Virus record (IMG/VR): IMGVR_UViG_3300037882_000312
Direction: 5' to 3' (one strand)
Length of the DNA: 41,166 nt
Source of the DNA: a virus
The notes under the pieces are model-generated. The model was given only the letters and a program-made list of their open reading frames with translations, ran no database searches and was not told the origin of the DNA. Positions within the stretch are counted from its first letter, which is position 1. Every line of letters starts with the position of its first letter. Below, piece by piece: positions 1 through 41,166 of this stretch. The position numbers and the translations under genes are program-made.

Positions 1-99
1 AAAGGCTAAGGCTGCTGCTAAGAAGGCTGGAAGACCGTATCCAAATTTAGTAGATAACGCAGCAGCAAAGAGAAAGGCTAAGTAATGGCAACTGGTACC
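1..99. repeat. Terminal direct repeat, copy 1. It is identical to 41068-41166 and is an assembly overlap indicating a circular or circularly permuted genome.
   Basis: I compared the first 99 nt (aaaggctaaggctgctgctaag...taatggcaactggtacc) with the last 99 nt base by base and they are identical. The repeat lies inside coding sequence: the 3' end of the 40991 gene and the start of the 85 gene. Confidence 0.95.
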
Positions 100-354
100 A
101 ACGGAAGCACACTCCATGCAGAACTTAATCGCCTCGCTAACGGTGGCACCTATCCTGCTATTCAGTCATATGTAGGTGCAGCACAAGCTGCAAATACTTG
201 GGCTGGAACTACAGGACTTAGTGTTGTTGGTGCCTTAAATGTCAAGGCTGGAAACAGCCGACCTAATTACAAAGATCTTCGTGGTGTCTGCAATCAACTA
301 GGCGGCACTACCGATAAGGCTGCTGCCGCAGCCCTGAGAGCGGTGAGTTCATGA
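85..354 (+). CDS. Small hypothetical protein (89 aa), probably virion/tail-associated.
   Basis: ATG overlaps the upstream stop (TAATG), and the stop overlaps the next ATG (ATGA). The AANTWAGTTGLSVVGALN motif resembles a motif I recall from actinophage minor tail proteins, but that recollection is weak. Confidence 0.6.
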   Translation: MATGTNGSTLHAELNRLANGGTYPAIQSYVGAAQAANTWAGTTGLSVVGALNVKAGNSRPNYKDLRGVCNQLGGTTDKAAAAALRAVSS

Positions 355-1256
355 CAACAACATTTGGTGGACTTGTAGAACGAGTCCTTGGGCAGATCCA
401 GAGTTATGGGGCCCAGCAGGAGACTGCTACTTGGATTAACCAATCCGGTGGAATTGCATCAACCACAGCCACAGACTTCGTAGTAAATGAGACTGCCCAG
501 ATGGGCCGTGGCATCATCGAGGTTGGCTCTGAACTGATGTATGTAGACCGGACAGACAACCTAACCAAGCAGGTCTACCTTGCCCCTTGGGGTAGGGGTT
601 TTAGAGGCACCACAGCCTCTACAGCGGCCAATCAGACCAAGGTGGTAATTGCACCTCAATACCCACGCTTCATGGTCAAACAGGCTATTAACGACACAAT
701 CTTGGCTGTTTACCCAGAACTCTTTGGGGTAGGCACACACACCTTTAGCTTCAACTCAGCCGTTACTGCCTACTCACTTCCGGCTACTGCCGACTATGTC
801 CTCAATGTCAAGTGGCAGACCATTGGCTCAACCAAGGAATGGCTCAATGTCCGTAGGTATGACACAGACAAGACTGCCAATACAACAGAATTTGCCAATG
901 GTAAGACCATCAATATTTTTGACATGATTGATCCGGGCAGAACTGTTCAGGTTATCTATGCAAAAGCCCCATCTGTTATGTCATCTGAAAGCGACATCTT
1001 TGAGACTGTAACCGGTCTTCCATCATCTACTATCGATGTAATTGTTTATGGAACTATTGCTCGACTTATCGTTGGTTCAGATGCTGCACGAATCCCAAGC
1101 CAGTCAGTAGAAGCAGACATGATGGATCAATCCAAGCCAATCGGTGGCGGAACATCCGTTGCACGATTCTATCTTGGTCTATACCAGCAACGACTACAGC
1201 AAGAAGCTGCTGGCCTTCGAGATCTTTATCCACCCCGACTCCACTATACGAGGTAA
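351..1256 (+). CDS. Virion structural protein (301 aa), possibly an adaptor or tail component.
   Basis: Long ORF translationally coupled to its neighbours and immediately upstream of the tail-fiber gene. I recognised no enzymatic motif. Confidence 0.6.
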   Translation: MTTTFGGLVERVLGQIQSYGAQQETATWINQSGGIASTTATDFVVNETAQMGRGIIEVGSELMYVDRTDNLTKQVYLAPWGRGFRGTTASTAANQTKVVIAPQYPRFMVKQAINDTILAVYPELFGVGTHTFSFNSAVTAYSLPATADYVLNVKWQTIGSTKEWLNVRRYDTDKTANTTEFANGKTINIFDMIDPGRTVQVIYAKAPSVMSSESDIFETVTGLPSSTIDVIVYGTIARLIVGSDAARIPSQSVEADMMDQSKPIGGGTSVARFYLGLYQQRLQQEAAGLRDLYPPRLHYTR

Positions 1257-1259
1257 CTA

Positions 1260-3065
1260 ATGGCCCAAAAAAGATACTACGCCTCAACAGCAAAACAGGC
1301 ATCGCTATCAACCGGTATCGATAGTACTGTTCTATCAATCACGCTTGACCTAGTAACAGGTTTCCCAAGCAACTACCCTTACACCTTAGTTATCGATCCA
1401 GATACCAACAAGGAAGAACTTGTTAAGGTAACTGCATCAGGTGGTGGAACTACACTTACTGTAACTCGTGGTGAAGACTCAACATCGAATGTGGCTCACT
1501 CCGCAGGAGCTACGGTTCGCCATGTGGTTTCTGGTCAGGACTTTAATGAGTTCTCAGCTCACATTGGATCTGCTGCCGTTCCAACAACAGCAGGTGTCCA
1601 CGGAGTAACTGGAAATGTGGTTGGCGATACAGATGCACAGACTCTTACAAACAAGATTATTTCTGGTGCAGTAATTTCAAATGGTGGAATTCAGTTCGAG
1701 GGTGCAACTGCTGATTCTTATGAGACTACCCTTACAGTAGTTGATCCAACAGCAGACCGAACAATCACCCTTCCTAACGCAACTGGAACAGTAACCCTTG
1801 ATGGGGTTGCATCTACTCTTACATCTAAGACAATCACAAGCGGAACCTTGGGTTCTGATCTTGCTGCTGGTGGCTACAAAGTAACTGGTCTTGCAACACC
1901 ATCTGCCAACACAGATGCTGCTACCAAAGCTTATGTAGATACTCAGGTTTCAAACCTTGTCGATGCAGCACCGGGTGCTTTGGATACCCTCAACGAACTA
2001 GCTGCTGCTATCAACGATGATGCAAGTTTCTCAACCACAGTAACCAACTCGATTGCTACCAAGGTTTCTAAGTCCGGTGATTCTATGACCGGTGCTTTAT
2101 CAATGGGCAATAACAAGATTACAGATCTTGCTACACCTACATCATCTACCGATGCAACCAACAAGTCATATATCGATACTCTTTATGGATCAACAGCTTC
2201 GGCTGCTACATCCGCAACATCAGCTCAGACATCAGCAACAAGTGCAGCAACTAGTGCAACTAGTGCTGCTACTAGTGCAACATCTGCCTCCAACTCTGCA
2301 ACAGCAGCAGCAACTTCTGCTGCATCAGCAAGTACTTCTGCATCTTCTGCGGCATCAAGTTATTCATCTGTTGTCGGACTTACCGGTGCAGGTCTTGTTC
2401 GTGACATGGGTGACATAACTGACACAGATACAACATCAACCACTTATATCAATATAGCAACAGTAGCTACATCAGCAGCAAATTCTGCTACGGCTGCTGC
2501 TACATCTGCAAGCTCTGCTTCAACATCGGCAACTTCTGCTGCTACATCTGCAAGTAGTGCAAGCACATCAGCATCTAGTGCTTTAACATCAGCTACTTCT
2601 GCATCAACAAGTGCATCATCTGCCTCTACTTCGGCATCGAGTGCAGCAACAAGTGCATCAGCCGCTTCAACTAGTGCAACTAGTGCAAGCACAAGTGCAT
2701 CGTCAGCGTTGACTAGTGCAACTAGTGCAGCTACTTCTGCCTCCGCTGCTGCAACATCTGCTACAAGTGCATCTACTTCAGCATCTTCAGCAGCCACCTC
2801 GGCAACTGCCGCAGCAACATCTGCGACTAGTGCTTCAACAAGTGCATCATCTGCACTAACATCACAAACAGCGGCAGCTACCTCGGCCACATCAGCCGCC
2901 ACATCCGCATCTTCTGCGGCCACTTCAGCTACCTCGGCAGCTAATAGTGCAACCGCAGCAGCAAGTTATATCCCAGCGATCTCCGCTGGGGTTAACGGTT
3001 ACTTCTTAACAAACAATGGAACATCCGCTTCATGGGCAAGCCTTTCAGATTGGGGAACAGTATAA
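1260..3065 (+). CDS. Tail fiber protein (601 aa) with long Ser/Ala/Thr triplet-repeat shaft segments.
   Basis: The N-terminus ends in LTVTRGEDSTSNVAHSAGATVRHV, typical of phage fiber N-domains. The fiber motifs TLTNKIISG and TLTSKTITSG are repeated, as are GLATPSANTDAATKAYVD and DLATPTSSTDATNKSYID. About 220 aa consist of (S/T/A)-(S/T/A)-A triplets. Confidence 0.85.
   Translation: MAQKRYYASTAKQASLSTGIDSTVLSITLDLVTGFPSNYPYTLVIDPDTNKEELVKVTASGGGTTLTVTRGEDSTSNVAHSAGATVRHVVSGQDFNEFSAHIGSAAVPTTAGVHGVTGNVVGDTDAQTLTNKIISGAVISNGGIQFEGATADSYETTLTVVDPTADRTITLPNATGTVTLDGVASTLTSKTITSGTLGSDLAAGGYKVTGLATPSANTDAATKAYVDTQVSNLVDAAPGALDTLNELAAAINDDASFSTTVTNSIATKVSKSGDSMTGALSMGNNKITDLATPTSSTDATNKSYIDTLYGSTASAATSATSAQTSATSAATSATSAATSATSASNSATAAATSAASASTSASSAASSYSSVVGLTGAGLVRDMGDITDTDTTSTTYINIATVATSAANSATAAATSASSASTSATSAATSASSASTSASSALTSATSASTSASSASTSASSAATSASAASTSATSASTSASSALTSATSAATSASAAATSATSASTSASSAATSATAAATSATSASTSASSALTSQTAAATSATSAATSASSAATSATSAANSATAAASYIPAISAGVNGYFLTNNGTSASWASLSDWGTV
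2190..2960 (+). repeat. Coding low-complexity tandem repeat in two blocks (about 2190-2365 and 2460-2960), made of 9-nt-periodic gcaac(t/a)agtgca-type units encoding SATSA repeats.
   Basis: The periodicity is visible in the nucleotide sequence. It generates spurious long ORFs in other frames and on the other strand (2092..2418 +, 2444..2923 -). Confidence 0.85.
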
Positions 3066-3622
3066 TGGCATTTGCATTCCAACGCAGACGAGGTACAACT
3101 TCTGCTCACTCAAGCTTTACAGGACTTGTTGGTGAACTTACAGTTGATACTGATAAAAAAACAGTAGTAGTACACGATGGATCGGTAGCAGGTGGTTACC
3201 CACTAAGTCGTGAAAAATATGGAATCCACACGACTCCATTTGAAACAGTTACTACCTCGGCCACATCAGCCGCAACAACAGTTACATACGATGCCGCAAC
3301 GCAATCGGTTTTGTATTATACAAATTCTGCTACTGCAAACTGGACATTTAATTTTCGTGGAAACTCAACCACTACATTAAATAGCATTCTTTCAACAGGT
3401 CAATCAATGACTCTTGTATTTCTAAATACAAGTGGAACTACGGCCTATTATCCAACATCAATTCAAGTAGACGGAACTACATCTGGTGTTACAACTAAAT
3501 GGCAAGGTGGAACAGCACCAACAGCAGGAAACGCATCTTCCATAGATGCGTATGTTGTAACAATTATTAAAACAGCTTCTGCAACATTTACAGTACTTGC
3601 ATCACAAACAAAGTTTGCATAA
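3065..3622 (+). CDS. Tail fiber/spike protein (185 aa) with a conserved fiber N-terminal RRGT...GEL..DTD...HDG..AGG motif.
   Basis: The start moves to the ATG at 3065, which overlaps the upstream TAA. MAFAFQRRRGTTSAHSSFTGLVGELTVDTDKKTVVVHDGSVAGGYPL matches the widespread N-terminal domain of phage fibers, hyaluronidase-type spikes and Mtd-type proteins. Confidence 0.75.
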   Translation: MAFAFQRRRGTTSAHSSFTGLVGELTVDTDKKTVVVHDGSVAGGYPLSREKYGIHTTPFETVTTSATSAATTVTYDAATQSVLYYTNSATANWTFNFRGNSTTTLNSILSTGQSMTLVFLNTSGTTAYYPTSIQVDGTTSGVTTKWQGGTAPTAGNASSIDAYVVTIIKTASATFTVLASQTKFA

Positions 3623-3634
3623 GGAGATTAGACA

Positions 3635-4600
3635 ATGCCTTTATTAACCGTTACTAGTTCACCAAGATTAGGAATCACATCGTTGGTTTCTGCATCAAAG
3701 CCAACATCAGTTGAATATCTTGTAATTGCCGGTGGTGGTGGAGGAGGAGGATCTAACTCTGGAACAACATATGCCGGTGGTGGAGGTGCAGGAGGATACA
3801 AGACATCTACTTCATTTAGCGTATCTGGATCAACTAATTACACAGTAACTGTTGGTGCAGGTGGTGCAGGTGGCACAACAGAGCGTGGAGTAAATGGAAA
3901 TAACTCTGTATTTTCATCCGTGACATCAACCGGTGGTGGTGCTGGTGGTCAAGGAACTTCTCTTGACAATCCAACTTCTTATCAAACCGGTGCTGATGGC
4001 GGCTCTGGTGGTGGTGGAGGAGCTTGTTACAAGCCAAATAACGCTACCAACGCAGGTGGTACAGCATCTCCATCGGGTCAAGGTAATGACGGTGGTGCAG
4101 GTAAAATGTACTTTGGTAACCCTACAAATGGTTACGCAGCCGGTGGTGGTGGAGGTGCAGGTGCTGCTGGTGTTGCAGCAACCGTTGCAAGTACTACAAC
4201 TTATGGTCGAGGTGGAGATGGACTTTCTAGCAGCATAAATGGAACTGCAACTTATCGTGGTGGCGGTGGTGCTGGCGGTGGAAGCAGAAGCGGTACAGAT
4301 GCTAATGAAAGACAAGGTGGTTTAGGCGGAGGAGGATATTCTTCTAATGCTTATTACTACGGATCTCGACATTGTGCTGCTGGAACAGCTAATACTGGAG
4401 GCGGTGGCGGTGGCCACGATGGTGACGGCGGAACCGATAAAGGTATGCCGGGTGGTTCTGGAATAGTTATTATTGCTTATCCAGATACATATTCTGATAT
4501 GACTGTTGGATCTGGATTAACATATACAAGAAGCACTTCATCACGATCAGGATACAAAGTTTATACCTTTACTGGTGGAACAGGAACGGTGAGTTGGTAA
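3635..4600 (+). CDS. Glycine-rich tail-associated protein (321 aa).
   Basis: A Shine-Dalgarno-like aaggag lies 8 nt upstream. The protein has many GGGGxGG runs (GGGGGGGS, GGGGAGG, GGGGGAGAAG) and the gene sits between fiber genes. Confidence 0.7.
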   Translation: MPLLTVTSSPRLGITSLVSASKPTSVEYLVIAGGGGGGGSNSGTTYAGGGGAGGYKTSTSFSVSGSTNYTVTVGAGGAGGTTERGVNGNNSVFSSVTSTGGGAGGQGTSLDNPTSYQTGADGGSGGGGGACYKPNNATNAGGTASPSGQGNDGGAGKMYFGNPTNGYAAGGGGGAGAAGVAATVASTTTYGRGGDGLSSSINGTATYRGGGGAGGGSRSGTDANERQGGLGGGGYSSNAYYYGSRHCAAGTANTGGGGGGHDGDGGTDKGMPGGSGIVIIAYPDTYSDMTVGSGLTYTRSTSSRSGYKVYTFTGGTGTVSW

Positions 4601-4974
4601 TGGCACACTTTGCACAACTTGATGAAAACAATATAGTCATACAAGTTATTGTTGCTGGAGATGAATATGAATCTACTGGCGAAGAATTGTATGCACAAAA
4701 TGTTGGTGGTGTATGGAAGCGTACTTCATACAACACAGTAAGTAATCATCATCGCAATGGAGGCACCCCATTTAGAGGAAACTATGCTGGTGTTGGGTTT
4801 ACTTACGATGAAAGATTAGATGCTTTTATCCCACCTAAGCCATTTAACTCTTGGGTACTAGATGAATCTATATGTAATTGGGTACCACCAATTCCAGTTC
4901 CAGATGCATCATCTGCTTGGATGTGGGATGAGGAAACTCTATCTTGGATAGAGCCACCAGTTCCACAAGAATAA
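4600..4974 (+). CDS. Conserved phage hypothetical protein (124 aa).
   Basis: The ATG at 4600 overlaps the upstream TAA. The MAHFAQLDENNIVIQVIV N-terminus and W-rich C-terminus resemble a family I recall from many phages downstream of fiber genes. Confidence 0.6.
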   Translation: MAHFAQLDENNIVIQVIVAGDEYESTGEELYAQNVGGVWKRTSYNTVSNHHRNGGTPFRGNYAGVGFTYDERLDAFIPPKPFNSWVLDESICNWVPPIPVPDASSAWMWDEETLSWIEPPVPQE

Positions 4975-5429
4975 TATCGGCTGGCTTTCCACGGTCAGGT
5001 AATACTTTTCTTTGGCAATTACTGGAGCAATCATTTCCAACCACTAATGTTGTTGAGTTTACACACAATGTAAACACACTAGACATTGTTGGATGTATCG
5101 TTCCAGTAAGAAATCCATACCAATCTGTTCCTAGTTGGTGTGCATTTTCTGGAGAAAAAAATATAGAAGCAACTGCTAAATGGTATATGAGATTTAATAC
5201 AAAAGTATTAAATAATATAAATAATTTATTAGTTGTTGATTTTATAGAACTTTCAACAGACCCACTAATTATTATTAAAAAAATAGCCAATCAATTAAAT
5301 ATCTCCCCAATAAAAGTTAATCATCTAAACATAGATAAAAATGCTAAATTCAAAAACTATGAAGAATATAATAGTCCACTAATGGAAGATTGCTATAACT
5401 TATATAAGGAGATTGTAAAACAATTATGA
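4944..5429 (+). CDS. PAPS-dependent sulfotransferase-like protein (161 aa).
   Basis: GFPRSGNTFL matches the 5'-phosphosulfate-binding loop (PKSGTTW type). PVRNPYQSVPSW matches the 3'-phosphate-binding RNPxxxxxS motif. The only in-frame start is TTG at 4944. The gene is very AT-rich compared with its flanks. Confidence 0.7.
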   Translation: MDRATSSTRIISAGFPRSGNTFLWQLLEQSFPTTNVVEFTHNVNTLDIVGCIVPVRNPYQSVPSWCAFSGEKNIEATAKWYMRFNTKVLNNINNLLVVDFIELSTDPLIIIKKIANQLNISPIKVNHLNIDKNAKFKNYEEYNSPLMEDCYNLYKEIVKQL

Positions 5430-6172
5430 TTATTCAAATAATTGGTTTGCCCGGTTCTGGTAAAACTACATTAGCTACAGAACTTGCAGGCAGAATTAAC
5501 GCCATACATCTTAATGCTGATTATGTTAGATCAACTATTAACTCAGATCTTGGATTTACTCCAAAAGATAGAATAGAACATTCTCGCCGTATGGGCGAAA
5601 TAGCAAAAATGCTATCAAGTCAAGGGTTAGATGTAGTTGTTGACTTCATATGCCCTACTGTTGCTACTCGTTCTGCTTTTGGTAAACCAGACATACTTGT
5701 ATGGATGGATACAATAACAAGCGGAAGGTTTGAAGACACAAATAAAATGTGGGAAAAGCCAGCCACATTTGATTATAGGTTTATTGATTTTGATTCAAAA
5801 AATCAAGCAAGTTTAATAATTTCATATTCTGATTTACCTGATTGGAAAGCACCGACAACCTTAATGCTTGGAAGATACCAACCTTGGCATGAAGGACATC
5901 ACGCATTATTGGAGAAAGCTTATGAAAAAACAACACAAGTTGTTATTGGTGTTAGAGACACTCAAGGTACTAGCGAAAAAGATCCTCTTAGTTATGAAGA
6001 AGTTGCCGATAGGATACGAACCGAAGAACGATCACCTTTTATTGTAAAGTTTCCAAACATTACAAACATAGTTTATGGGCGTGATGTTGGATATAAAATT
6101 GAACAAGTTGATTTGGGTGCAGATATACACGCAATTTCAGCTACGCAAAAGCGTAAGGAAATGGGTATATGA
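5426..6172 (+). CDS. cysC: Adenylylsulfate (APS) kinase domain fused to an HxGH cytidylyl/adenylyl-transferase-like domain (248 aa).
   Basis: The N-terminal half, GLPGSGKTTLA...LNADYVRSTINSDLGFTPKDRIEHSRRMGEIAKMLSSQGLDVVVDFICP, aligns motif-for-motif with CysC (GLSGSGKST...[32 protein letters not shown]...FISP). The C-terminal roughly 110 aa carry LGRYQPWHEGHHALLEKA, a GRFQPxHxGH-type nucleotidyltransferase signature. Confidence 0.8.
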   Translation: MIIQIIGLPGSGKTTLATELAGRINAIHLNADYVRSTINSDLGFTPKDRIEHSRRMGEIAKMLSSQGLDVVVDFICPTVATRSAFGKPDILVWMDTITSGRFEDTNKMWEKPATFDYRFIDFDSKNQASLIISYSDLPDWKAPTTLMLGRYQPWHEGHHALLEKAYEKTTQVVIGVRDTQGTSEKDPLSYEEVADRIRTEERSPFIVKFPNITNIVYGRDVGYKIEQVDLGADIHAISATQKRKEMGI

Positions 6173-6372
6173 AGGTAACTAAATCTCGTTCATTTATTAA
6201 ATCTATTAGTTATAGAATTTTTGGAACTTTAAGTTCTTTTCTTGTTGCTTATGTCATAACAGGAAAGGGAACCCTATCCGCTTTAATTGCTTTTTGGGAG
6301 ACGGTTATCAAGGTAGGAATTTATTATTGGCATGAAAGAATTTGGAACAAGATAGGTTGGGGAAGGAAATAA
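6169..6372 (+). CDS. Small two-TM membrane protein (67 aa), DUF2061-like.
   Basis: SISYRIFGTLSSFLVAYVITG...VGIYYWHERIWNKIGWG matches my memory of the DUF2061 signature (YR..gt...f...y..tG ... YY.HERvWn). The start overlaps the upstream stop (ATGA). Confidence 0.6.
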   Translation: MKVTKSRSFIKSISYRIFGTLSSFLVAYVITGKGTLSALIAFWETVIKVGIYYWHERIWNKIGWGRK

Positions 6373-8367
6373 ATGGTTCAGAAAGCATCTAAATCACCGG
6401 ACATTTCAGAGTCCGTTATCCTCGACCTTACGGGTCGAAGCTCTCAATACTACGATCCAAACACCTATGCCTTTGATGTGGCTATTGGTGGTTTGCCATT
6501 CTTACTGAATGTAAACGACACAACTCCTTACCGCAGATCTACTGCCCGATGGAAATATGAGCGTGTTGACCAAGCTCGTGAACCGGGTGAGCAGACTCTT
6601 GACTCAGGTCTTTGGGTTCGATCTCAAACATCATTTCACCTTGGTGAAGGTGTTCAGTTTCAGGAAGCACTAGAAGGCAACGCAGAACAACTACGCTTTC
6701 GTTACTTTACTGGACAAGGCATTGACCCATGGACTCCGGGCCAAATCTCTTTACTCAAAGACACAACCAAGTTATATCCAGCGGCAACTAATACATCTGC
6801 CAAGATGATTGCTTTGCCAGTTACTATTAGTGGCACAGACTATGTACTTAATGTTAGCTGTGCAGCAGCTTCTGGAACCAATGTTCGTGTATCCAGAGTT
6901 ACTGCTGATGGAACTGTTACAGATTTAATCCTTGGATCCGCCATTTCTAAAGAAATTTTTGCAGCAGAGACAGATGGAAACAATATCTATCTTGCTACAG
7001 AAGATTATATTTATGACTTAGATTTAGTTACATCAGGTGCAACTCTTCACACACATACACATATTGGTGCAACACATAATGCTAGAGCAATCAGCATGAA
7101 ATATGTAAAGAGTCGTTTGATGGTTGGCATTGCATTTGTTGCAGGATCTGCAACTCGTGCAGGTGTTTATGAAGTAGCAACAGCAACACACAATACAACA
7201 GCAAACTTGCCAACTGCTATTGCTAATACAACCACGGTTCCAATTAACTGGTTTTGGTCTGACATAGCAGAAGGTCGTGGTGCTATCTATGTTGCAGGTT
7301 ATGCAGGTGACAAGTCATCAATCTTTAAGATTGCTCCTGACTCATCTGGTGCTTTGGGAGCTGCTGTATCAGTAGCAGACATTCCTCGAGGCGAGACAGT
7401 TAGATCACTTTTTGGATACCTTGGAACCTACCTTGCTATCGGAACCTCTCGTGGTGTCCGTATTGCGGCTATTGCAGATGATGCAACTATTGTCTATGGC
7501 CCATTGATATTTAATTCAACTAACCCAATTCTTGCCTTTGCAGCTAGAGACTCTTATATCTATGCAGGCGTTAAGGCTGGCATAGGTGGTGCTTCTGGAA
7601 TCTATCGCATTTACCTTGGACAACTACTTGATGATGGAACCTACCCATATGCTACAGATATTGTTGCATCTGGAACTACTGGATCAGTAGATTCTTTAGG
7701 GTTCTTTCCAACATCTGCTCAATTATTTTTCTCTGTATATGGCAGCGGAACATGGTTGCAACACGCAACAAACCTTGTATCAGAAGGAACAGTTCAAACA
7801 GCAATCGTTAACTGGGGAACACTAGAAAAGAAAGCATGGAAGCGTGTCCGTGTTGAGACCGGAACCCTTACTGGAAACATTGAAATCTATGCCGATGCTA
7901 ATGAAGGCCGTACTCAGATTACAACTTTGACTACCGGCAACTCATACAACACAGACTTCGATCTATCTGCTGCTTACCCATCGACTCAGGTAAATGGCCA
8001 GTTAGCCTTTACCTTATACCGCAATGCTGATGATTCAACTAAGGGTGCAGTAATGAAGGGTTATGCCATTAAAGCTATTCCTAGCCCTACTCGATCTCGT
8101 CTGATCCAGTTGCCATTGATGTGTTATGACTTTGAATCAGATCGCCGTAACACTCGTTACGGAACTTTAGGCGGAGCCAAGTATCGCTTATCAGCTTTAG
8201 AGACTGTTGAATCGGAAGGTGCAACAGTTCTTGTGCAAGACTTTACATCCGGTGAAAACTTCGATGCTGTTATCGAAGAGATTGCCTTTACAAGAATGAC
8301 CCCACCATCTGGCAATAATGAGAACTTTGGTGGAATCATTACCATTACTATGAGAACGGTAGTCTGA
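6373..8367 (+). CDS. Large virion protein (664 aa), possibly a tail nozzle/tubular-B-like beta-propeller protein.
   Basis: Long ORF with recurring blade-like motifs (NNIYLATEDYIYDLD, GAIYVAGYAGD, SYIYAGVKAG, GIYRIYLG). The call rests on position in the tail module and is inference only. Confidence 0.5.
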   Translation: MVQKASKSPDISESVILDLTGRSSQYYDPNTYAFDVAIGGLPFLLNVNDTTPYRRSTARWKYERVDQAREPGEQTLDSGLWVRSQTSFHLGEGVQFQEALEGNAEQLRFRYFTGQGIDPWTPGQISLLKDTTKLYPAATNTSAKMIALPVTISGTDYVLNVSCAAASGTNVRVSRVTADGTVTDLILGSAISKEIFAAETDGNNIYLATEDYIYDLDLVTSGATLHTHTHIGATHNARAISMKYVKSRLMVGIAFVAGSATRAGVYEVATATHNTTANLPTAIANTTTVPINWFWSDIAEGRGAIYVAGYAGDKSSIFKIAPDSSGALGAAVSVADIPRGETVRSLFGYLGTYLAIGTSRGVRIAAIADDATIVYGPLIFNSTNPILAFAARDSYIYAGVKAGIGGASGIYRIYLGQLLDDGTYPYATDIVASGTTGSVDSLGFFPTSAQLFFSVYGSGTWLQHATNLVSEGTVQTAIVNWGTLEKKAWKRVRVETGTLTGNIEIYADANEGRTQITTLTTGNSYNTDFDLSAAYPSTQVNGQLAFTLYRNADDSTKGAVMKGYAIKAIPSPTRSRLIQLPLMCYDFESDRRNTRYGTLGGAKYRLSALETVESEGATVLVQDFTSGENFDAVIEEIAFTRMTPPSGNNENFGGIITITMRTVV

Positions 8368-8567
8368 TGTCGGCTATGGACTGGGCAGCATTTACAGTAT
8401 CTATCCTTGCAATTATTGGCGGCTTTGCTGCCGGTATTCGTTGGATGGTTATCCACTATCTACAAGAACTTAAAACCAATGGTGGGTCAAGCCTCAAGGA
8501 TCAGGTCAATGCCCTACAAATAAAGGTAGACTTGATATATGACATCGTCACATCCAAGCGAAAGTAA
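8367..8567 (+). CDS. Small membrane protein (66 aa).
   Basis: The start overlaps the upstream stop (ATGA). There is one TM segment (AAFTVSILAIIGGFAAGIRWMVI) followed by the motif NGGSSLKDQVNAL. Confidence 0.6.
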   Translation: MSAMDWAAFTVSILAIIGGFAAGIRWMVIHYLQELKTNGGSSLKDQVNALQIKVDLIYDIVTSKRK

Positions 8568-9144
8568 ATACCCTAACTGGTTTAACATTGCAGCTAAGGG
8601 CTACTTCAGCGAATACCTTCAAGAGTTCAAGGGTAAGCCAAACCTTCACTTCTTACAGATAGGTGTCTATACCGGCGATGCCAGCCTATGGCTGATGAAG
8701 AACATACTTACTGACAAGAGTTCCATCCTTACGGATGTTGATACTTGGCAAGGATCTGATGAAGAGATCCACCATGAGATGGACTTCTCAGATGTCGAGA
8801 AAGTCTACGATGACAAGTTAAAAGATTTTTCTAATGTAATTAAATGCAAGATGGAAAGCCATAAGTTTCTTGCAACCACAGATGATAAAGAGATCTACGA
8901 TTTCATATACATCGATGGAGATCACACAGCACAAGCAGTATTTATAGATGCCAGCCTAGCGTGGAAAGCACTTAAGCCCGGTGGGATTATGGCATTCGAT
9001 GATTATCTATGGGAGCTAGATGCCCCAATCAATCTGCGGCCACAAGCCGCCATTGATCTATTCATTATCTTGATGAAAGACCACTTAACTTTAATAGGAA
9101 CAGGTTCCCAAATATGGATAAGAAAAGAGTTAGAGGCCTACTAG
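8539..9144 (+). CDS. Class I SAM-dependent methyltransferase (201 aa), Methyltransf_24/TylF-like.
   Basis: FLQIGVYTGDASLWL is the SAM-binding motif I. DFIYIDGDHTAQAVFIDASLAWKALKPGGIMAFDDY is the typical IDgdH...pGG..v.dD pattern. Confidence 0.7.
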   Translation: MTSSHPSESKYPNWFNIAAKGYFSEYLQEFKGKPNLHFLQIGVYTGDASLWLMKNILTDKSSILTDVDTWQGSDEEIHHEMDFSDVEKVYDDKLKDFSNVIKCKMESHKFLATTDDKEIYDFIYIDGDHTAQAVFIDASLAWKALKPGGIMAFDDYLWELDAPINLRPQAAIDLFIILMKDHLTLIGTGSQIWIRKELEAY

Positions 9145-10544
9145 CAGTATTCTTCTTAACTTTCGGAACATCAATCTGGTTTATACCAGCATCTCATGCA
9201 GTAAGCACAGGGCCAGCGACAATTACTTGTGCAAAGTCAGATGGAACACAACAGACATTTAATGTTCAATGGGATAACAGTAATTCTTACTTCAATGGTA
9301 AGGGTGATATTGCTAGGTTATTCTGTGAAGGTGGACACGCAGGTAACCAGTTCACAATCTTTGTATCAACATCAGTAACTGATGGGCCACTTCGTTATTA
9401 CAACGGAGTTATGCCTGATCCAACTCCTGCTCCGACTCCGGAAGCTTCTCCATCTCCGAGTCCAACACCGACTCCAACTGAGACTGCAACTCCTTCACCT
9501 GAGCCGACAGCCGACCCAACAGCATCTCCGAGTCCTTCTCCCTCACCTGAGCCTTCACCAAGTCCGACTTCAGCACCATCAAATGAGCCTGCGACTGAGC
9601 CAAGCCCGACTCCAACTCCTGTAGCTTCACCTTCTGCGGAGCCGACCCCTGAACCAAGCCCACAACCCAGCCCGACAGAAACCCAAACATCAGAGCCAAC
9701 GCCAACACCATCTGTTGATCCATCTCCTACACCTTCCCCTGATACTTCAACGGCTGTAACCCCTGTTCCAGCCCCTGTAGAACCTACACCTGCCCCGGCT
9801 CCAGAACCTCAACCGACTCCTCAACCTGTACCAGATCCGGTACGAGAGCCAGAACCGGTGCCGACTCCAACTCCTCTTCCAGATCCTCAGCCTCAACCAA
9901 CCCCACTTCCAGAGCCAACTCCAGCACCTCAGCCCGAACCTGCTCCATCTCCTGAGCCGTTACCCGAACCACCTGCTCCAGAGCCTGAACCACCAGCTCC
10001 AGAACCCGAAGCAATTCCGGATCCTGCCCCTGAGCCAGAGCCTGTTCTAGAGCCAGAGGTAGTTCCTGATCCACCAGCTCCTGAACCTGAGCCTGAACCT
10101 CCATTACCGGTTGAACCTCAGCCAGAGCCAGAACCTGAACCTGCTCCAGAGCCTGTGACAGAACCTGATGAACCTACGCAACCTGAACCCCCTGTTGTAA
10201 TACCTGAAGAAAATGTTACACCCGATGTGGTCGTACTCACAGACGACACGGATCTTGAATCATTGGATCCACAAACTCCAATCGAGTTAGAGAACGGTGT
10301 AGTTCTAACAGCAGAGGTAGTAATTGCGTTGCAGTTATTTGAAAACCCAGCGGAATTACTAGCCGAGATTTTTACAGATCCCGGACAAGTTCTCACAGCA
10401 CTATCCAACATAGGTGCCGACCTATCCCCAGAGGTTCGTGCAAGTGCAGAGAAAGTAATTGTTTCAGCGATCATCGCAGGAAACATTGCAACTCAAGCAG
10501 CGGCTGGGGCCGCCGCAGCAGCAGCCTATAGGAGGAAACCATGA
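9114..10544 (+). CDS. Secreted/membrane-anchored proline-rich envelope protein (476 aa).
   Basis: There is an N-terminal signal or anchor (LLAVFFLTFGTSIWFIPASHA). A small Cys-containing domain follows, then about 265 aa of PT/PS/PE/PEP repeats. The C-terminal domain ends in a hydrophobic stretch plus a basic tail (AAGAAAAAAYRRKP). Confidence 0.75.
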   Translation: MDKKRVRGLLAVFFLTFGTSIWFIPASHAVSTGPATITCAKSDGTQQTFNVQWDNSNSYFNGKGDIARLFCEGGHAGNQFTIFVSTSVTDGPLRYYNGVMPDPTPAPTPEASPSPSPTPTPTETATPSPEPTADPTASPSPSPSPEPSPSPTSAPSNEPATEPSPTPTPVASPSAEPTPEPSPQPSPTETQTSEPTPTPSVDPSPTPSPDTSTAVTPVPAPVEPTPAPAPEPQPTPQPVPDPVREPEPVPTPTPLPDPQPQPTPLPEPTPAPQPEPAPSPEPLPEPPAPEPEPPAPEPEAIPDPAPEPEPVLEPEVVPDPPAPEPEPEPPLPVEPQPEPEPEPAPEPVTEPDEPTQPEPPVVIPEENVTPDVVVLTDDTDLESLDPQTPIELENGVVLTAEVVIALQLFENPAELLAEIFTDPGQVLTALSNIGADLSPEVRASAEKVIVSAIIAGNIATQAAAGAAAAAAYRRKP

Positions 10545-10711
10545 AGTCTTTCTTCTCAGATATAGCCAATCAACTATGGACACTTCTCGGAATGTTCATT
10601 GCTTGGGTTGTACTAGAAGGATCAGCAAAGACAGTAGTTGGTTACGCAATCATTCTATCCCTGATTGTTTGGTCAATTACATTTAAGTTAAGACAAGATG
10701 AGGATGAATAA
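10541..10711 (+). CDS. Small two-TM protein (56 aa), holin-like. It is not in the supplied ORF track.
   Basis: Hand translation gives MKSFFSDIANQLWTLLGMFIAWVVLEGSAKTVVGYAIILSLIVWSITFKLRQDEDE. An aggagg sits 5 nt upstream. The start overlaps the upstream stop (ATGA) and the stop overlaps the next start (TAATG). Confidence 0.65.
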   Translation: MKSFFSDIANQLWTLLGMFIAWVVLEGSAKTVVGYAIILSLIVWSITFKLRQDEDE

Positions 10712-10950
10712 TGGATACATTAAAAAGCATTCTCTCAAGAATCGTTGCAGTAATTGCAGCAGAATCATTGGGAGTAATCGGTGCTGGTTCACTCGTTGGC
10801 ATTGAGGTATGGCAGGCAGCAGTCCTTGCCGGTGCCTTGGGTGCAGCACGAGTATTAGAAGCTCTTGCTCGATTCTATCTAGCAGATGGCCAACTATCAG
10901 CCGAAGAGATCAACGAAGCATTTGCTAAAGTTGATAAGAAGGCGAGCTAA
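10711..10950 (+). CDS. Holin-like membrane protein (79 aa).
   Basis: Two hydrophobic segments (IVAVIAAESLGVIGAGSLVGI, AAVLAGALGAARVL) and a charged C-terminus. The gene lies directly upstream of the endolysin. Confidence 0.65.
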   Translation: MDTLKSILSRIVAVIAAESLGVIGAGSLVGIEVWQAAVLAGALGAARVLEALARFYLADGQLSAEEINEAFAKVDKKAS

Positions 10951-10952
10951 TC

Positions 10953-11465
10953 ATGGGTCAAAGAGCAGACTTTATTGCAGTAGCAAAGGGTGAACTCGAT
11001 GTCATCGAAGGCCCAAAAGATAACGAAACCAAGTATGGAGCCTTTACTAAGGCTAACTTCCTTCCTTGGTGTGGTTCATTTGTCATGTGGTGTGCCAACG
11101 AAGTTGGCCTGAAGATCCCTAACTGTGTATCCACAGTAGCCGGAGCCACAGCATTTATGAAGAAGAATCAATGGGAGAAGGCCAGCGATGAAGCGACCCC
11201 TCTACCCGGAGACATAGTCTTCTTTGACTTCCCTAACGATGGAGTAGATCGCATCTCTCATGTCGGTATCGTGGTCAAGGATAACGGCGATGGTACTGTT
11301 ACCTGTGTCGAGGGCAATACTGCCCCTGATAAGAAGGGTGACCAACGCAATGGTGGACAAGTCTGCCTGAAGGTTCGTGCCTTCAAAAAGAAGAATGGTT
11401 CAAAGCTACGCAAGTCACAAGCCGTGACAGTTGTTGGCTTTGGTAAGCCAGTCTTTAAGTCATAA
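10953..11465 (+). CDS. CHAP-domain peptidoglycan hydrolase (endolysin, 170 aa).
   Basis: The catalytic Cys context is PWCGSFVMWCANEVG. The His context is ISHVGIVV...VEGNT. Both are classic CHAP amidase/peptidase motifs. Confidence 0.85.
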   Translation: MGQRADFIAVAKGELDVIEGPKDNETKYGAFTKANFLPWCGSFVMWCANEVGLKIPNCVSTVAGATAFMKKNQWEKASDEATPLPGDIVFFDFPNDGVDRISHVGIVVKDNGDGTVTCVEGNTAPDKKGDQRNGGQVCLKVRAFKKKNGSKLRKSQAVTVVGFGKPVFKS

Positions 11466-11484
11466 GTCCAAAGGAGGACTAAGT

Positions 11485-11694
11485 ATGAAGATCAACCTAT
11501 TCATGAAGAACCCAGCCGCATGGGCTGGCCTTATTCAGGCATTGGTGGCAGTTGTTGCAACCTATGCAGACATTCCACAGGAAGCAGTATTGGCTTTCAT
11601 TGCAGCAGCAACCGGACTTTCTTTGAAGGCTCAGAAGATCGAGAATGAAAAGACATTGGCAGCTCTGTATACAGATCCAGAAGATGCTGACTAA
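11485..11694 (+). CDS. Small membrane protein (69 aa), last gene of the lysis cassette.
   Basis: The start moves to the ATG at 11485, with aaggagg 7 nt upstream. Hydrophobic core: AAWAGLIQALVAVVATYA...AFIAAATGL. A strong terminator follows. Confidence 0.65.
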   Translation: MKINLFMKNPAAWAGLIQALVAVVATYADIPQEAVLAFIAAATGLSLKAQKIENEKTLAALYTDPEDAD

Positions 11695-11713
11695 AACTTA
11701 ATAGTAACTAGAT

Positions 11714-11742
11714 GGGGCCCCTTCGGGGGCCCCTCTTTTTTT
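11714..11742 (+). terminator. Rho-independent terminator after the lysis cassette.
   Basis: ggggcccc-ttcg-ggggcccc forms a perfect 8-bp GC stem with a tetraloop, followed by tcttttttt. Confidence 0.9.
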
Positions 11743-11947
11743 GTGCCATAAAACTACACCGGTAGAAGAGCTTTAAGAAATGCCCCCCTACCCCCCATAA
11801 AAAATTATGGTGGTTGGGTGCTACACCGTATAGTGTCGCCTTGAAGTTTCTGCCCCACCTCTTGCGAGGTGGCAGGACAATAACACGCCACGCCGACCTT
11901 GGCAAAATGGCCGAATGCTTGTCAGTCCTGTGTGCCACACTTATGCC

Positions 11948-12307
11948 ATGAACGAGAAGCTTGTAGAGGTAGACACAATCTATGCACAGATGTCTGAGTT
12001 CTCGGATCGTTCATTCCGCCCTCATCCTTGGGTAATGGGATTTGCCTATGGTAAAGAGGGAGCAGTATCTGTATGGTGGGATCATGCTTATGAGTCGACT
12101 AAGTATCAACTAGCAAAGTTTGATCTCGTAGATTGGATGCATGAAAATGATTTCATTGCAGACACAATGGTTAACCTAGTGCCATTGCCCGAGGAAAAGA
12201 ATTTGATTTTGCCCGGAGTAATGATTATCTGGAAACCACTCGATGGAGAAGCGAAGATCTCCGAACTGGCAGAGCAATATATAAAGGGGCTACAGAATGT
12301 TGCTTAA
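11948..12307 (+). CDS. Hypothetical protein (119 aa), first gene after the terminator.
   Basis: ORF starting MNEKLVEVD. There is no clear SD, and the alternative TTG at 11915 cannot be excluded. Confidence 0.55.
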   Translation: MNEKLVEVDTIYAQMSEFSDRSFRPHPWVMGFAYGKEGAVSVWWDHAYESTKYQLAKFDLVDWMHENDFIADTMVNLVPLPEEKNLILPGVMIIWKPLDGEAKISELAEQYIKGLQNVA

Positions 12308-12461
12308 AGAATTCTATATCGACAACTTCATAAAAAGAATTGATGCAGCTAAGAAGCCATCAGACTCAGATATATCTGATGCGTGGAATGCAGGTCTAAA
12401 TAAAGCAATTCAAATACTCGAACAGATCAAGGAAGAATCACACAATGCCACACAGCAGTAA
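12297..12461 (+). CDS. Small hypothetical protein (54 aa). It is not in the supplied ORF track.
   Basis: Hand translation gives MLLKEFYIDNFIKRIDAAKKPSDSDISDAWNAGLNKAIQILEQIKEESHNATQQ. It fills the gap between neighbouring genes with short overlaps at both ends. Confidence 0.45.
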   Translation: MLLKEFYIDNFIKRIDAAKKPSDSDISDAWNAGLNKAIQILEQIKEESHNATQQ

Positions 12462-13179
12462 AGAAACCCTATCAATCTCATGGTGTGACAACGGTGTGAC
12501 TGATGGCAAGTTCACAGAAGGACTTGTATACACAATGCTTATGGCACACACAGTTGGTGTGCCTATCAACAATGCAATGAGAGTTAAAGGTAATCAGATC
12601 TCTCGTCAGCGTATGCAGTTGTTCGATCTATGGGCAGACCAAGCTAAGACCGATTGGCTACTATGGGTTGATTCAGATATTGTATTAACCAAAGAAGTTC
12701 TCAAGACTTTATGGGATACAGCAGACAAGGTCTCACGACCTGTTGTATCAGGCGTATACTTTGTATGGAAAGACAGTCTCAATAACTTACCGGTTCCAAT
12801 GCCAACTATCTTCAAAGAAGGTAGAAGTAAATACGAGATTGAATACATACATCCATTACCAGAGAATGAAATTATTCCGATTGACTCTGCTGGGTTTGGC
12901 TGTGTATTGATGCACAAGTCAATCATTCCAAAGCTGAGAGAGAAGTTTCCGGATAAAAGTTTCTTCCACGAGAATGATCTTACGGAAGATAAGTTTATTG
13001 GCGAAGATATTATCTTCTTCAATCTACTGAAAGAAGCAGGGATTCAAGCCTATGCACACACAGGTGCATTGGTTACGCATATGAAGACTTTTCCTTTTGA
13101 TATTTCTTACTATGCACTTTTCTGGACAGCGTATAATCAAGTGCAAGAAAATATGAAAGAGGGTAAAGCAGATGAGTGA
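12445..13179 (+). CDS. GT-A fold (family-2-like) glycosyltransferase (244 aa).
   Basis: WLLWVDSDIVL contains a DxD motif. GFGCVLMHKS and GEDIIFF are typical of GT2-like enzymes. Confidence 0.6.
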   Translation: MPHSSKETLSISWCDNGVTDGKFTEGLVYTMLMAHTVGVPINNAMRVKGNQISRQRMQLFDLWADQAKTDWLLWVDSDIVLTKEVLKTLWDTADKVSRPVVSGVYFVWKDSLNNLPVPMPTIFKEGRSKYEIEYIHPLPENEIIPIDSAGFGCVLMHKSIIPKLREKFPDKSFFHENDLTEDKFIGEDIIFFNLLKEAGIQAYAHTGALVTHMKTFPFDISYYALFWTAYNQVQENMKEGKADE

Positions 13180-14128
13180 GATCAAGGATCTACTTATCCA
13201 AGTTCTACGAGCTAAGGATGCAAGTAAATCTCGTAGCACTCAGGTGCAGATAGGGCCATCAGAACTTGGTGGTTGTTCACGCAAGGTTTGGTTTCGGTTA
13301 AATGGACAAGCCGAAACAAACGACAACGAACTCAAACTGGCGGCCATCATGGGAACTGCCATCCATGCAGAGATTGAGAAATCAATCGAAGCATTAGATC
13401 CCGAAGGCAAGAAGTATCTAGTTGAGACCGAGGTCGAATACAATGGAATGAAAGCCCATATAGATTTATTCATTCCTGAAACTGGTGCAGTCGTTGACTG
13501 GAAGACCACGAAGGTTAAGAACCTAAGTTACTTCCCATCGAAGAACCAGCGTTGGCAAGTTCATACATATGGCTACTTGTTGGAGAAGAACGGTTTTGAA
13601 GTTAAGACTGTAAACTTGTGTGCCATAGCCCGGGATGGTGATGAACGAGATGTAAAGGTTCATACTGAAGACTACGATCCAACCATTGCAGAGGAAGCTT
13701 TGGAATGGCTCGAGAGTATTAAAGAGACAACTGATGCACCTCCTCCTGAAAAGGATGCCAGCTACTGTCAGTTCTATTGCAAGTTCTACGATGCAACTGG
13801 GGAGTTGGGTTGTAGTGGCTTAAAAAAAGAACTTACTAAACCCTCGGAAGTCGAAATTCTAGATACTGAGGTGGACAGCAATGCCTTGTTGTTCTTACAG
13901 TTAGGAAACCAGATCGATGATCTGGAAGCGAAGCGTGAGAGTCTTCGAGCTTCACTCGAAGGCATCTTCGGTAGGACACGGAGTGGGATCGACATCAGTT
14001 GGACAACTGTTGCTGGCCGTGCATCTATCGATGAGAAGGAAGTAGAGAAACTCTTGGGCTTCGTACCTAAAAAACCAGTCGGCAAAGAATCAGTCCGACT
14101 AAACATCAAACACACGAAGGAGAAATAA
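13172..14128 (+). CDS. PD-(D/E)XK exonuclease of the Cas4/RecB family with a Cys cluster (318 aa).
   Basis: GTAIHAEIE ... HIDLFIPETGAVVDWKTTK ... QVHTYGYLL follow the order of motifs I-III and QhxxY. The Cys residues are GGCSRK near the N-terminus plus CQFYCKFYDATGELGC, consistent with a 4Fe-4S cluster. Confidence 0.75.
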   Translation: MSEIKDLLIQVLRAKDASKSRSTQVQIGPSELGGCSRKVWFRLNGQAETNDNELKLAAIMGTAIHAEIEKSIEALDPEGKKYLVETEVEYNGMKAHIDLFIPETGAVVDWKTTKVKNLSYFPSKNQRWQVHTYGYLLEKNGFEVKTVNLCAIARDGDERDVKVHTEDYDPTIAEEALEWLESIKETTDAPPPEKDASYCQFYCKFYDATGELGCSGLKKELTKPSEVEILDTEVDSNALLFLQLGNQIDDLEAKRESLRASLEGIFGRTRSGIDISWTTVAGRASIDEKEVEKLLGFVPKKPVGKESVRLNIKHTKEK

Positions 14129-14129
14129 G

Positions 14130-14537
14130 ATGGCCGAACTAGGCTTTCAAGTATCAACAAAGACAAACGATGGAACAATCTTTGTCATTGCAGATGCAAC
14201 ATATCAAGGCTTCTCACAGAAACTAGCAGAAGCTTTAGATCCAAGTGGTGCCGAGTCGCTACTACAAGCCATGGCTAACGCCTTCACAGGCTCTCAACCA
14301 ATGACAACGCAAGCGATTGCACAAGCATTCAATGCAACTGTAATCACACCACCGCAAGATGCATGGGGTCAGCCAGCGAATGCTGCCCCTACTAACGGCC
14401 CAGTATGTAAGCACGGAGAACCAGCAAAGCAAGTTCCTGCTGGTGTATCCAAAGCATCGGGAAAGCCTTATCGTGCTTTTTATGCTTGCTCACGACCACA
14501 GGGCCAGCAATGCGACTTCAGAGCAAACGCTTCTTAA
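14130..14537 (+). CDS. Hypothetical DNA-binding protein (135 aa) with a C-terminal topoisomerase-type zinc ribbon.
   Basis: CKHGEPAKQVPAGVSKASGKPYRAFYACSRPQGQQCDF resembles the C-x-(C/H)...G.pyF.aCs..p..C.f zinc-ribbon pattern of Topo IA and GRF-type fingers. Confidence 0.55.
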   Translation: MAELGFQVSTKTNDGTIFVIADATYQGFSQKLAEALDPSGAESLLQAMANAFTGSQPMTTQAIAQAFNATVITPPQDAWGQPANAAPTNGPVCKHGEPAKQVPAGVSKASGKPYRAFYACSRPQGQQCDFRANAS

Positions 14538-14815
14538 TGTCGTTGGTGGAGCCGGGTAAGCCTTCTTACCCGGCCTTCACCGGTACCGAAGCTTGTGCAT
14601 CTATCGGTAATGAACATTTCTGCACAGAAGAAAGAGACTTCACACACTATGAAACACTTCGTAATGTGTGTGCCACTTGCCCACTATTAGTATCTTGTTT
14701 TAATTGGGCATTACACAATGAAGACTTCCACTATTGGGGAGGATCTTCTGCAATCGAACGGCGAAAGATCCGTCAAGAACTTAAACTGGAAAGAAAGAGG
14801 AGTGTCGCAGCCTAA
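14537..14815 (+). CDS. whiB: WhiB-like Fe-S transcription factor (92 aa).
   Basis: The start moves to the ATG at 14537, overlapping the upstream TAA. Four Cys are present, including CATCPLLVSC (CxxCxxxxxC), followed by HYWGG (the G[VI]WGG turn) and the basic tail RRKIRQELK. Confidence 0.85.
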   Translation: MSLVEPGKPSYPAFTGTEACASIGNEHFCTEERDFTHYETLRNVCATCPLLVSCFNWALHNEDFHYWGGSSAIERRKIRQELKLERKRSVAA

Positions 14816-15669
14816 TGTTGAACTTACTGCAAGCAGTTCACAGCACAAGCTCCTCTGCTAAACCCTTGCCTGATGTATGGGCTGGACTTAGACAGCATGG
14901 TATGCGATTCCGTCAGTCACAGTTGTGTCTTATCGCAGGTCAACCAAACTCAGGTAAGAGTTTGATGGCGTTGGTATACGCCTTGAAGACAGGAGTTCCA
15001 ACTCTTTACTTCTCGGCGGATACCGACCCTATTACTCAGATGTTTAGAACAGTCGCTGGATTAACTGGGCTACCACAGCAACAGGTTGAAACATATTTGG
15101 ATGCAGACTCACATTACTTTGATCCATTACTACAGGAGAGAGGCTCACATATTAAGTGGGTCTTTGATCCATCACCGGACATTGATGCAATCGAGCTAGA
15201 GATCCTCGCTTATGGCGAGGTCTATGGCATGGCACCTGCATTGATCGTGATTGATAACTTGATGAACTGTGTATCTGTTACTGGTGAAGAGTGGTCTGGT
15301 ATCAGAGCCATTATGTCAGAGCTGCACCATGTTGCTCGTAAGACTGGTGCTTGTGTTCTTGCACTAACTCACATGAGTGAGGCAGGAACTGGAGATCCAA
15401 AGATGCCAGCACCTCGCCGAGCAATACTCGGTAAGGCCTCGCAACTTCCATCGATGATCTTATCTATTGCAATGAACCCGGAGTATCAGGAGTTCAGGGT
15501 TGCAGCAGTTAAGAATAGATTCGGTGAACACTCAGCAGATGCATCTAACTTTGTAACGCTGGGTATCGATGCATCACGAGTTCAGATAGTGGATCGAGAT
15601 GTTCAGGGCATGGCTGATCTAAGACCGGGGGTGAACTTCGTTGGACTCCAAGCAATCTCGGGCCAATAA
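14815..15669 (+). CDS. RecA-fold ATPase, DnaB-C-terminal/RepA-like replicative helicase candidate (284 aa).
   Basis: Walker A is IAGQPNSGKSLMAL and Walker B is ALIVIDNL. Its position next to the primase genes supports the call. Confidence 0.7.
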   Translation: MLNLLQAVHSTSSSAKPLPDVWAGLRQHGMRFRQSQLCLIAGQPNSGKSLMALVYALKTGVPTLYFSADTDPITQMFRTVAGLTGLPQQQVETYLDADSHYFDPLLQERGSHIKWVFDPSPDIDAIELEILAYGEVYGMAPALIVIDNLMNCVSVTGEEWSGIRAIMSELHHVARKTGACVLALTHMSEAGTGDPKMPAPRRAILGKASQLPSMILSIAMNPEYQEFRVAAVKNRFGEHSADASNFVTLGIDASRVQIVDRDVQGMADLRPGVNFVGLQAISGQ

Positions 15670-16018
15670 AAGAAAGGGTGCAACATGGGAGACAGATCTA
15701 GTTGAGTATTTCAGGGAGAAGGAATTCAATCCTGTTGAAAGACTAAGACTCTCAGGCACTAGTGATGAAGGTGATCTGTGGTTATGGGCACCGGACATCC
15801 AAAGTTTTATCGTAGTCGAGGCAAAGAATGAGAAGTCATTCAAGCTTGGGCCATGGATAGAGGAAGCAAGTCTTGAAGTAAAGAACTGGATGAAGAAAAG
15901 AAAGTCTTCGCCAGCGATACCAATAGTTATCGCCAAGCGTAGACAGCATGGCATAGGCAAGTCGTTTGTAATCATGGAGTTAGATACATTTACGGAGGTA
16001 TTAAAATGGAAACAGTAG
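15641..16018 (+). CDS. PD-(D/E)XK nuclease, Holliday-junction-resolvase-like (125 aa).
   Basis: GATWETDLVEYF ... GDLWLWAPD ... FIVVEAKNEK gives an E...D...E-x-K arrangement. The only in-frame start is TTG at 15641. Confidence 0.55.
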   Translation: MDSKQSRANKRKGATWETDLVEYFREKEFNPVERLRLSGTSDEGDLWLWAPDIQSFIVVEAKNEKSFKLGPWIEEASLEVKNWMKKRKSSPAIPIVIAKRRQHGIGKSFVIMELDTFTEVLKWKQ

Positions 16019-16197
16019 TAGGCGTATTGATCGTAGTAGCAGGTGTTGCTTTATATCACTTCTTAGAACACTTGTATTACACATTCGATGCAAGGTTAGA
16101 GCAGAAGAAAATGGAAAAGCGTATTGAAGAATACAACTCTTACCTTAAGCAGTTGGAACGAACACAGAAGAAGAAGCCAGTAAGAAAGACTTACTAA
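16006..16197 (+). CDS. Small membrane protein (63 aa).
   Basis: ggaggt lies upstream. There is an N-terminal TM segment (VVGVLIVVAGVALYHFL) and a basic C-terminus. Confidence 0.55.
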   Translation: METVVGVLIVVAGVALYHFLEHLYYTFDARLEQKKMEKRIEEYNSYLKQLERTQKKKPVRKTY

Positions 16198-16577
16198 TGG
16201 CTGCCGACCCAGAGCTTCTCAAGGCTGTGGTCGAACACTATGGTGGAGAAGTAAGAGAAGGCTATTCAAAGCCTGTTAGATGTTGCTTTCATAACGATAC
16301 TCGAAGGTCTGCTGTTATGAGTACAGACGGCGAGAAGGCAGGGCTTTACTTTTGCCACACTTGTGGCATAGGTGGAGATGCATATTCATTACTCATGTGG
16401 AAAGAAGGGGTGGACTTTCGTGTTGCTTTCGATAGAGCGGCTGACATTGCTAAACGAGTTGGCTACGACATATCACAAAAAGATAAACGAGGAGACGGTC
16501 TCTTACCTAAAAGGTCGGGGGTTCAGTCAGGAACTGGCAAGCGAGCATCTACTGGGAAGCGTACCAGTCGACTGTGA
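16197..16577 (+). CDS. DnaG-type primase, CHC2 zinc-finger part (126 aa as read in this frame).
   Basis: CCFHNDTRRSAVMSTDGEKAGLYFCHTCGIGGDAYSLL is a CHC2 zinc finger. After about residue 95 the frame reads low-complexity sequence (GKRASTGKRTSRL), while primase-like sequence continues in the +1 frame. Confidence 0.7.
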   Translation: MAADPELLKAVVEHYGGEVREGYSKPVRCCFHNDTRRSAVMSTDGEKAGLYFCHTCGIGGDAYSLLMWKEGVDFRVAFDRAADIAKRVGYDISQKDKRGDGLLPKRSGVQSGTGKRASTGKRTSRL

Positions 16578-17070
16578 TCCGAGCCATGTCCAGTTTATCG
16601 GATGGTTATCCATCCCATATCGAGTCGTCAATGGCGTTGCAGGTTTCAAGTTCAGAAGGATCGATGAACTTCCGGGGCCTAGATACATGGCACCAATGCA
16701 CCAACCAGCAAGATTGTTCAACGCAGTTGATCTACAAAAGCCTTCGGATACCATTGCAATTTGCGAGGGAGAGTTGGATGCAGTCATTGCTAGTCAACTC
16801 TTGCCTTCAGTTGGAGTGCCGGGTGTTAAAGCTTGGCGACCACACTTCAATAGATTATTTGGTGGCTATCGAAGAGTCCTTATCTTGGCAGACAATGATG
16901 ACAAGAAAGATGGATCTAATCCGGGGATGGAGTTGGCCGAGAAAGTTTTACAAGAAGTTGAACACGCAGAATTGATACCACTTCCACTCGGAAGTGATGT
17001 AAACTCTATAGTATTAGATGAGGGTTTAGATGGGCTACGAAGGAGACTGGGAATAGATGAGCGAGTATGA
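16372..17070 (+). CDS. DnaG-type primase, linker plus Toprim part. The true N-terminal boundary is uncertain.
   Basis: INEETVSYLKGRGFSQELASEHLLGSVP is the typical primase post-zinc-finger segment. ICEGELDAVIAS and LILADNDDKKDGSNPG are Toprim motifs. The informative sequence starts near 16470. In-frame TTG codons occur at 16447 and 16459. Confidence 0.7.
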   Translation: MEMHIHYSCGKKGWTFVLLSIERLTLLNELATTYHKKINEETVSYLKGRGFSQELASEHLLGSVPVDCDPSHVQFIGWLSIPYRVVNGVAGFKFRRIDELPGPRYMAPMHQPARLFNAVDLQKPSDTIAICEGELDAVIASQLLPSVGVPGVKAWRPHFNRLFGGYRRVLILADNDDKKDGSNPGMELAEKVLQEVEHAELIPLPLGSDVNSIVLDEGLDGLRRRLGIDERV

Positions 17071-17497
17071 GTACGGAATCAATAGATCCAATGACGATGC
17101 AGAGTTTGAAAGACTTACTGGAAAGCTTCGGCCTAAGAGTCCTAAGCCTAAGTATAAACCCGGATCTGCCTTTGGCCCTCGAGATAGTAGTTCAACTACC
17201 GCCGACCCAGCGATGAACAAGTTCGTTGCTGACTCGTGGGATATTATCGATGAGCTTGGCAACCTACTTATCAGTAAGCAAAGAGACTACGGCCCGGGCA
17301 ATATCAACAATGCATACGGTGGCCCTATCAATGGGTTGATGGTTCGTATGGGTGATAAGTTCGAACGACTAAAGAATCTACTTGCATCCGGTGAGAAGCC
17401 ACAGCATGAATCCATTGAGGATTCTTTCAAGGATCTTGCTAACTATTGCATCATTGCCATGATGGTTACTCGTGGAAAGTGGCCAGAGAACAAGTGA
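17057..17497 (+). CDS. All-alpha MazG-like/DUF1599-like protein (146 aa).
   Basis: ISKQRDYGPGNINNAYGGPINGLMVRMGDKFERLKNLL matches the K..DYG....G..G...R..DK..R signature of DUF1599, the nucleotide-modification-associated domain. Confidence 0.55.
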   Translation: MSEYEYGINRSNDDAEFERLTGKLRPKSPKPKYKPGSAFGPRDSSSTTADPAMNKFVADSWDIIDELGNLLISKQRDYGPGNINNAYGGPINGLMVRMGDKFERLKNLLASGEKPQHESIEDSFKDLANYCIIAMMVTRGKWPENK

Positions 17498-17595
17498 AGA
17501 AATTTTTTTTAATTGCAACTCTTGTAATTACATTGGTGTTCTTCGTTGCTAAGTTTGTAATGGATGCCATCATCGAGCTAGAAGATGAGGACTGA
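17494..17595 (+). CDS. Tiny single-TM protein (33 aa). It is not in the supplied ORF track.
   Basis: A GTG start overlaps the upstream TGA, and the stop overlaps the next ATG. Hand translation gives VKKFFLIATLVITLVFFVAKFVMDAIIELEDED. Confidence 0.4.
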   Translation: MKKFFLIATLVITLVFFVAKFVMDAIIELEDED

Positions 17596-18236
17596 TGCAA
17601 GAGAAAGATCGTGCTGAAGATCACCTCGAGGATCTCGTGCATATATCCGCAGCACACATCCATCGCAGGTTTGCTGGCTATGTAGATAAAGAAGATTTAA
17701 TTCAAGAGCTTCGAGTCTATGTTCTTAAGCGACCTCACTTAGCCAAGATGTTGGATGAGGCTTACGAAGTAAGCAAGGATGAAACTAAGTGGGTAGCAAG
17801 GCGGATCATGGCACGATTCCGCAGGACAGTTGAGAAGTATGCAAGAAAAGAGAAGGCCGCAAAGCTGGGCTATTCAACCGGCGATGAGTTCTTCTACGAC
17901 ACGATAACGATAGCCAAGATGTTGCCAGTTGCATTTGAGTTTGATTCATACGGTGCAGTAATGGTTGATAAGGTAGACGATGGCACCCCACGAAAGCCAT
18001 CAGTTCCAAGTGAGGGTGGCAATATCTTGGCTGTAGTAATTGATATTAGATCTGCAATAGATCTGCTAGAGGCAGATGAGCAGGTGATGTTACGCAATAG
18101 GTATTCCAATAGCCCAATGACTTTGTCTGAGATCGCAGAAGAGATGGGCATAAGTGATTCAACAGTAGATAGAAAGATTCAAGGCTCACTAAGAAAGATC
18201 ATCGATCACTTAGGAGGGCCAACGCCTTGGGTCTAA
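17595..18236 (+). CDS. Sigma-70-family (ECF-like) sigma factor (213 aa).
   Basis: The C-terminal region-4 HTH is VMLRNRYSNSPMTLSEIAEEMGISDSTVDRKIQGSLRKI. An N-terminal region-2-like segment contains EDLIQELRVYVLK. Confidence 0.7.
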   Translation: MQEKDRAEDHLEDLVHISAAHIHRRFAGYVDKEDLIQELRVYVLKRPHLAKMLDEAYEVSKDETKWVARRIMARFRRTVEKYARKEKAAKLGYSTGDEFFYDTITIAKMLPVAFEFDSYGAVMVDKVDDGTPRKPSVPSEGGNILAVVIDIRSAIDLLEADEQVMLRNRYSNSPMTLSEIAEEMGISDSTVDRKIQGSLRKIIDHLGGPTPWV

Positions 18237-18703
18237 AGATAGTTCTTGAGAGATACGAAGTTGTTCTCGCTGCTAACACAGCGATTGAACGCTATGTATC
18301 TACGATGAAGAACCAACAGATGCGTGGACTACAGGACATGGATGCATGGCAGAGAATCCTTCTTGATGTTGATGGTTGCGGTGCTGAGATAGCAGTAGCT
18401 AAGTATCTTGGTGTCTACTGGGGCGGTGCCTTTGGTCAAGGTGGTGTAGATATTGAACCGAACATCGATGTTAAATATACAAAGCATGAGCAGGGTAGAT
18501 TGCTTGTTAGACCTGATGCTAAAGATGATGTGAAATTCGTATTGGTTAGAGGTGGTATGCCTAACTACGAGTTGATTGGTTGGATCATGGGTGCAGAAGC
18601 AAAGAACCCGGAGTGGTTGGATAAACCTGACTGGCGTAGGCCAGAAATCTATTGCGTACCAGAGGAGGGTCTAAGAAAATTCAGAGGGAGTTACAATAAC
18701 TAA
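18227..18703 (+). CDS. Hypothetical protein (158 aa), possibly with a PD-(D/E)XK-like fold.
   Basis: GCGAEIAVAKYLG ... DIEPNIDVKYTKH ... LLVRPD suggests an E...D...(D/E)xK arrangement. This is weak. The start is TTG. Confidence 0.45.
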   Translation: MGLKIVLERYEVVLAANTAIERYVSTMKNQQMRGLQDMDAWQRILLDVDGCGAEIAVAKYLGVYWGGAFGQGGVDIEPNIDVKYTKHEQGRLLVRPDAKDDVKFVLVRGGMPNYELIGWIMGAEAKNPEWLDKPDWRRPEIYCVPEEGLRKFRGSYNN

Positions 18704-18885
18704 TGGCTACATACGAATACAGTTGCAGTAAGTGTGGGATCAGCGTTGAGATTGAACGCAAGATGACGGAAGAAGAAGCTGCACCTAAATGTGATTGCGG
18801 TTTGATGATGTCTCGAGTATGGACAGCAACGCCTACAGTATTCAAGGCTGGTGGTTTCTACTCGGTAGATAATCCAAGAGGATAA
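18703..18885 (+). CDS. FmdB-family zinc-ribbon protein (60 aa).
   Basis: MATYEYSCSKCGISVEIERKM...PKCDCG matches the M.tYEY.C..CG..fe.......CP.CG signature. Confidence 0.7.
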   Translation: MATYEYSCSKCGISVEIERKMTEEEAAPKCDCGLMMSRVWTATPTVFKAGGFYSVDNPRG

Positions 18886-18890
18886 AAAGA

Positions 18891-18928
18891 CTAAGCCCCT
18901 CACGGCCTACAGTCCGGAGGGGTCTTAG
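18891..18928. terminator. Long bulged hairpin between convergent transcription units. It is followed by a T-run on the minus-strand transcript.
   Basis: ctaagcccctcacgg-cctacagt-ccggaggggtcttag, and the complement of 18881-18890 reads tctttttatc. A second perfect 7-bp hairpin, aatgccg-ctgt-cggcatt, lies at 18941-18958. Confidence 0.7.
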
Positions 18929-18964
18929 TGGTATCAGTTTAATGCCGCTGTCGGCATTGTCAAG

Positions 18965-19372
18965 TTACTTGCCGTAGTCTTCCTTTAGGAATTTGCCACA
19001 GTAAGGCCAAGGCTTAGAGCCTCGATCAACATAGATGTGAAGAGCTACATAGAACTGTTCGAGCAAGGTGGAATCCTTCGGTTGCTTGCCGCTGCTGCCA
19101 CCATGTGCAACCCAAGTCCTTGGATACTCGATCTGGAATGCCCCCTGAAACTGTTTGCGTTTGCCGCTGACGGCGTTGAGACGACCAGATGATTCACACA
19201 TAGCCAATTTCTGCCACGAAACCGGCAGTTGATCCAAAGATAAGTCCGGAATCTCTACAACTTTTGGAACTACCTCTTTAGGTTTTATCTCGAGGTGAAT
19301 CGGGGCGTTTGGGGTCAGCGTAATCGCCAACCCCAAAGCCACCAATCCGATTATGAATCGGTGATGCATCAT
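18965..19372 (-). CDS. rpf: Rpf-type (resuscitation-promoting-factor-like) transglycosylase with an N-terminal signal/anchor (135 aa).
   Basis: The start moves to ATGATG at 19372, with aaggag directly upstream. The TM segment is HHRFIIGLVALGLAITL. VSWQKLAMCESSGRLNAV...FQGAFQIEYPRTWVAHGG...LEQFYVALHIYVDRGSKPWPYCG matches W..LA.CES.G...GG.QF...W...GG...Q..A....G..WP.CG. Confidence 0.8.
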   Translation of the reverse strand: MMHHRFIIGLVALGLAITLTPNAPIHLEIKPKEVVPKVVEIPDLSLDQLPVSWQKLAMCESSGRLNAVSGKRKQFQGAFQIEYPRTWVAHGGSSGKQPKDSTLLEQFYVALHIYVDRGSKPWPYCGKFLKEDYGK

Positions 19373-19493
19373 TTCTCCTTCCACATCAGGGCTGTAACCA
19401 GCCCGAGCATAGGTATTACCATGAGTAGTGGTTGCCCCTCGGCTATCCCAACAGGGAGAGTAAAGAACAACAGAATGAATAAGAGGAATCCAA

Positions 19494-19967
19494 TCATAGG
19501 CTAACCTCTTCACCAAAGTCCTCGATTGACCACCATTCTTCACCCGAGAATCCAGCTCGAGCCTCGGAATCTTGAAGCCAATAGAACACTTTATCGTCAT
19601 GCGGTAGTTCAGATGTTTCTCCATTGAATCCATAAGGAATAACTCCAAGGGTTGTAGTTATCTGCCTCTTACTCTTGTCCTCTTGGTCTGTAATCTCCAG
19701 AGTTGCAGAGTAATAAAGCGGATTCATAAGAGCCTCAGAAATTACAGGGTTAGTTGTCTCGAAATCATTCATAATTCTTAGCGAATTACCAAGCCTTCTC
19801 GACATAACATCTTCTAACTCCATAAGAACAGGGCTACTAGATCCGATTGACTCAAAGTTGCCGTTGATTTCAACAGTTCCATCAAGCCGATTAGATTCTT
19901 GGTCTGTATCCCACTCCCAAGTCTTAGTCTCGGTGTCGTAGGTGATGATGAAAGAATGGCGAGTCAT
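19494..19967 (-). CDS. Hypothetical acidic protein (157 aa).
   Basis: Long ORF. The start overlaps the upstream stop (ATGA). Confidence 0.6.
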   Translation of the reverse strand: MTRHSFIITYDTETKTWEWDTDQESNRLDGTVEINGNFESIGSSSPVLMELEDVMSRRLGNSLRIMNDFETTNPVISEALMNPLYYSATLEITDQEDKSKRQITTTLGVIPYGFNGETSELPHDDKVFYWLQDSEARAGFSGEEWWSIEDFGEEVSL

Positions 19968-20206
19968 AACTCCACCTCGCTAGTGACAGGGAATCCATTG
20001 ACCTCAACGATAACTAAGTCATCACTTATGACTTCATTTATCTGCTTGCTATCTATCGTGCAAGCCTCGACAAACCAGTCGCTATCGTTACGAATCCAAT
20101 CGCTTGCCTCTTCCACAGTCTTGAACTCTTTCATTGTGTAAGTGGCGTGTTCATTCATCAGGTTTCCCTTGATGTCTCGGACTTCATACTTCACATGAAT
20201 AGGCAT
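19964..20206 (-). CDS. Hypothetical protein (80 aa).
   Basis: Translationally coupled at both ends, with a gaggtggag SD upstream. Confidence 0.6.
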   Translation of the reverse strand: MPIHVKYEVRDIKGNLMNEHATYTMKEFKTVEEASDWIRNDSDWFVEACTIDSKQINEVISDDLVIVEVNGFPVTSEVEL

Positions 20207-20589
20207 TACTCCACCTCGAGTTTCTTTACTGTGCCAGTCTCATCTTCTTCGAGACCGGTATAGATAAGAATCTGTCCGTCATTATCTCTTTCGAAAGTAG
20301 CACTAGGTATTAGTTCCAATACCTTGGTGCATAGCCAATCGAAACTCTTCTCGTTCTCTTCGCATTTTTCTTGGCATACATCAAAGAGAGAATCTAAATC
20401 ATCAGCCCAATCGGGTTGAGAAATCTTCTTCTCTTCAGAGTTATACCACTCGTCATGCAATCCATACTCGCCAATGAATCCGACCCAGTAATAAGTGTCG
20501 CCTTCATGCTCGAGAGTCATGCGGTATTTGGTTTCAATAGAAAAGTTATCAGCCTCGATAACCTTTATGTCGCTGTCTTTTATTTGCAT
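20206..20589 (-). CDS. Hypothetical acidic protein (127 aa), first gene of a leftward sub-operon.
   Basis: Long ORF preceded by the conserved 20-nt leader motif at 20598-20617. Confidence 0.6.
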   Translation of the reverse strand: MQIKDSDIKVIEADNFSIETKYRMTLEHEGDTYYWVGFIGEYGLHDEWYNSEEKKISQPDWADDLDSLFDVCQEKCEENEKSFDWLCTKVLELIPSATFERDNDGQILIYTGLEEDETGTVKKLEVE

Positions 20590-20597
20590 TTCTCTTT

Positions 20598-20617
20598 CTT
20601 TCTGTAGGTTGGTTGGT
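20598..20617 (-). promoter_or_regulatory. Conserved 20-nt leader element, copy A. The mRNA sense reads ACCAACCAACCTACAGAAAG.
   Basis: ctttctgtaggttggttggt is identical to 21741-21760. It lies 8 nt upstream of the ATG at 20589 and downstream of the hairpin at 20640-20663. Confidence 0.6.
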
Positions 20618-20639
20618 ATCCAAGACGAATACCCGAAGA

Positions 20640-20663
20640 GGCAGGGAGAGAATTCCCCCTGCC
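20640..20663 (-). terminator. Hairpin after the 20674..20841 gene.
   Basis: ggcaggg-agagaattcc-ccctgcc forms a perfect 7-bp stem. The downstream sequence is only moderately T-rich. Confidence 0.45.
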
Positions 20664-20673
20664 CTATCGGCTA

Positions 20674-20841
20674 CTAATCTTTCAGCTTGGTAAGGTCAAT
20701 CATGTGAGTCGCTGTCTTGCTTTCTTCAGCGTTAGCCCTATCGGTAATCCACCACTCAAGCCCTTCGAGTCTCTTGGCGAGGTCATGGTTTGCCAATGGA
20801 TCACTAGAATAAATCACGACCCAAGTCTTATGAACAGTCAT
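20674..20841 (-). CDS. Small hypothetical protein (55 aa). It is not in the supplied ORF track.
   Basis: Hand translation gives MTVHKTWVVIYSSDPLANHDLAKRLEGLEWWITDRANAEESKTATHMIDLTKLKD. The start overlaps the upstream stop (ATGA), and gaggggg lies upstream. Confidence 0.55.
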   Translation of the reverse strand: MTVHKTWVVIYSSDPLANHDLAKRLEGLEWWITDRANAEESKTATHMIDLTKLKD

Positions 20842-20930
20842 TCAATCACCCCCTCTCGGCACTTATTGCAATCACAATTCGCCACACAAATCGGGCAGTC
20901 GGTAGTGCAGTCTCCTGCATGAATAGTCAT
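20838..20930 (-). CDS. Cys-rich microprotein (30 aa, 6 Cys).
   Basis: Hand translation gives MTIHAGDCTTDCPICVANCDCNKCREGVIE. A gaggtg SD lies upstream and the stop overlaps the next start. Confidence 0.5.
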   Translation of the reverse strand: MTIHAGDCTTDCPICVANCDCNKCREGVIE

Positions 20931-20939
20931 AGCCACGCT

Positions 20940-21050
20940 TTACACCTCGCAGTCATGACCATAAGCCCACTCTTGCGAGTCGGTATCGTCTAGTAAATCA
21001 AAGACCCGAGAACACTCGGGGCATCTCGCCTTAGTCGGAATCGTAGGCAT
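20940..21050 (-). CDS. Small zinc-ribbon-like protein (36 aa).
   Basis: Hand translation gives MPTIPTKARCPECSRVFDLLDDTDSQEWAYGHDCEV. The C.eC...fDL.....EW.yGHDCE pattern recalls a small actinophage family. The start shares one nt with the upstream stop. Confidence 0.55.
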   Translation of the reverse strand: MPTIPTKARCPECSRVFDLLDDTDSQEWAYGHDCEV

Positions 21051-21196
21051 TACTTATCCCCCTCGCTGTCGCCTTCACCGCTTGACCGCTTTTGGCAGTC
21101 GCATTTGCAGCACTCGCAACCGCAGTCATTCGAGTATTCACCGCAGGTTTTGCATAGCCAGTTCGAGCATTTGCAATCATCACACATTACGGGCAT
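21050..21196 (-). CDS. Metallothionein-like Cys-rich microprotein (48 aa, 11 Cys).
   Basis: Hand translation gives MPVMCDDCKCSNWLCKTCGEYSNDCGCECCKCDCQKRSSGEGDSEGDK. A gaggggcggtg SD lies upstream. Confidence 0.55.
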   Translation of the reverse strand: MPVMCDDCKCSNWLCKTCGEYSNDCGCECCKCDCQKRSSGEGDSEGDK

Positions 21197-21202
21197 GAAG
21201 AA

Positions 21203-21370
21203 TCACCGCCCCTCTTCTGGAAAGTAGCACTCGATAGAACTCTTGAAGCAGTAGCGGTCTCCGACCCAGTTCAGGTGGTCGAGACCCCACATAATTAGCC
21301 CGAGCAAAAGCAGGGCATTTATTGCAAGCGATACGGCGAGGACTATCTCGCCTCTCTTATTGAGTTTCAT
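21203..21370 (-). CDS. Small single-TM protein (55 aa).
   Basis: Hand translation gives MKLNKRGEIVLAVSLAINALLLLGLIMWGLDHLNWVGDRYCFKSSIECYFPEEGR. The start overlaps the upstream stop. Confidence 0.55.
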   Translation of the reverse strand: MKLNKRGEIVLAVSLAINALLLLGLIMWGLDHLNWVGDRYCFKSSIECYFPEEGR

Positions 21371-21729
21371 TAGGCGGATTCCTTACCCTCGACAGTATCC
21401 TGCCAAGTCTTATTGCCCCAGTCAGGGTGAGACCTAAAGCAAGAGCCATAGTAGGCAACATCTCCGAGGTCATCACAAAAAACATTTTCGAGCTGAGCCT
21501 TGATAGTTGCCTTACCGCTACGAGTAAAGATTCTCCTTACTGTATAGAGGTCATTCCAAGCGAGGTCAATCGTTAGCGAGTAGCCATTAGAAATCGGGAG
21601 AGTGATACCAGTTTCACGCTGTAGCACTCGCCCACCGCTAATCGCTAGGAGATTATTTCTGCCGAGTTGCCGGACAATTTCGCCGCAATCAACTGGGCGG
21701 AATTCACTTTCTTTATTCTGTTGATCCAT
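21370..21729 (-). CDS. Conserved actinophage-type hypothetical protein (119 aa).
   Basis: Long ORF preceded by leader-motif copy B. The ISGGR ... DLYTVRR pattern resembles a family of unknown function that I recall from actinophages. Confidence 0.6.
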   Translation of the reverse strand: MDQQNKESEFRPVDCGEIVRQLGRNNLLAISGGRVLQRETGITLPISNGYSLTIDLAWNDLYTVRRIFTRSGKATIKAQLENVFCDDLGDVAYYGSCFRSHPDWGNKTWQDTVEGKESA

Positions 21730-21740
21730 TTACTTATTCT

Positions 21741-21760
21741 CTTTCTGTAGGTTGGTTGGT
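21741..21760 (-). promoter_or_regulatory. Conserved 20-nt leader element, copy B.
   Basis: It is identical to 20598-20617 and lies 11 nt upstream of the ATG at 21729. A partial copy, ttctgtaggt, sits at 22457-22466 upstream of the ATG at 22443. Confidence 0.6.
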
Positions 21761-21797
21761 TATGCCTCGGGGATTCGATTCCCTTAGACATAAAGCA

Positions 21798-21823
21798 AGG
21801 GCGAGACTCGAAAGCCTCGCCCT
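21798..21823 (-). terminator. Hairpin upstream (in minus-strand sense) of leader-motif copy B.
   Basis: agggcgag-actcgaaagc-ctcgccct forms an 8-bp stem. On the minus strand it is followed by ttgctttatgtc. Confidence 0.5.
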
Positions 21824-21833
21824 CACTTTATTA

Positions 21834-21953
21834 CTAAGCGACTATCGCCTCGATACCTGCTCGGCTATACGCCCTCACTAGGGCATTGAGTCGAGTCTTG
21901 GAAAGTGGGGCGAATACCAACACCTCCCGAGTCTCAGAATCGAGGAGAGTCAT
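21834..21953 (-). CDS. Possible small protein (39 aa).
   Basis: Hand translation gives MTLLDSETREVLVFAPLSKTRLNALVRAYSRAGIEAIVA. It fills the gap between the 21961 stop and the hairpin, but there is no clear SD. Confidence 0.3.
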   Translation of the reverse strand: MTLLDSETREVLVFAPLSKTRLNALVRAYSRAGIEAIVA

Positions 21954-21960
21954 AAAGGGT

Positions 21961-22443
21961 TTATCGGCTCGCATTGACTAGCACCTCCTCGAGGTCTTTC
22001 AGACCTGCCTCGACTTTATGGTGCAACTCATTACGCATAGAAGCGAAAGAGGCAGGAGGCCAACCTGCACCGAATACTCGGCGGAGAAGCAAGGCGAGAG
22101 AGTGTCCATTCACTAACTCGAGAGCCTTATCGAGTGCCTTATTCGCCTCGGCTACCTGCCCCAACTCATAAAGATAAGCCCCTCGAATCGCCTCGAGTGC
22201 TGCCGAATCTTGCCCGAGTAATCCGAGGGCGGTAATAAAGGCGAGAGAATCCTCGCTATCTAAGGTGATACCTATTGCACCGAGTGCATAGTCTCGAATC
22301 TGCACACTCTCGGCGATTCCAAGAGTGGCGGTCTTGATTGCAACCTCCTCGAGCATTCTCGAATCTTGGAAAGAATCCAAGAGTGAATCGAGTGCATTCT
22401 TAGCCTCGAGGTGAGTAGGTAAATCGGTCTTGATGTCTTTCAT
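21961..22443 (-). CDS. Hypothetical helical-repeat protein (160 aa), first gene of the leftward unit.
   Basis: Long ORF adjacent to the divergent control region. It is Ala/Leu-rich and looks helical and TPR-like. I recognised no catalytic motif. Confidence 0.6.
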   Translation of the reverse strand: MKDIKTDLPTHLEAKNALDSLLDSFQDSRMLEEVAIKTATLGIAESVQIRDYALGAIGITLDSEDSLAFITALGLLGQDSAALEAIRGAYLYELGQVAEANKALDKALELVNGHSLALLLRRVFGAGWPPASFASMRNELHHKVEAGLKDLEEVLVNASR

Positions 22444-22610
22444 AGTAATTGCCTCATTCTGTAGGTAATGAATCGAGAGAGAGATTCCCTCGAGGTCTCA
22501 ATTATGAGGTTTCAGCTCGAAAGAATCAAGCACCTATTAGATCGTGTTGCCGGTAATTGACCCCCTCGAAAGTAAGCGAATTACAAGGGTTTCAGAGATA
22601 CCAGAGAATC

Positions 22611-22657
22611 AAGACCCGAGACCCAAGGCAAGACCCAAGACCCCAAGACCCCAAGCC
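22611..22657. repeat. Degenerate tandem array of AAGACCC(C) units, about 6 copies.
   Basis: The sequence reads aagacccg agaccc aagg c aagaccc aagacccc aagacccc aagccc. It is followed by the complementary core GGTCT repeated at 22663, 22673, 22696 and 22749. Confidence 0.8.
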
Positions 22658-22967
22658 CTCGAGGTCTGCCAAGGTCTGCCCGATTCCCTGCCCTAGGTCT
22701 TAGGCGATTGCTAACAAGGGCAAGACTAAATCGTGCCTAGTCTCGGGCGGTCTGCCCTGCCTCGAGTCTGTCCGACACGCCGTAAATCTTGGTTTACATA
22801 ATGTTAGTTATCGGCTTAGGGGGGTCAGACACGCAGGGGAGACAAATTGACCCGAGTGCTTATAACGGCTGGGGCCCCTGTATATATGTACCCAGAAAAA
22901 TATTTTTGATAGGATCTCGAGCTGTAAAATAGGCTCTGACCAGCACTTTTACACACAATGGATAAAA

Positions 22968-22983
22968 TGTGATACAAATCACA
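22968..22983. promoter_or_regulatory. Perfect CRP/GlxR-type palindrome TGTGA-N6-TCACA.
   Basis: aaaTGTGAtacaaaTCACAggg lies in the AT-rich part of the divergent control region. Confidence 0.5.
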
Positions 22984-22994
22984 GGGCATAGTGT

Positions 22995-23015
22995 GGGATA
23001 AAACCCATTTATCCC
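22995..23015. promoter_or_regulatory. Perfect 8-bp inverted repeat, gggataaa-accca-tttatccc. It is an operator candidate.
   Basis: Read directly from the sequence. A half-site, ggataaaa, also occurs at 22960-22967. Confidence 0.45.
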
Positions 23016-23036
23016 GGCTTATATATAGTAGGAGGA

Positions 23037-23058
23037 TAATTACTTGCTAAAGTAATTA
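23037..23058. promoter_or_regulatory. Perfect 8-bp inverted repeat, taattact-tgctaa-agtaatta. A 7-bp GC hairpin, ccggctc-tagg-gagccgg, follows at 23069-23086.
   Basis: Read directly from the sequence. It lies about 160 nt upstream of the terminase start. Confidence 0.4.
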
Positions 23059-23216
23059 GACGACTACACCGGCTCTAGGGAGCCGGAGCGAGCCCTAGCG
23101 AGCAAAGGCGACCTAAAAGCCCCTAGTAAATGCCCAGTAGTCTGTTCTTTTTCAGAACCGCTAAACCCAATGAAAAATCTTTGGCGACCACGCCAGCGAA
23201 GCTGGCGAGGAGAGAT

Positions 23217-25070
23217 ATGAGTAAACAAGAAGAGACAGCCAAGATCAAGGCAAAAGTAATCCGTCTGATTACAGAGGGTTGCACAGTCGAAGATGCCATG
23301 CGGCAGGTCGGCAGATCAGCAAAGCTATGGGATTACTACCGCTCCACGGATAAAGAATTCAAGGAGACTGTAGACAAGGTTCGTGCTGCTAGATCAAAGC
23401 ATGGCCGTATCCAGTCTGAGGAATCCCTCACGATGGACTTCCGTACTTTCCGCAAGGAGTATCTAGAAGCAGACACCTTTCCACATCAGATGAATATCAT
23501 CAACCTTCTTGAAGGTAATGAACCTGAGTGGATGCATAGCTCTATGCAATTTGAGCAAGGCCGCCCCCAGTATGTTCTGGTGAATGTGCCCCCTGAACAC
23601 GCCAAGTCAATGACTACCTCGATTGACTATCCGGTATATCGAATCTGTATGGATCCCAATGTCCGTATCATGATTGTCTCGAAGTCACAGCAGAAGGCAA
23701 CAGAATTTATCTACGCTATTAAACAGCGTTTGACTCACCCATCGTGGCAGAAGCTACAACTCGCTTACGCTGCTGGCTCAGGCTTCAAGTCTAAGTCAGC
23801 CACATGGCAGGCTACGCAAGTCTACCTCGGAGACGAACTGCGTGACTCAGACCAGAAGGATCCTACGATTCAAGCAATCGGTATCGGAGGACAGGTATAC
23901 GGTGCGAGAGCCGACCTGATTATCCTAGACGACTGTGTAACTATGTCGAATGCCCACGAATACGAAAAACAGATTCGATGGATTCAACAGGAAGTCCTTA
24001 CTCGTCTCGGGCCTACCGGCAAGCTTTTAGTTTTGGGAACTCGAGTAGATTCCATTGACCTTTATAGAGAACTCCGTAATGGTGAACGCTATCCAACAGG
24101 TAAATCACCTTGGACATATCTGGCCATGCCAGCAGTTCTAGAGTTTGCAGAAGACCAAAAGGACTGGAAAACACTTTGGCCTAAATCAGACCGCCCTTGG
24201 CAGGGCAGCGATGAAGAGGCAGACGAAGACGGTCTATACCCACGCTGGGATGGCAAGTATCTATCCATGCGTAGAAGTGCATTAGACCCAAAGACTTGGT
24301 CGATGGTTTACCAGCAAGCAGATGTTGATGAGGACTCAACCTTCAACATGACTTGCGTTAAAGGTTCTATCGACAGAATGAGAATGATCGGGCCAATCGT
24401 TCCGGGCAATCCCGGACACCCCGAGACAGTAGAAGGTCTCACCATCATCGCAGGGCTTGACCCAGCGATAGTTGGTGATACGGCGGCAGTCGTCATGGCT
24501 GTAGATCGTAGACGGAAGAAGAGATACATCTTGGATGCCGCTACGATTACTAAACCGTCACCGCAAGCCATCCGTGATCTCATCACTACATTTACGGAAA
24601 AGTATAAACCATCGGAATGGATGGTTGAACGAAACGCCTTTCAGGGTTATCTGACACAGGATGAGAATTTACGGCAATGGTTAGCAAGTCGTGGTGTGCT
24701 TCTTCGGGAACACACTACTTCTAGAAATAAGTGGGATGTTGGATTTGGTGTCGCTGCAATGGCTTCCTTGTTTGGAAGCGTTGAATCCAATGGTAAGCAC
24801 CATCGAGATAACTTGATGCACTTACCTTCAGATAGACACGAAGGCATCCGATTACTTATTGACCAGTTAGTAACATGGTCGCCAGAGACTAAGAACAAGA
24901 CAGACCTTGTTATGGCCCTCTGGTTCTGTGAGATTAGAGCAAGAGAGATCTGCCAGTTTGGTGAGTATGGCGGAAAGTTCGTACACAATGAATTCCTCAC
25001 CCGAGCAGATGCCGAAAAGCGACAGGTCATCAACCTTGATGAGTGGGCCGCAGATCGCCGTTTGGCATAA
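23217..25070 (+). CDS. terL: Terminase large subunit (617 aa) with an N-terminal HTH, small-terminase-like DNA-binding domain.
   Basis: The start moves to the ATG at 23217, with gaggagag upstream. The HTH-like N-terminus is IKAKVIRLITEGCTVEDAMRQVGRSAKLWDYY. The ATPase motifs are VNVPPEHAKSMT (Walker A-like) and ADLIILDD (Walker B). The nuclease domain begins at IIAGLDPA. Confidence 0.8.
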   Translation: MSKQEETAKIKAKVIRLITEGCTVEDAMRQVGRSAKLWDYYRSTDKEFKETVDKVRAARSKHGRIQSEESLTMDFRTFRKEYLEADTFPHQMNIINLLEGNEPEWMHSSMQFEQGRPQYVLVNVPPEHAKSMTTSIDYPVYRICMDPNVRIMIVSKSQQKATEFIYAIKQRLTHPSWQKLQLAYAAGSGFKSKSATWQATQVYLGDELRDSDQKDPTIQAIGIGGQVYGARADLIILDDCVTMSNAHEYEKQIRWIQQEVLTRLGPTGKLLVLGTRVDSIDLYRELRNGERYPTGKSPWTYLAMPAVLEFAEDQKDWKTLWPKSDRPWQGSDEEADEDGLYPRWDGKYLSMRRSALDPKTWSMVYQQADVDEDSTFNMTCVKGSIDRMRMIGPIVPGNPGHPETVEGLTIIAGLDPAIVGDTAAVVMAVDRRRKKRYILDAATITKPSPQAIRDLITTFTEKYKPSEWMVERNAFQGYLTQDENLRQWLASRGVLLREHTTSRNKWDVGFGVAAMASLFGSVESNGKHHRDNLMHLPSDRHEGIRLLIDQLVTWSPETKNKTDLVMALWFCEIRAREICQFGEYGGKFVHNEFLTRADAEKRQVINLDEWAADRRLA

Positions 25071-25078
25071 GGAGAAAA

Positions 25079-26833
25079 ATGCTTTCAGTTCAAGAAGTTG
25101 CAGCTAAGGTTGAACGCCTTAAATCACGCAACATGGATCGTGATCGCCGTATGGCAGATGTTCTTGCTGTCCGTCAAGGTCGTATGCAAGATGTTTTCTT
25201 CGGTCAATTCTCAGATGAGTATCCGAAGCCACTCATCGCTAACATGGTTGACATTGCAGCTCGTGACCTTGCCGAGGTAACTGCACCTCTTCCAGCAATT
25301 AACTGTGCCTCATCCAACATGACTTCCGATGCAGCTCGTAAAAAGGCTGAGATTCGTACACGCATTGCCAACCACTATGCTAACAAGTCTGATCTACAAC
25401 TTCAGATGTATCAGGCAGCAGACTGGTATTACACCTATGGCTTTGCAGCAGGTATGGTGGAAATTGACTTTGACACTAACAATCCACGCATTCGTATGCT
25501 CAATCCTTTCGGTCTTTACTTTGAAAAGGATCGCTTTGGCTCAGTAGTCTCAATGGCTCAGATCATTATGACTGATTCAGAGACTTTATCTGCCCAGTAT
25601 CCAGAGTATAAAGCTCAGATCAACAGCAAGTATCGTATGAAGTCTACGATTTCCATGGTTCGCTACCATGATAAGTATCAAGATTTAATCTTTTTACCGG
25701 AGTTAGATAACCTAGTTCTATCTAATACCCCTAATCTTCTAGGCAAAATCCTTGTAGATGTAGCAGAACGACCAACAGTTGATGGTCAAACTCGTGGTCA
25801 GTTCGATGATGTCCTACCAGTTCAGATGGCTAAGGCTCGATTTGCACTCCTTCAGCTTGAAGCAGCGAAGAAGTCAGTCAATGCACCTATCGCTATCCCA
25901 CCAGATGTCCAAGAATTTACCCTTGGCCCAGATGCTTTGCTTCGATCTAACACACCAGAGAGAATCCGTAGAGTTCCAATCGAACTTCCTAACGGAGTTT
26001 TTGCTGAAACACAGAACCTTGAACGAGAACTCCGTATGGGATCTCGTTATCCAGAAGGTCGAACAGGTCAGATCGATGCATCTATCGTTACAGGTCGTGG
26101 CGTTCAAGCCCTTATGGGTGGCTTCGATTCACAGATCAAGGCAGCACAGGCAGTCTTTGCTCGCTTCTTTGTAAACCTTATCGGTATCGCATTCTGTGTA
26201 GATGAGCAAATCTTTGGTTCAACTCAGAAGACTATTCGTGGATCCGATGACGGAACACCATACGAATTAAAATACATTCCATCACGAGACATCAATGGTG
26301 ATTACACAGTAGATGTCCAGTATGGCCTCATGGCAGGACTAGATCCTAACCGTGCCGCAATCTTTGGATTGCAACTTCGTGGAGATAAGTTGATTTCTCG
26401 TGACTTCCTCCGCCGTAATCTTCCATTCTCAATCAATGTCACACAAGAAGAACAACGAATCGACATCGAAGAACTTCGTGACTCATTAAGAACCGCAGTA
26501 GCACAATATGCAAACGCAATCCCAATGCTTGCTACTCAGGGTGGGGATCCAACAGAAGCTGTTAAGAGGCTCGCCGACATCATCGAAGGTCGAGCAAAAG
26601 GTCAAGCATTGGAGTCAATCGTTTCTAAAGCGTTTGCTCCAGTAGAACAACCGGCAGCGACTGCGATGGCCCCCGGTGCTTCGCAACCCCCTATGGGGGT
26701 TCCGGGAGCGGCCCCGGCTGCCGGTTCCCAAATGGTATCTGGCCCCGGCCAGTATTCTCGTAGAACTGATCTAGCACAAGGTGGAACCCCACCAATGGCT
26801 GATCTTTTAGCTTCCCTGACTGGGGCGGCTTAA
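25079..26833 (+). CDS. Portal protein (584 aa).
   Basis: The start moves to the ATG at 25079, with aaggag upstream. The call rests on size and position directly after terminase. The C-terminus is Pro/Gly/Ala-rich and looks disordered. Confidence 0.7.
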   Translation: MLSVQEVAAKVERLKSRNMDRDRRMADVLAVRQGRMQDVFFGQFSDEYPKPLIANMVDIAARDLAEVTAPLPAINCASSNMTSDAARKKAEIRTRIANHYANKSDLQLQMYQAADWYYTYGFAAGMVEIDFDTNNPRIRMLNPFGLYFEKDRFGSVVSMAQIIMTDSETLSAQYPEYKAQINSKYRMKSTISMVRYHDKYQDLIFLPELDNLVLSNTPNLLGKILVDVAERPTVDGQTRGQFDDVLPVQMAKARFALLQLEAAKKSVNAPIAIPPDVQEFTLGPDALLRSNTPERIRRVPIELPNGVFAETQNLERELRMGSRYPEGRTGQIDASIVTGRGVQALMGGFDSQIKAAQAVFARFFVNLIGIAFCVDEQIFGSTQKTIRGSDDGTPYELKYIPSRDINGDYTVDVQYGLMAGLDPNRAAIFGLQLRGDKLISRDFLRRNLPFSINVTQEEQRIDIEELRDSLRTAVAQYANAIPMLATQGGDPTEAVKRLADIIEGRAKGQALESIVSKAFAPVEQPAATAMAPGASQPPMGVPGAAPAAGSQMVSGPGQYSRRTDLAQGGTPPMADLLASLTGAA

Positions 26834-26853
26834 CACGCATCTGGAGGTGCAAT

Positions 26854-27000
26854 ATGTTCGGAGTAAAAAAGGGTGCAGTAGCTAAGGCTCTAGTTCTTGG
26901 CCCAATCATGGGTAAGAAGTCTGCATCAGGCAAAGCAGGAATGCAGAAGCTTGGCGAAACAGGAAAGCCAGCATCAGCAGCAGGAAAGAAAGCTAAGTAA
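26854..27000 (+). CDS. Lys/Gly/Ala-rich microprotein (48 aa). It is not in the supplied ORF track.
   Basis: ggaggtg lies upstream. Hand translation gives MFGVKKGAVAKALVLGPIMGKKSASGKAGMQKLGETGKPASAAGKKAK. Confidence 0.5.
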   Translation: MFGVKKGAVAKALVLGPIMGKKSASGKAGMQKLGETGKPASAAGKKAK

Positions 27001-27021
27001 TAATCTTAGGAGGGCGAGTCA

Positions 27022-27261
27022 ATGTCAGAAGATAACTTCGATGAACTCGATGATATGTTTGTATTGGCTCGCCCTGCAAAGAAAATAGATTTTGTTTACG
27101 CAACAGCAGATTTACTATATAAAATAAGTTATTCATTCGCAGATTTCTTCTCATTGATAACAAAGATTATCCATTCACATTCTGTAAACGAAGCAAAAAA
27201 GCAGTATATGTGGGAGAAGATGACCAAAGACATTGAAAAAATGGAGGCTAAAGATGGCTGA
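27022..27261 (+). CDS. Hypothetical protein (79 aa), AT-rich gene.
   Basis: aggagg lies upstream. The ORF has an acidic N-terminus. Confidence 0.55.
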   Translation: MSEDNFDELDDMFVLARPAKKIDFVYATADLLYKISYSFADFFSLITKIIHSHSVNEAKKQYMWEKMTKDIEKMEAKDG

Positions 27262-27637
27262 AGGCCCATACATTGGTAGGCAAGCAGCACAATCCATTAC
27301 CGGTGGAGCATACGGTGAGAACACAGAACTCACACAATTACAGACCGCTCCCGGAGTTCCATTAGCAGCAACTGAAACAGGTGCAATGGGTGGGGGAATG
27401 GGCCCCATGATTGCAGCACCTGCTATGCCAAACAGAAACTTTTCTACACCAAATCCAAATGTAGATCAAGAGATTACATATGGTGCAGGTTTTGGTGCTG
27501 GCCCGGGTAATGAAGTATTACCTATTCCACCACAAGCACCGGATGAAACTGCCACACTTGTCCGTCAACTTATTGCCCTATATCCAGATCCAGACTTGGT
27601 TCGATTAGGTCAAAGATTAGATTATGAGAAGCGTTAA
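27254..27637 (+). CDS. Hypothetical virion-module protein (127 aa).
   Basis: The start moves to the ATG at 27254, with ggagg upstream. The stop overlaps the start of the giant gene. Confidence 0.55.
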   Translation: MAEGPYIGRQAAQSITGGAYGENTELTQLQTAPGVPLAATETGAMGGGMGPMIAAPAMPNRNFSTPNPNVDQEITYGAGFGAGPGNEVLPIPPQAPDETATLVRQLIALYPDPDLVRLGQRLDYEKR

Positions 27638-30600
27638 TGGCAGGAAAAACCGGAGGCACATTTGGTGCTGGTAGTCTCGGTGCATCGCTAAGTTCAATTC
27701 CTCAAGAAGGAACAGCAGCTTACGATACATACATTCAAGCCCAGCAATCTAAGTATTTAAGTCCAGATTTTGCCAAGCAGTTAGCTGCTATGGCTAAGGC
27801 ATACCCTGCTGCATCTGTCGGCACCGTAATGGGTCTTACAAAATCTGGAGCCCCTATCGGTGGCAATACAGCCAATGCTATGACCACACTCGATGGATCA
27901 GCATTGATTGATGCACAGCGTAACGCAGCCATTGCTGCTGCTGCTAAGTTGAAGGAACAGAACTCTGCAAAGAAGGGTTCACCTGCTGACTTCTTAGCAC
28001 CACTTACTCGTACTGCTTTCATGCTTTTATCAACACCATTTGAAATGCTAGAAGCCACCGTTCGTAACGGTGTATCTGGCAAGGGTGGCATGAATGTTCT
28101 TGATGAGACTCAAACAGGGCAAGCTCTTATCAACCTTTTCAAAACAGGCAAGATTGATGTAGGTACTGGTTTTCTTGGTGCAGATCAAAACTCTGCGGTA
28201 GGTAAAGCATTACTTAATGCAAAGATTGCTGCTGGCCCTACTATGAAGGGTGGAGTTCCTTGGACTTATTCAAGTGGACTTACACAAGCATTATTCGATA
28301 ACCCAGAGACTAAGGCCGCTAGAACATTCCAAGCGGTTTCAGGATTCGTTCTTAACCTAGCAGCAGACCCACTTACTTATGTTCCCGGTGTAGGTTTACT
28401 TAAGATCGGTAAAGAAGCTGGAAAGGTTGGCGTAACACTTCGTGTTGGGCCAAAGGCCGCAGCTCGTGCAGCAGAAGCGAAGGCAGCACCGATCAAGGCT
28501 GTGGCTCGTGATGTTGAAGATGTCATGGGTGAAGTCGGTAAAGTCCGTGCAGAAGCAAGAGCTGCATCTGGCGACATCAATATGCTTGAAGCAGACATTA
28601 TCAAGCACCAAGATGATCTCAACACTATCGCCGAAAAGGTAGATAACACATACCAGACTTATTACAAAGCAAAGTCTGAAGCAGATTTATTAGATGCAGA
28701 ATACGGTCAACTCCGTCAACAGCGTGACACTTTACTTGCAGGACTTAAGTCTGCACAGGATACAAGTGGTCAGCTTGTTGGACAGGCTCGTAAGGCTGAA
28801 GACCTTATGGCTCACCGTATTGAACTCAATACTGCTGGTCGTGCAGCAGAAGTTCAAAGCATCCTTGATGAAAAAGGTTTTGATGAGGTAGTCCGTGTAG
28901 GACAAACACTCACAGAGCAAGAGCAGTTGGCTCCCGGACTTATCCATACTCTTGATGAAGCAGCACTTAAAAAGGGTGATCGTGCAGCAACTCAAGGTAT
29001 CCGTAATGGAGTAGATGCTGTAGTTCGTGTAGCAGCAAAGCAGAAGCCACGCCTTATCAAGTGGACAGGTCTTATCAAGGCTGGAGATTCACCACAGGCA
29101 ACTCGTGTATCTAACGAGATTGGTTCCAACCTTATTGATATTGGAACTGCTGCTGGTATCCAAGAGTCTAAGTTGCAGACTGTTCTCGATGTAATCGATA
29201 CACCCGGTGCAACACACGCAGAACTTATTGATTCAGCAAAGAAGGCTGGACTAACAGAACAACTATTTGCAGCATATGAAAGAGCCGGTATCCAAGGCTT
29301 TGAAAATGTTGGTGCAACTCGTGGCATGGGTGGTGGCGGATACGCTTACTTCCCACGAACAGTAGATCCATTCGATGCAAAGATTTCTGACTTTGGTCGC
29401 TTCAAGGCTGATGCTATTAACTCACCTGACATCAACGATCTTGGTGTTCAAGCACTTACAACTAAGGGTGCAATTACCCAGCAGGTTACAGGGCTAGTCG
29501 AAGGTGCAGCAGCACCTCGCCTTACAGTCATGGAACAACTTGCCAACATAAACAAAGAGCTTTCCGAAATGGGCAAGGTTACAAAAGGTGTCCAAAAGGA
29601 ACTCGCCAAGGCTGAAGAGGCTTGGAAGAATAATCTTAAGTATGTTCAAGATCGAGTCAAGTCTGATGATGAGGCTCGTATGCTTCTTGAAGAAGCACGA
29701 GGTCGCAAGCAATTAGCGATGGAAGCAGAGTTTGGTCTTATGACCATAGGTGGTAAGCAGATCCTTGATTACCAGCAAGCTGCTAAAGCATTCTTTGGCC
29801 CAATGGGTCAGAACGCTGCAAAGTTTATTGCTGTCCACTATGGCCCAGAACAATACGATGATCTATGGCGAGCAATGAATGGCAACATCACAGTTGATCT
29901 AGCCAAGCGTTTGGCTGCTGCTACTTCTGAAAAAGAAGTTATGGGATTACTTGCCGGTGAAGTTGGCCTAGAACTATCTCGTGGAACCAGAGTTGGACTT
30001 GCAGCTCAGTCTCGTGCAATCCAGTTCCAATCAAGTTTCTATGCACCTAACTCATTGAAGTTACACCATGAAGGTTTTGCTAACTTCCTGCTTAACGCAG
30101 AGAATGAAGCACGATCATTTTTGAGGACTAATAAAGTAACTGCACCATTCACACGGTTTGCACCTACTAAGAATCTTATTCACCTAGACGATGTAGATAC
30201 ATTGGTCAAGGAAATGAATGACACTTTGCCATTCCTTAAGGCATCTCCTGAACTACAGAAGACATCCATTAAGGCAATGATGGCTGCTACAACCTCGACT
30301 GAACGCTTCAATGTATTCATTGACACGCTTAAGTCTTTGGTTAAGGAGAAGGCTCCTAACCTAACAGAAGAACAAATCCGTATGCTTAATGATGCGGCTC
30401 GAGTATTTAAGAAGGAAGCAGATGCTAACCGAAAGTTCTTGGCACAAGTTGCTGGCAAGGACATCGGAACAAGAGAATTTAAGGTCGCTGGAAAGACCCA
30501 GAAGTTCACTCAGTTGGATCCGCTTATTGACTCTCAACTTGCAAATTTTATCAAGTGGCCTGACATCGACTCAATCCGTCAGCTCACAGGAAAGACTAGA

Positions 30601-33546
30601 AACCTTTTCTCACAGTCACAAAATGCACAGCAACTCAGAACAGTAACTACTGATCTATTCGATTCATTCTTCAAGCAGACAGTTCTCGTAGGTCGTGTTT
30701 CATACATCCTACGAAATGTTGGTGATATGCAGGTTCGTTCATTCCTTGGTGGATCTACAACCTTGTTCAATCACCCATTGCAGTTTGCTGCAATGATGAT
30801 GGCTAACCCAGAGGGTAATGCAATCGCTAAGTTTGCTAGTCGCTGGTCTCGCTTCGATAACACAGTCTTTGGAACAAACTTTAATAAAGCAGTTGAAGAG
30901 CTTGATGCAGTTGGCTTTAAGTCAGCGGCACTTGCAGATGCAGATAAGTTTGCCGTAATGATGTCTCGATCTATCGGCGTTGGTATGGGGCAAGGCACTC
31001 GTGGTCTTTCACAGATCCTACCTACCGGTATGCGTTTCATTACACCAGAAGAACGAGGATTCAATCGGGCATGGGCCGGAGCAATCCTTCAGTTCCGTGA
31101 GTCAGCAATGGCTCGTCTAGTTGCAGGTGGACTCGATGGTGGCATCAAGGGTGCAAATGGAAAGATTACTCCTTGGTTCAAAGAAGCAGAATCTTTCATT
31201 GCCAAGAAGCAAGCACAAGGCATGGATCTATCTCGTGATTATGAGAAGTTTATTGTTGACTTTATGTTTGAGACAGAGCAGGGAATCTTGCTTCGTACAC
31301 AGATTGCCAAGGTTGATGAACTCAATCGTGCATTGATGCTTGATGCAGATGAGGCTATTGCTCGTCAAGCTATGGAGAATTACTTCAAGGTAGTTACAGA
31401 AGGTGTCGATAACCTATCTGGTGGCCGCCGAGAACTGCGTGACTTTATTGCCGGTAAGGCAATGGTTGCTGTAGACGGCAAGAGAACTCCCGGATTCAAT
31501 CCAAAGGGAACTCAGTCAAAGGATGTATGGCTTGCCAATATCCTTAAGGGATATGTTGATTCAACAGACATCTCAAAGGCTATCGGTCAACTCAAGCTTC
31601 CAACAGATGATGTTCGTGCCGTTGCATCCTTCAAGGGTCAATGGGATCGTGCAGCATCTAAGTTCTTCCAAGTCTCTGCATCGATTGAAAAGCGAGCAGC
31701 ACTTGGCCCAGAGTTTAAGCAGCAATACTGGAACGGTGTTGCAGAGAACATGAACCTTCTTACCAAGGATGAGGCAGTCAAGATACTTGCTATCGCTGAG
31801 AAGGAACTTCGTGGCGTTAAAGTCTTTGGACTTAAGGCAGGGTTTGAGAACCCATCATTGGTTCGTATGCGTGAGGCAATCAAGACACTCGATGATCGAG
31901 GACTTGCTGCTGATGATATGCATACAATCGCAAATAACTTTGCTGCTAATAAACTACAGAAGCTTTACTACGATGCAATGCGACAGAAGCAGTATGCAGT
32001 CGCAGCTCGTTTAGTGGCTCCTTTCGCAGCAGCGTGGGGTAACACTATTGCCACATGGAGTAAGTTGATTGGCACAGATGTAGCCAACACCTTCCGCCTA
32101 CAAGGCAAGGCTCGTACTTACAAAGCTGCTAATGCTTTTGAATTCTTGACTCACCCAGAGACTGGTGTCATTTACGAATGGACTGGTCAAAACTGGAATG
32201 ATCCAAGCCAAGGATTTATCTACAAGGATCCAACCTATGGTGATCCTCGTATGGTTATTCCTCTAGCAGGTAATGCACTTGGCTGGATGCTTTCAACAGC
32301 AACTGGTGAAGCAGTTCCATCGATGCCAACATCGCTATCGATTCCATCTTTGAACCTTGCATTCAGCAATGAATTGCTACCGGGTGTAGGCCCTGCTATT
32401 CAACTCTCATTGGGTCGAATAATTCAGAGCCAAGAAGGTTGGGCAGCAGATCAACTTCGCAATGTGATCTATCCGTTCGGAGCCCCTGAAGGCAAGACTG
32501 GAATTGTCGAGTCATTTACCCCTGCTTGGGCCCAACGAGTTCTTTATGGTCTAGGTGTTAACTCATTCGAGGAGAAGAGTATGTCTACTCTTCGACCATT
32601 GATGACATACCTTGCATCAACTGGTAACTATGGAGACTTCCCACTTGGTGGAGAAGCACAAGCAAAGCTTCTAGAAGATGCAGGTAAGGTCAACCGAGTC
32701 CTCGCTTTATGGCGTGGTATCACACAGAATGTGGCTCCCGGATCTATTGCACCTCAGATTCTTGCTAAGGACAAAGAAGGTGAACTCCATGTTCAGGCTC
32801 TTATGTTCAATGACTTCTTGCAGATCCGTGCAAACAACCCAGACAGTTATGAAATTGCTGTAGCCAAGTGGGCTGACAAGTATGGCGAGTCAGCACTCTT
32901 TGCTCTGGTATCTGGATCTCGTGGTGGTATTACACCTACTGGAGATGCATGGAACTTCTATCAGAACAACCGCAAGGATGCCAATGCCTTGCCAAATGCG
33001 TTTGCCCTCTTCTTCCCCGGTGGACAATACTCACAAGAATTTGCTAAATGGCAAGCACAGCGTGGCCAGCGATTCAAGTTATCACCTGCTGAAATGCAGA
33101 TGGAAGCGGCTCGTTATGTATACACAGCTCGTAAGGCTAAGTTACAAAGCGATGAGGCCATCGCTATCCAGCAAGGTGCAGATCCAAAGCAAGCCCATCA
33201 GGTCTACATGACTCGTAAGGCAGCAATGGATGATGACTTTGGTGGACAGCCAGACTTCCGTGCAGCAGGTGTTCCTCGTGAGACACTCGTTAAAGAAGTA
33301 ACTCAGGCTCTTAGTAACCCTAAGTTTGCTGAAACTGAATCAGGTAAGGGCTTGGCTAAGTTCTTACAGGCTCGTGAATCAGCGTTGAATTCTGTTGCAG
33401 AAGCAGGATACAAGACACTTACAGGTAAAGCTGTTGAAAATGTAGCACAATGGTTAGACCAAACTGCTTACCAGATAATCTCCGAACACCCAGATTTCTC
33501 TGTAATGTACTGGCGTGTATTTGCAACAGAGACAGGAAATAACTAA
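27637..33546 (+). CDS. Giant virion protein (1969 aa), candidate internal/ejection (DNA-transfer) protein.
   Basis: A single uninterrupted 5.9-kb ORF that makes up 14 percent of the genome. It is largely helical with coiled-coil stretches (about aa 290-420 and 620-680). It lies between the portal and scaffold genes. I recognised no catalytic motif. Confidence 0.7.
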   Translation: MAGKTGGTFGAGSLGASLSSIPQEGTAAYDTYIQAQQSKYLSPDFAKQLAAMAKAYPAASVGTVMGLTKSGAPIGGNTANAMTTLDGSALIDAQRNAAIAAAAKLKEQNSAKKGSPADFLAPLTRTAFMLLSTPFEMLEATVRNGVSGKGGMNVLDETQTGQALINLFKTGKIDVGTGFLGADQNSAVGKALLNAKIAAGPTMKGGVPWTYSSGLTQALFDNPETKAARTFQAVSGFVLNLAADPLTYVPGVGLLKIGKEAGKVGVTLRVGPKAAARAAEAKAAPIKAVARDVEDVMGEVGKVRAEARAASGDINMLEADIIKHQDDLNTIAEKVDNTYQTYYKAKSEADLLDAEYGQLRQQRDTLLAGLKSAQDTSGQLVGQARKAEDLMAHRIELNTAGRAAEVQSILDEKGFDEVVRVGQTLTEQEQLAPGLIHTLDEAALKKGDRAATQGIRNGVDAVVRVAAKQKPRLIKWTGLIKAGDSPQATRVSNEIGSNLIDIGTAAGIQESKLQTVLDVIDTPGATHAELIDSAKKAGLTEQLFAAYERAGIQGFENVGATRGMGGGGYAYFPRTVDPFDAKISDFGRFKADAINSPDINDLGVQALTTKGAITQQVTGLVEGAAAPRLTVMEQLANINKELSEMGKVTKGVQKELAKAEEAWKNNLKYVQDRVKSDDEARMLLEEARGRKQLAMEAEFGLMTIGGKQILDYQQAAKAFFGPMGQNAAKFIAVHYGPEQYDDLWRAMNGNITVDLAKRLAAATSEKEVMGLLAGEVGLELSRGTRVGLAAQSRAIQFQSSFYAPNSLKLHHEGFANFLLNAENEARSFLRTNKVTAPFTRFAPTKNLIHLDDVDTLVKEMNDTLPFLKASPELQKTSIKAMMAATTSTERFNVFIDTLKSLVKEKAPNLTEEQIRMLNDAARVFKKEADANRKFLAQVAGKDIGTREFKVAGKTQKFTQLDPLIDSQLANFIKWPDIDSIRQLTGKTRNLFSQSQNAQQLRTVTTDLFDSFFKQTVLVGRVSYILRNVGDMQVRSFLGGSTTLFNHPLQFAAMMMANPEGNAIAKFASRWSRFDNTVFGTNFNKAVEELDAVGFKSAALADADKFAVMMSRSIGVGMGQGTRGLSQILPTGMRFITPEERGFNRAWAGAILQFRESAMARLVAGGLDGGIKGANGKITPWFKEAESFIAKKQAQGMDLSRDYEKFIVDFMFETEQGILLRTQIAKVDELNRALMLDADEAIARQAMENYFKVVTEGVDNLSGGRRELRDFIAGKAMVAVDGKRTPGFNPKGTQSKDVWLANILKGYVDSTDISKAIGQLKLPTDDVRAVASFKGQWDRAASKFFQVSASIEKRAALGPEFKQQYWNGVAENMNLLTKDEAVKILAIAEKELRGVKVFGLKAGFENPSLVRMREAIKTLDDRGLAADDMHTIANNFAANKLQKLYYDAMRQKQYAVAARLVAPFAAAWGNTIATWSKLIGTDVANTFRLQGKARTYKAANAFEFLTHPETGVIYEWTGQNWNDPSQGFIYKDPTYGDPRMVIPLAGNALGWMLSTATGEAVPSMPTSLSIPSLNLAFSNELLPGVGPAIQLSLGRIIQSQEGWAADQLRNVIYPFGAPEGKTGIVESFTPAWAQRVLYGLGVNSFEEKSMSTLRPLMTYLASTGNYGDFPLGGEAQAKLLEDAGKVNRVLALWRGITQNVAPGSIAPQILAKDKEGELHVQALMFNDFLQIRANNPDSYEIAVAKWADKYGESALFALVSGSRGGITPTGDAWNFYQNNRKDANALPNAFALFFPGGQYSQEFAKWQAQRGQRFKLSPAEMQMEAARYVYTARKAKLQSDEAIAIQQGADPKQAHQVYMTRKAAMDDDFGGQPDFRAAGVPRETLVKEVTQALSNPKFAETESGKGLAKFLQARESALNSVAEAGYKTLTGKAVENVAQWLDQTAYQIISEHPDFSVMYWRVFATETGNN

Positions 33547-34337
33547 TGGTTGATCTAAACAAGAATGGAATCGATGATTCCAAGGAAGTTCCAACAGGAA
33601 CTAATCCTTATGCTGCACCTTCAGTAGGTGGTGGCAAGTCATATCCTGCACAGGGAACTGGTGTATTCCGCCCGGGTGTTGTCTTTACAGATCCTAAGAC
33701 TGGTAAAAAAACAGATGTAACTGGCAAGATTTATTCTGCCCTATATCAAGTTTCAGACCTTCAGGTATATCAGATTCTTGGAGAACAGATTAAATCTTTA
33801 TCAGATCAGAACCAAGTTAAAGCTCTTTTGATTCAAGGTGGACAACTTGCTAAGTCTGATTTTCAGACTGCCTATTGGGGCAAGGCTGACACAGAAGCAT
33901 TTAAGAAACTTCTTGGTGAAGCCAATGCTGATGGTGGTCGAACATGGCAAGAGAAGTTAGCAGCCATTGGATCCGGTGGTGGGGAACCAAAGACAACAAC
34001 TCAGAGAGTCTCAAGTATCTCAACCAAGGAAGAAGCACAAGCAATCGTTCAGAATGCACTTCGTGCAAAACTTGGTCGTGATCCTCGTGATGCTGAATAC
34101 AATCAACTGCTTCAAACTCTTACATCTGCTGAGAAGGCCAACCCTTCAATCACTACACAGACACAGACAGCACCGGGTCAATACTCAACTACAACAACTG
34201 GAGGCCTATCGATGGCTGGTAAAGGTCAAGTAGTTGAACAGGCAATTATGGCCAACCCAGAGTTAGAAACAGAAGCAGTCAACAAGACTCTTAATTCATA
34301 CGGCGATGTTATAGCGAAGATTGCGGGTGTCCGATAA
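33546..34337 (+). CDS. Virion-module protein (263 aa).
   Basis: Translationally coupled to the giant gene. The N-terminal DLNKNGIDDSKE looks like a Ca-binding loop. Confidence 0.55.
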   Translation: MVDLNKNGIDDSKEVPTGTNPYAAPSVGGGKSYPAQGTGVFRPGVVFTDPKTGKKTDVTGKIYSALYQVSDLQVYQILGEQIKSLSDQNQVKALLIQGGQLAKSDFQTAYWGKADTEAFKKLLGEANADGGRTWQEKLAAIGSGGGEPKTTTQRVSSISTKEEAQAIVQNALRAKLGRDPRDAEYNQLLQTLTSAEKANPSITTQTQTAPGQYSTTTTGGLSMAGKGQVVEQAIMANPELETEAVNKTLNSYGDVIAKIAGVR

Positions 34338-36085
34338 TGGCAGATCCAGTAAAGCCTAAAGGCACTATTGACATCAATGCACTTCTCGAAGCCGAGAAGG
34401 CAAGAGCCGCTAAGGCTAAGGCGGAGTCAGAAGCTGCTGCTAAAGCCAATGCTGCTAAGAAGGCAGCAAGTCAATACGATCAAGCAGTCAAGTTTGTAGT
34501 TGGCCAGAAGAATGATCGCATTCAAACACTCGAGCAATCTATCGCAGATAGCCTATTTGGCATCAATCGTATTGTTAGAAACATCGCTGCTGGAACTCAA
34601 AGCCCCGGTGATGAAAGAGAACTTAAGCGTTTAGAAAAACTTTACAACCAAGCAGTAGAACAACAGAACACTCTTCTTAAAGAAGTAACTGGTCTTACAA
34701 AGAATACTGCTAAGTTAGATACAAAGACTGGCAAAGTAACAGTTGGAACTACGCCGACACCTGAAGCAGGTGGAGTAGTAGGTGGAGCAACAAGTGAAAA
34801 AGATACTGACAAAGATGGAATTCCAGACATCACAGATAATCTTCCTAACTACCCTAATCCAAAGCAAGATACTGGAAAGGTAGGAACAGGGCCTACTGCT
34901 GCACAGGCAGCAGGTGCAATGGGTGGTACTGGTGGTGCCGTAGGCAACACAGGTGGTGCAACTGGTGGTAATGCTGGAAAAGATAAAACTGGAAATGTTC
35001 CTCCAGCCAAACCTAAAGCAAAGACTGCTGTAGATCCAAATGCCTTGACACCAGAACAGCAATCAAAGCTTGGTGAATATGGTAGCAAATATCTTATCGA
35101 TTATTTTAAGGCTAACTACCCAGACATCTACAAGAAACTTGAAAGCATGGCACGACTCAATGAGTCTGCTGCCAATGTTGAGGCATACCTTTCAGGAACT
35201 GCTTGGGCTAAAGATGTTAACCAAAGAACTTATGCACTTATTGGTGCTGCCGAACTTGCTAATGGTCTCAAGTTAGATCAGGCAACTAAAGATACTTACC
35301 GAGATCAATACCTTGCCAAAGTTAAGAGCATGGATGAGATCAAGTATGACATTGGTCTAAAGACTATTGCTCAGTTCCAGTTGGATACAGTTAAGCCAGA
35401 TGTTGCTAACTCTATCCGTGCAGGAAATACTTTTGCTCAGGCTGCTGCTGACTACATTGAGATCTATCGTAAGAACCTTGAAATTGCATCATCTGCCTTT
35501 AAGATAGATGATAAGCAATTTCAGACACTTCTTATTGGATCATCTAATATCAGCGACTTTGAGAAGAAGCTTCGCCGGACTGACCAGTATCTATCTCAGC
35601 CTAAAGTCCAGCAACAGATCAATGCCAACAAAATTATGGTTACTACCAAGTATCGTCAGTTTGGCTTGGCCCTTACTGCATCAGCAGCAGATAACCTTGC
35701 TAAGAATGTTTTCCTTGGAGATACATCTAACGAACAGATTGATGAGAACCTTCGCCAAGAAGCGGTTAAGTTGTTCCCAGCATTCCGTGATCGTATCCTC
35801 AATGGTGAGTCTCCGCTATCAATCGCAAGTCCTTATATTGGTGCAATCTCTCGTATCCTCGAGGTTCCAGAAGGTTCACTAGATCTTGAGGATCCAACAG
35901 TCCGTAAGGCAATGATTGGTTCAACAACAACTGTCGGAGACAAGACATCGTCAACAGTCACTCCATTGTGGCAGTTCGAGCAAGACCTATACAAAGACAG
36001 CCGTTGGCAATACACAGCCAACGCAAGAGCTAAAGCCGACAGCATCTTAGTTGATGTCGGTTCGAGATTCGGAGTGATTCCATAA
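34337..36085 (+). CDS. Virion-module protein (582 aa) with a coiled-coil N-terminus and a thrombospondin-type-3-like Ca-binding repeat.
   Basis: EKDTDKDGIPDITDNLPNYPNPKQD matches DxDxDGxxDxxDNxPxxxNxxQxD. A Gly-rich linker, GGTGGAVGNTGGATGGNAG, is also present. Confidence 0.6.
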   Translation: MADPVKPKGTIDINALLEAEKARAAKAKAESEAAAKANAAKKAASQYDQAVKFVVGQKNDRIQTLEQSIADSLFGINRIVRNIAAGTQSPGDERELKRLEKLYNQAVEQQNTLLKEVTGLTKNTAKLDTKTGKVTVGTTPTPEAGGVVGGATSEKDTDKDGIPDITDNLPNYPNPKQDTGKVGTGPTAAQAAGAMGGTGGAVGNTGGATGGNAGKDKTGNVPPAKPKAKTAVDPNALTPEQQSKLGEYGSKYLIDYFKANYPDIYKKLESMARLNESAANVEAYLSGTAWAKDVNQRTYALIGAAELANGLKLDQATKDTYRDQYLAKVKSMDEIKYDIGLKTIAQFQLDTVKPDVANSIRAGNTFAQAAADYIEIYRKNLEIASSAFKIDDKQFQTLLIGSSNISDFEKKLRRTDQYLSQPKVQQQINANKIMVTTKYRQFGLALTASAADNLAKNVFLGDTSNEQIDENLRQEAVKLFPAFRDRILNGESPLSIASPYIGAISRILEVPEGSLDLEDPTVRKAMIGSTTTVGDKTSSTVTPLWQFEQDLYKDSRWQYTANARAKADSILVDVGSRFGVIP

Positions 36086-37626
36086 TGGCAGAAAAAGTAA
36101 CGGCTAAATCCGGAGATACCCTTTCAGGTATTGCAAAAGCCAATGGCACTACTGTTGCCCAGATCCTTGCCGACAACCCAACGCTTGCAGCTCGAGCATC
36201 AGCAGGACAAACAGTTCTTTTTAGTGGAACTAAAGTAAAAATTACATCTCCACAAACAGCGACTAATCCTTATGCTGGAACAACTACTGGTGCAGGAGTA
36301 GGACTTGGTACAGCATCTAATCCAATTACTAATGCTGGAACGGTAAATACAACAACCCTTGAGGGAATTGCTAAAGCATCTGGCACACCTACACCTACAC
36401 CTACAGATGAAGGTGGAAATAATCCACCTGCTGGAGTAACTGAGGTTTCTCGGGTAGATAATAAAGATGGAACTTTTACTGTTACATACAGCGATGGAAC
36501 TACGAAAGTTATTGGAACTAAAACTACAACTGGTAAAAAAGTAGTCCGTACTTACTTTTCAGGATCAGGTGCAGCTCGTATTCAAATTACTGAATATGAT
36601 GACGGAACCACAGATCAGATACCTGCTCCTGAACAAGCAGCCGGTATGACACCTGATGATGTAAATAAACTTATCAATACTGCTATTGCTAATCAAAATG
36701 CAGAATTCCAGAAGATGCTTGCTGCACAACAGAAAGCACTTGAGACTGCTAAGGCAGAGCAAGTGGCAGCCCAGCGTAAGTCAGCATTCGATGTTATCCG
36801 GGAACGCTTTACCCAGATGGGTATTAAAGAGGTTGGAGATGACATTGCTGCAATCTTTGCTGGTAAAGGTGTAGATCGCTTTGGTAAGGCATTTGATGAA
36901 ATCCCTACAACTTCAGAAGGTTTCTACCTTCAGTTGATTAACACCAAGTCTTACTACGAACGCTTTGGTAAAGTCAATGAGGCTCGTTTAGCTGCTGGAT
37001 ACAAGGCACTAGATGAGAAGACAATCGTTGGAATGGAAGATGAATACCAGAAGGTATTGACTTCATACAATATGCCAACAGGCTTTTACGATCAGACAAC
37101 AGACTTCCAATCTTTCCTAAAGAACAACCTAACCAATGTCGATGTTGCAAACATCATTCAGGCATACCGTGACTTTGTAACCACAGGCACAGATTCCAAT
37201 GTTCGTAAGCAACTTAAGGATCTATACGGTATTGGTGACGAAGCTCTTACTGCATACATGATTGACCCAGCAAAGGGTCAGGGAATCCTTGAGCAGATTG
37301 CTGGCAAGAATATGAATACAGCAGCAGCTCTCATCGAAGGCCTAACAGCAGAAGAAGCAAATATGGCTCAGACCTACGGTGCAGGATCTCTTGGCTATGG
37401 ATCACAACGCCAGAAGTATTCACAGGTTCAGCGTGAACTCCAGACAACTGGAAACCTTGCTGCTATCTATGGTGAGAACTTCGGAGCCAAGGAAGCAATC
37501 GCTGCCGAGTTCGGTGGAGATGTCCAAGCACAAGCACAAGCAGCACGAATTAAGGCAACAGGTGCAGCAGCATTCGGTGGCACAAGTGGTATCGGATCTA
37601 AGGCACTAAGAGTCAAAACAGTTTAA
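36085..37626 (+). CDS. LysM-domain virion protein (513 aa).
   Basis: The N-terminal VTAKSGDTLSGIAKANGTTVAQILADNPTL...GQTVLFSGTKVKI is a canonical LysM peptidoglycan-binding motif. Confidence 0.7.
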   Translation: MAEKVTAKSGDTLSGIAKANGTTVAQILADNPTLAARASAGQTVLFSGTKVKITSPQTATNPYAGTTTGAGVGLGTASNPITNAGTVNTTTLEGIAKASGTPTPTPTDEGGNNPPAGVTEVSRVDNKDGTFTVTYSDGTTKVIGTKTTTGKKVVRTYFSGSGAARIQITEYDDGTTDQIPAPEQAAGMTPDDVNKLINTAIANQNAEFQKMLAAQQKALETAKAEQVAAQRKSAFDVIRERFTQMGIKEVGDDIAAIFAGKGVDRFGKAFDEIPTTSEGFYLQLINTKSYYERFGKVNEARLAAGYKALDEKTIVGMEDEYQKVLTSYNMPTGFYDQTTDFQSFLKNNLTNVDVANIIQAYRDFVTTGTDSNVRKQLKDLYGIGDEALTAYMIDPAKGQGILEQIAGKNMNTAAALIEGLTAEEANMAQTYGAGSLGYGSQRQKYSQVQRELQTTGNLAAIYGENFGAKEAIAAEFGGDVQAQAQAARIKATGAAAFGGTSGIGSKALRVKTV

Positions 37627-37632
37627 GTAACA

Positions 37633-37672
37633 GGGTGATCGGCAATCATCCGGGTTCGAGACCCGGACACCC
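37633..37672 (+). other. tRNA-like minihelix: an outer stem (gggtg/caccc) enclosing a T-arm-like hairpin, ccggg-TTCGAGA-cccgg.
   Basis: The 5-bp stem plus 7-nt TTCGAGA loop at 37650-37666 looks like a tRNA T-arm. There are no D or anticodon arms, so it is not a tRNA gene. Confidence 0.35.
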
Positions 37673-37787
37673 ACTCCATCTCTAGAAATGCCGGAACTTG
37701 AGATGAGTATAAACCCGGAAGTTGGAGCCAATGCATTTCCCCGATTGCATTGTGGCCAGCGACTAACATGAAAAGGGAGTAGGACAA

Positions 37788-38261
37788 ATGTCCAATTACG
37801 AACTGGAAGAGGATGACTTCGAACTTGATTCGAACGATGTTCTCGGACAACTACGCAAGGCCAATAAGGCAAAAGAGAAGCAACTGAAGGAAATTCAGGA
37901 AGAGCTTCAAAATTTGCGTAAAGAAAAACGAGAGAGAACTATCTCAGAAGTCCTTACAGCTCGAGGAGTGAATCCGAAGATTTCGGCTTTCATTCCACAG
38001 GACATCGACCTCACGGAGGAATCGTTGTCGTCATGGCTTACTGAATACGGAGATGTATTCGGTGTGTCACAACCAAACCAATCAAACTCAGCGATACCAG
38101 AAGGTTTCGTAGATAATTACAAAAAGGCTCAAGCAACTGTAGATGGCGGCATTAGTGCTGATCGTGAACAGATGATTCAAGCCCAGATGGATGAGGCCGC
38201 TGTAAAGGGGCCTGAAGCATTGAAGCAATTATTTGCAGATCTTGGTAAGGCTGGGTACTAA
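37788..38261 (+). CDS. Scaffolding protein (157 aa).
   Basis: Acidic, coiled-coil-rich (KEKQLKEIQEELQNLRKEKRER) and immediately upstream of the major capsid gene. Confidence 0.7.
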   Translation: MSNYELEEDDFELDSNDVLGQLRKANKAKEKQLKEIQEELQNLRKEKRERTISEVLTARGVNPKISAFIPQDIDLTEESLSSWLTEYGDVFGVSQPNQSNSAIPEGFVDNYKKAQATVDGGISADREQMIQAQMDEAAVKGPEALKQLFADLGKAGY

Positions 38262-38282
38262 CCCAGAAAGGCGGTGCCGTAA

Positions 38283-39206
38283 ATGGCAACCACTCAAATC
38301 TCTGGTGTAGGCAACCTCGTAGTCAATGCATATGACACATATGTAAGAGCTGCACTCCGCTCACTTCCTGTCATGCGTTCAGTCGCAGATGTACGACCAG
38401 TAGCCCTCACCAACCCGGGAACTACTCTCAAGTTTGCAGTTTATGCTAACTTGGCAGCAGCAACCACAGCATTAACAGAAACATCTGATGTAACACCAGT
38501 TGCATTGGCAAACCCATCACAGGTAACAGTTACTGTTACTGAATACGGTAATGCTGTTGAGCAGACAGAGAAGGTCAACATGGCCACATTCTCTTCTATC
38601 GACACCATGATTGGTGATGCAATCGCTTACAACGCTGCTGATACTTTGGATCAGCTTGTTGCAACAGCACTAACATCTGGAACAGTAGTTAAGTACGGTG
38701 GAAGCCGTACATCAACAGCTACTCTTACAGCTTCAGATGTTCTTTCAACAGCAATGCTTCGTAAGGCACAGACAACACTTCTTGAGGCTAACGCCCAACC
38801 TCGTGTTGGTGACCTTTACACATTGTTCATCCACCCACGCCAAGCTTTCGACCTTCGTGCCGAGACTGGTTCAGGCGGATTCGTGGACATCCACAAGTAC
38901 ACAACTGAAAATGTTGGAAACCTATTGACAGGCACCATTGGTGTTCTTGAAGGATTCCAAGTTGTTCAGACATCTCGTGTTCCATCAACAACATCCGGTG
39001 CATCTTCAGCTACTGTTTACTCAGCGGTTGCAGTCGGTAAGGAAGCTCTTCTTGAGGCTAATGTTTACGATGTGCAAACAGTCGTAGCACCTCAGATCGA
39101 CATCCTTCGCCGTAAGTCAGCACTTGGCTGGAAGTACTTCGGTGGCTGGGGCATTTTCCGTGATGCAGCAGTTTGCCGTTTGGAAACAGGCGGATCTGCT
39201 CTCTAG
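38283..39206 (+). CDS. Major capsid protein, HK97 fold (307 aa).
   Basis: The size, the position after the scaffold gene, and motif patterns typical of HK97-like MCPs support the call. Examples are VTEYGNAVEQTEKV, DTLDQLV and IHPRQAFDL...GVLEGFQVVQTSRVP. Confidence 0.85.
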   Translation: MATTQISGVGNLVVNAYDTYVRAALRSLPVMRSVADVRPVALTNPGTTLKFAVYANLAAATTALTETSDVTPVALANPSQVTVTVTEYGNAVEQTEKVNMATFSSIDTMIGDAIAYNAADTLDQLVATALTSGTVVKYGGSRTSTATLTASDVLSTAMLRKAQTTLLEANAQPRVGDLYTLFIHPRQAFDLRAETGSGGFVDIHKYTTENVGNLLTGTIGVLEGFQVVQTSRVPSTTSGASSATVYSAVAVGKEALLEANVYDVQTVVAPQIDILRRKSALGWKYFGGWGIFRDAAVCRLETGGSAL

Positions 39207-39219
39207 TAGAGCATTAGTT

Positions 39220-39247
39220 GAGGGGGGCAGGGCAACCTGCCTCCCTC
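39220..39247 (+). terminator. Strong stem-loop after the capsid gene, a probable partial terminator or mRNA stabiliser.
   Basis: gaggggggcagg-gcaa-cctgcctccctc forms a 12-bp stem with one mismatch and a GCAA tetraloop. The downstream T-tract is weak (tctatt). Confidence 0.55.
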
Positions 39248-39265
39248 TCTATTAAAAGGAGAATC

Positions 39266-39577
39266 ATGGCAAGTTATACATTTTACCCACCACAGGTAAT
39301 GGAAGGTTATCCATTGGCTGACAAGTGGTGGCGTAGAGTCGTATCCCAGCGAGGGGTTGCTGTGCTTATCAACGATGGTGAATTGTCTTTATCTCGAGCA
39401 GTTACCGAAGATGAACTTAGAGATTATGATTATGTGTTTCTCGGTGGGCGAGGTCACATCGTGAATGAAGCCACGAAGGATATTCTTGTAGCTCAAGGAT
39501 TTCCAATCAGGACTCAGGCTCAAGCCGACTCCGATTCGAATATAGCCCATAATGGATTTTTAGTGGAGATAGTTTAA
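39266..39577 (+). CDS. Hypothetical head-module protein (103 aa).
   Basis: The start moves to the ATG at 39266, with aaaggag upstream. Confidence 0.55.
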   Translation: MASYTFYPPQVMEGYPLADKWWRRVVSQRGVAVLINDGELSLSRAVTEDELRDYDYVFLGGRGHIVNEATKDILVAQGFPIRTQAQADSDSNIAHNGFLVEIV

Positions 39578-39849
39578 TGGGATGCAGAACAGGTTGCCCA
39601 ACGCAAGATCATGCAAACTGGGGTGATTGCCTAAAGCAATCAGGTTTGCAAGTCAATACAGGTGATGCCAATAGTTCTCGCCTAATGTCTCAGAAGAAAT
39701 GGGATGCAGAATTAAATGCATACAAGTCTGCTATCGATCAAGGCATTGAACCAGCGACAACAAACATGAAGGATATTCGTGGTGCAGTCGAACTAAGCAA
39801 CATAGCCGGTAAGGCATTCGACTCAACCAACAACTCATTTAAGGACTGA
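39577..39849 (+). CDS. Hypothetical head-module protein (90 aa).
   Basis: The start overlaps the upstream stop. Confidence 0.55.
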   Translation: MGCRTGCPTQDHANWGDCLKQSGLQVNTGDANSSRLMSQKKWDAELNAYKSAIDQGIEPATTNMKDIRGAVELSNIAGKAFDSTNNSFKD

Positions 39850-39851
39850 GT

Positions 39852-40568
39852 ATGACAACCATAATTGGGATTCAAGGTAAGGGCTGGGGTTTAATCGCAG
39901 CCGAATCCCTAATAGTGGGTGCAGATCAGAAGTTTATTGCTACCGGTATGGATAAGGTAGTTGAAAAGGGTGAGTATGTAATCGCTTTTGCTGGCGATGC
40001 AATCGCCGGGGATATAGCCCTACACAGTTGGAATGCTCCTAAGATTCCACGAGGTGTGAACTTAGATAAATTTATGATGACAGATTTATTGCCATCACTT
40101 AAGCAAGCATACGCAGACTATGGATATGACCCAGCACCTAAGACTGCCGATAACGATCCTAAAGATGGATCAGGTTTTGATGCATTGATCTGCCTTCGAG
40201 GAAAAATTTATCAAATTGATAATGACTTTTCTTGGGTAAGAGATGACCGTGGAATATACGGAGTTGGATCTGGAAGTTCATATGCACTTGGTGCATTGGC
40301 CAGAGCCACACTATCCCCAACGAATACAAGAACAGCAGCTAATGAAGCTCGTAAGGCAATAGAGATTTCCATCTCGTTTGACATAAACAGCGGTGGGAAA
40401 GTCAAAGTCATCACTCAAAGGGAGAAGCAAATGTCAGTTAAAGGCGAGAAGTACAAGTCACCATCTATGAAGAAGAAGCACGAAAAGATGGAAGGCAAGA
40501 AAGAAAAGATGATGGAGTATGGCCCTAAGAAGAAGGCTATGCCTAAGAAAATGGGCAAGAAGAAGTAA
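39852..40568 (+). CDS. HslV/proteasome-beta-like Ntn hydrolase (238 aa) with a Lys-rich C-terminal tail.
   Basis: MTTIIGIQGKG has Thr directly after the initiator Met, as in HslV. IAFAGDAIAGDI aligns with HslV IAGFAGGTADAF. GIYGVGSGSSYALGALARA aligns with IAIGSGGPYAQAAARA. ARKAIEISISFDINSGG aligns with AEKALDIAGDICIYTN. The C-terminal 45 aa are about 40 percent Lys. Confidence 0.75.
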   Translation: MTTIIGIQGKGWGLIAAESLIVGADQKFIATGMDKVVEKGEYVIAFAGDAIAGDIALHSWNAPKIPRGVNLDKFMMTDLLPSLKQAYADYGYDPAPKTADNDPKDGSGFDALICLRGKIYQIDNDFSWVRDDRGIYGVGSGSSYALGALARATLSPTNTRTAANEARKAIEISISFDINSGGKVKVITQREKQMSVKGEKYKSPSMKKKHEKMEGKKEKMMEYGPKKKAMPKKMGKKK

Positions 40569-40738
40569 TGAAGCCAGCAAAGATCAAGAAGGTTATGAAA
40601 GAGTTCAAATCAGGAACTCTTCACTCAGGATCTAAAAAAGGCCCTGTAGTTAAATCTCGCAAGCAAGCAGTTGCTATTGCGATGTCAGAGGCAGGAATGT
40701 CCAAGAAGGGCAAGAAGAGTGGCGGAAAGAAAAAGTAA
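40568..40738 (+). CDS. Basic microprotein (56 aa), DUF6496-like. It is not in the supplied ORF track.
   Basis: The start overlaps the upstream stop. Hand translation gives MKPAKIKKVMKEFKSGTLHSGSKKGPVVKSRKQAVAIAMSEAGMSKKGKKSGGKKK. The EFK.G.L.SGS...V.SRKQA.AIA.SEAG pattern is widespread in bacteria and phages. Confidence 0.6.
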   Translation: MKPAKIKKVMKEFKSGTLHSGSKKGPVVKSRKQAVAIAMSEAGMSKKGKKSGGKKK

Positions 40739-40994
40739 ACCAGACTCTCGCCTAAAGGCGGCAGGTGTATCTGGCTTTAACAAGCCAAAGAAAACTCCAT
40801 CACACCCAACGAAATCTCATGTTGTGGTTGCAAAGGTTGGAGACAAGGTGAAGACAATTCGCTTTGGGCAGCAGGGTGTATCTGGAGATAAGACTCCAAC
40901 AGCACGACAGAAATCATTCAAAGCTCGTCATGCTAAGAACATCGCCAAGGGCAAAATGTCAGCAGCCTATTGGGCAGACAAGGTGAAGTGGTGA
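40719..40994 (+). CDS. Basic small protein (about 91 aa) of a widespread phage family with a ...KSFKARHAKNIAKGKMSAAYWADKVKW C-terminus.
   Basis: The C-terminal motif is one I recognise from many marine and freshwater phages. The start is uncertain: GTG at 40719 is preferred over the track's TTG at 40671, because 40671 would overlap the previous gene by 68 nt. Confidence 0.6.
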   Translation: MAERKSKPDSRLKAAGVSGFNKPKKTPSHPTKSHVVVAKVGDKVKTIRFGQQGVSGDKTPTARQKSFKARHAKNIAKGKMSAAYWADKVKW

Positions 40995-41152
40995 AAAAGA
41001 AAACAGCATTCTGGGATAAAAAGAATCCCAATAAAAAATCTACTCCATTGACTCCGGCACAGAAAGCAAAGGCTAAGGCTGCTGCTAAGAAGGCTGGAAG
41101 ACCGTATCCAAATTTAGTAGATAACGCAGCAGCAAAGAGAAAGGCTAAGTAA
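40991..41152 (+). CDS. Basic small protein (53 aa) with a ...AGRPYPNLVDN motif.
   Basis: A GTG start overlaps the upstream TGA. The translation is VKKKTAFWDKKNPNKKSTPLTPAQKAKAKAAAKKAGRPYPNLVDNAAAKRKAK. Its 3' end is duplicated at 1-85. Confidence 0.55.
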   Translation: MKKKTAFWDKKNPNKKSTPLTPAQKAKAKAAAKKAGRPYPNLVDNAAAKRKAK

Positions 41153-41166
41153 TGGCAACTGGTACC
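41068..41166. repeat. Terminal direct repeat, copy 2, identical to 1-99.
   Basis: Base-by-base comparison with the start of the window. Confidence 0.95.

Follow-up and report, generated by a model that had tools for sequence, protein, structure and literature searches.

A four-gene module within the tail-fiber operon of a complete ~41-kb phage genome (99-bp terminal repeat) is best explained, with moderate confidence, as a PAPS-making sulfation module that probably acts on a component of the virion or fiber. The module comprises ORF A and genes 1 to 3 and occupies positions 4594-6372 of the window, which is the whole stretch of DNA analyzed (41,166 nt; IMG/VR record IMGVR_UViG_3300037882_000312) (Table 1). 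The original prediction, made from the sequence alone, had proposed that the phage may make its own PAPS for sulfation, and this pathway stands as the best overall reading of the domain identities, predicted folds, and gene linkage described below.

Table 1. Features of the sulfation module and its surroundings in the window (nt positions).
Feature	Position	Strand	Remarks
SU10_adaptor protein	351-1256		upstream of fiber-type genes
Upstream tail-fiber-type genes	1260-4600	+	Pfam Mtd_N, Gly_rich_2; tail-related PHROGs
ORF A, 126 aa, phrog_7759	4594-4974	+	E = 1.4e-39; directly after Gly-rich fiber gene
Gene 1, 161 aa, TTG start	4944-5429	+	minimal sulfotransferase-fold protein, from motifs and predicted fold
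AT-rich run quoted in the original prediction	5211-5243	+	inside gene 1; one exact match, none expected by chance
Gene 2, 248 aa	5426-6172	+	two-domain fusion
Gene 2 N-terminal domain, ~residues 1-135	5426-5830	+	APS-kinase-like P-loop kinase without lid
Gene 2 C-terminal domain, ~residues 136-248 (113 aa)	5831-6172	+	minimal HxGH nucleotidyltransferase
Gene 3, 67 aa	6169-6372	+	DUF2061 small membrane protein; two predicted hydrophobic helices
Downstream genes	6373-9144	+	664-aa phrog_11667, 66-aa ORF, then methyltransferase gene
Methyltransf_24 / O-methyltransferase-like gene	8539-9144	+	~2.2 kb downstream of cassette

Genomic context and base composition

The fiber-type genes upstream of the module encode a 601-aa Ser/Thr/Ala-repeat fiber, an Mtd_N protein, and a Gly_rich_2 protein. 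Genes 1 to 3 overlap successively by 4 nt, and the next gene begins at 6373, directly after the end of gene 3. Their GC contents (0.298, 0.363, and 0.324, respectively) are far below the median ORF GC of 0.451, and by this measure all three rank in the bottom four of the window's ORFs; in a 486-nt sliding analysis, the global minimum fell within gene 1, at ~5101, and only 0.7% of windows were as AT-rich as that gene. The three tightly coupled, AT-rich ORFs of the original prediction were recovered at their exact coordinates, and the peptide motifs that it quoted (GFPRSGNTF, VRNPYQSVPSW, and GRYQPWHEGH) were all found in the translations. The host is probably a freshwater actinobacterium, an assignment made at the phylum level only.

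The further claim that the cassette is a recently acquired moron, that is, an autonomous cassette with foreign codons, was rejected on several grounds. GC3 ranged from 0.19 to 0.25 in the cassette and from 0.19 to 0.30 in the flanking tail genes; the GC dip therefore reflects amino-acid composition rather than foreign codon usage, being produced by K/N/I/F-rich enzymes encoded beside G/A/T/S-rich fibers. Promoter-like sites were not enriched at the cassette (6 versus 8.9 expected), no terminator was found to bracket it, and its genes are translationally coupled. Additionally, related phages hold the cassette at the same locus with 60-84% protein identity, and in one of these loci (L021) the gene order downstream of the cassette matches that of the window.

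ORF A and the sulfotransferase-like gene

Sulfotransferases are recognized by a 5′-phosphosulfate-binding (5′-PSB) loop of the form P-K/R-S/T-G-T/S/N-T and a 3′-phosphate-binding (3′-PB) motif, R-x-P...S, at a strand-helix junction. Gene 1 carries both signatures, as had been predicted: across 26 homologs, S18, G19, and N20 of the 5′-PSB loop (GFPRSGNTF) were invariant and G14, F15, P16, and R17 were at least 90% conserved, and R56, P58, and S64 of the 3′-PB motif (VRNPYQSVPS) were invariant. K132 was likewise conserved in at least 90% of these homologs, as was His41 (FTHN), a candidate catalytic residue between the two motifs; a His occupies the aligned position in fused forms of the protein, and one homolog, P0028, lacks it. 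The AF2 model of gene 1 (pLDDT 84.9, pTM 0.81) also pointed to a sulfotransferase fold, with the top 35 Foldseek matches in the PDB all being sulfotransferases (E = 1e-4 to 8e-3, TMq 0.40-0.62) and those in BFVD being viral sulfotransferase-domain proteins. Sequence profiles stayed below threshold. Gene 1 scored 16.9 bits with Pfam Sulfotransfer_1 (cut-off 22) and 17.3 bits with Sulfotransfer_3 (cut-off 27), at E ~ 5e-3 and with only the PSB loop matched, and a profile search of the PDB with gene 1 reached sulfotransferases only at a non-significant E ~ 0.5. The protein is ~100 aa shorter than characterized sulfotransferases. It would hold PAPS through its 5′-PSB and 3′-PB motifs and pass the sulfate to an acceptor.

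The unit reaches upstream of gene 1, since ORF A has its homologs in the first ~90 aa of proteins of ~280 aa that end in the gene-1 domain. Such fusions occur in loci L027-31, L037, L047, and L050-52, and where the two are unfused the ORF A homolog sits immediately before the gene-1 homolog. Some fused members of the gene-1 family have a degenerate PSB loop, and the 3′-PB motif is kept in fused members as RNPxDSxxS. From this arrangement, we propose that ORF A serves the putative sulfotransferase as a partner or as a targeting domain.

The APS-kinase domain of gene 2

An APS kinase had been predicted in the N-terminal half of gene 2, and Pfam, sequence searches of the PDB, fold comparison, and retained alignment positions all agreed. 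The Pfam APS_kinase match reached 58.3 bits (cut-off 21.1) and spanned positions 4-91 of the 152 in the profile, and NCBIfam TIGR00455 (apsK) scored 58.2 bits, below its cut-off of 138.7. The best matches in the PDB sequence search were all APS kinases, as were the top 50 Foldseek matches (E down to 6e-9; TMt 0.55-0.76, single-domain entries). Relative to the CysC domain of NodQ, gene 2 keeps the P-loop (GLPGSGKTT), D32, R35, F44, R49, FICP, and F102; of these, D32, R35, F44, and R49 were at least 95% conserved in 25 sequences with 39-79% identity to the window protein, and F102 was invariant only in the close set A2. In the same alignment, DGD is changed to NAD with loss of the first Asp, and 19 lid residues are deleted, such that gene 2 has neither the complete DGD motif nor the mobile lid (KGLYKKARAGE). 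The retained acceptor-site residues presumably have the roles assigned to them in the published APS-kinase structures 1m7g and 2ofx, and the domain would be expected to phosphorylate the 3′-OH of adenosine 5′-phosphosulfate to give PAPS.

The DUF2061 protein

Gene 3 matched Pfam PF09834 (DUF2061) with 62 bits against a cut-off of 23.1 over the whole profile (positions 2-52 of 52), which confirms the predicted assignment. The prediction had also pointed to an association of DUF2061 with APS kinases, and this proved well founded: of the 105 gene-2 loci, at least 85 also encode DUF2061, and 57 have it directly downstream of gene 2. A cellular counterpart was found on a Mesorhizobium symbiosis plasmid, where a DUF2061 gene lies between a NodH-like sulfotransferase gene and cysD/cysN (nodPQ) (preprint 10.1101/2022.04.26.489235); the arrangement belongs to Mesorhizobium from Astragalinae hosts. 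Several other cellular DUF2061 contexts have no sulfate link. We suggest that this membrane protein accompanies the PAPS-making enzyme as an obligatory accessory, conceivably tethering it to the membrane or coupling it to the sulfate supply.

Linkage to sulfotransferases and structural genes

Sulfotransferase-like genes of several families lay within 8 kb of gene 2 in 49 of the 105 loci; when only the 42 loci flanked by 5 kb or more on each side were counted, 23 had one. Roughly half of all gene-2 loci had no recognizable sulfotransferase at that distance. The mini-ST family was present in 23 of the compared sequences and cluster 20 (Sulfotransfer_2-like) in 18, with Sulfotransfer_3 proteins in L019, L043, and L100. 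The association extends to other contexts of the fusion: in a SAR116 single-cell genome, a TPR-Sulfotransfer_3 protein adjoins it, beside aroA-cmk-rpsA; a Sulfotransfer_1 gene lies two genes past a fusion of reverse domain order (P0392); and in Xylella phage Sano a weak Sulfotransfer_4 match (gp33) lies two genes upstream.

The cassette was also found next to fiber genes in podo-like (L021-23) and myo-like (L024-26) loci and in a ~119-kb phage-like contig (L019), and the slot that it occupies is taken in other phages by hydroxylases, glycosyltransferases, a carbamoyltransferase, and larger sulfotransferases. The module would be expressed late, within the tail-fiber operon, and its acceptor would most likely be a virion component made in the cytoplasm, such as the neighboring fiber proteins or a glycan on them. 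A virion acceptor is favored because the module is co-transcribed with fiber genes, because the sulfotransferase is fused elsewhere to the small protein that follows the fiber gene, and because modifying enzymes occupy the same slot in other phages.

Not all relatives share this placement. In Sano-like and DLP_6 phages, the fusion lies among early or DNA-metabolism genes rather than tail genes, and Ralstonia phage RSL1 has an APS-kinase-like ORF beside TET-associated glycosyltransferases and sugar nucleotidyltransferases, contexts that would suit a role in DNA hypermodification, with the kinase and nucleotidyltransferase (NT) domains activating or decorating modified bases like the P-loop kinases of thymidine hypermodification. 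This role has next to no probability for the module described here, however, given that the window and most metagenomic relatives have the module in the fiber region with DUF2061 and sulfotransferases, that the kinase acceptor-site residues agree with those of APS kinases, and that no base-modifying enzyme was found beside the module in the window.

Several gene 2 homologs are named adenylylsulfate kinase in public metagenome records (JGI), which illustrates how such viral genes come to be counted as CysC, and viral CysC-family genes from Lake Biwa have been interpreted as auxiliary metabolic genes for assimilatory sulfate reduction (10.1101/655167), raising reduced sulfur in the host for protein synthesis. 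Applied to gene 2, that interpretation is very improbable. The complete phage genome contains no PAPS reductase, sulfite reductase, or sulfurylase; gene 2 is co-transcribed with a sulfotransferase-fold gene in a tail-fiber operon; its companions elsewhere are sulfotransferases and glycan- or protein-modifying enzymes, not cysH or cysIJ; and the downstream pathway is missing from the groups to which the host probably belongs.

The nucleotidyltransferase domain of gene 2

The C-terminal ~113 aa of gene 2 belong to the HxGH nucleotidyltransferases, in line with the original prediction for the last ~110 aa, as indicated by a Pfam CTP_transf_like score above the cut-off (25 versus 21 bits) and by relatives among the NMN adenylyltransferases (NMNATs). 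Three elements of the domain are invariant, namely GRYQPWHEGH, the PN..YGRDVGYK block, and ISATQKR. In a profile search of the PDB, the domain matched the NMNATs NadM of Francisella (2qjt, E = 3.7e-9) and MJ0541 (1f9a, E = 2.4e-7), with which it shares GRxQPxHxGH, a strand-loop ending in NPF/NPL, and a terminal SxTxxR; PPAT matched weakly. The alignment to NMNATs was confined to the first ~65 of the 113 residues (~4-68; targets of 168-352 aa), with the stretch from the NPF motif to SxT replaced by the PN..YGRDVGYK block and approximately one-third of an NMNAT missing. Judged by sequence, the domain is therefore closest to archaeal/NadM NMN adenylyltransferases and not to ATP sulfurylase, yet it falls short of a full NadM-type NMNAT; the signatures are present, but the alignment is partial and the scores with the curated NCBIfam NMNAT models were 29.7 (cut-off 127) and 24.5 (cut-off 181). 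It falls short of a Sat-type ATP sulfurylase as well: PF01747 matched only 2 of 14 family members, below threshold (E = 0.01-0.05; 13-16 bits versus 24.3) and only in the shared HxGH half (profile 29-94 of 212), and 113 aa hold neither a full catalytic domain nor a PUA-like domain. HEGH and the invariant YGRDVGYK stand in the order of the HxxH and GRD loop of ATP sulfurylases, and YGRDVGYK is a candidate counterpart of the GRD loop.

These relatives raise the question of NAD+ salvage of the NadR/PnuC type, which could counter NAD+-depleting host defenses, with the NT domain as an NMN adenylyltransferase, the kinase acting on nicotinamide riboside, the membrane protein as an importer, and gene 1 as an unrelated P-loop-like protein. 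NadR likewise joins an NMNAT to a P-loop kinase, and in phage Sano the fusion is immediately preceded by an NADAR-domain gene; both observations, along with the GRxQPxHxGH signature and the NadM/archaeal neighbors, count for salvage. We nevertheless regard it as improbable. No NadR kinase domain was found among the top 50 fold matches and leading PDB sequence matches of the kinase, which retains the positions aligned to the phosphosulfate- and adenine-binding residues of CysC, and the NT domain is shorter than NMNATs of 168-181 aa and always paired with APS kinase, not with a Nudix or NR kinase domain. DUF2061, with two helices, is unlike PnuC and is placed in the nodH-nodPQ cluster, sulfotransferases of several families co-occur with the module, and the same NT domain is also fused to a fully canonical CysC.

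Fusions varied in architecture. The kinase-NT order was present in 54 of the best 150 representatives (counted from the table of representatives), and the reverse order, with NT followed by a canonical full-length CysC, in P0300 (212 bits) and P0392 (202 bits). In L119, the pair is split into adjoining kinase and NT genes, and in P0314 kinase-NT is joined to another membrane domain, DUF4118. The fusion also has cellular carriers, namely the SAR116 genome L010 and the 81-kb contig L118. The window and all 106 loci lack CysD and the GTPase domain of CysN, and no window ORF of at least 300 aa matched ATP sulfurylase in Pfam.

Most plausibly, the NT domain would adenylylate sulfate as a non-canonical ATP sulfurylase that feeds the kinase its substrate, which would make gene 2 a 248-aa PAPS synthase. 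We put this forward tentatively, as a possible rather than a probable role. Evidence on the original suggestion of a minimal sulfurylase fused to a kinase is divided: the domain's nearest relatives by sequence proved to be NMNATs, an outcome that the original prediction had itself named as counting against it, and its sulfurylase matches were sub-threshold, whereas the missing third of an NMNAT, the pairing with APS kinase, and the lack of a canonical sulfurylase in the phage speak for it. Alternatively, the sulfation reading would be right and the NT domain would not activate sulfate, with host ATP sulfurylase supplying APS and gene 2 boosting its conversion to PAPS; the NMNAT-derived domain would then have another role, for example in adenylylating another small phosphate ester, in nucleotide sensing, or in folding or oligomerization. 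Outside acI, many Actinobacteria are able to activate sulfate, and SAR116 L010 and contig L118 may have cys genes of their own; the significant relatives of the domain are also NMNATs only, with PPAT weak and the sulfurylase matches restricted to the HxGH half. We find this alternative rather unlikely nonetheless. The HxGH, SxT..R, and YGRDVGYK residues are invariant even though copies of the domain share only ~40% identity, and such invariance speaks for a catalytic role that has been conserved. The association with APS kinase, whether fused in either order or split into two genes, is a pattern that consecutive steps of a pathway typically show. The NT domain also takes the positions of ATP sulfurylase in known bifunctional PAPS synthases, and the phage has no sulfurylase and its likely host groups no pathway; acI Actinobacteria lack assimilatory sulfate reduction (PMC5301498).

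Comparison with known systems

A close parallel to the proposed sulfation module is offered by the rhizobial nod genes, in which nodP/nodQ (CysD and a CysN-CysC fusion, making PAPS) accompany nodH; in both, PAPS supply lies beside a sulfotransferase and DUF2061. Like the nod genes, the phage module is proposed to decorate one particular molecule that is exported or assembled, and not to assimilate sulfur, and the NodU-like carbamoyltransferase of other phage loci and the Methyltransf_24 gene of the window echo the Nod-factor decoration set. Unlike nodPQ, the phage has neither CysD nor CysN and instead fuses a 113-aa HxGH NT domain to a lid-less APS kinase; its sulfotransferase has 161 aa versus 248 aa in NodH, and the module lies inside a tail-fiber operon.

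PAPS synthases form a second point of comparison. The metazoan enzymes PAPSS1/2 consist of APS kinase followed by ATP sulfurylase, and bacterial and fungal PAPS synthases are Sat-CysC fusions; the gene 2 family similarly fuses APS kinase to a domain of the HxxH/HxGH superfamily, with both orders represented. It differs in that its NT domain is not PF01747, is about one-fourth to one-third the size, and has no PUA-like domain, and in that the gene 2 kinase is lid-less and the whole protein is 248 aa rather than ~620 aa.

Among phages, actinobacteriophage glycosyltransferase genes near structural genes are said by Freeman and colleagues (2023) to modify capsid and tail proteins. The module resembles that system in having modifying enzymes within the structural module and a virion protein as the likely substrate; in contrast, the chemistry proposed here is sulfation, which requires phage-encoded synthesis of the donor.

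Implications

Annotated sulfotransferase-domain proteins occur in OM43 phages and in cyanophages such as P-SSM7, and they have also been catalogued in giant viruses. Published readings of viral CysC and sulfotransferase genes have been assimilatory sulfate reduction (10.1101/655167) or “function unclear,” and among the papers that could be searched, none was found to unite a kinase-NT fusion with DUF2061 and a sulfotransferase in a single module or to assign such a module to a fiber operon. Here, these genes are read as parts of one sulfation module. The fused kinase-NT enzyme is widespread in phages, where it has previously been read as a sulfur-assimilation gene; it may instead supply PAPS for sulfation, probably of the virion itself.

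Cassette organization and genomic context

An exact 99-bp direct repeat occupies the two window ends, leaving ∼41.07 kb of unique sequence; the window was thus considered a complete phage genome, either circularly assembled or terminally redundant, with a structural module that spans both ends. The three ORFs of the candidate sulfation cassette (genes 1–3) were recovered exactly where the original prediction had placed them, with mutual overlaps of 4 nt and with the next gene abutting. Their AT-richness was also borne out: the GC contents of genes 1, 2, and 3 (0.298, 0.363, and 0.324; median, 0.451) are among the four lowest of any ORF in the genome, and the AT run that had been singled out was located. 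The proposal that the cassette is a recently acquired moron, however, did not hold. GC3 of the three genes (0.19–0.25) did not differ discernibly from that of the fibre genes on either side (0.19–0.30), so the dip in GC reflects amino-acid composition; promoter-like sites were not enriched in the cassette region, and no bracketing terminator was found there. In related ∼40-kb phages (protein identity 60–67% in gene 1, reaching 84% in gene 2), the cassette lies at the same site, between Gly-rich/phrog_7759 genes and the gene for a ∼660-aa protein. Recent horizontal acquisition was rejected on the basis of GC3 and synteny. A Methyltransf_24/O-methyltransferase-like gene (GC3 of 0.46 vs. 0.19–0.30 in all of its neighbors), kept after the ∼660-aa protein in the compared locus L021, is the better candidate for a recent arrival when set against the cassette.

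The WhiB-like gene, the Rpf-type transglycosylase-domain protein, the DUF4192 match, and the sigma-70 region-4 protein together point to an actinobacterial host, at the level of phylum. A tRNA scan for host clues found no tRNAs, and a megablast search with 25 kb gave no match among 50,697 phage records. Related contigs derive from lake metagenomes, and acI Actinobacteria, which lack assimilatory sulfate reduction (PMC5301498), are one plausible host group.

Coordinates of features in the window and in compared loci
Sequence	Feature	Coordinates	Remark
Window	Direct repeat	1-99 and 41068-41166	
Window	SU10-type adaptor	351-1256	
Window	Fibre-type genes	1260-4600	601-aa Ser/Thr/Ala-repeat fibre, Mtd_N protein, Gly_rich_2 protein
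Window	601-aa fibre-like protein	1260-3065	
Window	ORF A	4594-4974 (+)	
Window	ORF A/gene 1 overlap	4944-4974	31 nt, different frames
Window	Gene 1	4944-5429 (+)	TTG start
Window	AT run	5211-5243	
Window	Gene 2	5426-6172 (+)	
Window	Gene 3	6169-6372 (+)	
Window	Methyltransf_24 gene	8539-9144	
Window	476-aa protein	9114-10544	Hydrophobic N-terminal segment and very long Pro-rich tract (PEPEP, PTPTP, PSPSP)
Window	Compositional outlier	9501-10000	GC 0.588, GC skew -0.46; opposite direction to cassette
Window	244-aa ORF	12445-13179	
Window	WhiB-like gene	14486-14815	
Window	Sigma-70 region-4 protein	17595-18236	
Window	Rpf-type transglycosylase-domain protein	18965-19648 (-)	
Window	DUF4192	21961-22443 (-)	Weak match
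Window	Capsid gene	38283-39206	Closest isolate relatives: Streptomyces podophage major capsid proteins, 34% identity
L001 (Xylella phage Sano)	gp33-gp36	4957-7028	gp33, weak Sulfotransfer_4; gp34, NADAR (92 bits); gp35, kinase-NT; gp36, 101 aa
L003 (Ralstonia phage RSL1)	ORF238 region	3989-8369	
L016, L017, L018 (MAG contigs)	Split gene-2 homologs	3892-4636, 5786-6530, 2808-3478	Two pieces in different frames (kinase/NT)
L025, L082, L085	Modification-gene examples (and equivalents)	9390-10001, 9731-10639, 3239-4672	
L116	P0314	785-1972	395 aa

Gene 1 has a sulfotransferase fold

Pfam matched the N-terminal loop of gene 1 alone, below threshold, and its sequence profile had no significant match to solved sulfotransferases (the top match was a spurious thioredoxin); the link to solved sulfotransferases thus came from fold comparison only. 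The top 35 PDB matches to the AF2 model, a confident one (pLDDT 84.9), were all sulfotransferases, including SULTs, the CurM and OLS sulfotransferase domains, StaL, and TPST2, and annotated viral sulfotransferase-domain proteins were matched in BFVD. Across 26 homologs, R17, S18, G19, and N20 of the 5′-PSB loop and R56, P58, and S64 of the 3′-PB motif were invariant or nearly so, and H41 was at least 90% conserved.

A narrow gene-1 profile searched against neighbors in the first 26 loci returned orthologs only; a broader profile, built from IMG/VR loci, found the family in ∼30 of the compared sequences. The gene-1 domain is joined in ten loci to an N-terminal homolog of ORF A (phrog_7759), forming a single ∼280-aa protein, and in unfused loci the ORF A homolog immediately precedes gene 1, so the functional unit begins with ORF A. 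ORF A sits in the usual slot of fibre-associated helper proteins, which is at most a hint that the enzyme is directed at the fibre. Its overlap with gene 1 could be a simple gene split or a programmed frameshift site yielding short and fused products. Upstream, the 601-aa fibre-like protein carries near-perfect Ser/Thr/Ala repeats over several hundred residues (ATSATSASTSASSA...), a plausible carrier of O-linked modifications. The 244-aa ORF has a weak, sub-threshold Glycos_transf_2 match (E = 8.6e-4); this glycosyltransferase, if real, could build the sulfated acceptor.

Gene 2 joins a divergent APS kinase to an NMNAT-like domain

The N-terminal half of gene 2 matched Pfam APS_kinase (58 bits vs. 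a cut-off of 21), and its strongest PDB sequence matches and its top 50 fold matches were all APS kinases. Aligned to the CysC domain of Mesorhizobium NodQ, it retains the P-loop, D32 and R35 (DGDxxR), F44, R49, F102, and FICP, the equivalent of FISP; in published structures, these positions bind the APS adenine and phosphosulfate. DGD is nevertheless replaced by NAD, 19 lid residues are missing, and the score falls well below the NCBIfam CysC cut-offs, and this half is thus treated as a divergent, lid-less APS kinase.

The C-terminal 113 aa form an HxGH nucleotidyltransferase (NT) domain that the original prediction had likened to ATP sulfurylase. A profile of 14 diverse members (41–81% identity to the window's domain) revealed invariant GR.QP.H.GH.AL, NP[FL] loop, PN, YGRDVGYK, and SAT..R elements. 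The only significant solved relatives were NadM/archaeal NMN adenylyltransferases (2qjt, 3.7e-9; MJ0541, 2.4e-7), whereas ATP-sulfurylase Pfam matches were marginal, sub-threshold, and confined to the HxGH half common to both, and membership in the ATP-sulfurylase family was rejected on that basis. The domain is therefore NMNAT-like by descent and not a Sat-type sulfurylase, the outcome named beforehand as a refutation. Its alignment to NMNATs is confined to the first ∼65 residues, the archaeal enzymes being 168–181 aa long, and it was modeled with a pLDDT of only 54–84.

An exhaustive search with the NT domain alone yielded 949 representatives (E ≤ 1e-3), in which it was essentially always partnered with an APS kinase. 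The kinase-NT order was counted from the table in 54 of the best 150 of these 949. In the reverse order, NT precedes a canonical full-length CysC in P0300 (212 bits, with LDGDNLR, FISP, and a KGLYKKARAG lid) and in P0392 (202 bits), and in the compared locus L119 kinase and NT are adjacent, overlapping genes. The split copies on three MAG contigs represent either pseudogenes with a frameshift, errors of sequencing, or a natural two-gene arrangement as in L119. In P0314 the fusion is preceded by a membrane domain (DUF4118-kinase-NT), which is a second, independent enzyme-membrane link besides DUF2061. Several contigs bearing reverse-fusion or stand-alone NT proteins were too short to inform on context. 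In known PAPS synthases, ATP sulfurylase occupies the positions that the NT domain takes here, and finding the two domains fused independently in either order is a classic hallmark of enzymes for consecutive steps, which argues against a plain NMNAT; a role in NAD salvage, although it would accord with the kinship to NMNATs, fits the data less well and is improbable.

Gene 3 and the neighborhood of gene 2

Gene 3 was recognized as DUF2061, as anticipated (Pfam, 62 bits), and the suspected association of this domain with APS kinases was upheld. Among 105 gene-2-carrying sequences (phage records, MAG contigs, 80 IMG/VR contigs, and the window), DUF2061 was present in at least 85, lying immediately downstream in 57. 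On a Mesorhizobium symbiosis plasmid, a DUF2061 gene also lies between a NodH-type sulfotransferase and cysD/cysN (nodPQ), and the same nod locus is reported in six strains (preprint 10.1101/2022.04.26.489235). In Bradyrhizobium, Phaeobacter, Microbulbifer, Haloterrigena, and Chondrinema replicons, DUF2061 showed no sulfate link, and a general DUF2061-sulfate link in cellular replicons was dropped on account of these five contexts.

Of the 105 loci, 49 have sulfotransferase-like genes, drawn from several families, no more than 8 kb from gene 2; among the 42 loci whose sequence extends 5 kb or more in both directions, 23 do. These genes include a 279-aa Sulfotransfer_3 protein (80 bits) in L019, accompanied by glycosyltransferases and a sugar epimerase; a Sulfotransfer_2-like family (cluster 20); a TPR-Sulfotransfer_3 protein adjoining the fusion on a SAR116 contig that is truly cellular; a Sulfotransfer_1 gene that follows the reverse fusion P0392; and the weak match in Xylella phage Sano. 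Other recurrent neighbors are 2OG-Fe(II) oxygenases (paired in 34 loci), an Asp/Arg hydroxylase, GT2/P4H-TPR proteins, a NodU/CmcH-type carbamoyltransferase (17 loci), and a GlcNAc transferase; taken together, they have the look of a modification toolkit and recall Nod-factor or collagen-like decoration. Where structural genes were identifiable (L019, L024-L026), the modification genes adjoin Gly_rich_2 fibre genes, on both podovirus-like and myovirus-like contigs. The fusion was also found on fifteen MAG/SAG "genome" contigs from unrelated phyla, but these were rejected as cellular donors because most read as mis-binned phage contigs, with only L010 (SAR116) and L118 clearly cellular.

Two isolate phages differ in setting. 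In Sano the fusion lies in an early-gene region and not a tail module, and its NADAR neighbor is unexplained by the sulfation model. In RSL1, the N-terminal ∼125 residues of ORF238 match APS_kinase (57 bits, profile 2-131/152), and Pfam finds no NT domain in this protein; it adjoins two TET-associated glycosyltransferase-like genes, an NDP-sugar pyrophosphorylase-like gene, and a nucleotidyltransferase. Here an APS-kinase-like enzyme may serve another purpose, perhaps the modification of DNA or glycans; as an account of the window's module, DNA hypermodification fits the data less well and is scarcely credible.

Sulfate activation and the proposed module

The best-supported reading, which we consider probable though far from certain, is a sulfation module that makes PAPS and is expressed together with the fibre genes. 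The APS-kinase domain of gene 2 would produce PAPS, gene 1 would use it, and DUF2061 would be an obligatory accessory, with a virion or fibre component, or its glycan, as the most likely target. NodPQH is likewise a dedicated sulfation unit; the window's module differs in its non-canonical PAPS-synthesis enzyme and its phage structural-module setting.

CysD or CysN GTPase homologs were absent from the window and from all 106 loci, NodQ matching the loci only through its CysC part, to gene 2; window ORFs of at least 300 aa had no match to ATP-sulfurylase or PAPS-reductase families. Viral CysC genes have been counted as assimilatory sulfate reduction AMGs in freshwater viromes (10.1101/655167), but that role fits the present data less well and appears highly improbable. 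The main rival accepts sulfation and has the host supply APS; we judge it unlikely, if still worth serious attention. Alternatively, the NT domain itself may activate sulfate, as suggested by its APS-kinase partner in every arrangement, the loss of about one third of the NMNAT scaffold, the invariant Arg-containing GRD motif, and the lack of any sulfurylase in the phage; its only detectable kinship, to NMNATs, argues against this, and we advance sulfate activation tentatively, as possible but not the expected outcome. At the same tentative level, the domain would represent a previously unrecognized, NMNAT-derived class of sulfate adenylyltransferase, in which case gene 2, like thousands of related proteins, would be a minimal PAPS synthase of ∼250 aa.

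Significance

Phage sulfotransferases have been annotated, with a function that "remains unclear" (PMC10580990), and the searchable literature yielded no paper on DUF2061 function or on a phage PAPS and sulfation cassette. PHROGs places the fusion in phrog_10255 ("kinase"), and it is labeled "kinase" or "hypothetical" in Xylella, Stenotrophomonas, Xanthomonas, and Clavibacter phages. The fusion is widespread: IMG/VR has at least 594 contigs that carry it. Gene 2 is matched at E ≤ 0.001 by over 4,000 protein clusters (90% identity), a number that includes cellular APS kinases matching the N-terminal half only.

Sulfation would join the known chemistries by which phages modify themselves or their hosts, and its donor supply would be self-contained. 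The fusion gene, now scored as "CysC, assimilatory sulfate reduction" in viromes, would need re-reading as a marker of surface or virion modification and not of sulfur nutrition, altering what is concluded ecologically about viral sulfur AMGs in lakes. DUF2061 would for the first time have a concrete functional context open to testing, that of an accessory to PAPS synthesis which the Mesorhizobium nod cluster shares. If the NT domain activates sulfate, it would be a third structural solution for ATP sulfurylase, and gene 2 the smallest known PAPS synthase, useful for biotechnological enzymatic sulfation. Gene 2, DUF2061, and the mini-sulfotransferase would then enable phages to sulfate virion (fibre) components of their own, even in hosts unable to activate sulfate, such as genome-streamlined freshwater Actinobacteria. 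Sulfation of the fibre would have direct consequences for adsorption, host range, and particle surface charge.

Follow-up and report, generated by a model that had tools for sequence, protein, structure and literature searches.

A modular non-coding gap that precedes the terminase gene in a phage of freshwater actinobacteria: a candidate genome-end and control region

What is the role of a long non-coding gap that stands directly upstream of the terminase gene in a phage genome of about 41 kb? The gap lies in a window of 41,166 nucleotides (the whole stretch of DNA analyzed), which is a circular phage assembly of ~41.07 kb whose ends share an exact 99-nt overlap of the k-mer type within a coding region. 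The host group of this phage is the freshwater actinobacteria. Its large terminase (TerL) is 50% identical to that of cultured 'Ca. Planktophila' phages, and its TerL and portal are 44% and 43% identical, respectively, to those of Streptomyces phage Manuel. The window and the cluster BF Streptomyces podoviruses have at least 15 genes in common and the same layout, in which leftward genes are followed by a gap and then by TerL; the GC content is 46% in the window vs. 60% in BF genomes. The phage encodes an ECF-type sigma factor, WhiB, a DnaB-like helicase, and a primase, and no polymerase or replication initiator was recognized among its genes. An exact-protein look-up found neither TerL (with two start choices) nor the 160-aa leftward protein on record, and a DNA search of GenBank phages with the gap as query gave no match.

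The hosts are among the most abundant freshwater bacteria. The gap is conserved across the family as a control region, and it most likely combines a short terminal repeat and packaging signals with a variable slot of protein-binding repeats and one unique promoter-like module.

The gap, the terminase, and a hypervariable left half

The gap extends from 22444 to 23216. On its left is the first leftward gene (21961-22443, minus strand), and on its right is the ATG of TerL at 23217. With ORFs of at least 60 aa masked, it is the largest ORF-free stretch in the genome, as the initial annotation had claimed, and it does separate the leftward block from the terminase, the two blocks being oppositely oriented. 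Its ORF-free length is 773 nt when counted to the ATG at 23217, which is preceded by GAGGAG and is probably the true TerL start, and 686 nt when counted to an upstream in-frame ATG.

TerL (23217-25070, plus strand) is a T7-like large terminase and the first gene of the rightward structural block. It matches phrog_38 (8e-65), and its best NCBIfam match is termin_lrg_T7 (E = 1.7e-23), a match that falls below the curated cut-off. An extra N-terminal domain of about 75-100 aa is present. Residues 7-65 weakly match phrog_4102 (small terminase), and a PDB sequence search with the N-terminal 118 aa gave no meaningful match. Among cultured phages whose termini have been determined, those with the closest TerLs (42-45% identical across 98% of the length) all belong to cluster BF. 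These nearest relatives with mapped ends carry exact direct terminal repeats (DTRs) of 253-276 bp, and the TerL of the window thus falls in a DTR clade.

Across the family, the gap is a non-coding region of modular build. Lineage-specific short repeats fill a hypervariable left half, and the right half, which holds single-copy landmarks, equals the TerL coding sequence in its degree of conservation. A mosaic boundary is located at 22650-22850: the share of clade contigs that align is at most 32% to the left of 22650 and 83-94% across 22800-23000. Metagenomic assemblies of this family often break just upstream of TerL because the hypervariable half abuts the ultra-conserved half.

Every repeat and palindrome listed in the initial annotation was found again, at most a few bases from where it had been placed. 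In the left half, GGTTTCAG and AGAATCAAG form two pairs on the plus strand, one with a 6-nt spacer (22508-22530) and one with a 9-nt spacer (22588-22613); both pairs had been described, and the annotated spacer range of 6-8 nt does not hold for the second. These pairs occur in only part of the close clade. A tandem array of ~6 CAAGACC(C) units lies at 22610-22657 on the plus strand (TRF: period 7, 6.1 copies; period 8, 3.5 copies, 95% match). It belongs to the hypervariable, lineage-specific part, and other clade members have GGATCC-rich or CCCTGCC repeats at its position. The GGTCTGCC/CCTGCC repeats (22662-22757, plus strand) run in the orientation opposite to the AGACC array, with GGTCTGCC at 22662-22670 and 22672-22680, an CGGTCTGCC copy at 22748-22756, and AGGTCT at 22695. 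In relatives, the equivalent slot holds DnaA-box, TAGACA..TGTCTA, or GGCAGAC sequences. A composite motif is found as GATTCCCT-N2-AGGTCT at 22483-22498 and as GATTCCCT-N5-AGGTCT at 22682-22700, and a further GATTCCCT lies at about 21777-21784.

The repeat words are far commoner in the gap than a uniform spread over the genome predicts. Three of the four genome copies of GTCTGCC are in the gap (0.08 expected), as are four of the five copies of CAAGACC (0.09 expected) and two of the three copies of GATTCCC; AGACC and GGTCT have five copies each (about 0.75 expected for either). The opposed arrays of the initial annotation are real, but they sit in the hypervariable part, and a check of their conservation found them to be lineage-specific and swapped out in ~70% of close relatives. 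A candidate leftward promoter of the sigma-70 type (TTGATT-17-CATAAT; 22501-22529, minus strand) is a weak call. Its -10 element varies among close relatives (CATAAT, CACAAT, or CATACT), and a sigma-70 consensus scan found no more sites than in shuffles.

Conserved landmarks of the right half

The right half (22800-23216) appears to hold a CRP-type site, a hairpin with covariation, a -10 element (TATAGT), and a TerL leader with structure. A freshwater profile aligns to the window at 22820-23038 (nhmmer E = 4e-18). The leftmost landmark on the plus strand is element D, GACCCGAGTGCTTATAACGG (22849-22868), whose counterpart in freshwater relatives is GACCCCCCnTTGTTGAAT and in BF phages ACCCGGGGGTTGTTAAAC. 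It is followed on the same strand by module 1, TATATATGT ACCC AGAAAAATATTTTTGATAGGATC (22880-22915), which contains the family-conserved AT-rich palindrome AAAAATATTTTT (22896-22907), and by the family-conserved single-copy motif CTCTGACCAGC (22934-22944); BF phages have GCCTCTGACCTGC in inverted form (right arm).

A perfect CRP/GlxR-type palindrome, TGTGATACAAATCACA, occupies 22968-22983, 40 nt upstream of TATAGT. It is conserved in sequence and displays no strand asymmetry. TGTGA-N6-TCACA, TATATATA, and CTCTGACCWGC are each unique to the gap within 41 kb, and TATATATA and the perfect TGTGA-N6-TCACA are restricted to the gap in Manuel as well. TGTGA-N6-TCACA is conserved in relatives and in BF phages, and its 39-40-nt spacing to TATAGT is compatible with a CRP/GlxR-activated promoter. 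The palindrome could equally be a site for the terminase or for another phage protein.

Hairpin 1, GGGATAAA/TTTATCCC (22994-23016, plus strand), displays compensatory changes across the family. It is paired in 87.8% of cells and has 19 double changes vs. 6.8 in shuffles, a number that was reached by none of 500 shuffles. The pair types are GC, GU, and AU, with the G.U pairs on the plus strand, and the stem is A/T-rich and broken in several lineages. The plus-strand G.U pattern points to transcription or single-stranded DNA through the hairpin. Hairpin 1 lies upstream of the proposed transcription start, and its G.U pattern is unaccounted for by a simple promoter model. The idea that a 1969-aa protein acts as an N4-like virion RNA polymerase on a hairpin promoter was dropped, as the protein gave no family hits; the tolerance of G.T on the non-template strand also disfavored it, as did the oddity of TerL as the first of the early genes.

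The near-invariant single-copy motif CTTATATATAGTA (23018-23030, plus strand) contains a -10-like TATAGT at 23024-23029 and is followed by GGAGG. Motif B was rejected as a reused promoter type because CTTATATATAGTAGG was found once with up to three mismatches allowed. The putative TerL 5' leader (23031-23216, plus strand) has four stem-loops, at 23037-23058, 23069-23086, 23143-23158, and 23188-23210, the last of which touches the GAGGAG Shine-Dalgarno sequence at 23207-23212. The leader folds with a z-score of -3.2, and in the window alone its two strands do so equally well. The plus strand gives the more stable hairpin 2 in 62 of 75 sequences. Covariation of the leader in the close clade is uninformative because the sequences are almost invariant. 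A tRNA scan found nothing.

The inverted repeats at 22968-22983, 22994-23016, 23037-23058, and 23069-23086 had been proposed as operators of a lysis-timing switch. No evidence for such a switch was found, and the repeats behave unlike one another: one is the CRP-type palindrome, one is the covarying hairpin, and the others lie in the TerL leader.

Predicted genome ends and rival explanations

Where are the physical ends of the genome? A pac site, a cos site, or physical ends had been one of three readings offered for the gap, and it is the best of the three. Physical ends in the gap are supported indirectly by the comparison with BF phages, and the type to be expected would be a short direct terminal repeat and not a cos site, since DTRs are what the TerL relatives carry wherever ends have been mapped. 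The BF phages compared here (Beephvirinae: FlowerPower, Manuel, Immanuel3, and WRightOn) represent three genera, and BF termini were determined experimentally (PMC9753666). They carry exact DTRs of 253, 276, 275, and 264 bp with conserved boundaries. Their TerL is gene 1 and lies behind the DTR, ~620-680 nt from the left physical end, with its start 348-404 nt after the DTR.

The 'ACCC' of element D stands exactly 39 nt before the DTR boundary in four of four BF phages. Of 40 freshwater sequences, 33 have it 39 nt before ^TCCCC, and in the window its distance to the equivalent point is 39-40 nt. Together with the BF DTRs and the mosaic boundary, this rule suggests a DTR at 22663-22888. Its right end is predicted at 22888 ± 2, just before TACCC. 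Its left end is a guess, with ^GTCTGCC at 22663 or at about 22750 as the two candidates, which would give a length of about 140-226 nt and would place the variable repeat arrays at and left of the left edge. Right boundaries at about 22914 (GATAG^GATC) and about 22938 (CTCTG^ACC) are less likely than 22888 by the 39-nt rule. The resemblance of the left boundary to BF was judged by eye, and the freshwater profile matched the BF junctions at a non-significant nhmmer E of about 0.1; the case for non-coding homology to BF thus depends on short motifs and on how these are ordered and spaced.

Contig ends of relatives were collected from 80 TerL loci, about 120 pattern loci, and 32 metagenome contigs. 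Contig starts are ~75-fold enriched at element B, which resembles the BF left boundary. Four contigs break inside CTTATATATAGTA with a 4-5-nt overlap, where about 0.9 would be expected by our own estimate, an excess that is at most suggestive of cos ends. The ends are enriched in the gap but are scattered over the whole of it, over tens of bases, and never piled on one base. They were rejected as proof of termini; what they reveal is a hot spot of assembly breaks.

The explanation that we favor, with a little better than even confidence, is that the gap joins the genome-end (concatemer-junction) region of a podovirus with a short DTR to the beginning of the late (TerL) transcription unit. The virion DNA would be linear and carry a DTR of about 140-226 bp, whose right end would lie near 22888 and whose two copies would have collapsed into one in the circular assembly. 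A T7-type terminase would cut concatemers at both repeat boundaries, just before the C-run motif (^GTCTGCC.. on the left and ^TACCC on the right), and the extra N-terminal domain of TerL may bind DNA. The arrays at or left of the left boundary and the slot within the repeat would be binding sites for accessory proteins, which could be host DnaA in ~20% of relatives and other host or phage proteins in the window. Bound arrays may serve replication initiation and/or junction architecture beside the AT-rich AAAAATATTTTT. Downstream of the repeat, a unique promoter module would drive a structured ~190-nt leader and TerL. This module would consist of the CRP-type palindrome, centered ~60 nt ahead of the start, a hairpin that covers the -35 region, and TATAGT as the -10 element, with transcription starting near the GGAGG at 23031-23035.

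How else could the gap be read? One model is that it serves purely divergent transcription control, with early leftward and late rightward promoters and sites for Crp, the ECF sigma factor, WhiB, or a phage repressor, and that packaging occurs elsewhere or by a headful mechanism without a terminal repeat here. Such a model is in keeping with the oppositely oriented gene blocks on either side of the gap, the leftward promoter candidate at 22501-22529, the CRP-type palindrome 40 nt upstream of TATAGT, the structured TerL leader, and the ECF-type sigma factor and WhiB encoded by the phage; GGAAAT-N16-CTTATA in the hairpin region can also be read as an ECF-type -35/-10 pair. We nevertheless consider it unlikely. 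The ends of the nearest cultured relatives with mapped ends fall exactly in this gap, TerL is T7-like, and the motifs are single-copy and so do not represent a reused promoter or operator type. The hypervariable arrays and the DnaA-box slot would also be left unexplained. Distinctly unlikely is a gap that is chiefly a replication origin, in which the repeats would act as iterons (bound by DnaA in some relatives), the AAAAATATTTTT region would unwind, and the DnaB-like helicase and the primase would load. An origin had been suggested initially; the window has one weak DnaA box (TTTTACACA at 22947), neither a cluster of such boxes nor phased iterons, and no recognized initiator. The CAAGACC units are tandem repeats of 7-8 nt and not helically phased iterons, the repeats are replaced wholesale in close relatives, and the AT-rich stretch around AAAAATATTTTT is only about 12-20 nt long. 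The proposed check of cumulative GC skew revealed no inflection: the curve is flat (0.54-0.56) across 21.5-24.5 kb and turns near 19 kb, 10 kb, and 3.5 kb. An origin is still plausible because in 20 of 100 related sequences the equivalent slot holds two to four 9-mers that resemble DnaA boxes, at a distance of about 60-130 nt upstream of the same conserved AT-rich element. The density of such boxes is 3.06 per kb in the slot vs. 0.07 per kb elsewhere in the same loci (44-fold), and a phage with a helicase and a primase and no recognized polymerase or initiator is compatible with this reading.

A small non-coding RNA or attenuator encoded by the right half, running from module 1/palindrome to hairpin 1 and its UUAUAUAU tail, is very improbable. 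Hairpin 1 does covary with GC, GU, and AU pairs on the plus strand, was flagged as terminator-like, and has strongly conserved flanks on both sides. However, Rfam covariance models gave nothing at gathering thresholds and only chance snoRNA matches (E of at least 3) at a relaxed E ≤ 10, a conserved upstream promoter was not identified, the A/T-rich stem is broken in several lineages, and the tail is not a U-tract. Two further readings, a host-factor sensing hub and a palindrome that is the site of the TerL N-terminal domain, are both improbable. In the hub reading, a strictly conserved Crp/GlxR site may stand at a fixed distance from the repeat boundary and a single late promoter, and an exchangeable slot inside the repeat may recruit DnaA in some lineages and other proteins elsewhere. 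The hub may span a widespread actinophage lineage, from soil Streptomyces phages to phages of the streamlined freshwater Nanopelagicales. If so, late transcription, replication, and packaging would be coupled to host cAMP and replication state. If instead the palindrome is bound by the N-terminal domain of TerL, the terminase would need no small subunit.

For the favored genome-end explanation, the predicted repeat end near 22888 is a concrete and directly testable target, and the single-copy landmarks common with genetically tractable Streptomyces phages are further ones. Should the Crp-type site and the DnaA-box slot prove to be genuine sites for host factors, they would reveal how a small lytic phage links packaging and late expression to the physiology of its host.

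Comparison with known systems

Theta origins with iterons or DnaA boxes (lambda ori, P1 oriR, plasmids) have clustered binding repeats that adjoin an AT-rich element. The family of the window resembles them in the true DnaA boxes found in the same slot in 20% of relatives. Unlike these origins, the window has no DnaA boxes, adjacent initiator gene, or skew signal, and its repeats are spaced at 7-10 nt. In coliphage T7, a short exact repeat is reportedly flanked by short imperfect repeat arrays. Promoters and origin-associated elements of T7 are located immediately inside the terminal repeat. The window phage has a T7-type terminase, and its flanking repeats may resemble those of T7. In contrast to T7, it has no phage RNA polymerase or T7-type promoters, its TerL lies beside the end whereas that of T7 lies near the right end, and the repeat words are unrelated.

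The likeness to class I CRP/GlxR promoters, whose consensus was taken from PMC10187061, consists of a perfect TGTGA-N6-TCACA centered ~47.5 nt upstream of TATAGT. If transcription starts 6-8 nt after TATAGT, the palindrome center would be at about -60 to -62, close to the -61.5 (or whole helical turns farther upstream) of promoters of this class. In some relatives, unlike in these promoters, the spacing is 55 nt or the site is elsewhere in the gap. The 55-nt palindrome-to--10 spacing is found in one subclade, and this variant together with the relocated palindrome of the Planktophila phages indicates that the promoter geometry is not universal.

The cultured phages LanE43AprE7 and LanE43AprF5, accessions OX376640 and OX376641, infect 'Ca. 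Planktophila' (Nanopelagicales); their genomes were circularized by the authors and their termini not determined (PMC10202952). They belong to the same phage family as the window phage, with 23 genes in common, and have a ~790-nt gap from the leftward gene to TerL. This gap contains TAGACA-N13-TGTCTA, GACCCC..TTTAAAT, TATATGTAC..CCC, ATATTTGCTAAAT, a hairpin followed by TATATATA, and TGTGA-N6-TCACA. Unlike in the window, the palindrome or palindromes lie on the left within the gap, close to the leftward gene, and the leader is much more AT-rich.

The BF phages differ from the window in that their DTR is proven and that of the window is predicted, their repeated words are TGTCC/GGACA rather than GGTCT/AGACC, and their replication genes are on the other strand. 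They also have two palindromes, 28-29 nt and about 85 nt past the boundary, whereas the window has one, ~80 nt past the predicted boundary. In both, TerL is the first rightward gene and the leftward genes lie opposite, with a non-coding leader of ~620-680 nt in BF, and short pentamer arrays in both orientations surround the repeat. The order of landmarks is also the same: ACCC..TTGTTAA comes first, with a C-run 39 nt after it that in BF is the DTR boundary, then TGTGA-N6-TCACA and a hairpin, and last TATATATA with a G-run. The BF and freshwater groups alike have 39-40 nt between the end of TCACA and TATA(A/G)T.

Circular genome and relatives

The first and last 99 nt of the window (1-99 and 41068-41166) are identical and lie within coding sequence. 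Because of this exact end overlap, the window is a circular assembly with a true length of ~41,067 bp and an arbitrary start point. On the circular map, the rightward genes run from the large terminase (TerL, 23217) and portal through structural, lysis, and replication genes as far as 18703, and a short leftward block (18965-22443) adjoins the non-coding gap upstream of TerL (22444-23216). An Rpf-type transglycosylase-like domain (PF06737, E = 2e-10) is encoded by the last gene of this block (18965-19648, - strand). ATG 23217, with GAGGAG just upstream, is the most likely TerL start, and the gap is therefore 773 nt long. It is, as the initial annotation stated, the largest ORF-free stretch of the genome (ORF threshold ≥60 aa). 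The phage genes include WhiB, an ECF-type sigma factor, a DnaB-like helicase, a primase, and a Cas4-like nuclease; among the phage's proteins, neither a DNA polymerase nor a replication initiator was recognised.

The best NCBIfam model for TerL is a T7-type large terminase, with a score under the curated cut-off. A TerL search of IMG/VR returned hundreds of contigs, with a close clade of 87-100% amino acid identity and a large freshwater clade of 55-58% (the 55% clade). The nearest cultured phages by protein search are LanE43AprE7 and LanE43AprF5 (E7/F5; PMC10202952), whose hosts are 'Ca. Planktophila' and whose TerL is 50% identical. The second-nearest by TerL (42-45%) are the cluster BF Streptomyces podoviruses FlowerPower, Manuel, Immanuel3, and WRightOn. 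The window has 23 genes in common with E7/F5 and at least 15 with Manuel, the latter including TerL, portal, capsid, tail proteins, helicase, primase, and sigma factor.

Several other genes drew attention. A 1969-aa ORF downstream of portal (27637-33546, + strand) has no Pfam or PHROG match and no tblastn match in Manuel or E7/F5 at E ≤ 1e-4; Manuel encodes a 1646-aa hypothetical protein at the matching position. The product may be an ejected or internal virion protein. A low-GC island at 4500-6500 (32-37% versus ~46%) is possibly an acquired auxiliary gene cassette; it carries small ORFs, one of them for a 248-aa protein with an N-terminal P-loop kinase motif and a C-terminus that looks nucleotidyltransferase-like by eye. 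The long Pro/Thr/Glu/Ser-rich low-complexity core of a 476-aa protein (9114-10544, + strand) causes a strong local drop in GC skew (-0.30) as well as spurious antisense ORFs. Tandem repeats of 9, 21, and 42 nt at 2235-2733 encode the Ser/Ala/Thr-rich repeat region of a 601-aa tail-fibre-like protein (1260-3065). A 107-aa ORF (40671-40994, + strand) is 90% identical to its E7/F5 counterpart versus 28-62% for other shared genes, which suggests recent exchange or strong constraint.

Variable and conserved halves of the gap

The repeats and palindromes of the initial annotation were all present on reading 21600-23500, one of them with a different spacer. The paired motif GGTTTCAG-N6-AGAATCAAG is found at 22508-22530, but its second copy (22588-22613) has a 9-nt spacer and not one of 6-8 nt. 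A tandem CAAGACC(C) array (22610-22657; TRF period 7-8) is accompanied by GGTCTGCC copies at 22662, 22672, and 22748, AGGTCT at 22695, and GATTCCCT-N2/5-AGGTCT composites at 22483 and 22682. Further right are the AT-rich palindrome AAAAATATTTTT (22896-22907) and inverted repeats at 22968-22983, 22994-23016, 23037-23058, and 23069-23086. The repeat words are strongly concentrated in the gap compared with the rest of the genome: whole-genome word counts placed three of four GTCTGCC, four of five CAAGACC, and two of three GATTCCC copies inside it.

When TerL-upstream regions were aligned by anchoring on CTTATATATAGTA, one module order emerged in 63 of 81 regions and in >100 further contigs. Arrays of short repeats are followed by an element, TGCCG..GGTAGT GCGCCCC, that is similar to the BF left boundary, and then by a slot with lineage-specific, binding-site-like repeats. 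Next come GACCCCCC-TTGTTGAAT (element D, ~22849-22868 in the window), TATATAC^TCCCC with A-rich AAATATTT (module 1, ~22880-22915), GCTCTGACCTGC, TGTGA-N6-TCACA, a hairpin, CTTATATATAGTA and GGGG, and a second hairpin leading into the leader and TerL. A profile of the 55% clade matched the window at 22820-23038 (E = 4e-18); its match to BF phages was not significant (E about 0.1).

Conservation in the window's clade rises from left to right. The aligned fraction of contigs is at most 32% left of 22650, 42-64% over 22650-22800, and 83-94% over 22800-23000. About half of the close relatives share the CAAGACC/GGTCTGCC arrays; the rest have GGATCC-rich or CCCTGCC-type repeats in their place. In members of the 55% clade, one of three contents fills the slot that separates the boundary-like element from element D: TAGACA-N13-TGTCTAAC, GGCAGAC/GTCTGCC words, or perfect DnaA boxes (TTATCCACA) facing both ways.

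In the right half, TGTGA-N6-TCACA is conserved as sequence, folds without strand asymmetry, and matches the CAP/GlxR consensus (PMC10187061); it therefore behaves as a putative protein site on duplex DNA. Hairpin 1 (22994-23016) keeps its pairing through compensatory changes. Pairing was found in 87.8% of cells (31-61% in slid controls), double changes numbered 19 versus 6.8 in shuffles, with none of 500 shuffles as high, and one pair varies across the family as GU 22, GC 17, and AU 4.

Genome ends in cultured relatives and a predicted boundary

The first gene of BF phages is TerL, whose start lies 624-679 nt in from the left physical end; at the right end are leftward genes and >1 kb of non-coding DNA. 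Podovirus morphology and 253-bp direct terminal repeats (DTRs), with termini from reads, are reported in a published announcement (PMC9753666). Exact DTRs were confirmed at 253 (FlowerPower), 276 (Manuel), 275 (Immanuel3), and 264 bp (WRightOn). Their left (..GGTAGGTACA^GTCCC(A/C)TCTCCC) and right (..GGGGAGTG^AGTCCCC) boundaries are conserved. The E7/F5 genomes were circularised, without mapped termini (PMC10202952).

Both TATATATA and the perfect TGTGA-N6-TCACA are unique in the window and in Manuel (45 kb, 60% GC), and in both genomes they lie upstream of TerL in identical order. The mapped DTR boundary comes exactly 39 nt after the 'ACCC' of element D in each of the four BF phages, and in 33 of 40 distinct freshwater sequences ^TCCCC follows ACCC at that same distance. 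Applied to the window, where this ACCC is at 22850, the spacing predicts a boundary at 22888/22889, directly ahead of TACCC and 7 nt ahead of the AT-rich palindrome. All four BF phages carry GCCTCTGACCTGC inverted in the right arm, ~355 nt before the right DTR copy; in freshwater relatives this 11-13-mer is in direct orientation and lies after the predicted repeat, ahead of the palindrome.

BF phages also have analogous arrays, with TGTCC/GGACA in place of the window's AGACC/GGTCT; in three of four, most GGACA copies come immediately ahead of the repeat, with the TGTCC arrays inside it. By analogy, the AGACC-to-GGTCT switch at about 22660 is one candidate for the left DTR boundary of the window. 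The other candidate is ^GTCTGCC at 22750, which a 'GTGCC TAGT' element precedes.

In relatives, contig ends are far more frequent in the gap than elsewhere, and 10 of 81 left ends fall within 28 nt at the boundary-like element (~75 times the background rate). The ends are scattered over many positions, with no single base in common. This clustering is read here as an assembly-break hot spot where hypervariable meets ultra-conserved DNA; physical ends would fit it but are not proven by it. Four independent contigs break inside CTTATATATAGTA: two (L214, L220) end at CTTATAT/C and two (L047, L034) start at TATATATAGTA or ATATATAGTA, overlapping by 4-5 nt. In a few further contigs the break falls at the left half of the TGTGA palindrome. 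These numbers suggest breakage above chance, in cases too few to interpret.

Competing readings of the gap

Within the nearly invariant CTTATATATAGTA is a good -10 hexamer (TATAGT); G-rich sequence and a 5' stem-loop come next. Shuffled sequences fold less well than the ~190-nt TerL leader (z = -3.2), whose final stem touches the Shine-Dalgarno sequence and which is almost invariant within the close clade. The palindrome ends 39-40 nt before TATA(A/G)T in both the freshwater group and BF. A pure divergent promoter region would accommodate these features but is an unlikely reading. The promoter-like module does not account for the place of hairpin 1, which has an RNA-type substitution pattern, upstream of the proposed start, nor for the 55-nt palindrome spacing in one subclade and the relocated palindrome in E7/F5. 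Across the family, the + strand gives the more stable fold for hairpins 1 and 2, which points to an RNA or single-stranded DNA structure of that strand. Database scans of the gap found no Rfam family, tRNA, or GenBank phage DNA match, and a small RNA appears very improbable.

A replication origin only would suit the DnaA-box-like 9-mers of relatives, at least two of which occur in 20 of 100 distinct slots, at a density of 3.06 per kb versus 0.07 per kb in the rest of those loci. The window's own slot has no such 9-mers. GC skew, checked for the origin that had been proposed at the gap, lends no support, and an origin alone is rather doubtful. In the related contigs (L040, L049, L055, L038, L016, L070, and others), two to four perfect DnaA boxes (TTATCCACA or its complement) cluster ~60-130 nt upstream of 'CTAAAGTGA'; GTCTGCC repeats occupy the same slot in the window. 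Operators of a lysis switch, also suggested initially, gained no support. The three rival explanations are partly compatible with one another.

The most economical reading, held with modest confidence, is that the gap is the genome-end hub of a short-DTR podovirus. The terminal repeat would have collapsed in assembly and would end near 22888, with packaging cuts at C-run motifs. The exchangeable slot of putative binding sites, which in some relatives are DnaA boxes, may have a role in replication and/or junction architecture, and the unique promoter-like module and structured leader would serve TerL. While the particular architecture and its host-factor-like sites were not in the papers found, this type of genome-end element is already known from T7-like and BF phages.

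Follow-up and report, generated by a model that had tools for sequence, protein, structure and literature searches.

A putative HslV/BPH-like threonine peptidase in the virion-gene operon of a probable actinobacterial podovirus, read in frame with a small basic protein

The window, which is the whole stretch of DNA analysed (41,166 nt, IMG/VR record IMGVR_UViG_3300037882_000312), holds a complete phage genome of ~41 kb with an exact terminal overlap of 99 bp. It is the genome of a podovirus, probably with a freshwater actinobacterial host; among the host markers are an encoded WhiB-like regulator, an Rpf-type transglycosylase (PF06737, together with a DUF4192 match below the cut-off) and a major capsid protein (MCP) nearest to those of Streptomyces phages. 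Towards the end of the window the following genes and domains were identified:

37788–38261, + strand: scaffold-like acidic protein of 157 aa, pI 4.55 (phrog_7813, a PHROG of unknown function)
38283–39206, + strand: MCP (phrog_1357, E = 1e-64), 34.6% identical to the MCP of Streptomyces phage FlowerPower
39577–39849, + strand: p90 (phrog_10483), the conserved upstream neighbour, with its stop 3 nt before the start of the peptidase gene
39852–40568, + strand: ORF of 238 aa, a HslV/BPH-like core fused in frame with a small basic peptide
39852–40430, + strand: predicted core Ntn-hydrolase domain (proteasome-beta/HslV/BPH fold), residues 1–193, pI 5.85, from AlphaFold, Foldseek and the PDB profile search
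40568–40738, + strand: DUF6496 small basic protein (56 aa, charge +16), the next in a series of basic micro-proteins
40737–40994, + strand: DUF6321-like small basic protein with 85 aa counted from its likely start and a charge of +17 (phrog_7595, E = 5e-36)

The start of the DUF6496 gene overlaps the stop of the peptidase gene (TAATG), and a scan for promoters and terminators around the latter gave no convincing signals. For the last gene listed the DUF6321 domain was found on the L001 homologue, and the corresponding protein of phage ct2KA10 is 90% identical. The original prediction had placed the peptidase downstream of the scaffold and capsid genes, and it is indeed the third gene after the MCP; the scaffold itself is a candidate, assigned from position and composition only, with a homologue upstream of the MCP in ct2KA10.

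The ORF starts with MTTIIGI, as originally described, and its 238-aa product matched PHROG 1040, "peptidase HslV family", in the PHROG scan (E = 3.8e-25), while public annotation names it either 'HslVU peptidase subunit' or 'peptidase HslV family'. Pfam PF00227 (Proteasome) gave 22.9 bits at a cut-off of 22.4 and aligned with the C-terminal half alone, and because Pfam by itself is borderline the combined evidence of PHROG, profile and structure was required. Searching PDB with the family profile gave BPH (1e-16) and HslV (3e-16), in both cases with an alignment running the full length from Thr1; members of the family are mostly 175–200 aa long and their alignment starts at residue 1. The AF2 model of the core (pLDDT 90.7, pTM 0.79) together with Foldseek revealed the four-layer alpha-beta-beta-alpha Ntn fold, and the best Foldseek match was Td-BPH (E = 2e-10, TM 0.74) out of 1,241 PDB matches at E ≤ 1e-3, with BPH, HslV and beta subunits of the proteasome at the head. 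In BFVD, 39 matches to phage-encoded proteasome homologues appeared. With structure and profile searches both leading to BPH and HslV far above chance, a proteasome/HslV-type Ntn hydrolase, as first proposed, is confirmed at the level of profile and model.

When analysing the active site in an alignment of 78 diverse homologues, the following codons and one loop could be assigned:

39855–39857, + strand: Thr2, the predicted N-terminal nucleophile after removal of Met1 (Thr1 equivalent), aligned with Thr1 of Td-BPH
39903–39905, + strand: Glu18 (Asp17 equivalent), with Asp in 69 and Glu in 9 of the 78 homologues
39954–39956, + strand: Lys35 (Lys33 equivalent; Lys37 in Td-BPH), Lys in 77 of 78
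39993–39995, + strand: Gly48 (Gly47 equivalent, oxyanion hole), Gly in all 78
40119–40181, + strand: acidic loop YGYDPAPKTADNDPKDGSGFD, residues 90–110, net charge -3, aligned with KEDEDDPYESS of Cm-BPH
40269–40271, + strand: Ser140 (Ser129 equivalent) within an invariant G-S/T-G motif, from the homologue alignment

The residues of the Thr1, Lys33 and Gly47 types are intact, and the HslV-like blocks pointed out earlier do carry catalytic residues, Gly48 in IAFAGDA and Ser140 in GVGSGSSYALGAL. Position 2, which aligns to Thr1 of both BPH and HslV, is Thr in 72 of the homologues and Ser in the other six, and position 140 is Ser in 52 and Thr in 24 of the 78, flanked by Gly139 and Gly141 in every one of them. 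This register agrees in the profile alignment with the experimentally defined residues of Td-BPH. The protein begins with Met-Thr and has no propeptide; removal of the Met has been demonstrated for Cm-BPH (PMC5777263). The pore loop of BPH is described in the same study, and we infer that the Cm-BPH stretch aligned with the acidic loop is that pore loop. Judged by its residues and its modelled fold, the protein is a catalytically competent peptidase of the N-terminal-threonine type, belonging to the HslV/BPH branch ('group I').

PHROG and Pfam scans of the ORFs of at least 80 aa revealed no AAA+ or HslU-like ATPase, and Walker A motifs in the genome were limited to a kinase and a DnaB-like helicase, so the claim that no HslU-like ATPase is encoded stands. 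On the host side, Table 1 of a 2021 survey holds no record of HslV in Actinobacteria (PMC8665760), from which it follows that the presumed host should be without HslUV. With neither an unfoldase in the phage nor, presumably, HslUV in the host, the substrates would be peptides, unfolded proteins or a few specific proteins. Scanning of genome contigs with the family profile gave no matches with the first alignment and four contigs of metagenome-assembled genomes (MAGs) with another, no cellular homologues being recovered; the two contigs that were examined (L179 and L180) are phage-like, and since one binned as 'Burkholderiaceae' is plainly a ct2KA10-type phage the MAG bins are unreliable as host evidence.

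The C-terminal end of the ORF differs from the core in character and contains two further features:

40420–40433, + strand: Shine-Dalgarno-like GGGAG (40420–40424), a 6-nt spacer and the ATG of Met194 (40431–40433)
40431–40568, + strand: Lys-rich 'tail' (MSVKGEKYKS...KKMGKKK), 45 aa, net charge +13, interpreted as a gene in its own right for a small protein, here fused in frame

The Lys/Met/Glu-rich C-terminus that had been noticed is real, but rather than being intrinsic to the enzyme it corresponds to a neighbouring small gene. In ct2KA10 a 53-aa homologue of the tail is free-standing (L091, 19419–19580), ~11 kb away from the peptidase gene; at loci of other lineages the tail is a separate 42-aa ORF in the +1 frame (L002, L066, L081 and L085) or a separate ORF behind a stop codon (L072 and L078). 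Besides these fused, +1-frame and post-stop arrangements there are fusions with different small ORFs, and the change of a single base, TAA versus CAA, can separate an unfused from a fused form. The purine-rich Shine-Dalgarno sequence and the ATG at the junction are kept between lineages despite differing amino acids, the former with the help of AGG, a rare codon that makes up 7.1% of those for Arg, and the string AAAGGGAG at the junction is identical to the Shine-Dalgarno string upstream of the scaffold-like gene. The charge of the tail is similar to that of the basic micro-proteins encoded downstream. Taken from its arrangement in related phages, the Lys-rich stretch is a separate gene that opens a tandem array of genes for very basic micro-proteins. 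In the present lineage it is read through from the peptidase gene because there is no stop codon between them, and it probably keeps its own translation start at 40420–40433. Programmed frameshifting was considered for the out-of-frame tails and rejected; each of them has a conserved ATG and a Shine-Dalgarno sequence of its own, and the post-stop configurations and the distant free-standing copy speak against it as well.

It is nevertheless conceivable, though on balance unlikely, that selection maintains the basic extension as a working part of the enzyme, for instance as an anchor tying the ring to nucleic acid or acidic partners, and that the unfused states are derived. The fused form is the commonest one, occurs with three different tail types and predominates in two sub-clades whose cores are only ~50% identical, which suggests that a basic extension could be useful on the enzyme; the tail is predicted by AF2 to be partly helical, and the C-termini of proteasome-like subunits face away from the ring and have been proposed as interaction sites (PMC8665760). 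Against such a function stand the free-standing tail peptide of ct2KA10, far from its peptidase, the start signals conserved at the junction at the price of a rare codon, the ease with which a single base can separate the two forms, the persistence of +1-frame and stop-codon lineages in many samples, and the lack of such a tail in the P0121 clade and in nearly all 1,433 clusters of the family. The same separateness counts against the proposal of a capsid-targeting or DNA-binding signal, the peptide being a gene of its own in ct2KA10 and out of frame or post-stop elsewhere.

Comparison of the gene position in related phages showed that the peptidase gene lies within the head-gene block in two sister clades (>160 loci), directly after p90 in 83 loci and directly after the portal gene in 79. 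In the clade of the window it is fixed as the third gene after the MCP, including members at 47–51% identity, while in the ct2KA10 clade it follows the portal gene; the slot thus differs between the clades while the flanking genes stay collinear. FlowerPower, with its homologous MCP and collinear virion module, has no HslV-like ORF (best E = 0.46 in an unfiltered profile search) and no maturation protease among its annotations. Its endolysin gene is located between terminase and portal, showing that non-structural late genes do occur in such a virion module. Of 60 phage records whose MCP is related, at least 58 are likewise without the peptidase gene, ct2KA10 being the sole carrier named, and in VpV262, D'Alembert, DSL-LC01 and Pitbull members of the family are found among early or unassigned small genes, outside a recognisable head module. 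A literature search found no isolate or proteome of the present phage lineage; on the function or virion proteomics of HslV-like proteins from phages it gave descriptive mentions only.

The two slots, the absence from FlowerPower and the early or unassigned contexts elsewhere fit a lineage-specific accessory late gene and not a core maturation protease. The explanation that we favour, with moderate confidence, is therefore that the threonine peptidase of the HslV/BPH branch is such an accessory gene in the late operon, not an obligatory maturation protease, and that its tail is a fused micro-gene. Methionine aminopeptidase of the host would expose the Thr as nucleophile, and the subunits would form stacked rings whose active sites face an internal cavity, like the dodecamer of HslV and the tetradecamer of BPH. 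The enzyme could then cleave peptides, unfolded proteins or narrow, specific substrates in the cytoplasm late in infection; the first two of these are extrapolated, because BPH, the closest characterised relative, is inert on model substrates.

A rather unlikely alternative is a protease aimed at host proteins, which it would degrade after docking on an AAA+ unfoldase of the host (such as the actinobacterial ARC/Mpa, Cpa, ClpX or ClpC); the site of action would be the cell that produces the phage or, following packaging and ejection, the next host. Its appeal lies in an active site that is under strong purifying selection although the phage has no unfoldase, and in the spread of the family to unrelated phages, where its non-structural context is of the kind that genes for host manipulation would show; late expression beside the virion genes would also permit packaging. 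No candidate partner unfoldase came out of the present analysis, none is known for BPH as the nearest solved relative, and HslUV is presumably missing in the host given the survey record of HslV (PMC8665760). A ring of 12–14 subunits would moreover have to disassemble to traverse the tail channel.

The role suggested in the original prediction, a non-canonical prohead or virion-maturation protease, has lost ground and now appears improbable. Such an enzyme would be co-assembled in procapsids and cleave the scaffold, the MCP or an internal 1969-aa protein, with the tail targeting the acidic scaffold or DNA. The statement that no canonical prohead protease is recognisable was borne out by the PHROG and Pfam scans of ORFs of at least 80 aa; as the 1969-aa ORF and several others are without any match this absence holds by sequence search only, and a divergent protease domain may be hidden in that ORF or in the portal-proximal genes, which gave no Pfam or PHROG matches. 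Further arguments for the role are the retention in the head-gene block across the two clades, in that of the window as the third gene behind the MCP, the intact active site and the opposite charges of the scaffold-like protein and the tail (pI 4.55 and +13, respectively). The slot after the portal in the ct2KA10 clade is the classical one for a prohead protease, so that a virion-associated role is conceivable. On the other side, a protease is not required for maturation in many podoviruses that have a scaffold protein of their own, such as T7 and P22, and phiRIO-1, not a close relative, has neither processing nor a protease. The gene is not co-inherited with the capsid and scaffold genes: it is lacking in FlowerPower and in most phages with a related MCP, has shifted between two slots with collinear flanks and is found in non-head contexts in other phages, and in relatives the tail that should do the targeting is missing, lies in another frame or is encoded far away. 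A more extended version, in which a BPH-like threonine protease was recruited as head-associated protease in abundant freshwater phages (probably of actinobacteria), co-assembled into procapsids and processing the scaffold, the 1969-aa protein or the basic micro-proteins encoded beside it, is at best equally improbable; if true, the capsid-maturation proteases would gain a third structural class, and BPH-like enzymes their first physiological role.

A catalytically dead ring with a structural or chaperone function, that is a pseudo-protease, is very improbable: BPH is inert on all tested model substrates and the present phage has Glu18 in place of the usual Asp, but this is a conservative change shared by nine of the 78 members, BPH binds epoxomicin productively, and family-wide conservation amounts to 92–100% at the positions of the nucleophile, Lys, Gly and Ser/Thr, as in active enzymes.

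On present evidence the gene is of an accessory type that is already known and annotated, and its most exotic-looking feature, the tail, is simply explained. Small, abundant freshwater phages retain an enzyme of this kind at a fixed position in the virion operon, its active site being fully conserved. A phage of ~41 kb that encodes no partner ATPase is a compact genetic system for learning the role of orphan ring proteases such as the BPH-like, AAH, CPH and PPH homologues. Activity on the capsid, on the scaffold or on the basic micro-proteins encoded next to it would introduce a new protease class into phage morphogenesis; with host proteins as substrates, the phage would exemplify a virus that supplies its own proteasome-like degradation chamber.

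Among known systems, the canonical prohead proteases (HK97 gp4/S78, T4 gp21/U9, Mu-type U35 and lambda C/S49-ClpP-like) share with the present gene the location among head genes, including the after-portal slot of the ct2KA10 clade, and the C-terminal extension recalls capsid-targeting tails, by resemblance only. They have Ser-protease assemblin or ClpP folds, unlike the predicted Ntn threonine hydrolase of the phage, which moreover is not conserved with the capsid gene and carries a separable tail. The class is not, as had been thought, undescribed for phages, since PPH, AAH and CPH were catalogued as phage-associated proteasome homologues in 2021 (Fuchs, Alva & Lupas, PMC8665760), AAH and CPH in Actinobacteria as well as in phages, and both PHROG 1040 and the BFVD matches cover such proteins. 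Like these compact HslV/BPH-like phage subunits the present protein is a significant member of PHROG 1040. With a core of 193 aa and relatives of 175–200 aa it is larger than the minimal PPH subunit of ~140 aa, and whereas the survey found no actinobacteria-specific phage with AAH the present phage has actinobacterial host markers; neither a fixed position in the head block nor a fusion with a basic micro-protein is part of that survey (PMC8665760). HslV (ClpQ) agrees in fold, size, N-terminal Thr and catalytic constellation, with a profile value (3e-16) nearly that of BPH, but no HslU partner is encoded by the phage, HslV is unrecorded in Actinobacteria, the single-sequence similarity is weak (E~0.65) and the BPH-like loop insertion of the phage protein falls in a gap of the HslV alignment. 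Closest by phmmer, profile and Foldseek is BPH (PDB 5ovs, 5ovt and 5ovu), although the phage protein is only ~20% identical and taxonomic range and context differ. BPH is recorded in neither phages nor Actinobacteria (PMC8665760, Table 1) and its genes are in stress-regulated cellular operons, with no known partner unfoldase (PMC5777263), whereas the phage gene is part of a virion-gene operon; inertness on model substrates, yet productive binding of epoxomicin, is documented for BPH in the same study (PMC5777263). What the two have in common is a partner unfoldase not encoded nearby, Ser in place of the Thr nucleophile in a minority of members, an elongated acidic loop at the pore-loop position, and a Met-Thr start without propeptide followed by the equivalents of Thr1, Asp17, Lys33, Gly47 and Ser129.

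The HslV-like protease gene of the window encodes a protein that belongs to the proteasome-beta/HslV fold:

39852-40568 (+), HslV-like protease ORF, 238 residues, N-terminus MTTIIGI

Residues 1-209 match PHROG 1040 "peptidase HslV family" (E=3.8e-25), the score against the Pfam proteasome family PF00227 is marginal (22.9 bits, threshold 22.4) and single-sequence comparison gives weak similarity to HslV. The top solved-structure relatives by sequence are two Betaproteobacteria proteasome homologs (BPH; 5ovu, E=2e-5), followed by proteasome beta5. An AlphaFold2 model made from a 78-sequence alignment (mean pLDDT 90.7, pTM 0.79) was run through Foldseek and retrieved the proteasome-beta/HslV/BPH fold, with Thiobacillus BPH as the top match (E=2e-10, TM 0.74 normalised to the target). 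A family profile aligned full-length from Thr1 with BPH (1e-16), HslV (3e-16) and proteasome beta subunits (about 1e-11 to 1e-13), and an exhaustive homolog search (E<=1e-3) gave 1,433 representative clusters, almost all 175-200 aa long and with the alignment starting at residue 1. The PHROG match, the model and the profile thus confirm the proteasome/HslV-type fold of the original prediction.

When 78 diverse family members were compared, the catalytic positions were found to be conserved.

Catalytic positions among 78 diverse family members (proteasome equivalent in brackets)
Position 2 (Thr1): Thr in 72, Ser in 6
Position 18 (Asp17): Asp in 69, Glu in 9; Glu in the window
Position 35 (Lys33): Lys in 77 of 78
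Position 48 (Gly47): Gly in 78 of 78
Position 140 (Ser129): Ser in 52, Thr in 24

All five align with Thr-1, Asp-17, Lys-37, Gly-50 and Ser-139 of Td-BPH, the Thiobacillus homolog in which the catalytic residues are experimentally defined (PMC5777263). Residues 90-110 form an acidic loop, aligned with KEDEDDPYESS of Cm-BPH, a likewise acidic stretch that is probably the pore loop of that protein. The protease has no propeptide. From fold and catalytic positions together, the protein is thus neither of another fold nor short of active-site residues, and it looks like an active Ntn threonine peptidase, as predicted from sequence.

The two ends of the window overlap exactly over 99 bp (1-99 = 41068-41166), and the window is therefore a complete, circularly closed genome of about 41,067 bp. 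Annotation by PHROG and Pfam gave early genes including a DnaB-like helicase, primase, Cas4-type exonuclease, RusA, sigma factor and WhiB-like regulator. The late block begins with terminase, portal, a 1969-aa ORF without hits and three further proteins (one with LysM), continues with an acidic scaffold-like protein, the major capsid protein (MCP), p119, p90, the HslV-like gene and very basic micro-proteins, and wraps to the window start with an SU10-adaptor-like protein and tail-fibre genes. Markers in the genome point to an actinobacterium as the putative host:

14486-14815, WhiB-like regulator, actinobacterial host marker
18968-19648 (-) and 21964-22443 (-), Rpf-type transglycosylase domain/DUF4192 markers

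The match to PF06737 (Rpf-type transglycosylase) lies above the cut-off and that to DUF4192 below it. The nearest isolates by MCP, Streptomyces podophages, agree with these markers, and the relatives come from lake metagenomes. No AAA+ unfoldase was detected in the window by this annotation and Walker A motifs are confined to a kinase and the DnaB-like helicase, which bears out the claimed lack of an HslU-like ATPase; nor was a canonical prohead protease detected, as had also been claimed, in a sequence search in which several ORFs, including the giant one, gave no hits.

The 1969-aa ORF (27637-33546), for which Pfam and PHROG gave nothing, corresponds in position to gp9 (about 1635 aa) in the Streptomyces phage FlowerPower (Beephvirinae) and to a 1764-aa ORF in the related phage ct2KA10, and its product is therefore presumably an internal or ejection protein. 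In the virion block, a 513-aa protein (36085-37626) has an N-terminal LysM domain (Pfam E=2e-8), which suggests a peptidoglycan-binding virion protein. A GTG-start frame of 232 aa at 16372-17070 matches a ct2KA10 ORF and the FlowerPower stop-to-stop ORF 29940-30587 (-), which coincides with the annotated gp57 DNA primase (29937-30569); this frame, not the overlapping ORF 16574-16975, is probably the real gene.

A gene-order census of about 166 viral loci placed the HslV-like gene between p90 and DUF6496, DUF6321 or p60 in 83 loci (the window's clade) and between portal and a p134 homolog in 79 (the ct2KA10 clade). The order MCP, ~100 aa, ~90 aa, HslV-like, basic micro-proteins is kept in contigs with an HslV-like identity of only 47-51%. 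Apart from the protease slot ct2KA10 is collinear with the window, and the gene has therefore either changed slot or been acquired twice in a conserved module. FlowerPower follows the same module order, with homologs of terminase, portal, MCP (34.6%), p90, adaptor and fibre, but profile searching without filters found no HslV-like ORF in it (best E=0.46) and its annotation lists no maturation protease. Among phage records with a related MCP, 2 of 60 carry the gene, both ct2KA10 assemblies. Other family members end the early/replication arm (Vibrio phage VpV262), lie amid small hypothetical genes (Psychrobacter phage D'Alembert), adjoin whiB (Actinomycetia phage DSL-LC01), stand at the right end of the genome (Arthrobacter phage Pitbull) or are found at a strand switch (contigs of 40-135 kb), all early or unassigned small-gene settings with no recognisable head module around. 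The module also hosts a non-structural late gene in FlowerPower, where the endolysin lies between terminase and portal. The two slots, the absence from FlowerPower, the few MCP records, the non-head contexts and the non-structural gene in the module together bear the mark of an accessory late gene specific to its lineage rather than of a protease that co-evolves with a capsid.

The FlowerPower slot right after the p90 homolog (gp41), taken in the window by the HslV-like gene, holds gp42 (21963-22481), a hypothetical protein close in size (172 aa) to the HslV-like protein and with no detectable homology to it. A ct2KA10-type phage (RFQL01000043.1; terminase, portal, HslV-like) is binned in a 'Burkholderiaceae' MAG and a phage-like contig (JBMTBW010000020.1) in a 'Ca. 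Nanopelagicaceae' MAG; such binning is unreliable host evidence for contigs of this type.

The Lys-rich tail (residues 194-238), originally taken as an intrinsic part of the protease, proved to be separable. In ct2KA10 a free-standing 53-aa ORF (19419-19580), reading MSVKGEKYKSMAAMKKHEKNEPMAMKMKEYGKK..., is by its sequence an unmistakable homolog of the tail and lies right after the p90 homolog, with the protease gene about 11 kb upstream. The tail is in frame with the core in the window, in locus L001 and in many others of the same clade, forms a +1-frame overlapping 42-aa ORF in loci L002, L066, L081 and L085 (a form found across many samples) and lies behind a stop codon in L072 and L078; a single base can separate fused from unfused (CAA in the window, TAA in L078). 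In certain lineages the core is joined to a different small ORF, of the MPKVGKKE(F/Y)PYTAKG type. In all configurations an ATG lies two to three codons past the ITQ(R/K) motif of the core, with a purine-rich Shine-Dalgarno-like element in front of the ATG, in the window:

40417-40424, Shine-Dalgarno-like AAAGGGAG, with the ATG at 40431-40433

This element is kept even where the encoded amino acids diverge, is identical to the Shine-Dalgarno string 5' of the scaffold-like gene and uses AGG, a codon that accounts for only 7.1% of Arg codons in the genome. The tail peptide (net charge +13) resembles in composition the DUF6496 (+16), DUF6321 (+17) and p60 (+15) proteins that follow, the core being near neutral (pI 5.85). 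The free copy, the varied configurations, the conserved Shine-Dalgarno element with ATG and the composition thus argue for a separate gene, on sequence grounds the one that heads the row of basic micro-protein genes. Translation runs into it from the protease gene, and it is very likely also translated independently. The tail is not a defining part of the protease; since the fused form is common the extension may have a useful role, and its functional selection on the enzyme is unlikely.

Very basic micro-proteins are encoded in tandem at 40431-41152 (tail peptide, DUF6496, DUF6321-like, p60) and a 48-aa Lys-rich ORF (+10) lies just past the portal gene (26854-27000); these may be DNA-associated internal head proteins. 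The DUF6321-like gene (40737-40994; 20119-20373 in ct2KA10) shows 90% amino-acid identity between window and ct2KA10 and 67-85% nucleotide identity to the roseophages/cobaviruses SIO1, P12053L, ICBM2 and CRP-4/5/9 and cyanophage KBS-S-2A, a conservation across phages of different host phyla far above anything else in the genome.

The protease gene is tightly packed in the late operon: it starts 3 nt past the p90 stop, its own stop overlaps the start of the next gene, and a scan for internal promoters and terminators around it gave nothing convincing. We consider it fairly probable that the product is an accessory late Ntn threonine peptidase acting without HslU. Its Met would be removed by the host methionine aminopeptidase (Met removal has been shown for Cm-BPH), and the subunits would form stacked rings with the active sites inside. 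The substrates, attacked at a late stage and within the cytoplasm, would be peptides, unfolded proteins or a narrow set of targets. The enzyme would work without HslU, since a 2021 survey (PMC8665760) records no HslV in Actinobacteria. An effector, either packaged or dependent on a host unfoldase, can be set beside the lack of a phage AAA+ unfoldase and the place of the gene in the late block, and is unlikely. The capsid-maturation idea, a genuine prohead or virion protease, would be of great interest if borne out; the intact active site and the lack of a detected canonical protease still speak for it, but the accessory distribution and the absence from FlowerPower stand against it and make it unlikely, a little more so than the effector. 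A pseudo-enzyme, for which Glu at position 18 in the window speaks and against which the conserved catalytic positions stand, is very unlikely.

Fuchs, Alva and Lupas (PMC8665760) have already described phage-encoded proteasome homologs; in their study BPH is the group from which PPH, AAH and CPH radiate, and these three are all found in phages; PHROG 1040 and the JGI annotation already name the protease, and BFVD contains 39 phage proteins of the same fold at E<=1e-3, so that the proposed class not described for phages is not supported. A jumbo phage with "HslV without HslU" is also on record. The searched literature gave no functional or proteomic data on family members; in relation to it, the constant place in the head-gene block, in one or the other of two slots within a large group of freshwater podoviruses, and the repeated fusion with a basic micro-protein gene appear to be new. 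The same appears to hold for a family member in a phage such as that of the window, whose genome has actinobacterial markers: for AAH the survey (PMC8665760) found no actinobacteria-specific phage carrier.
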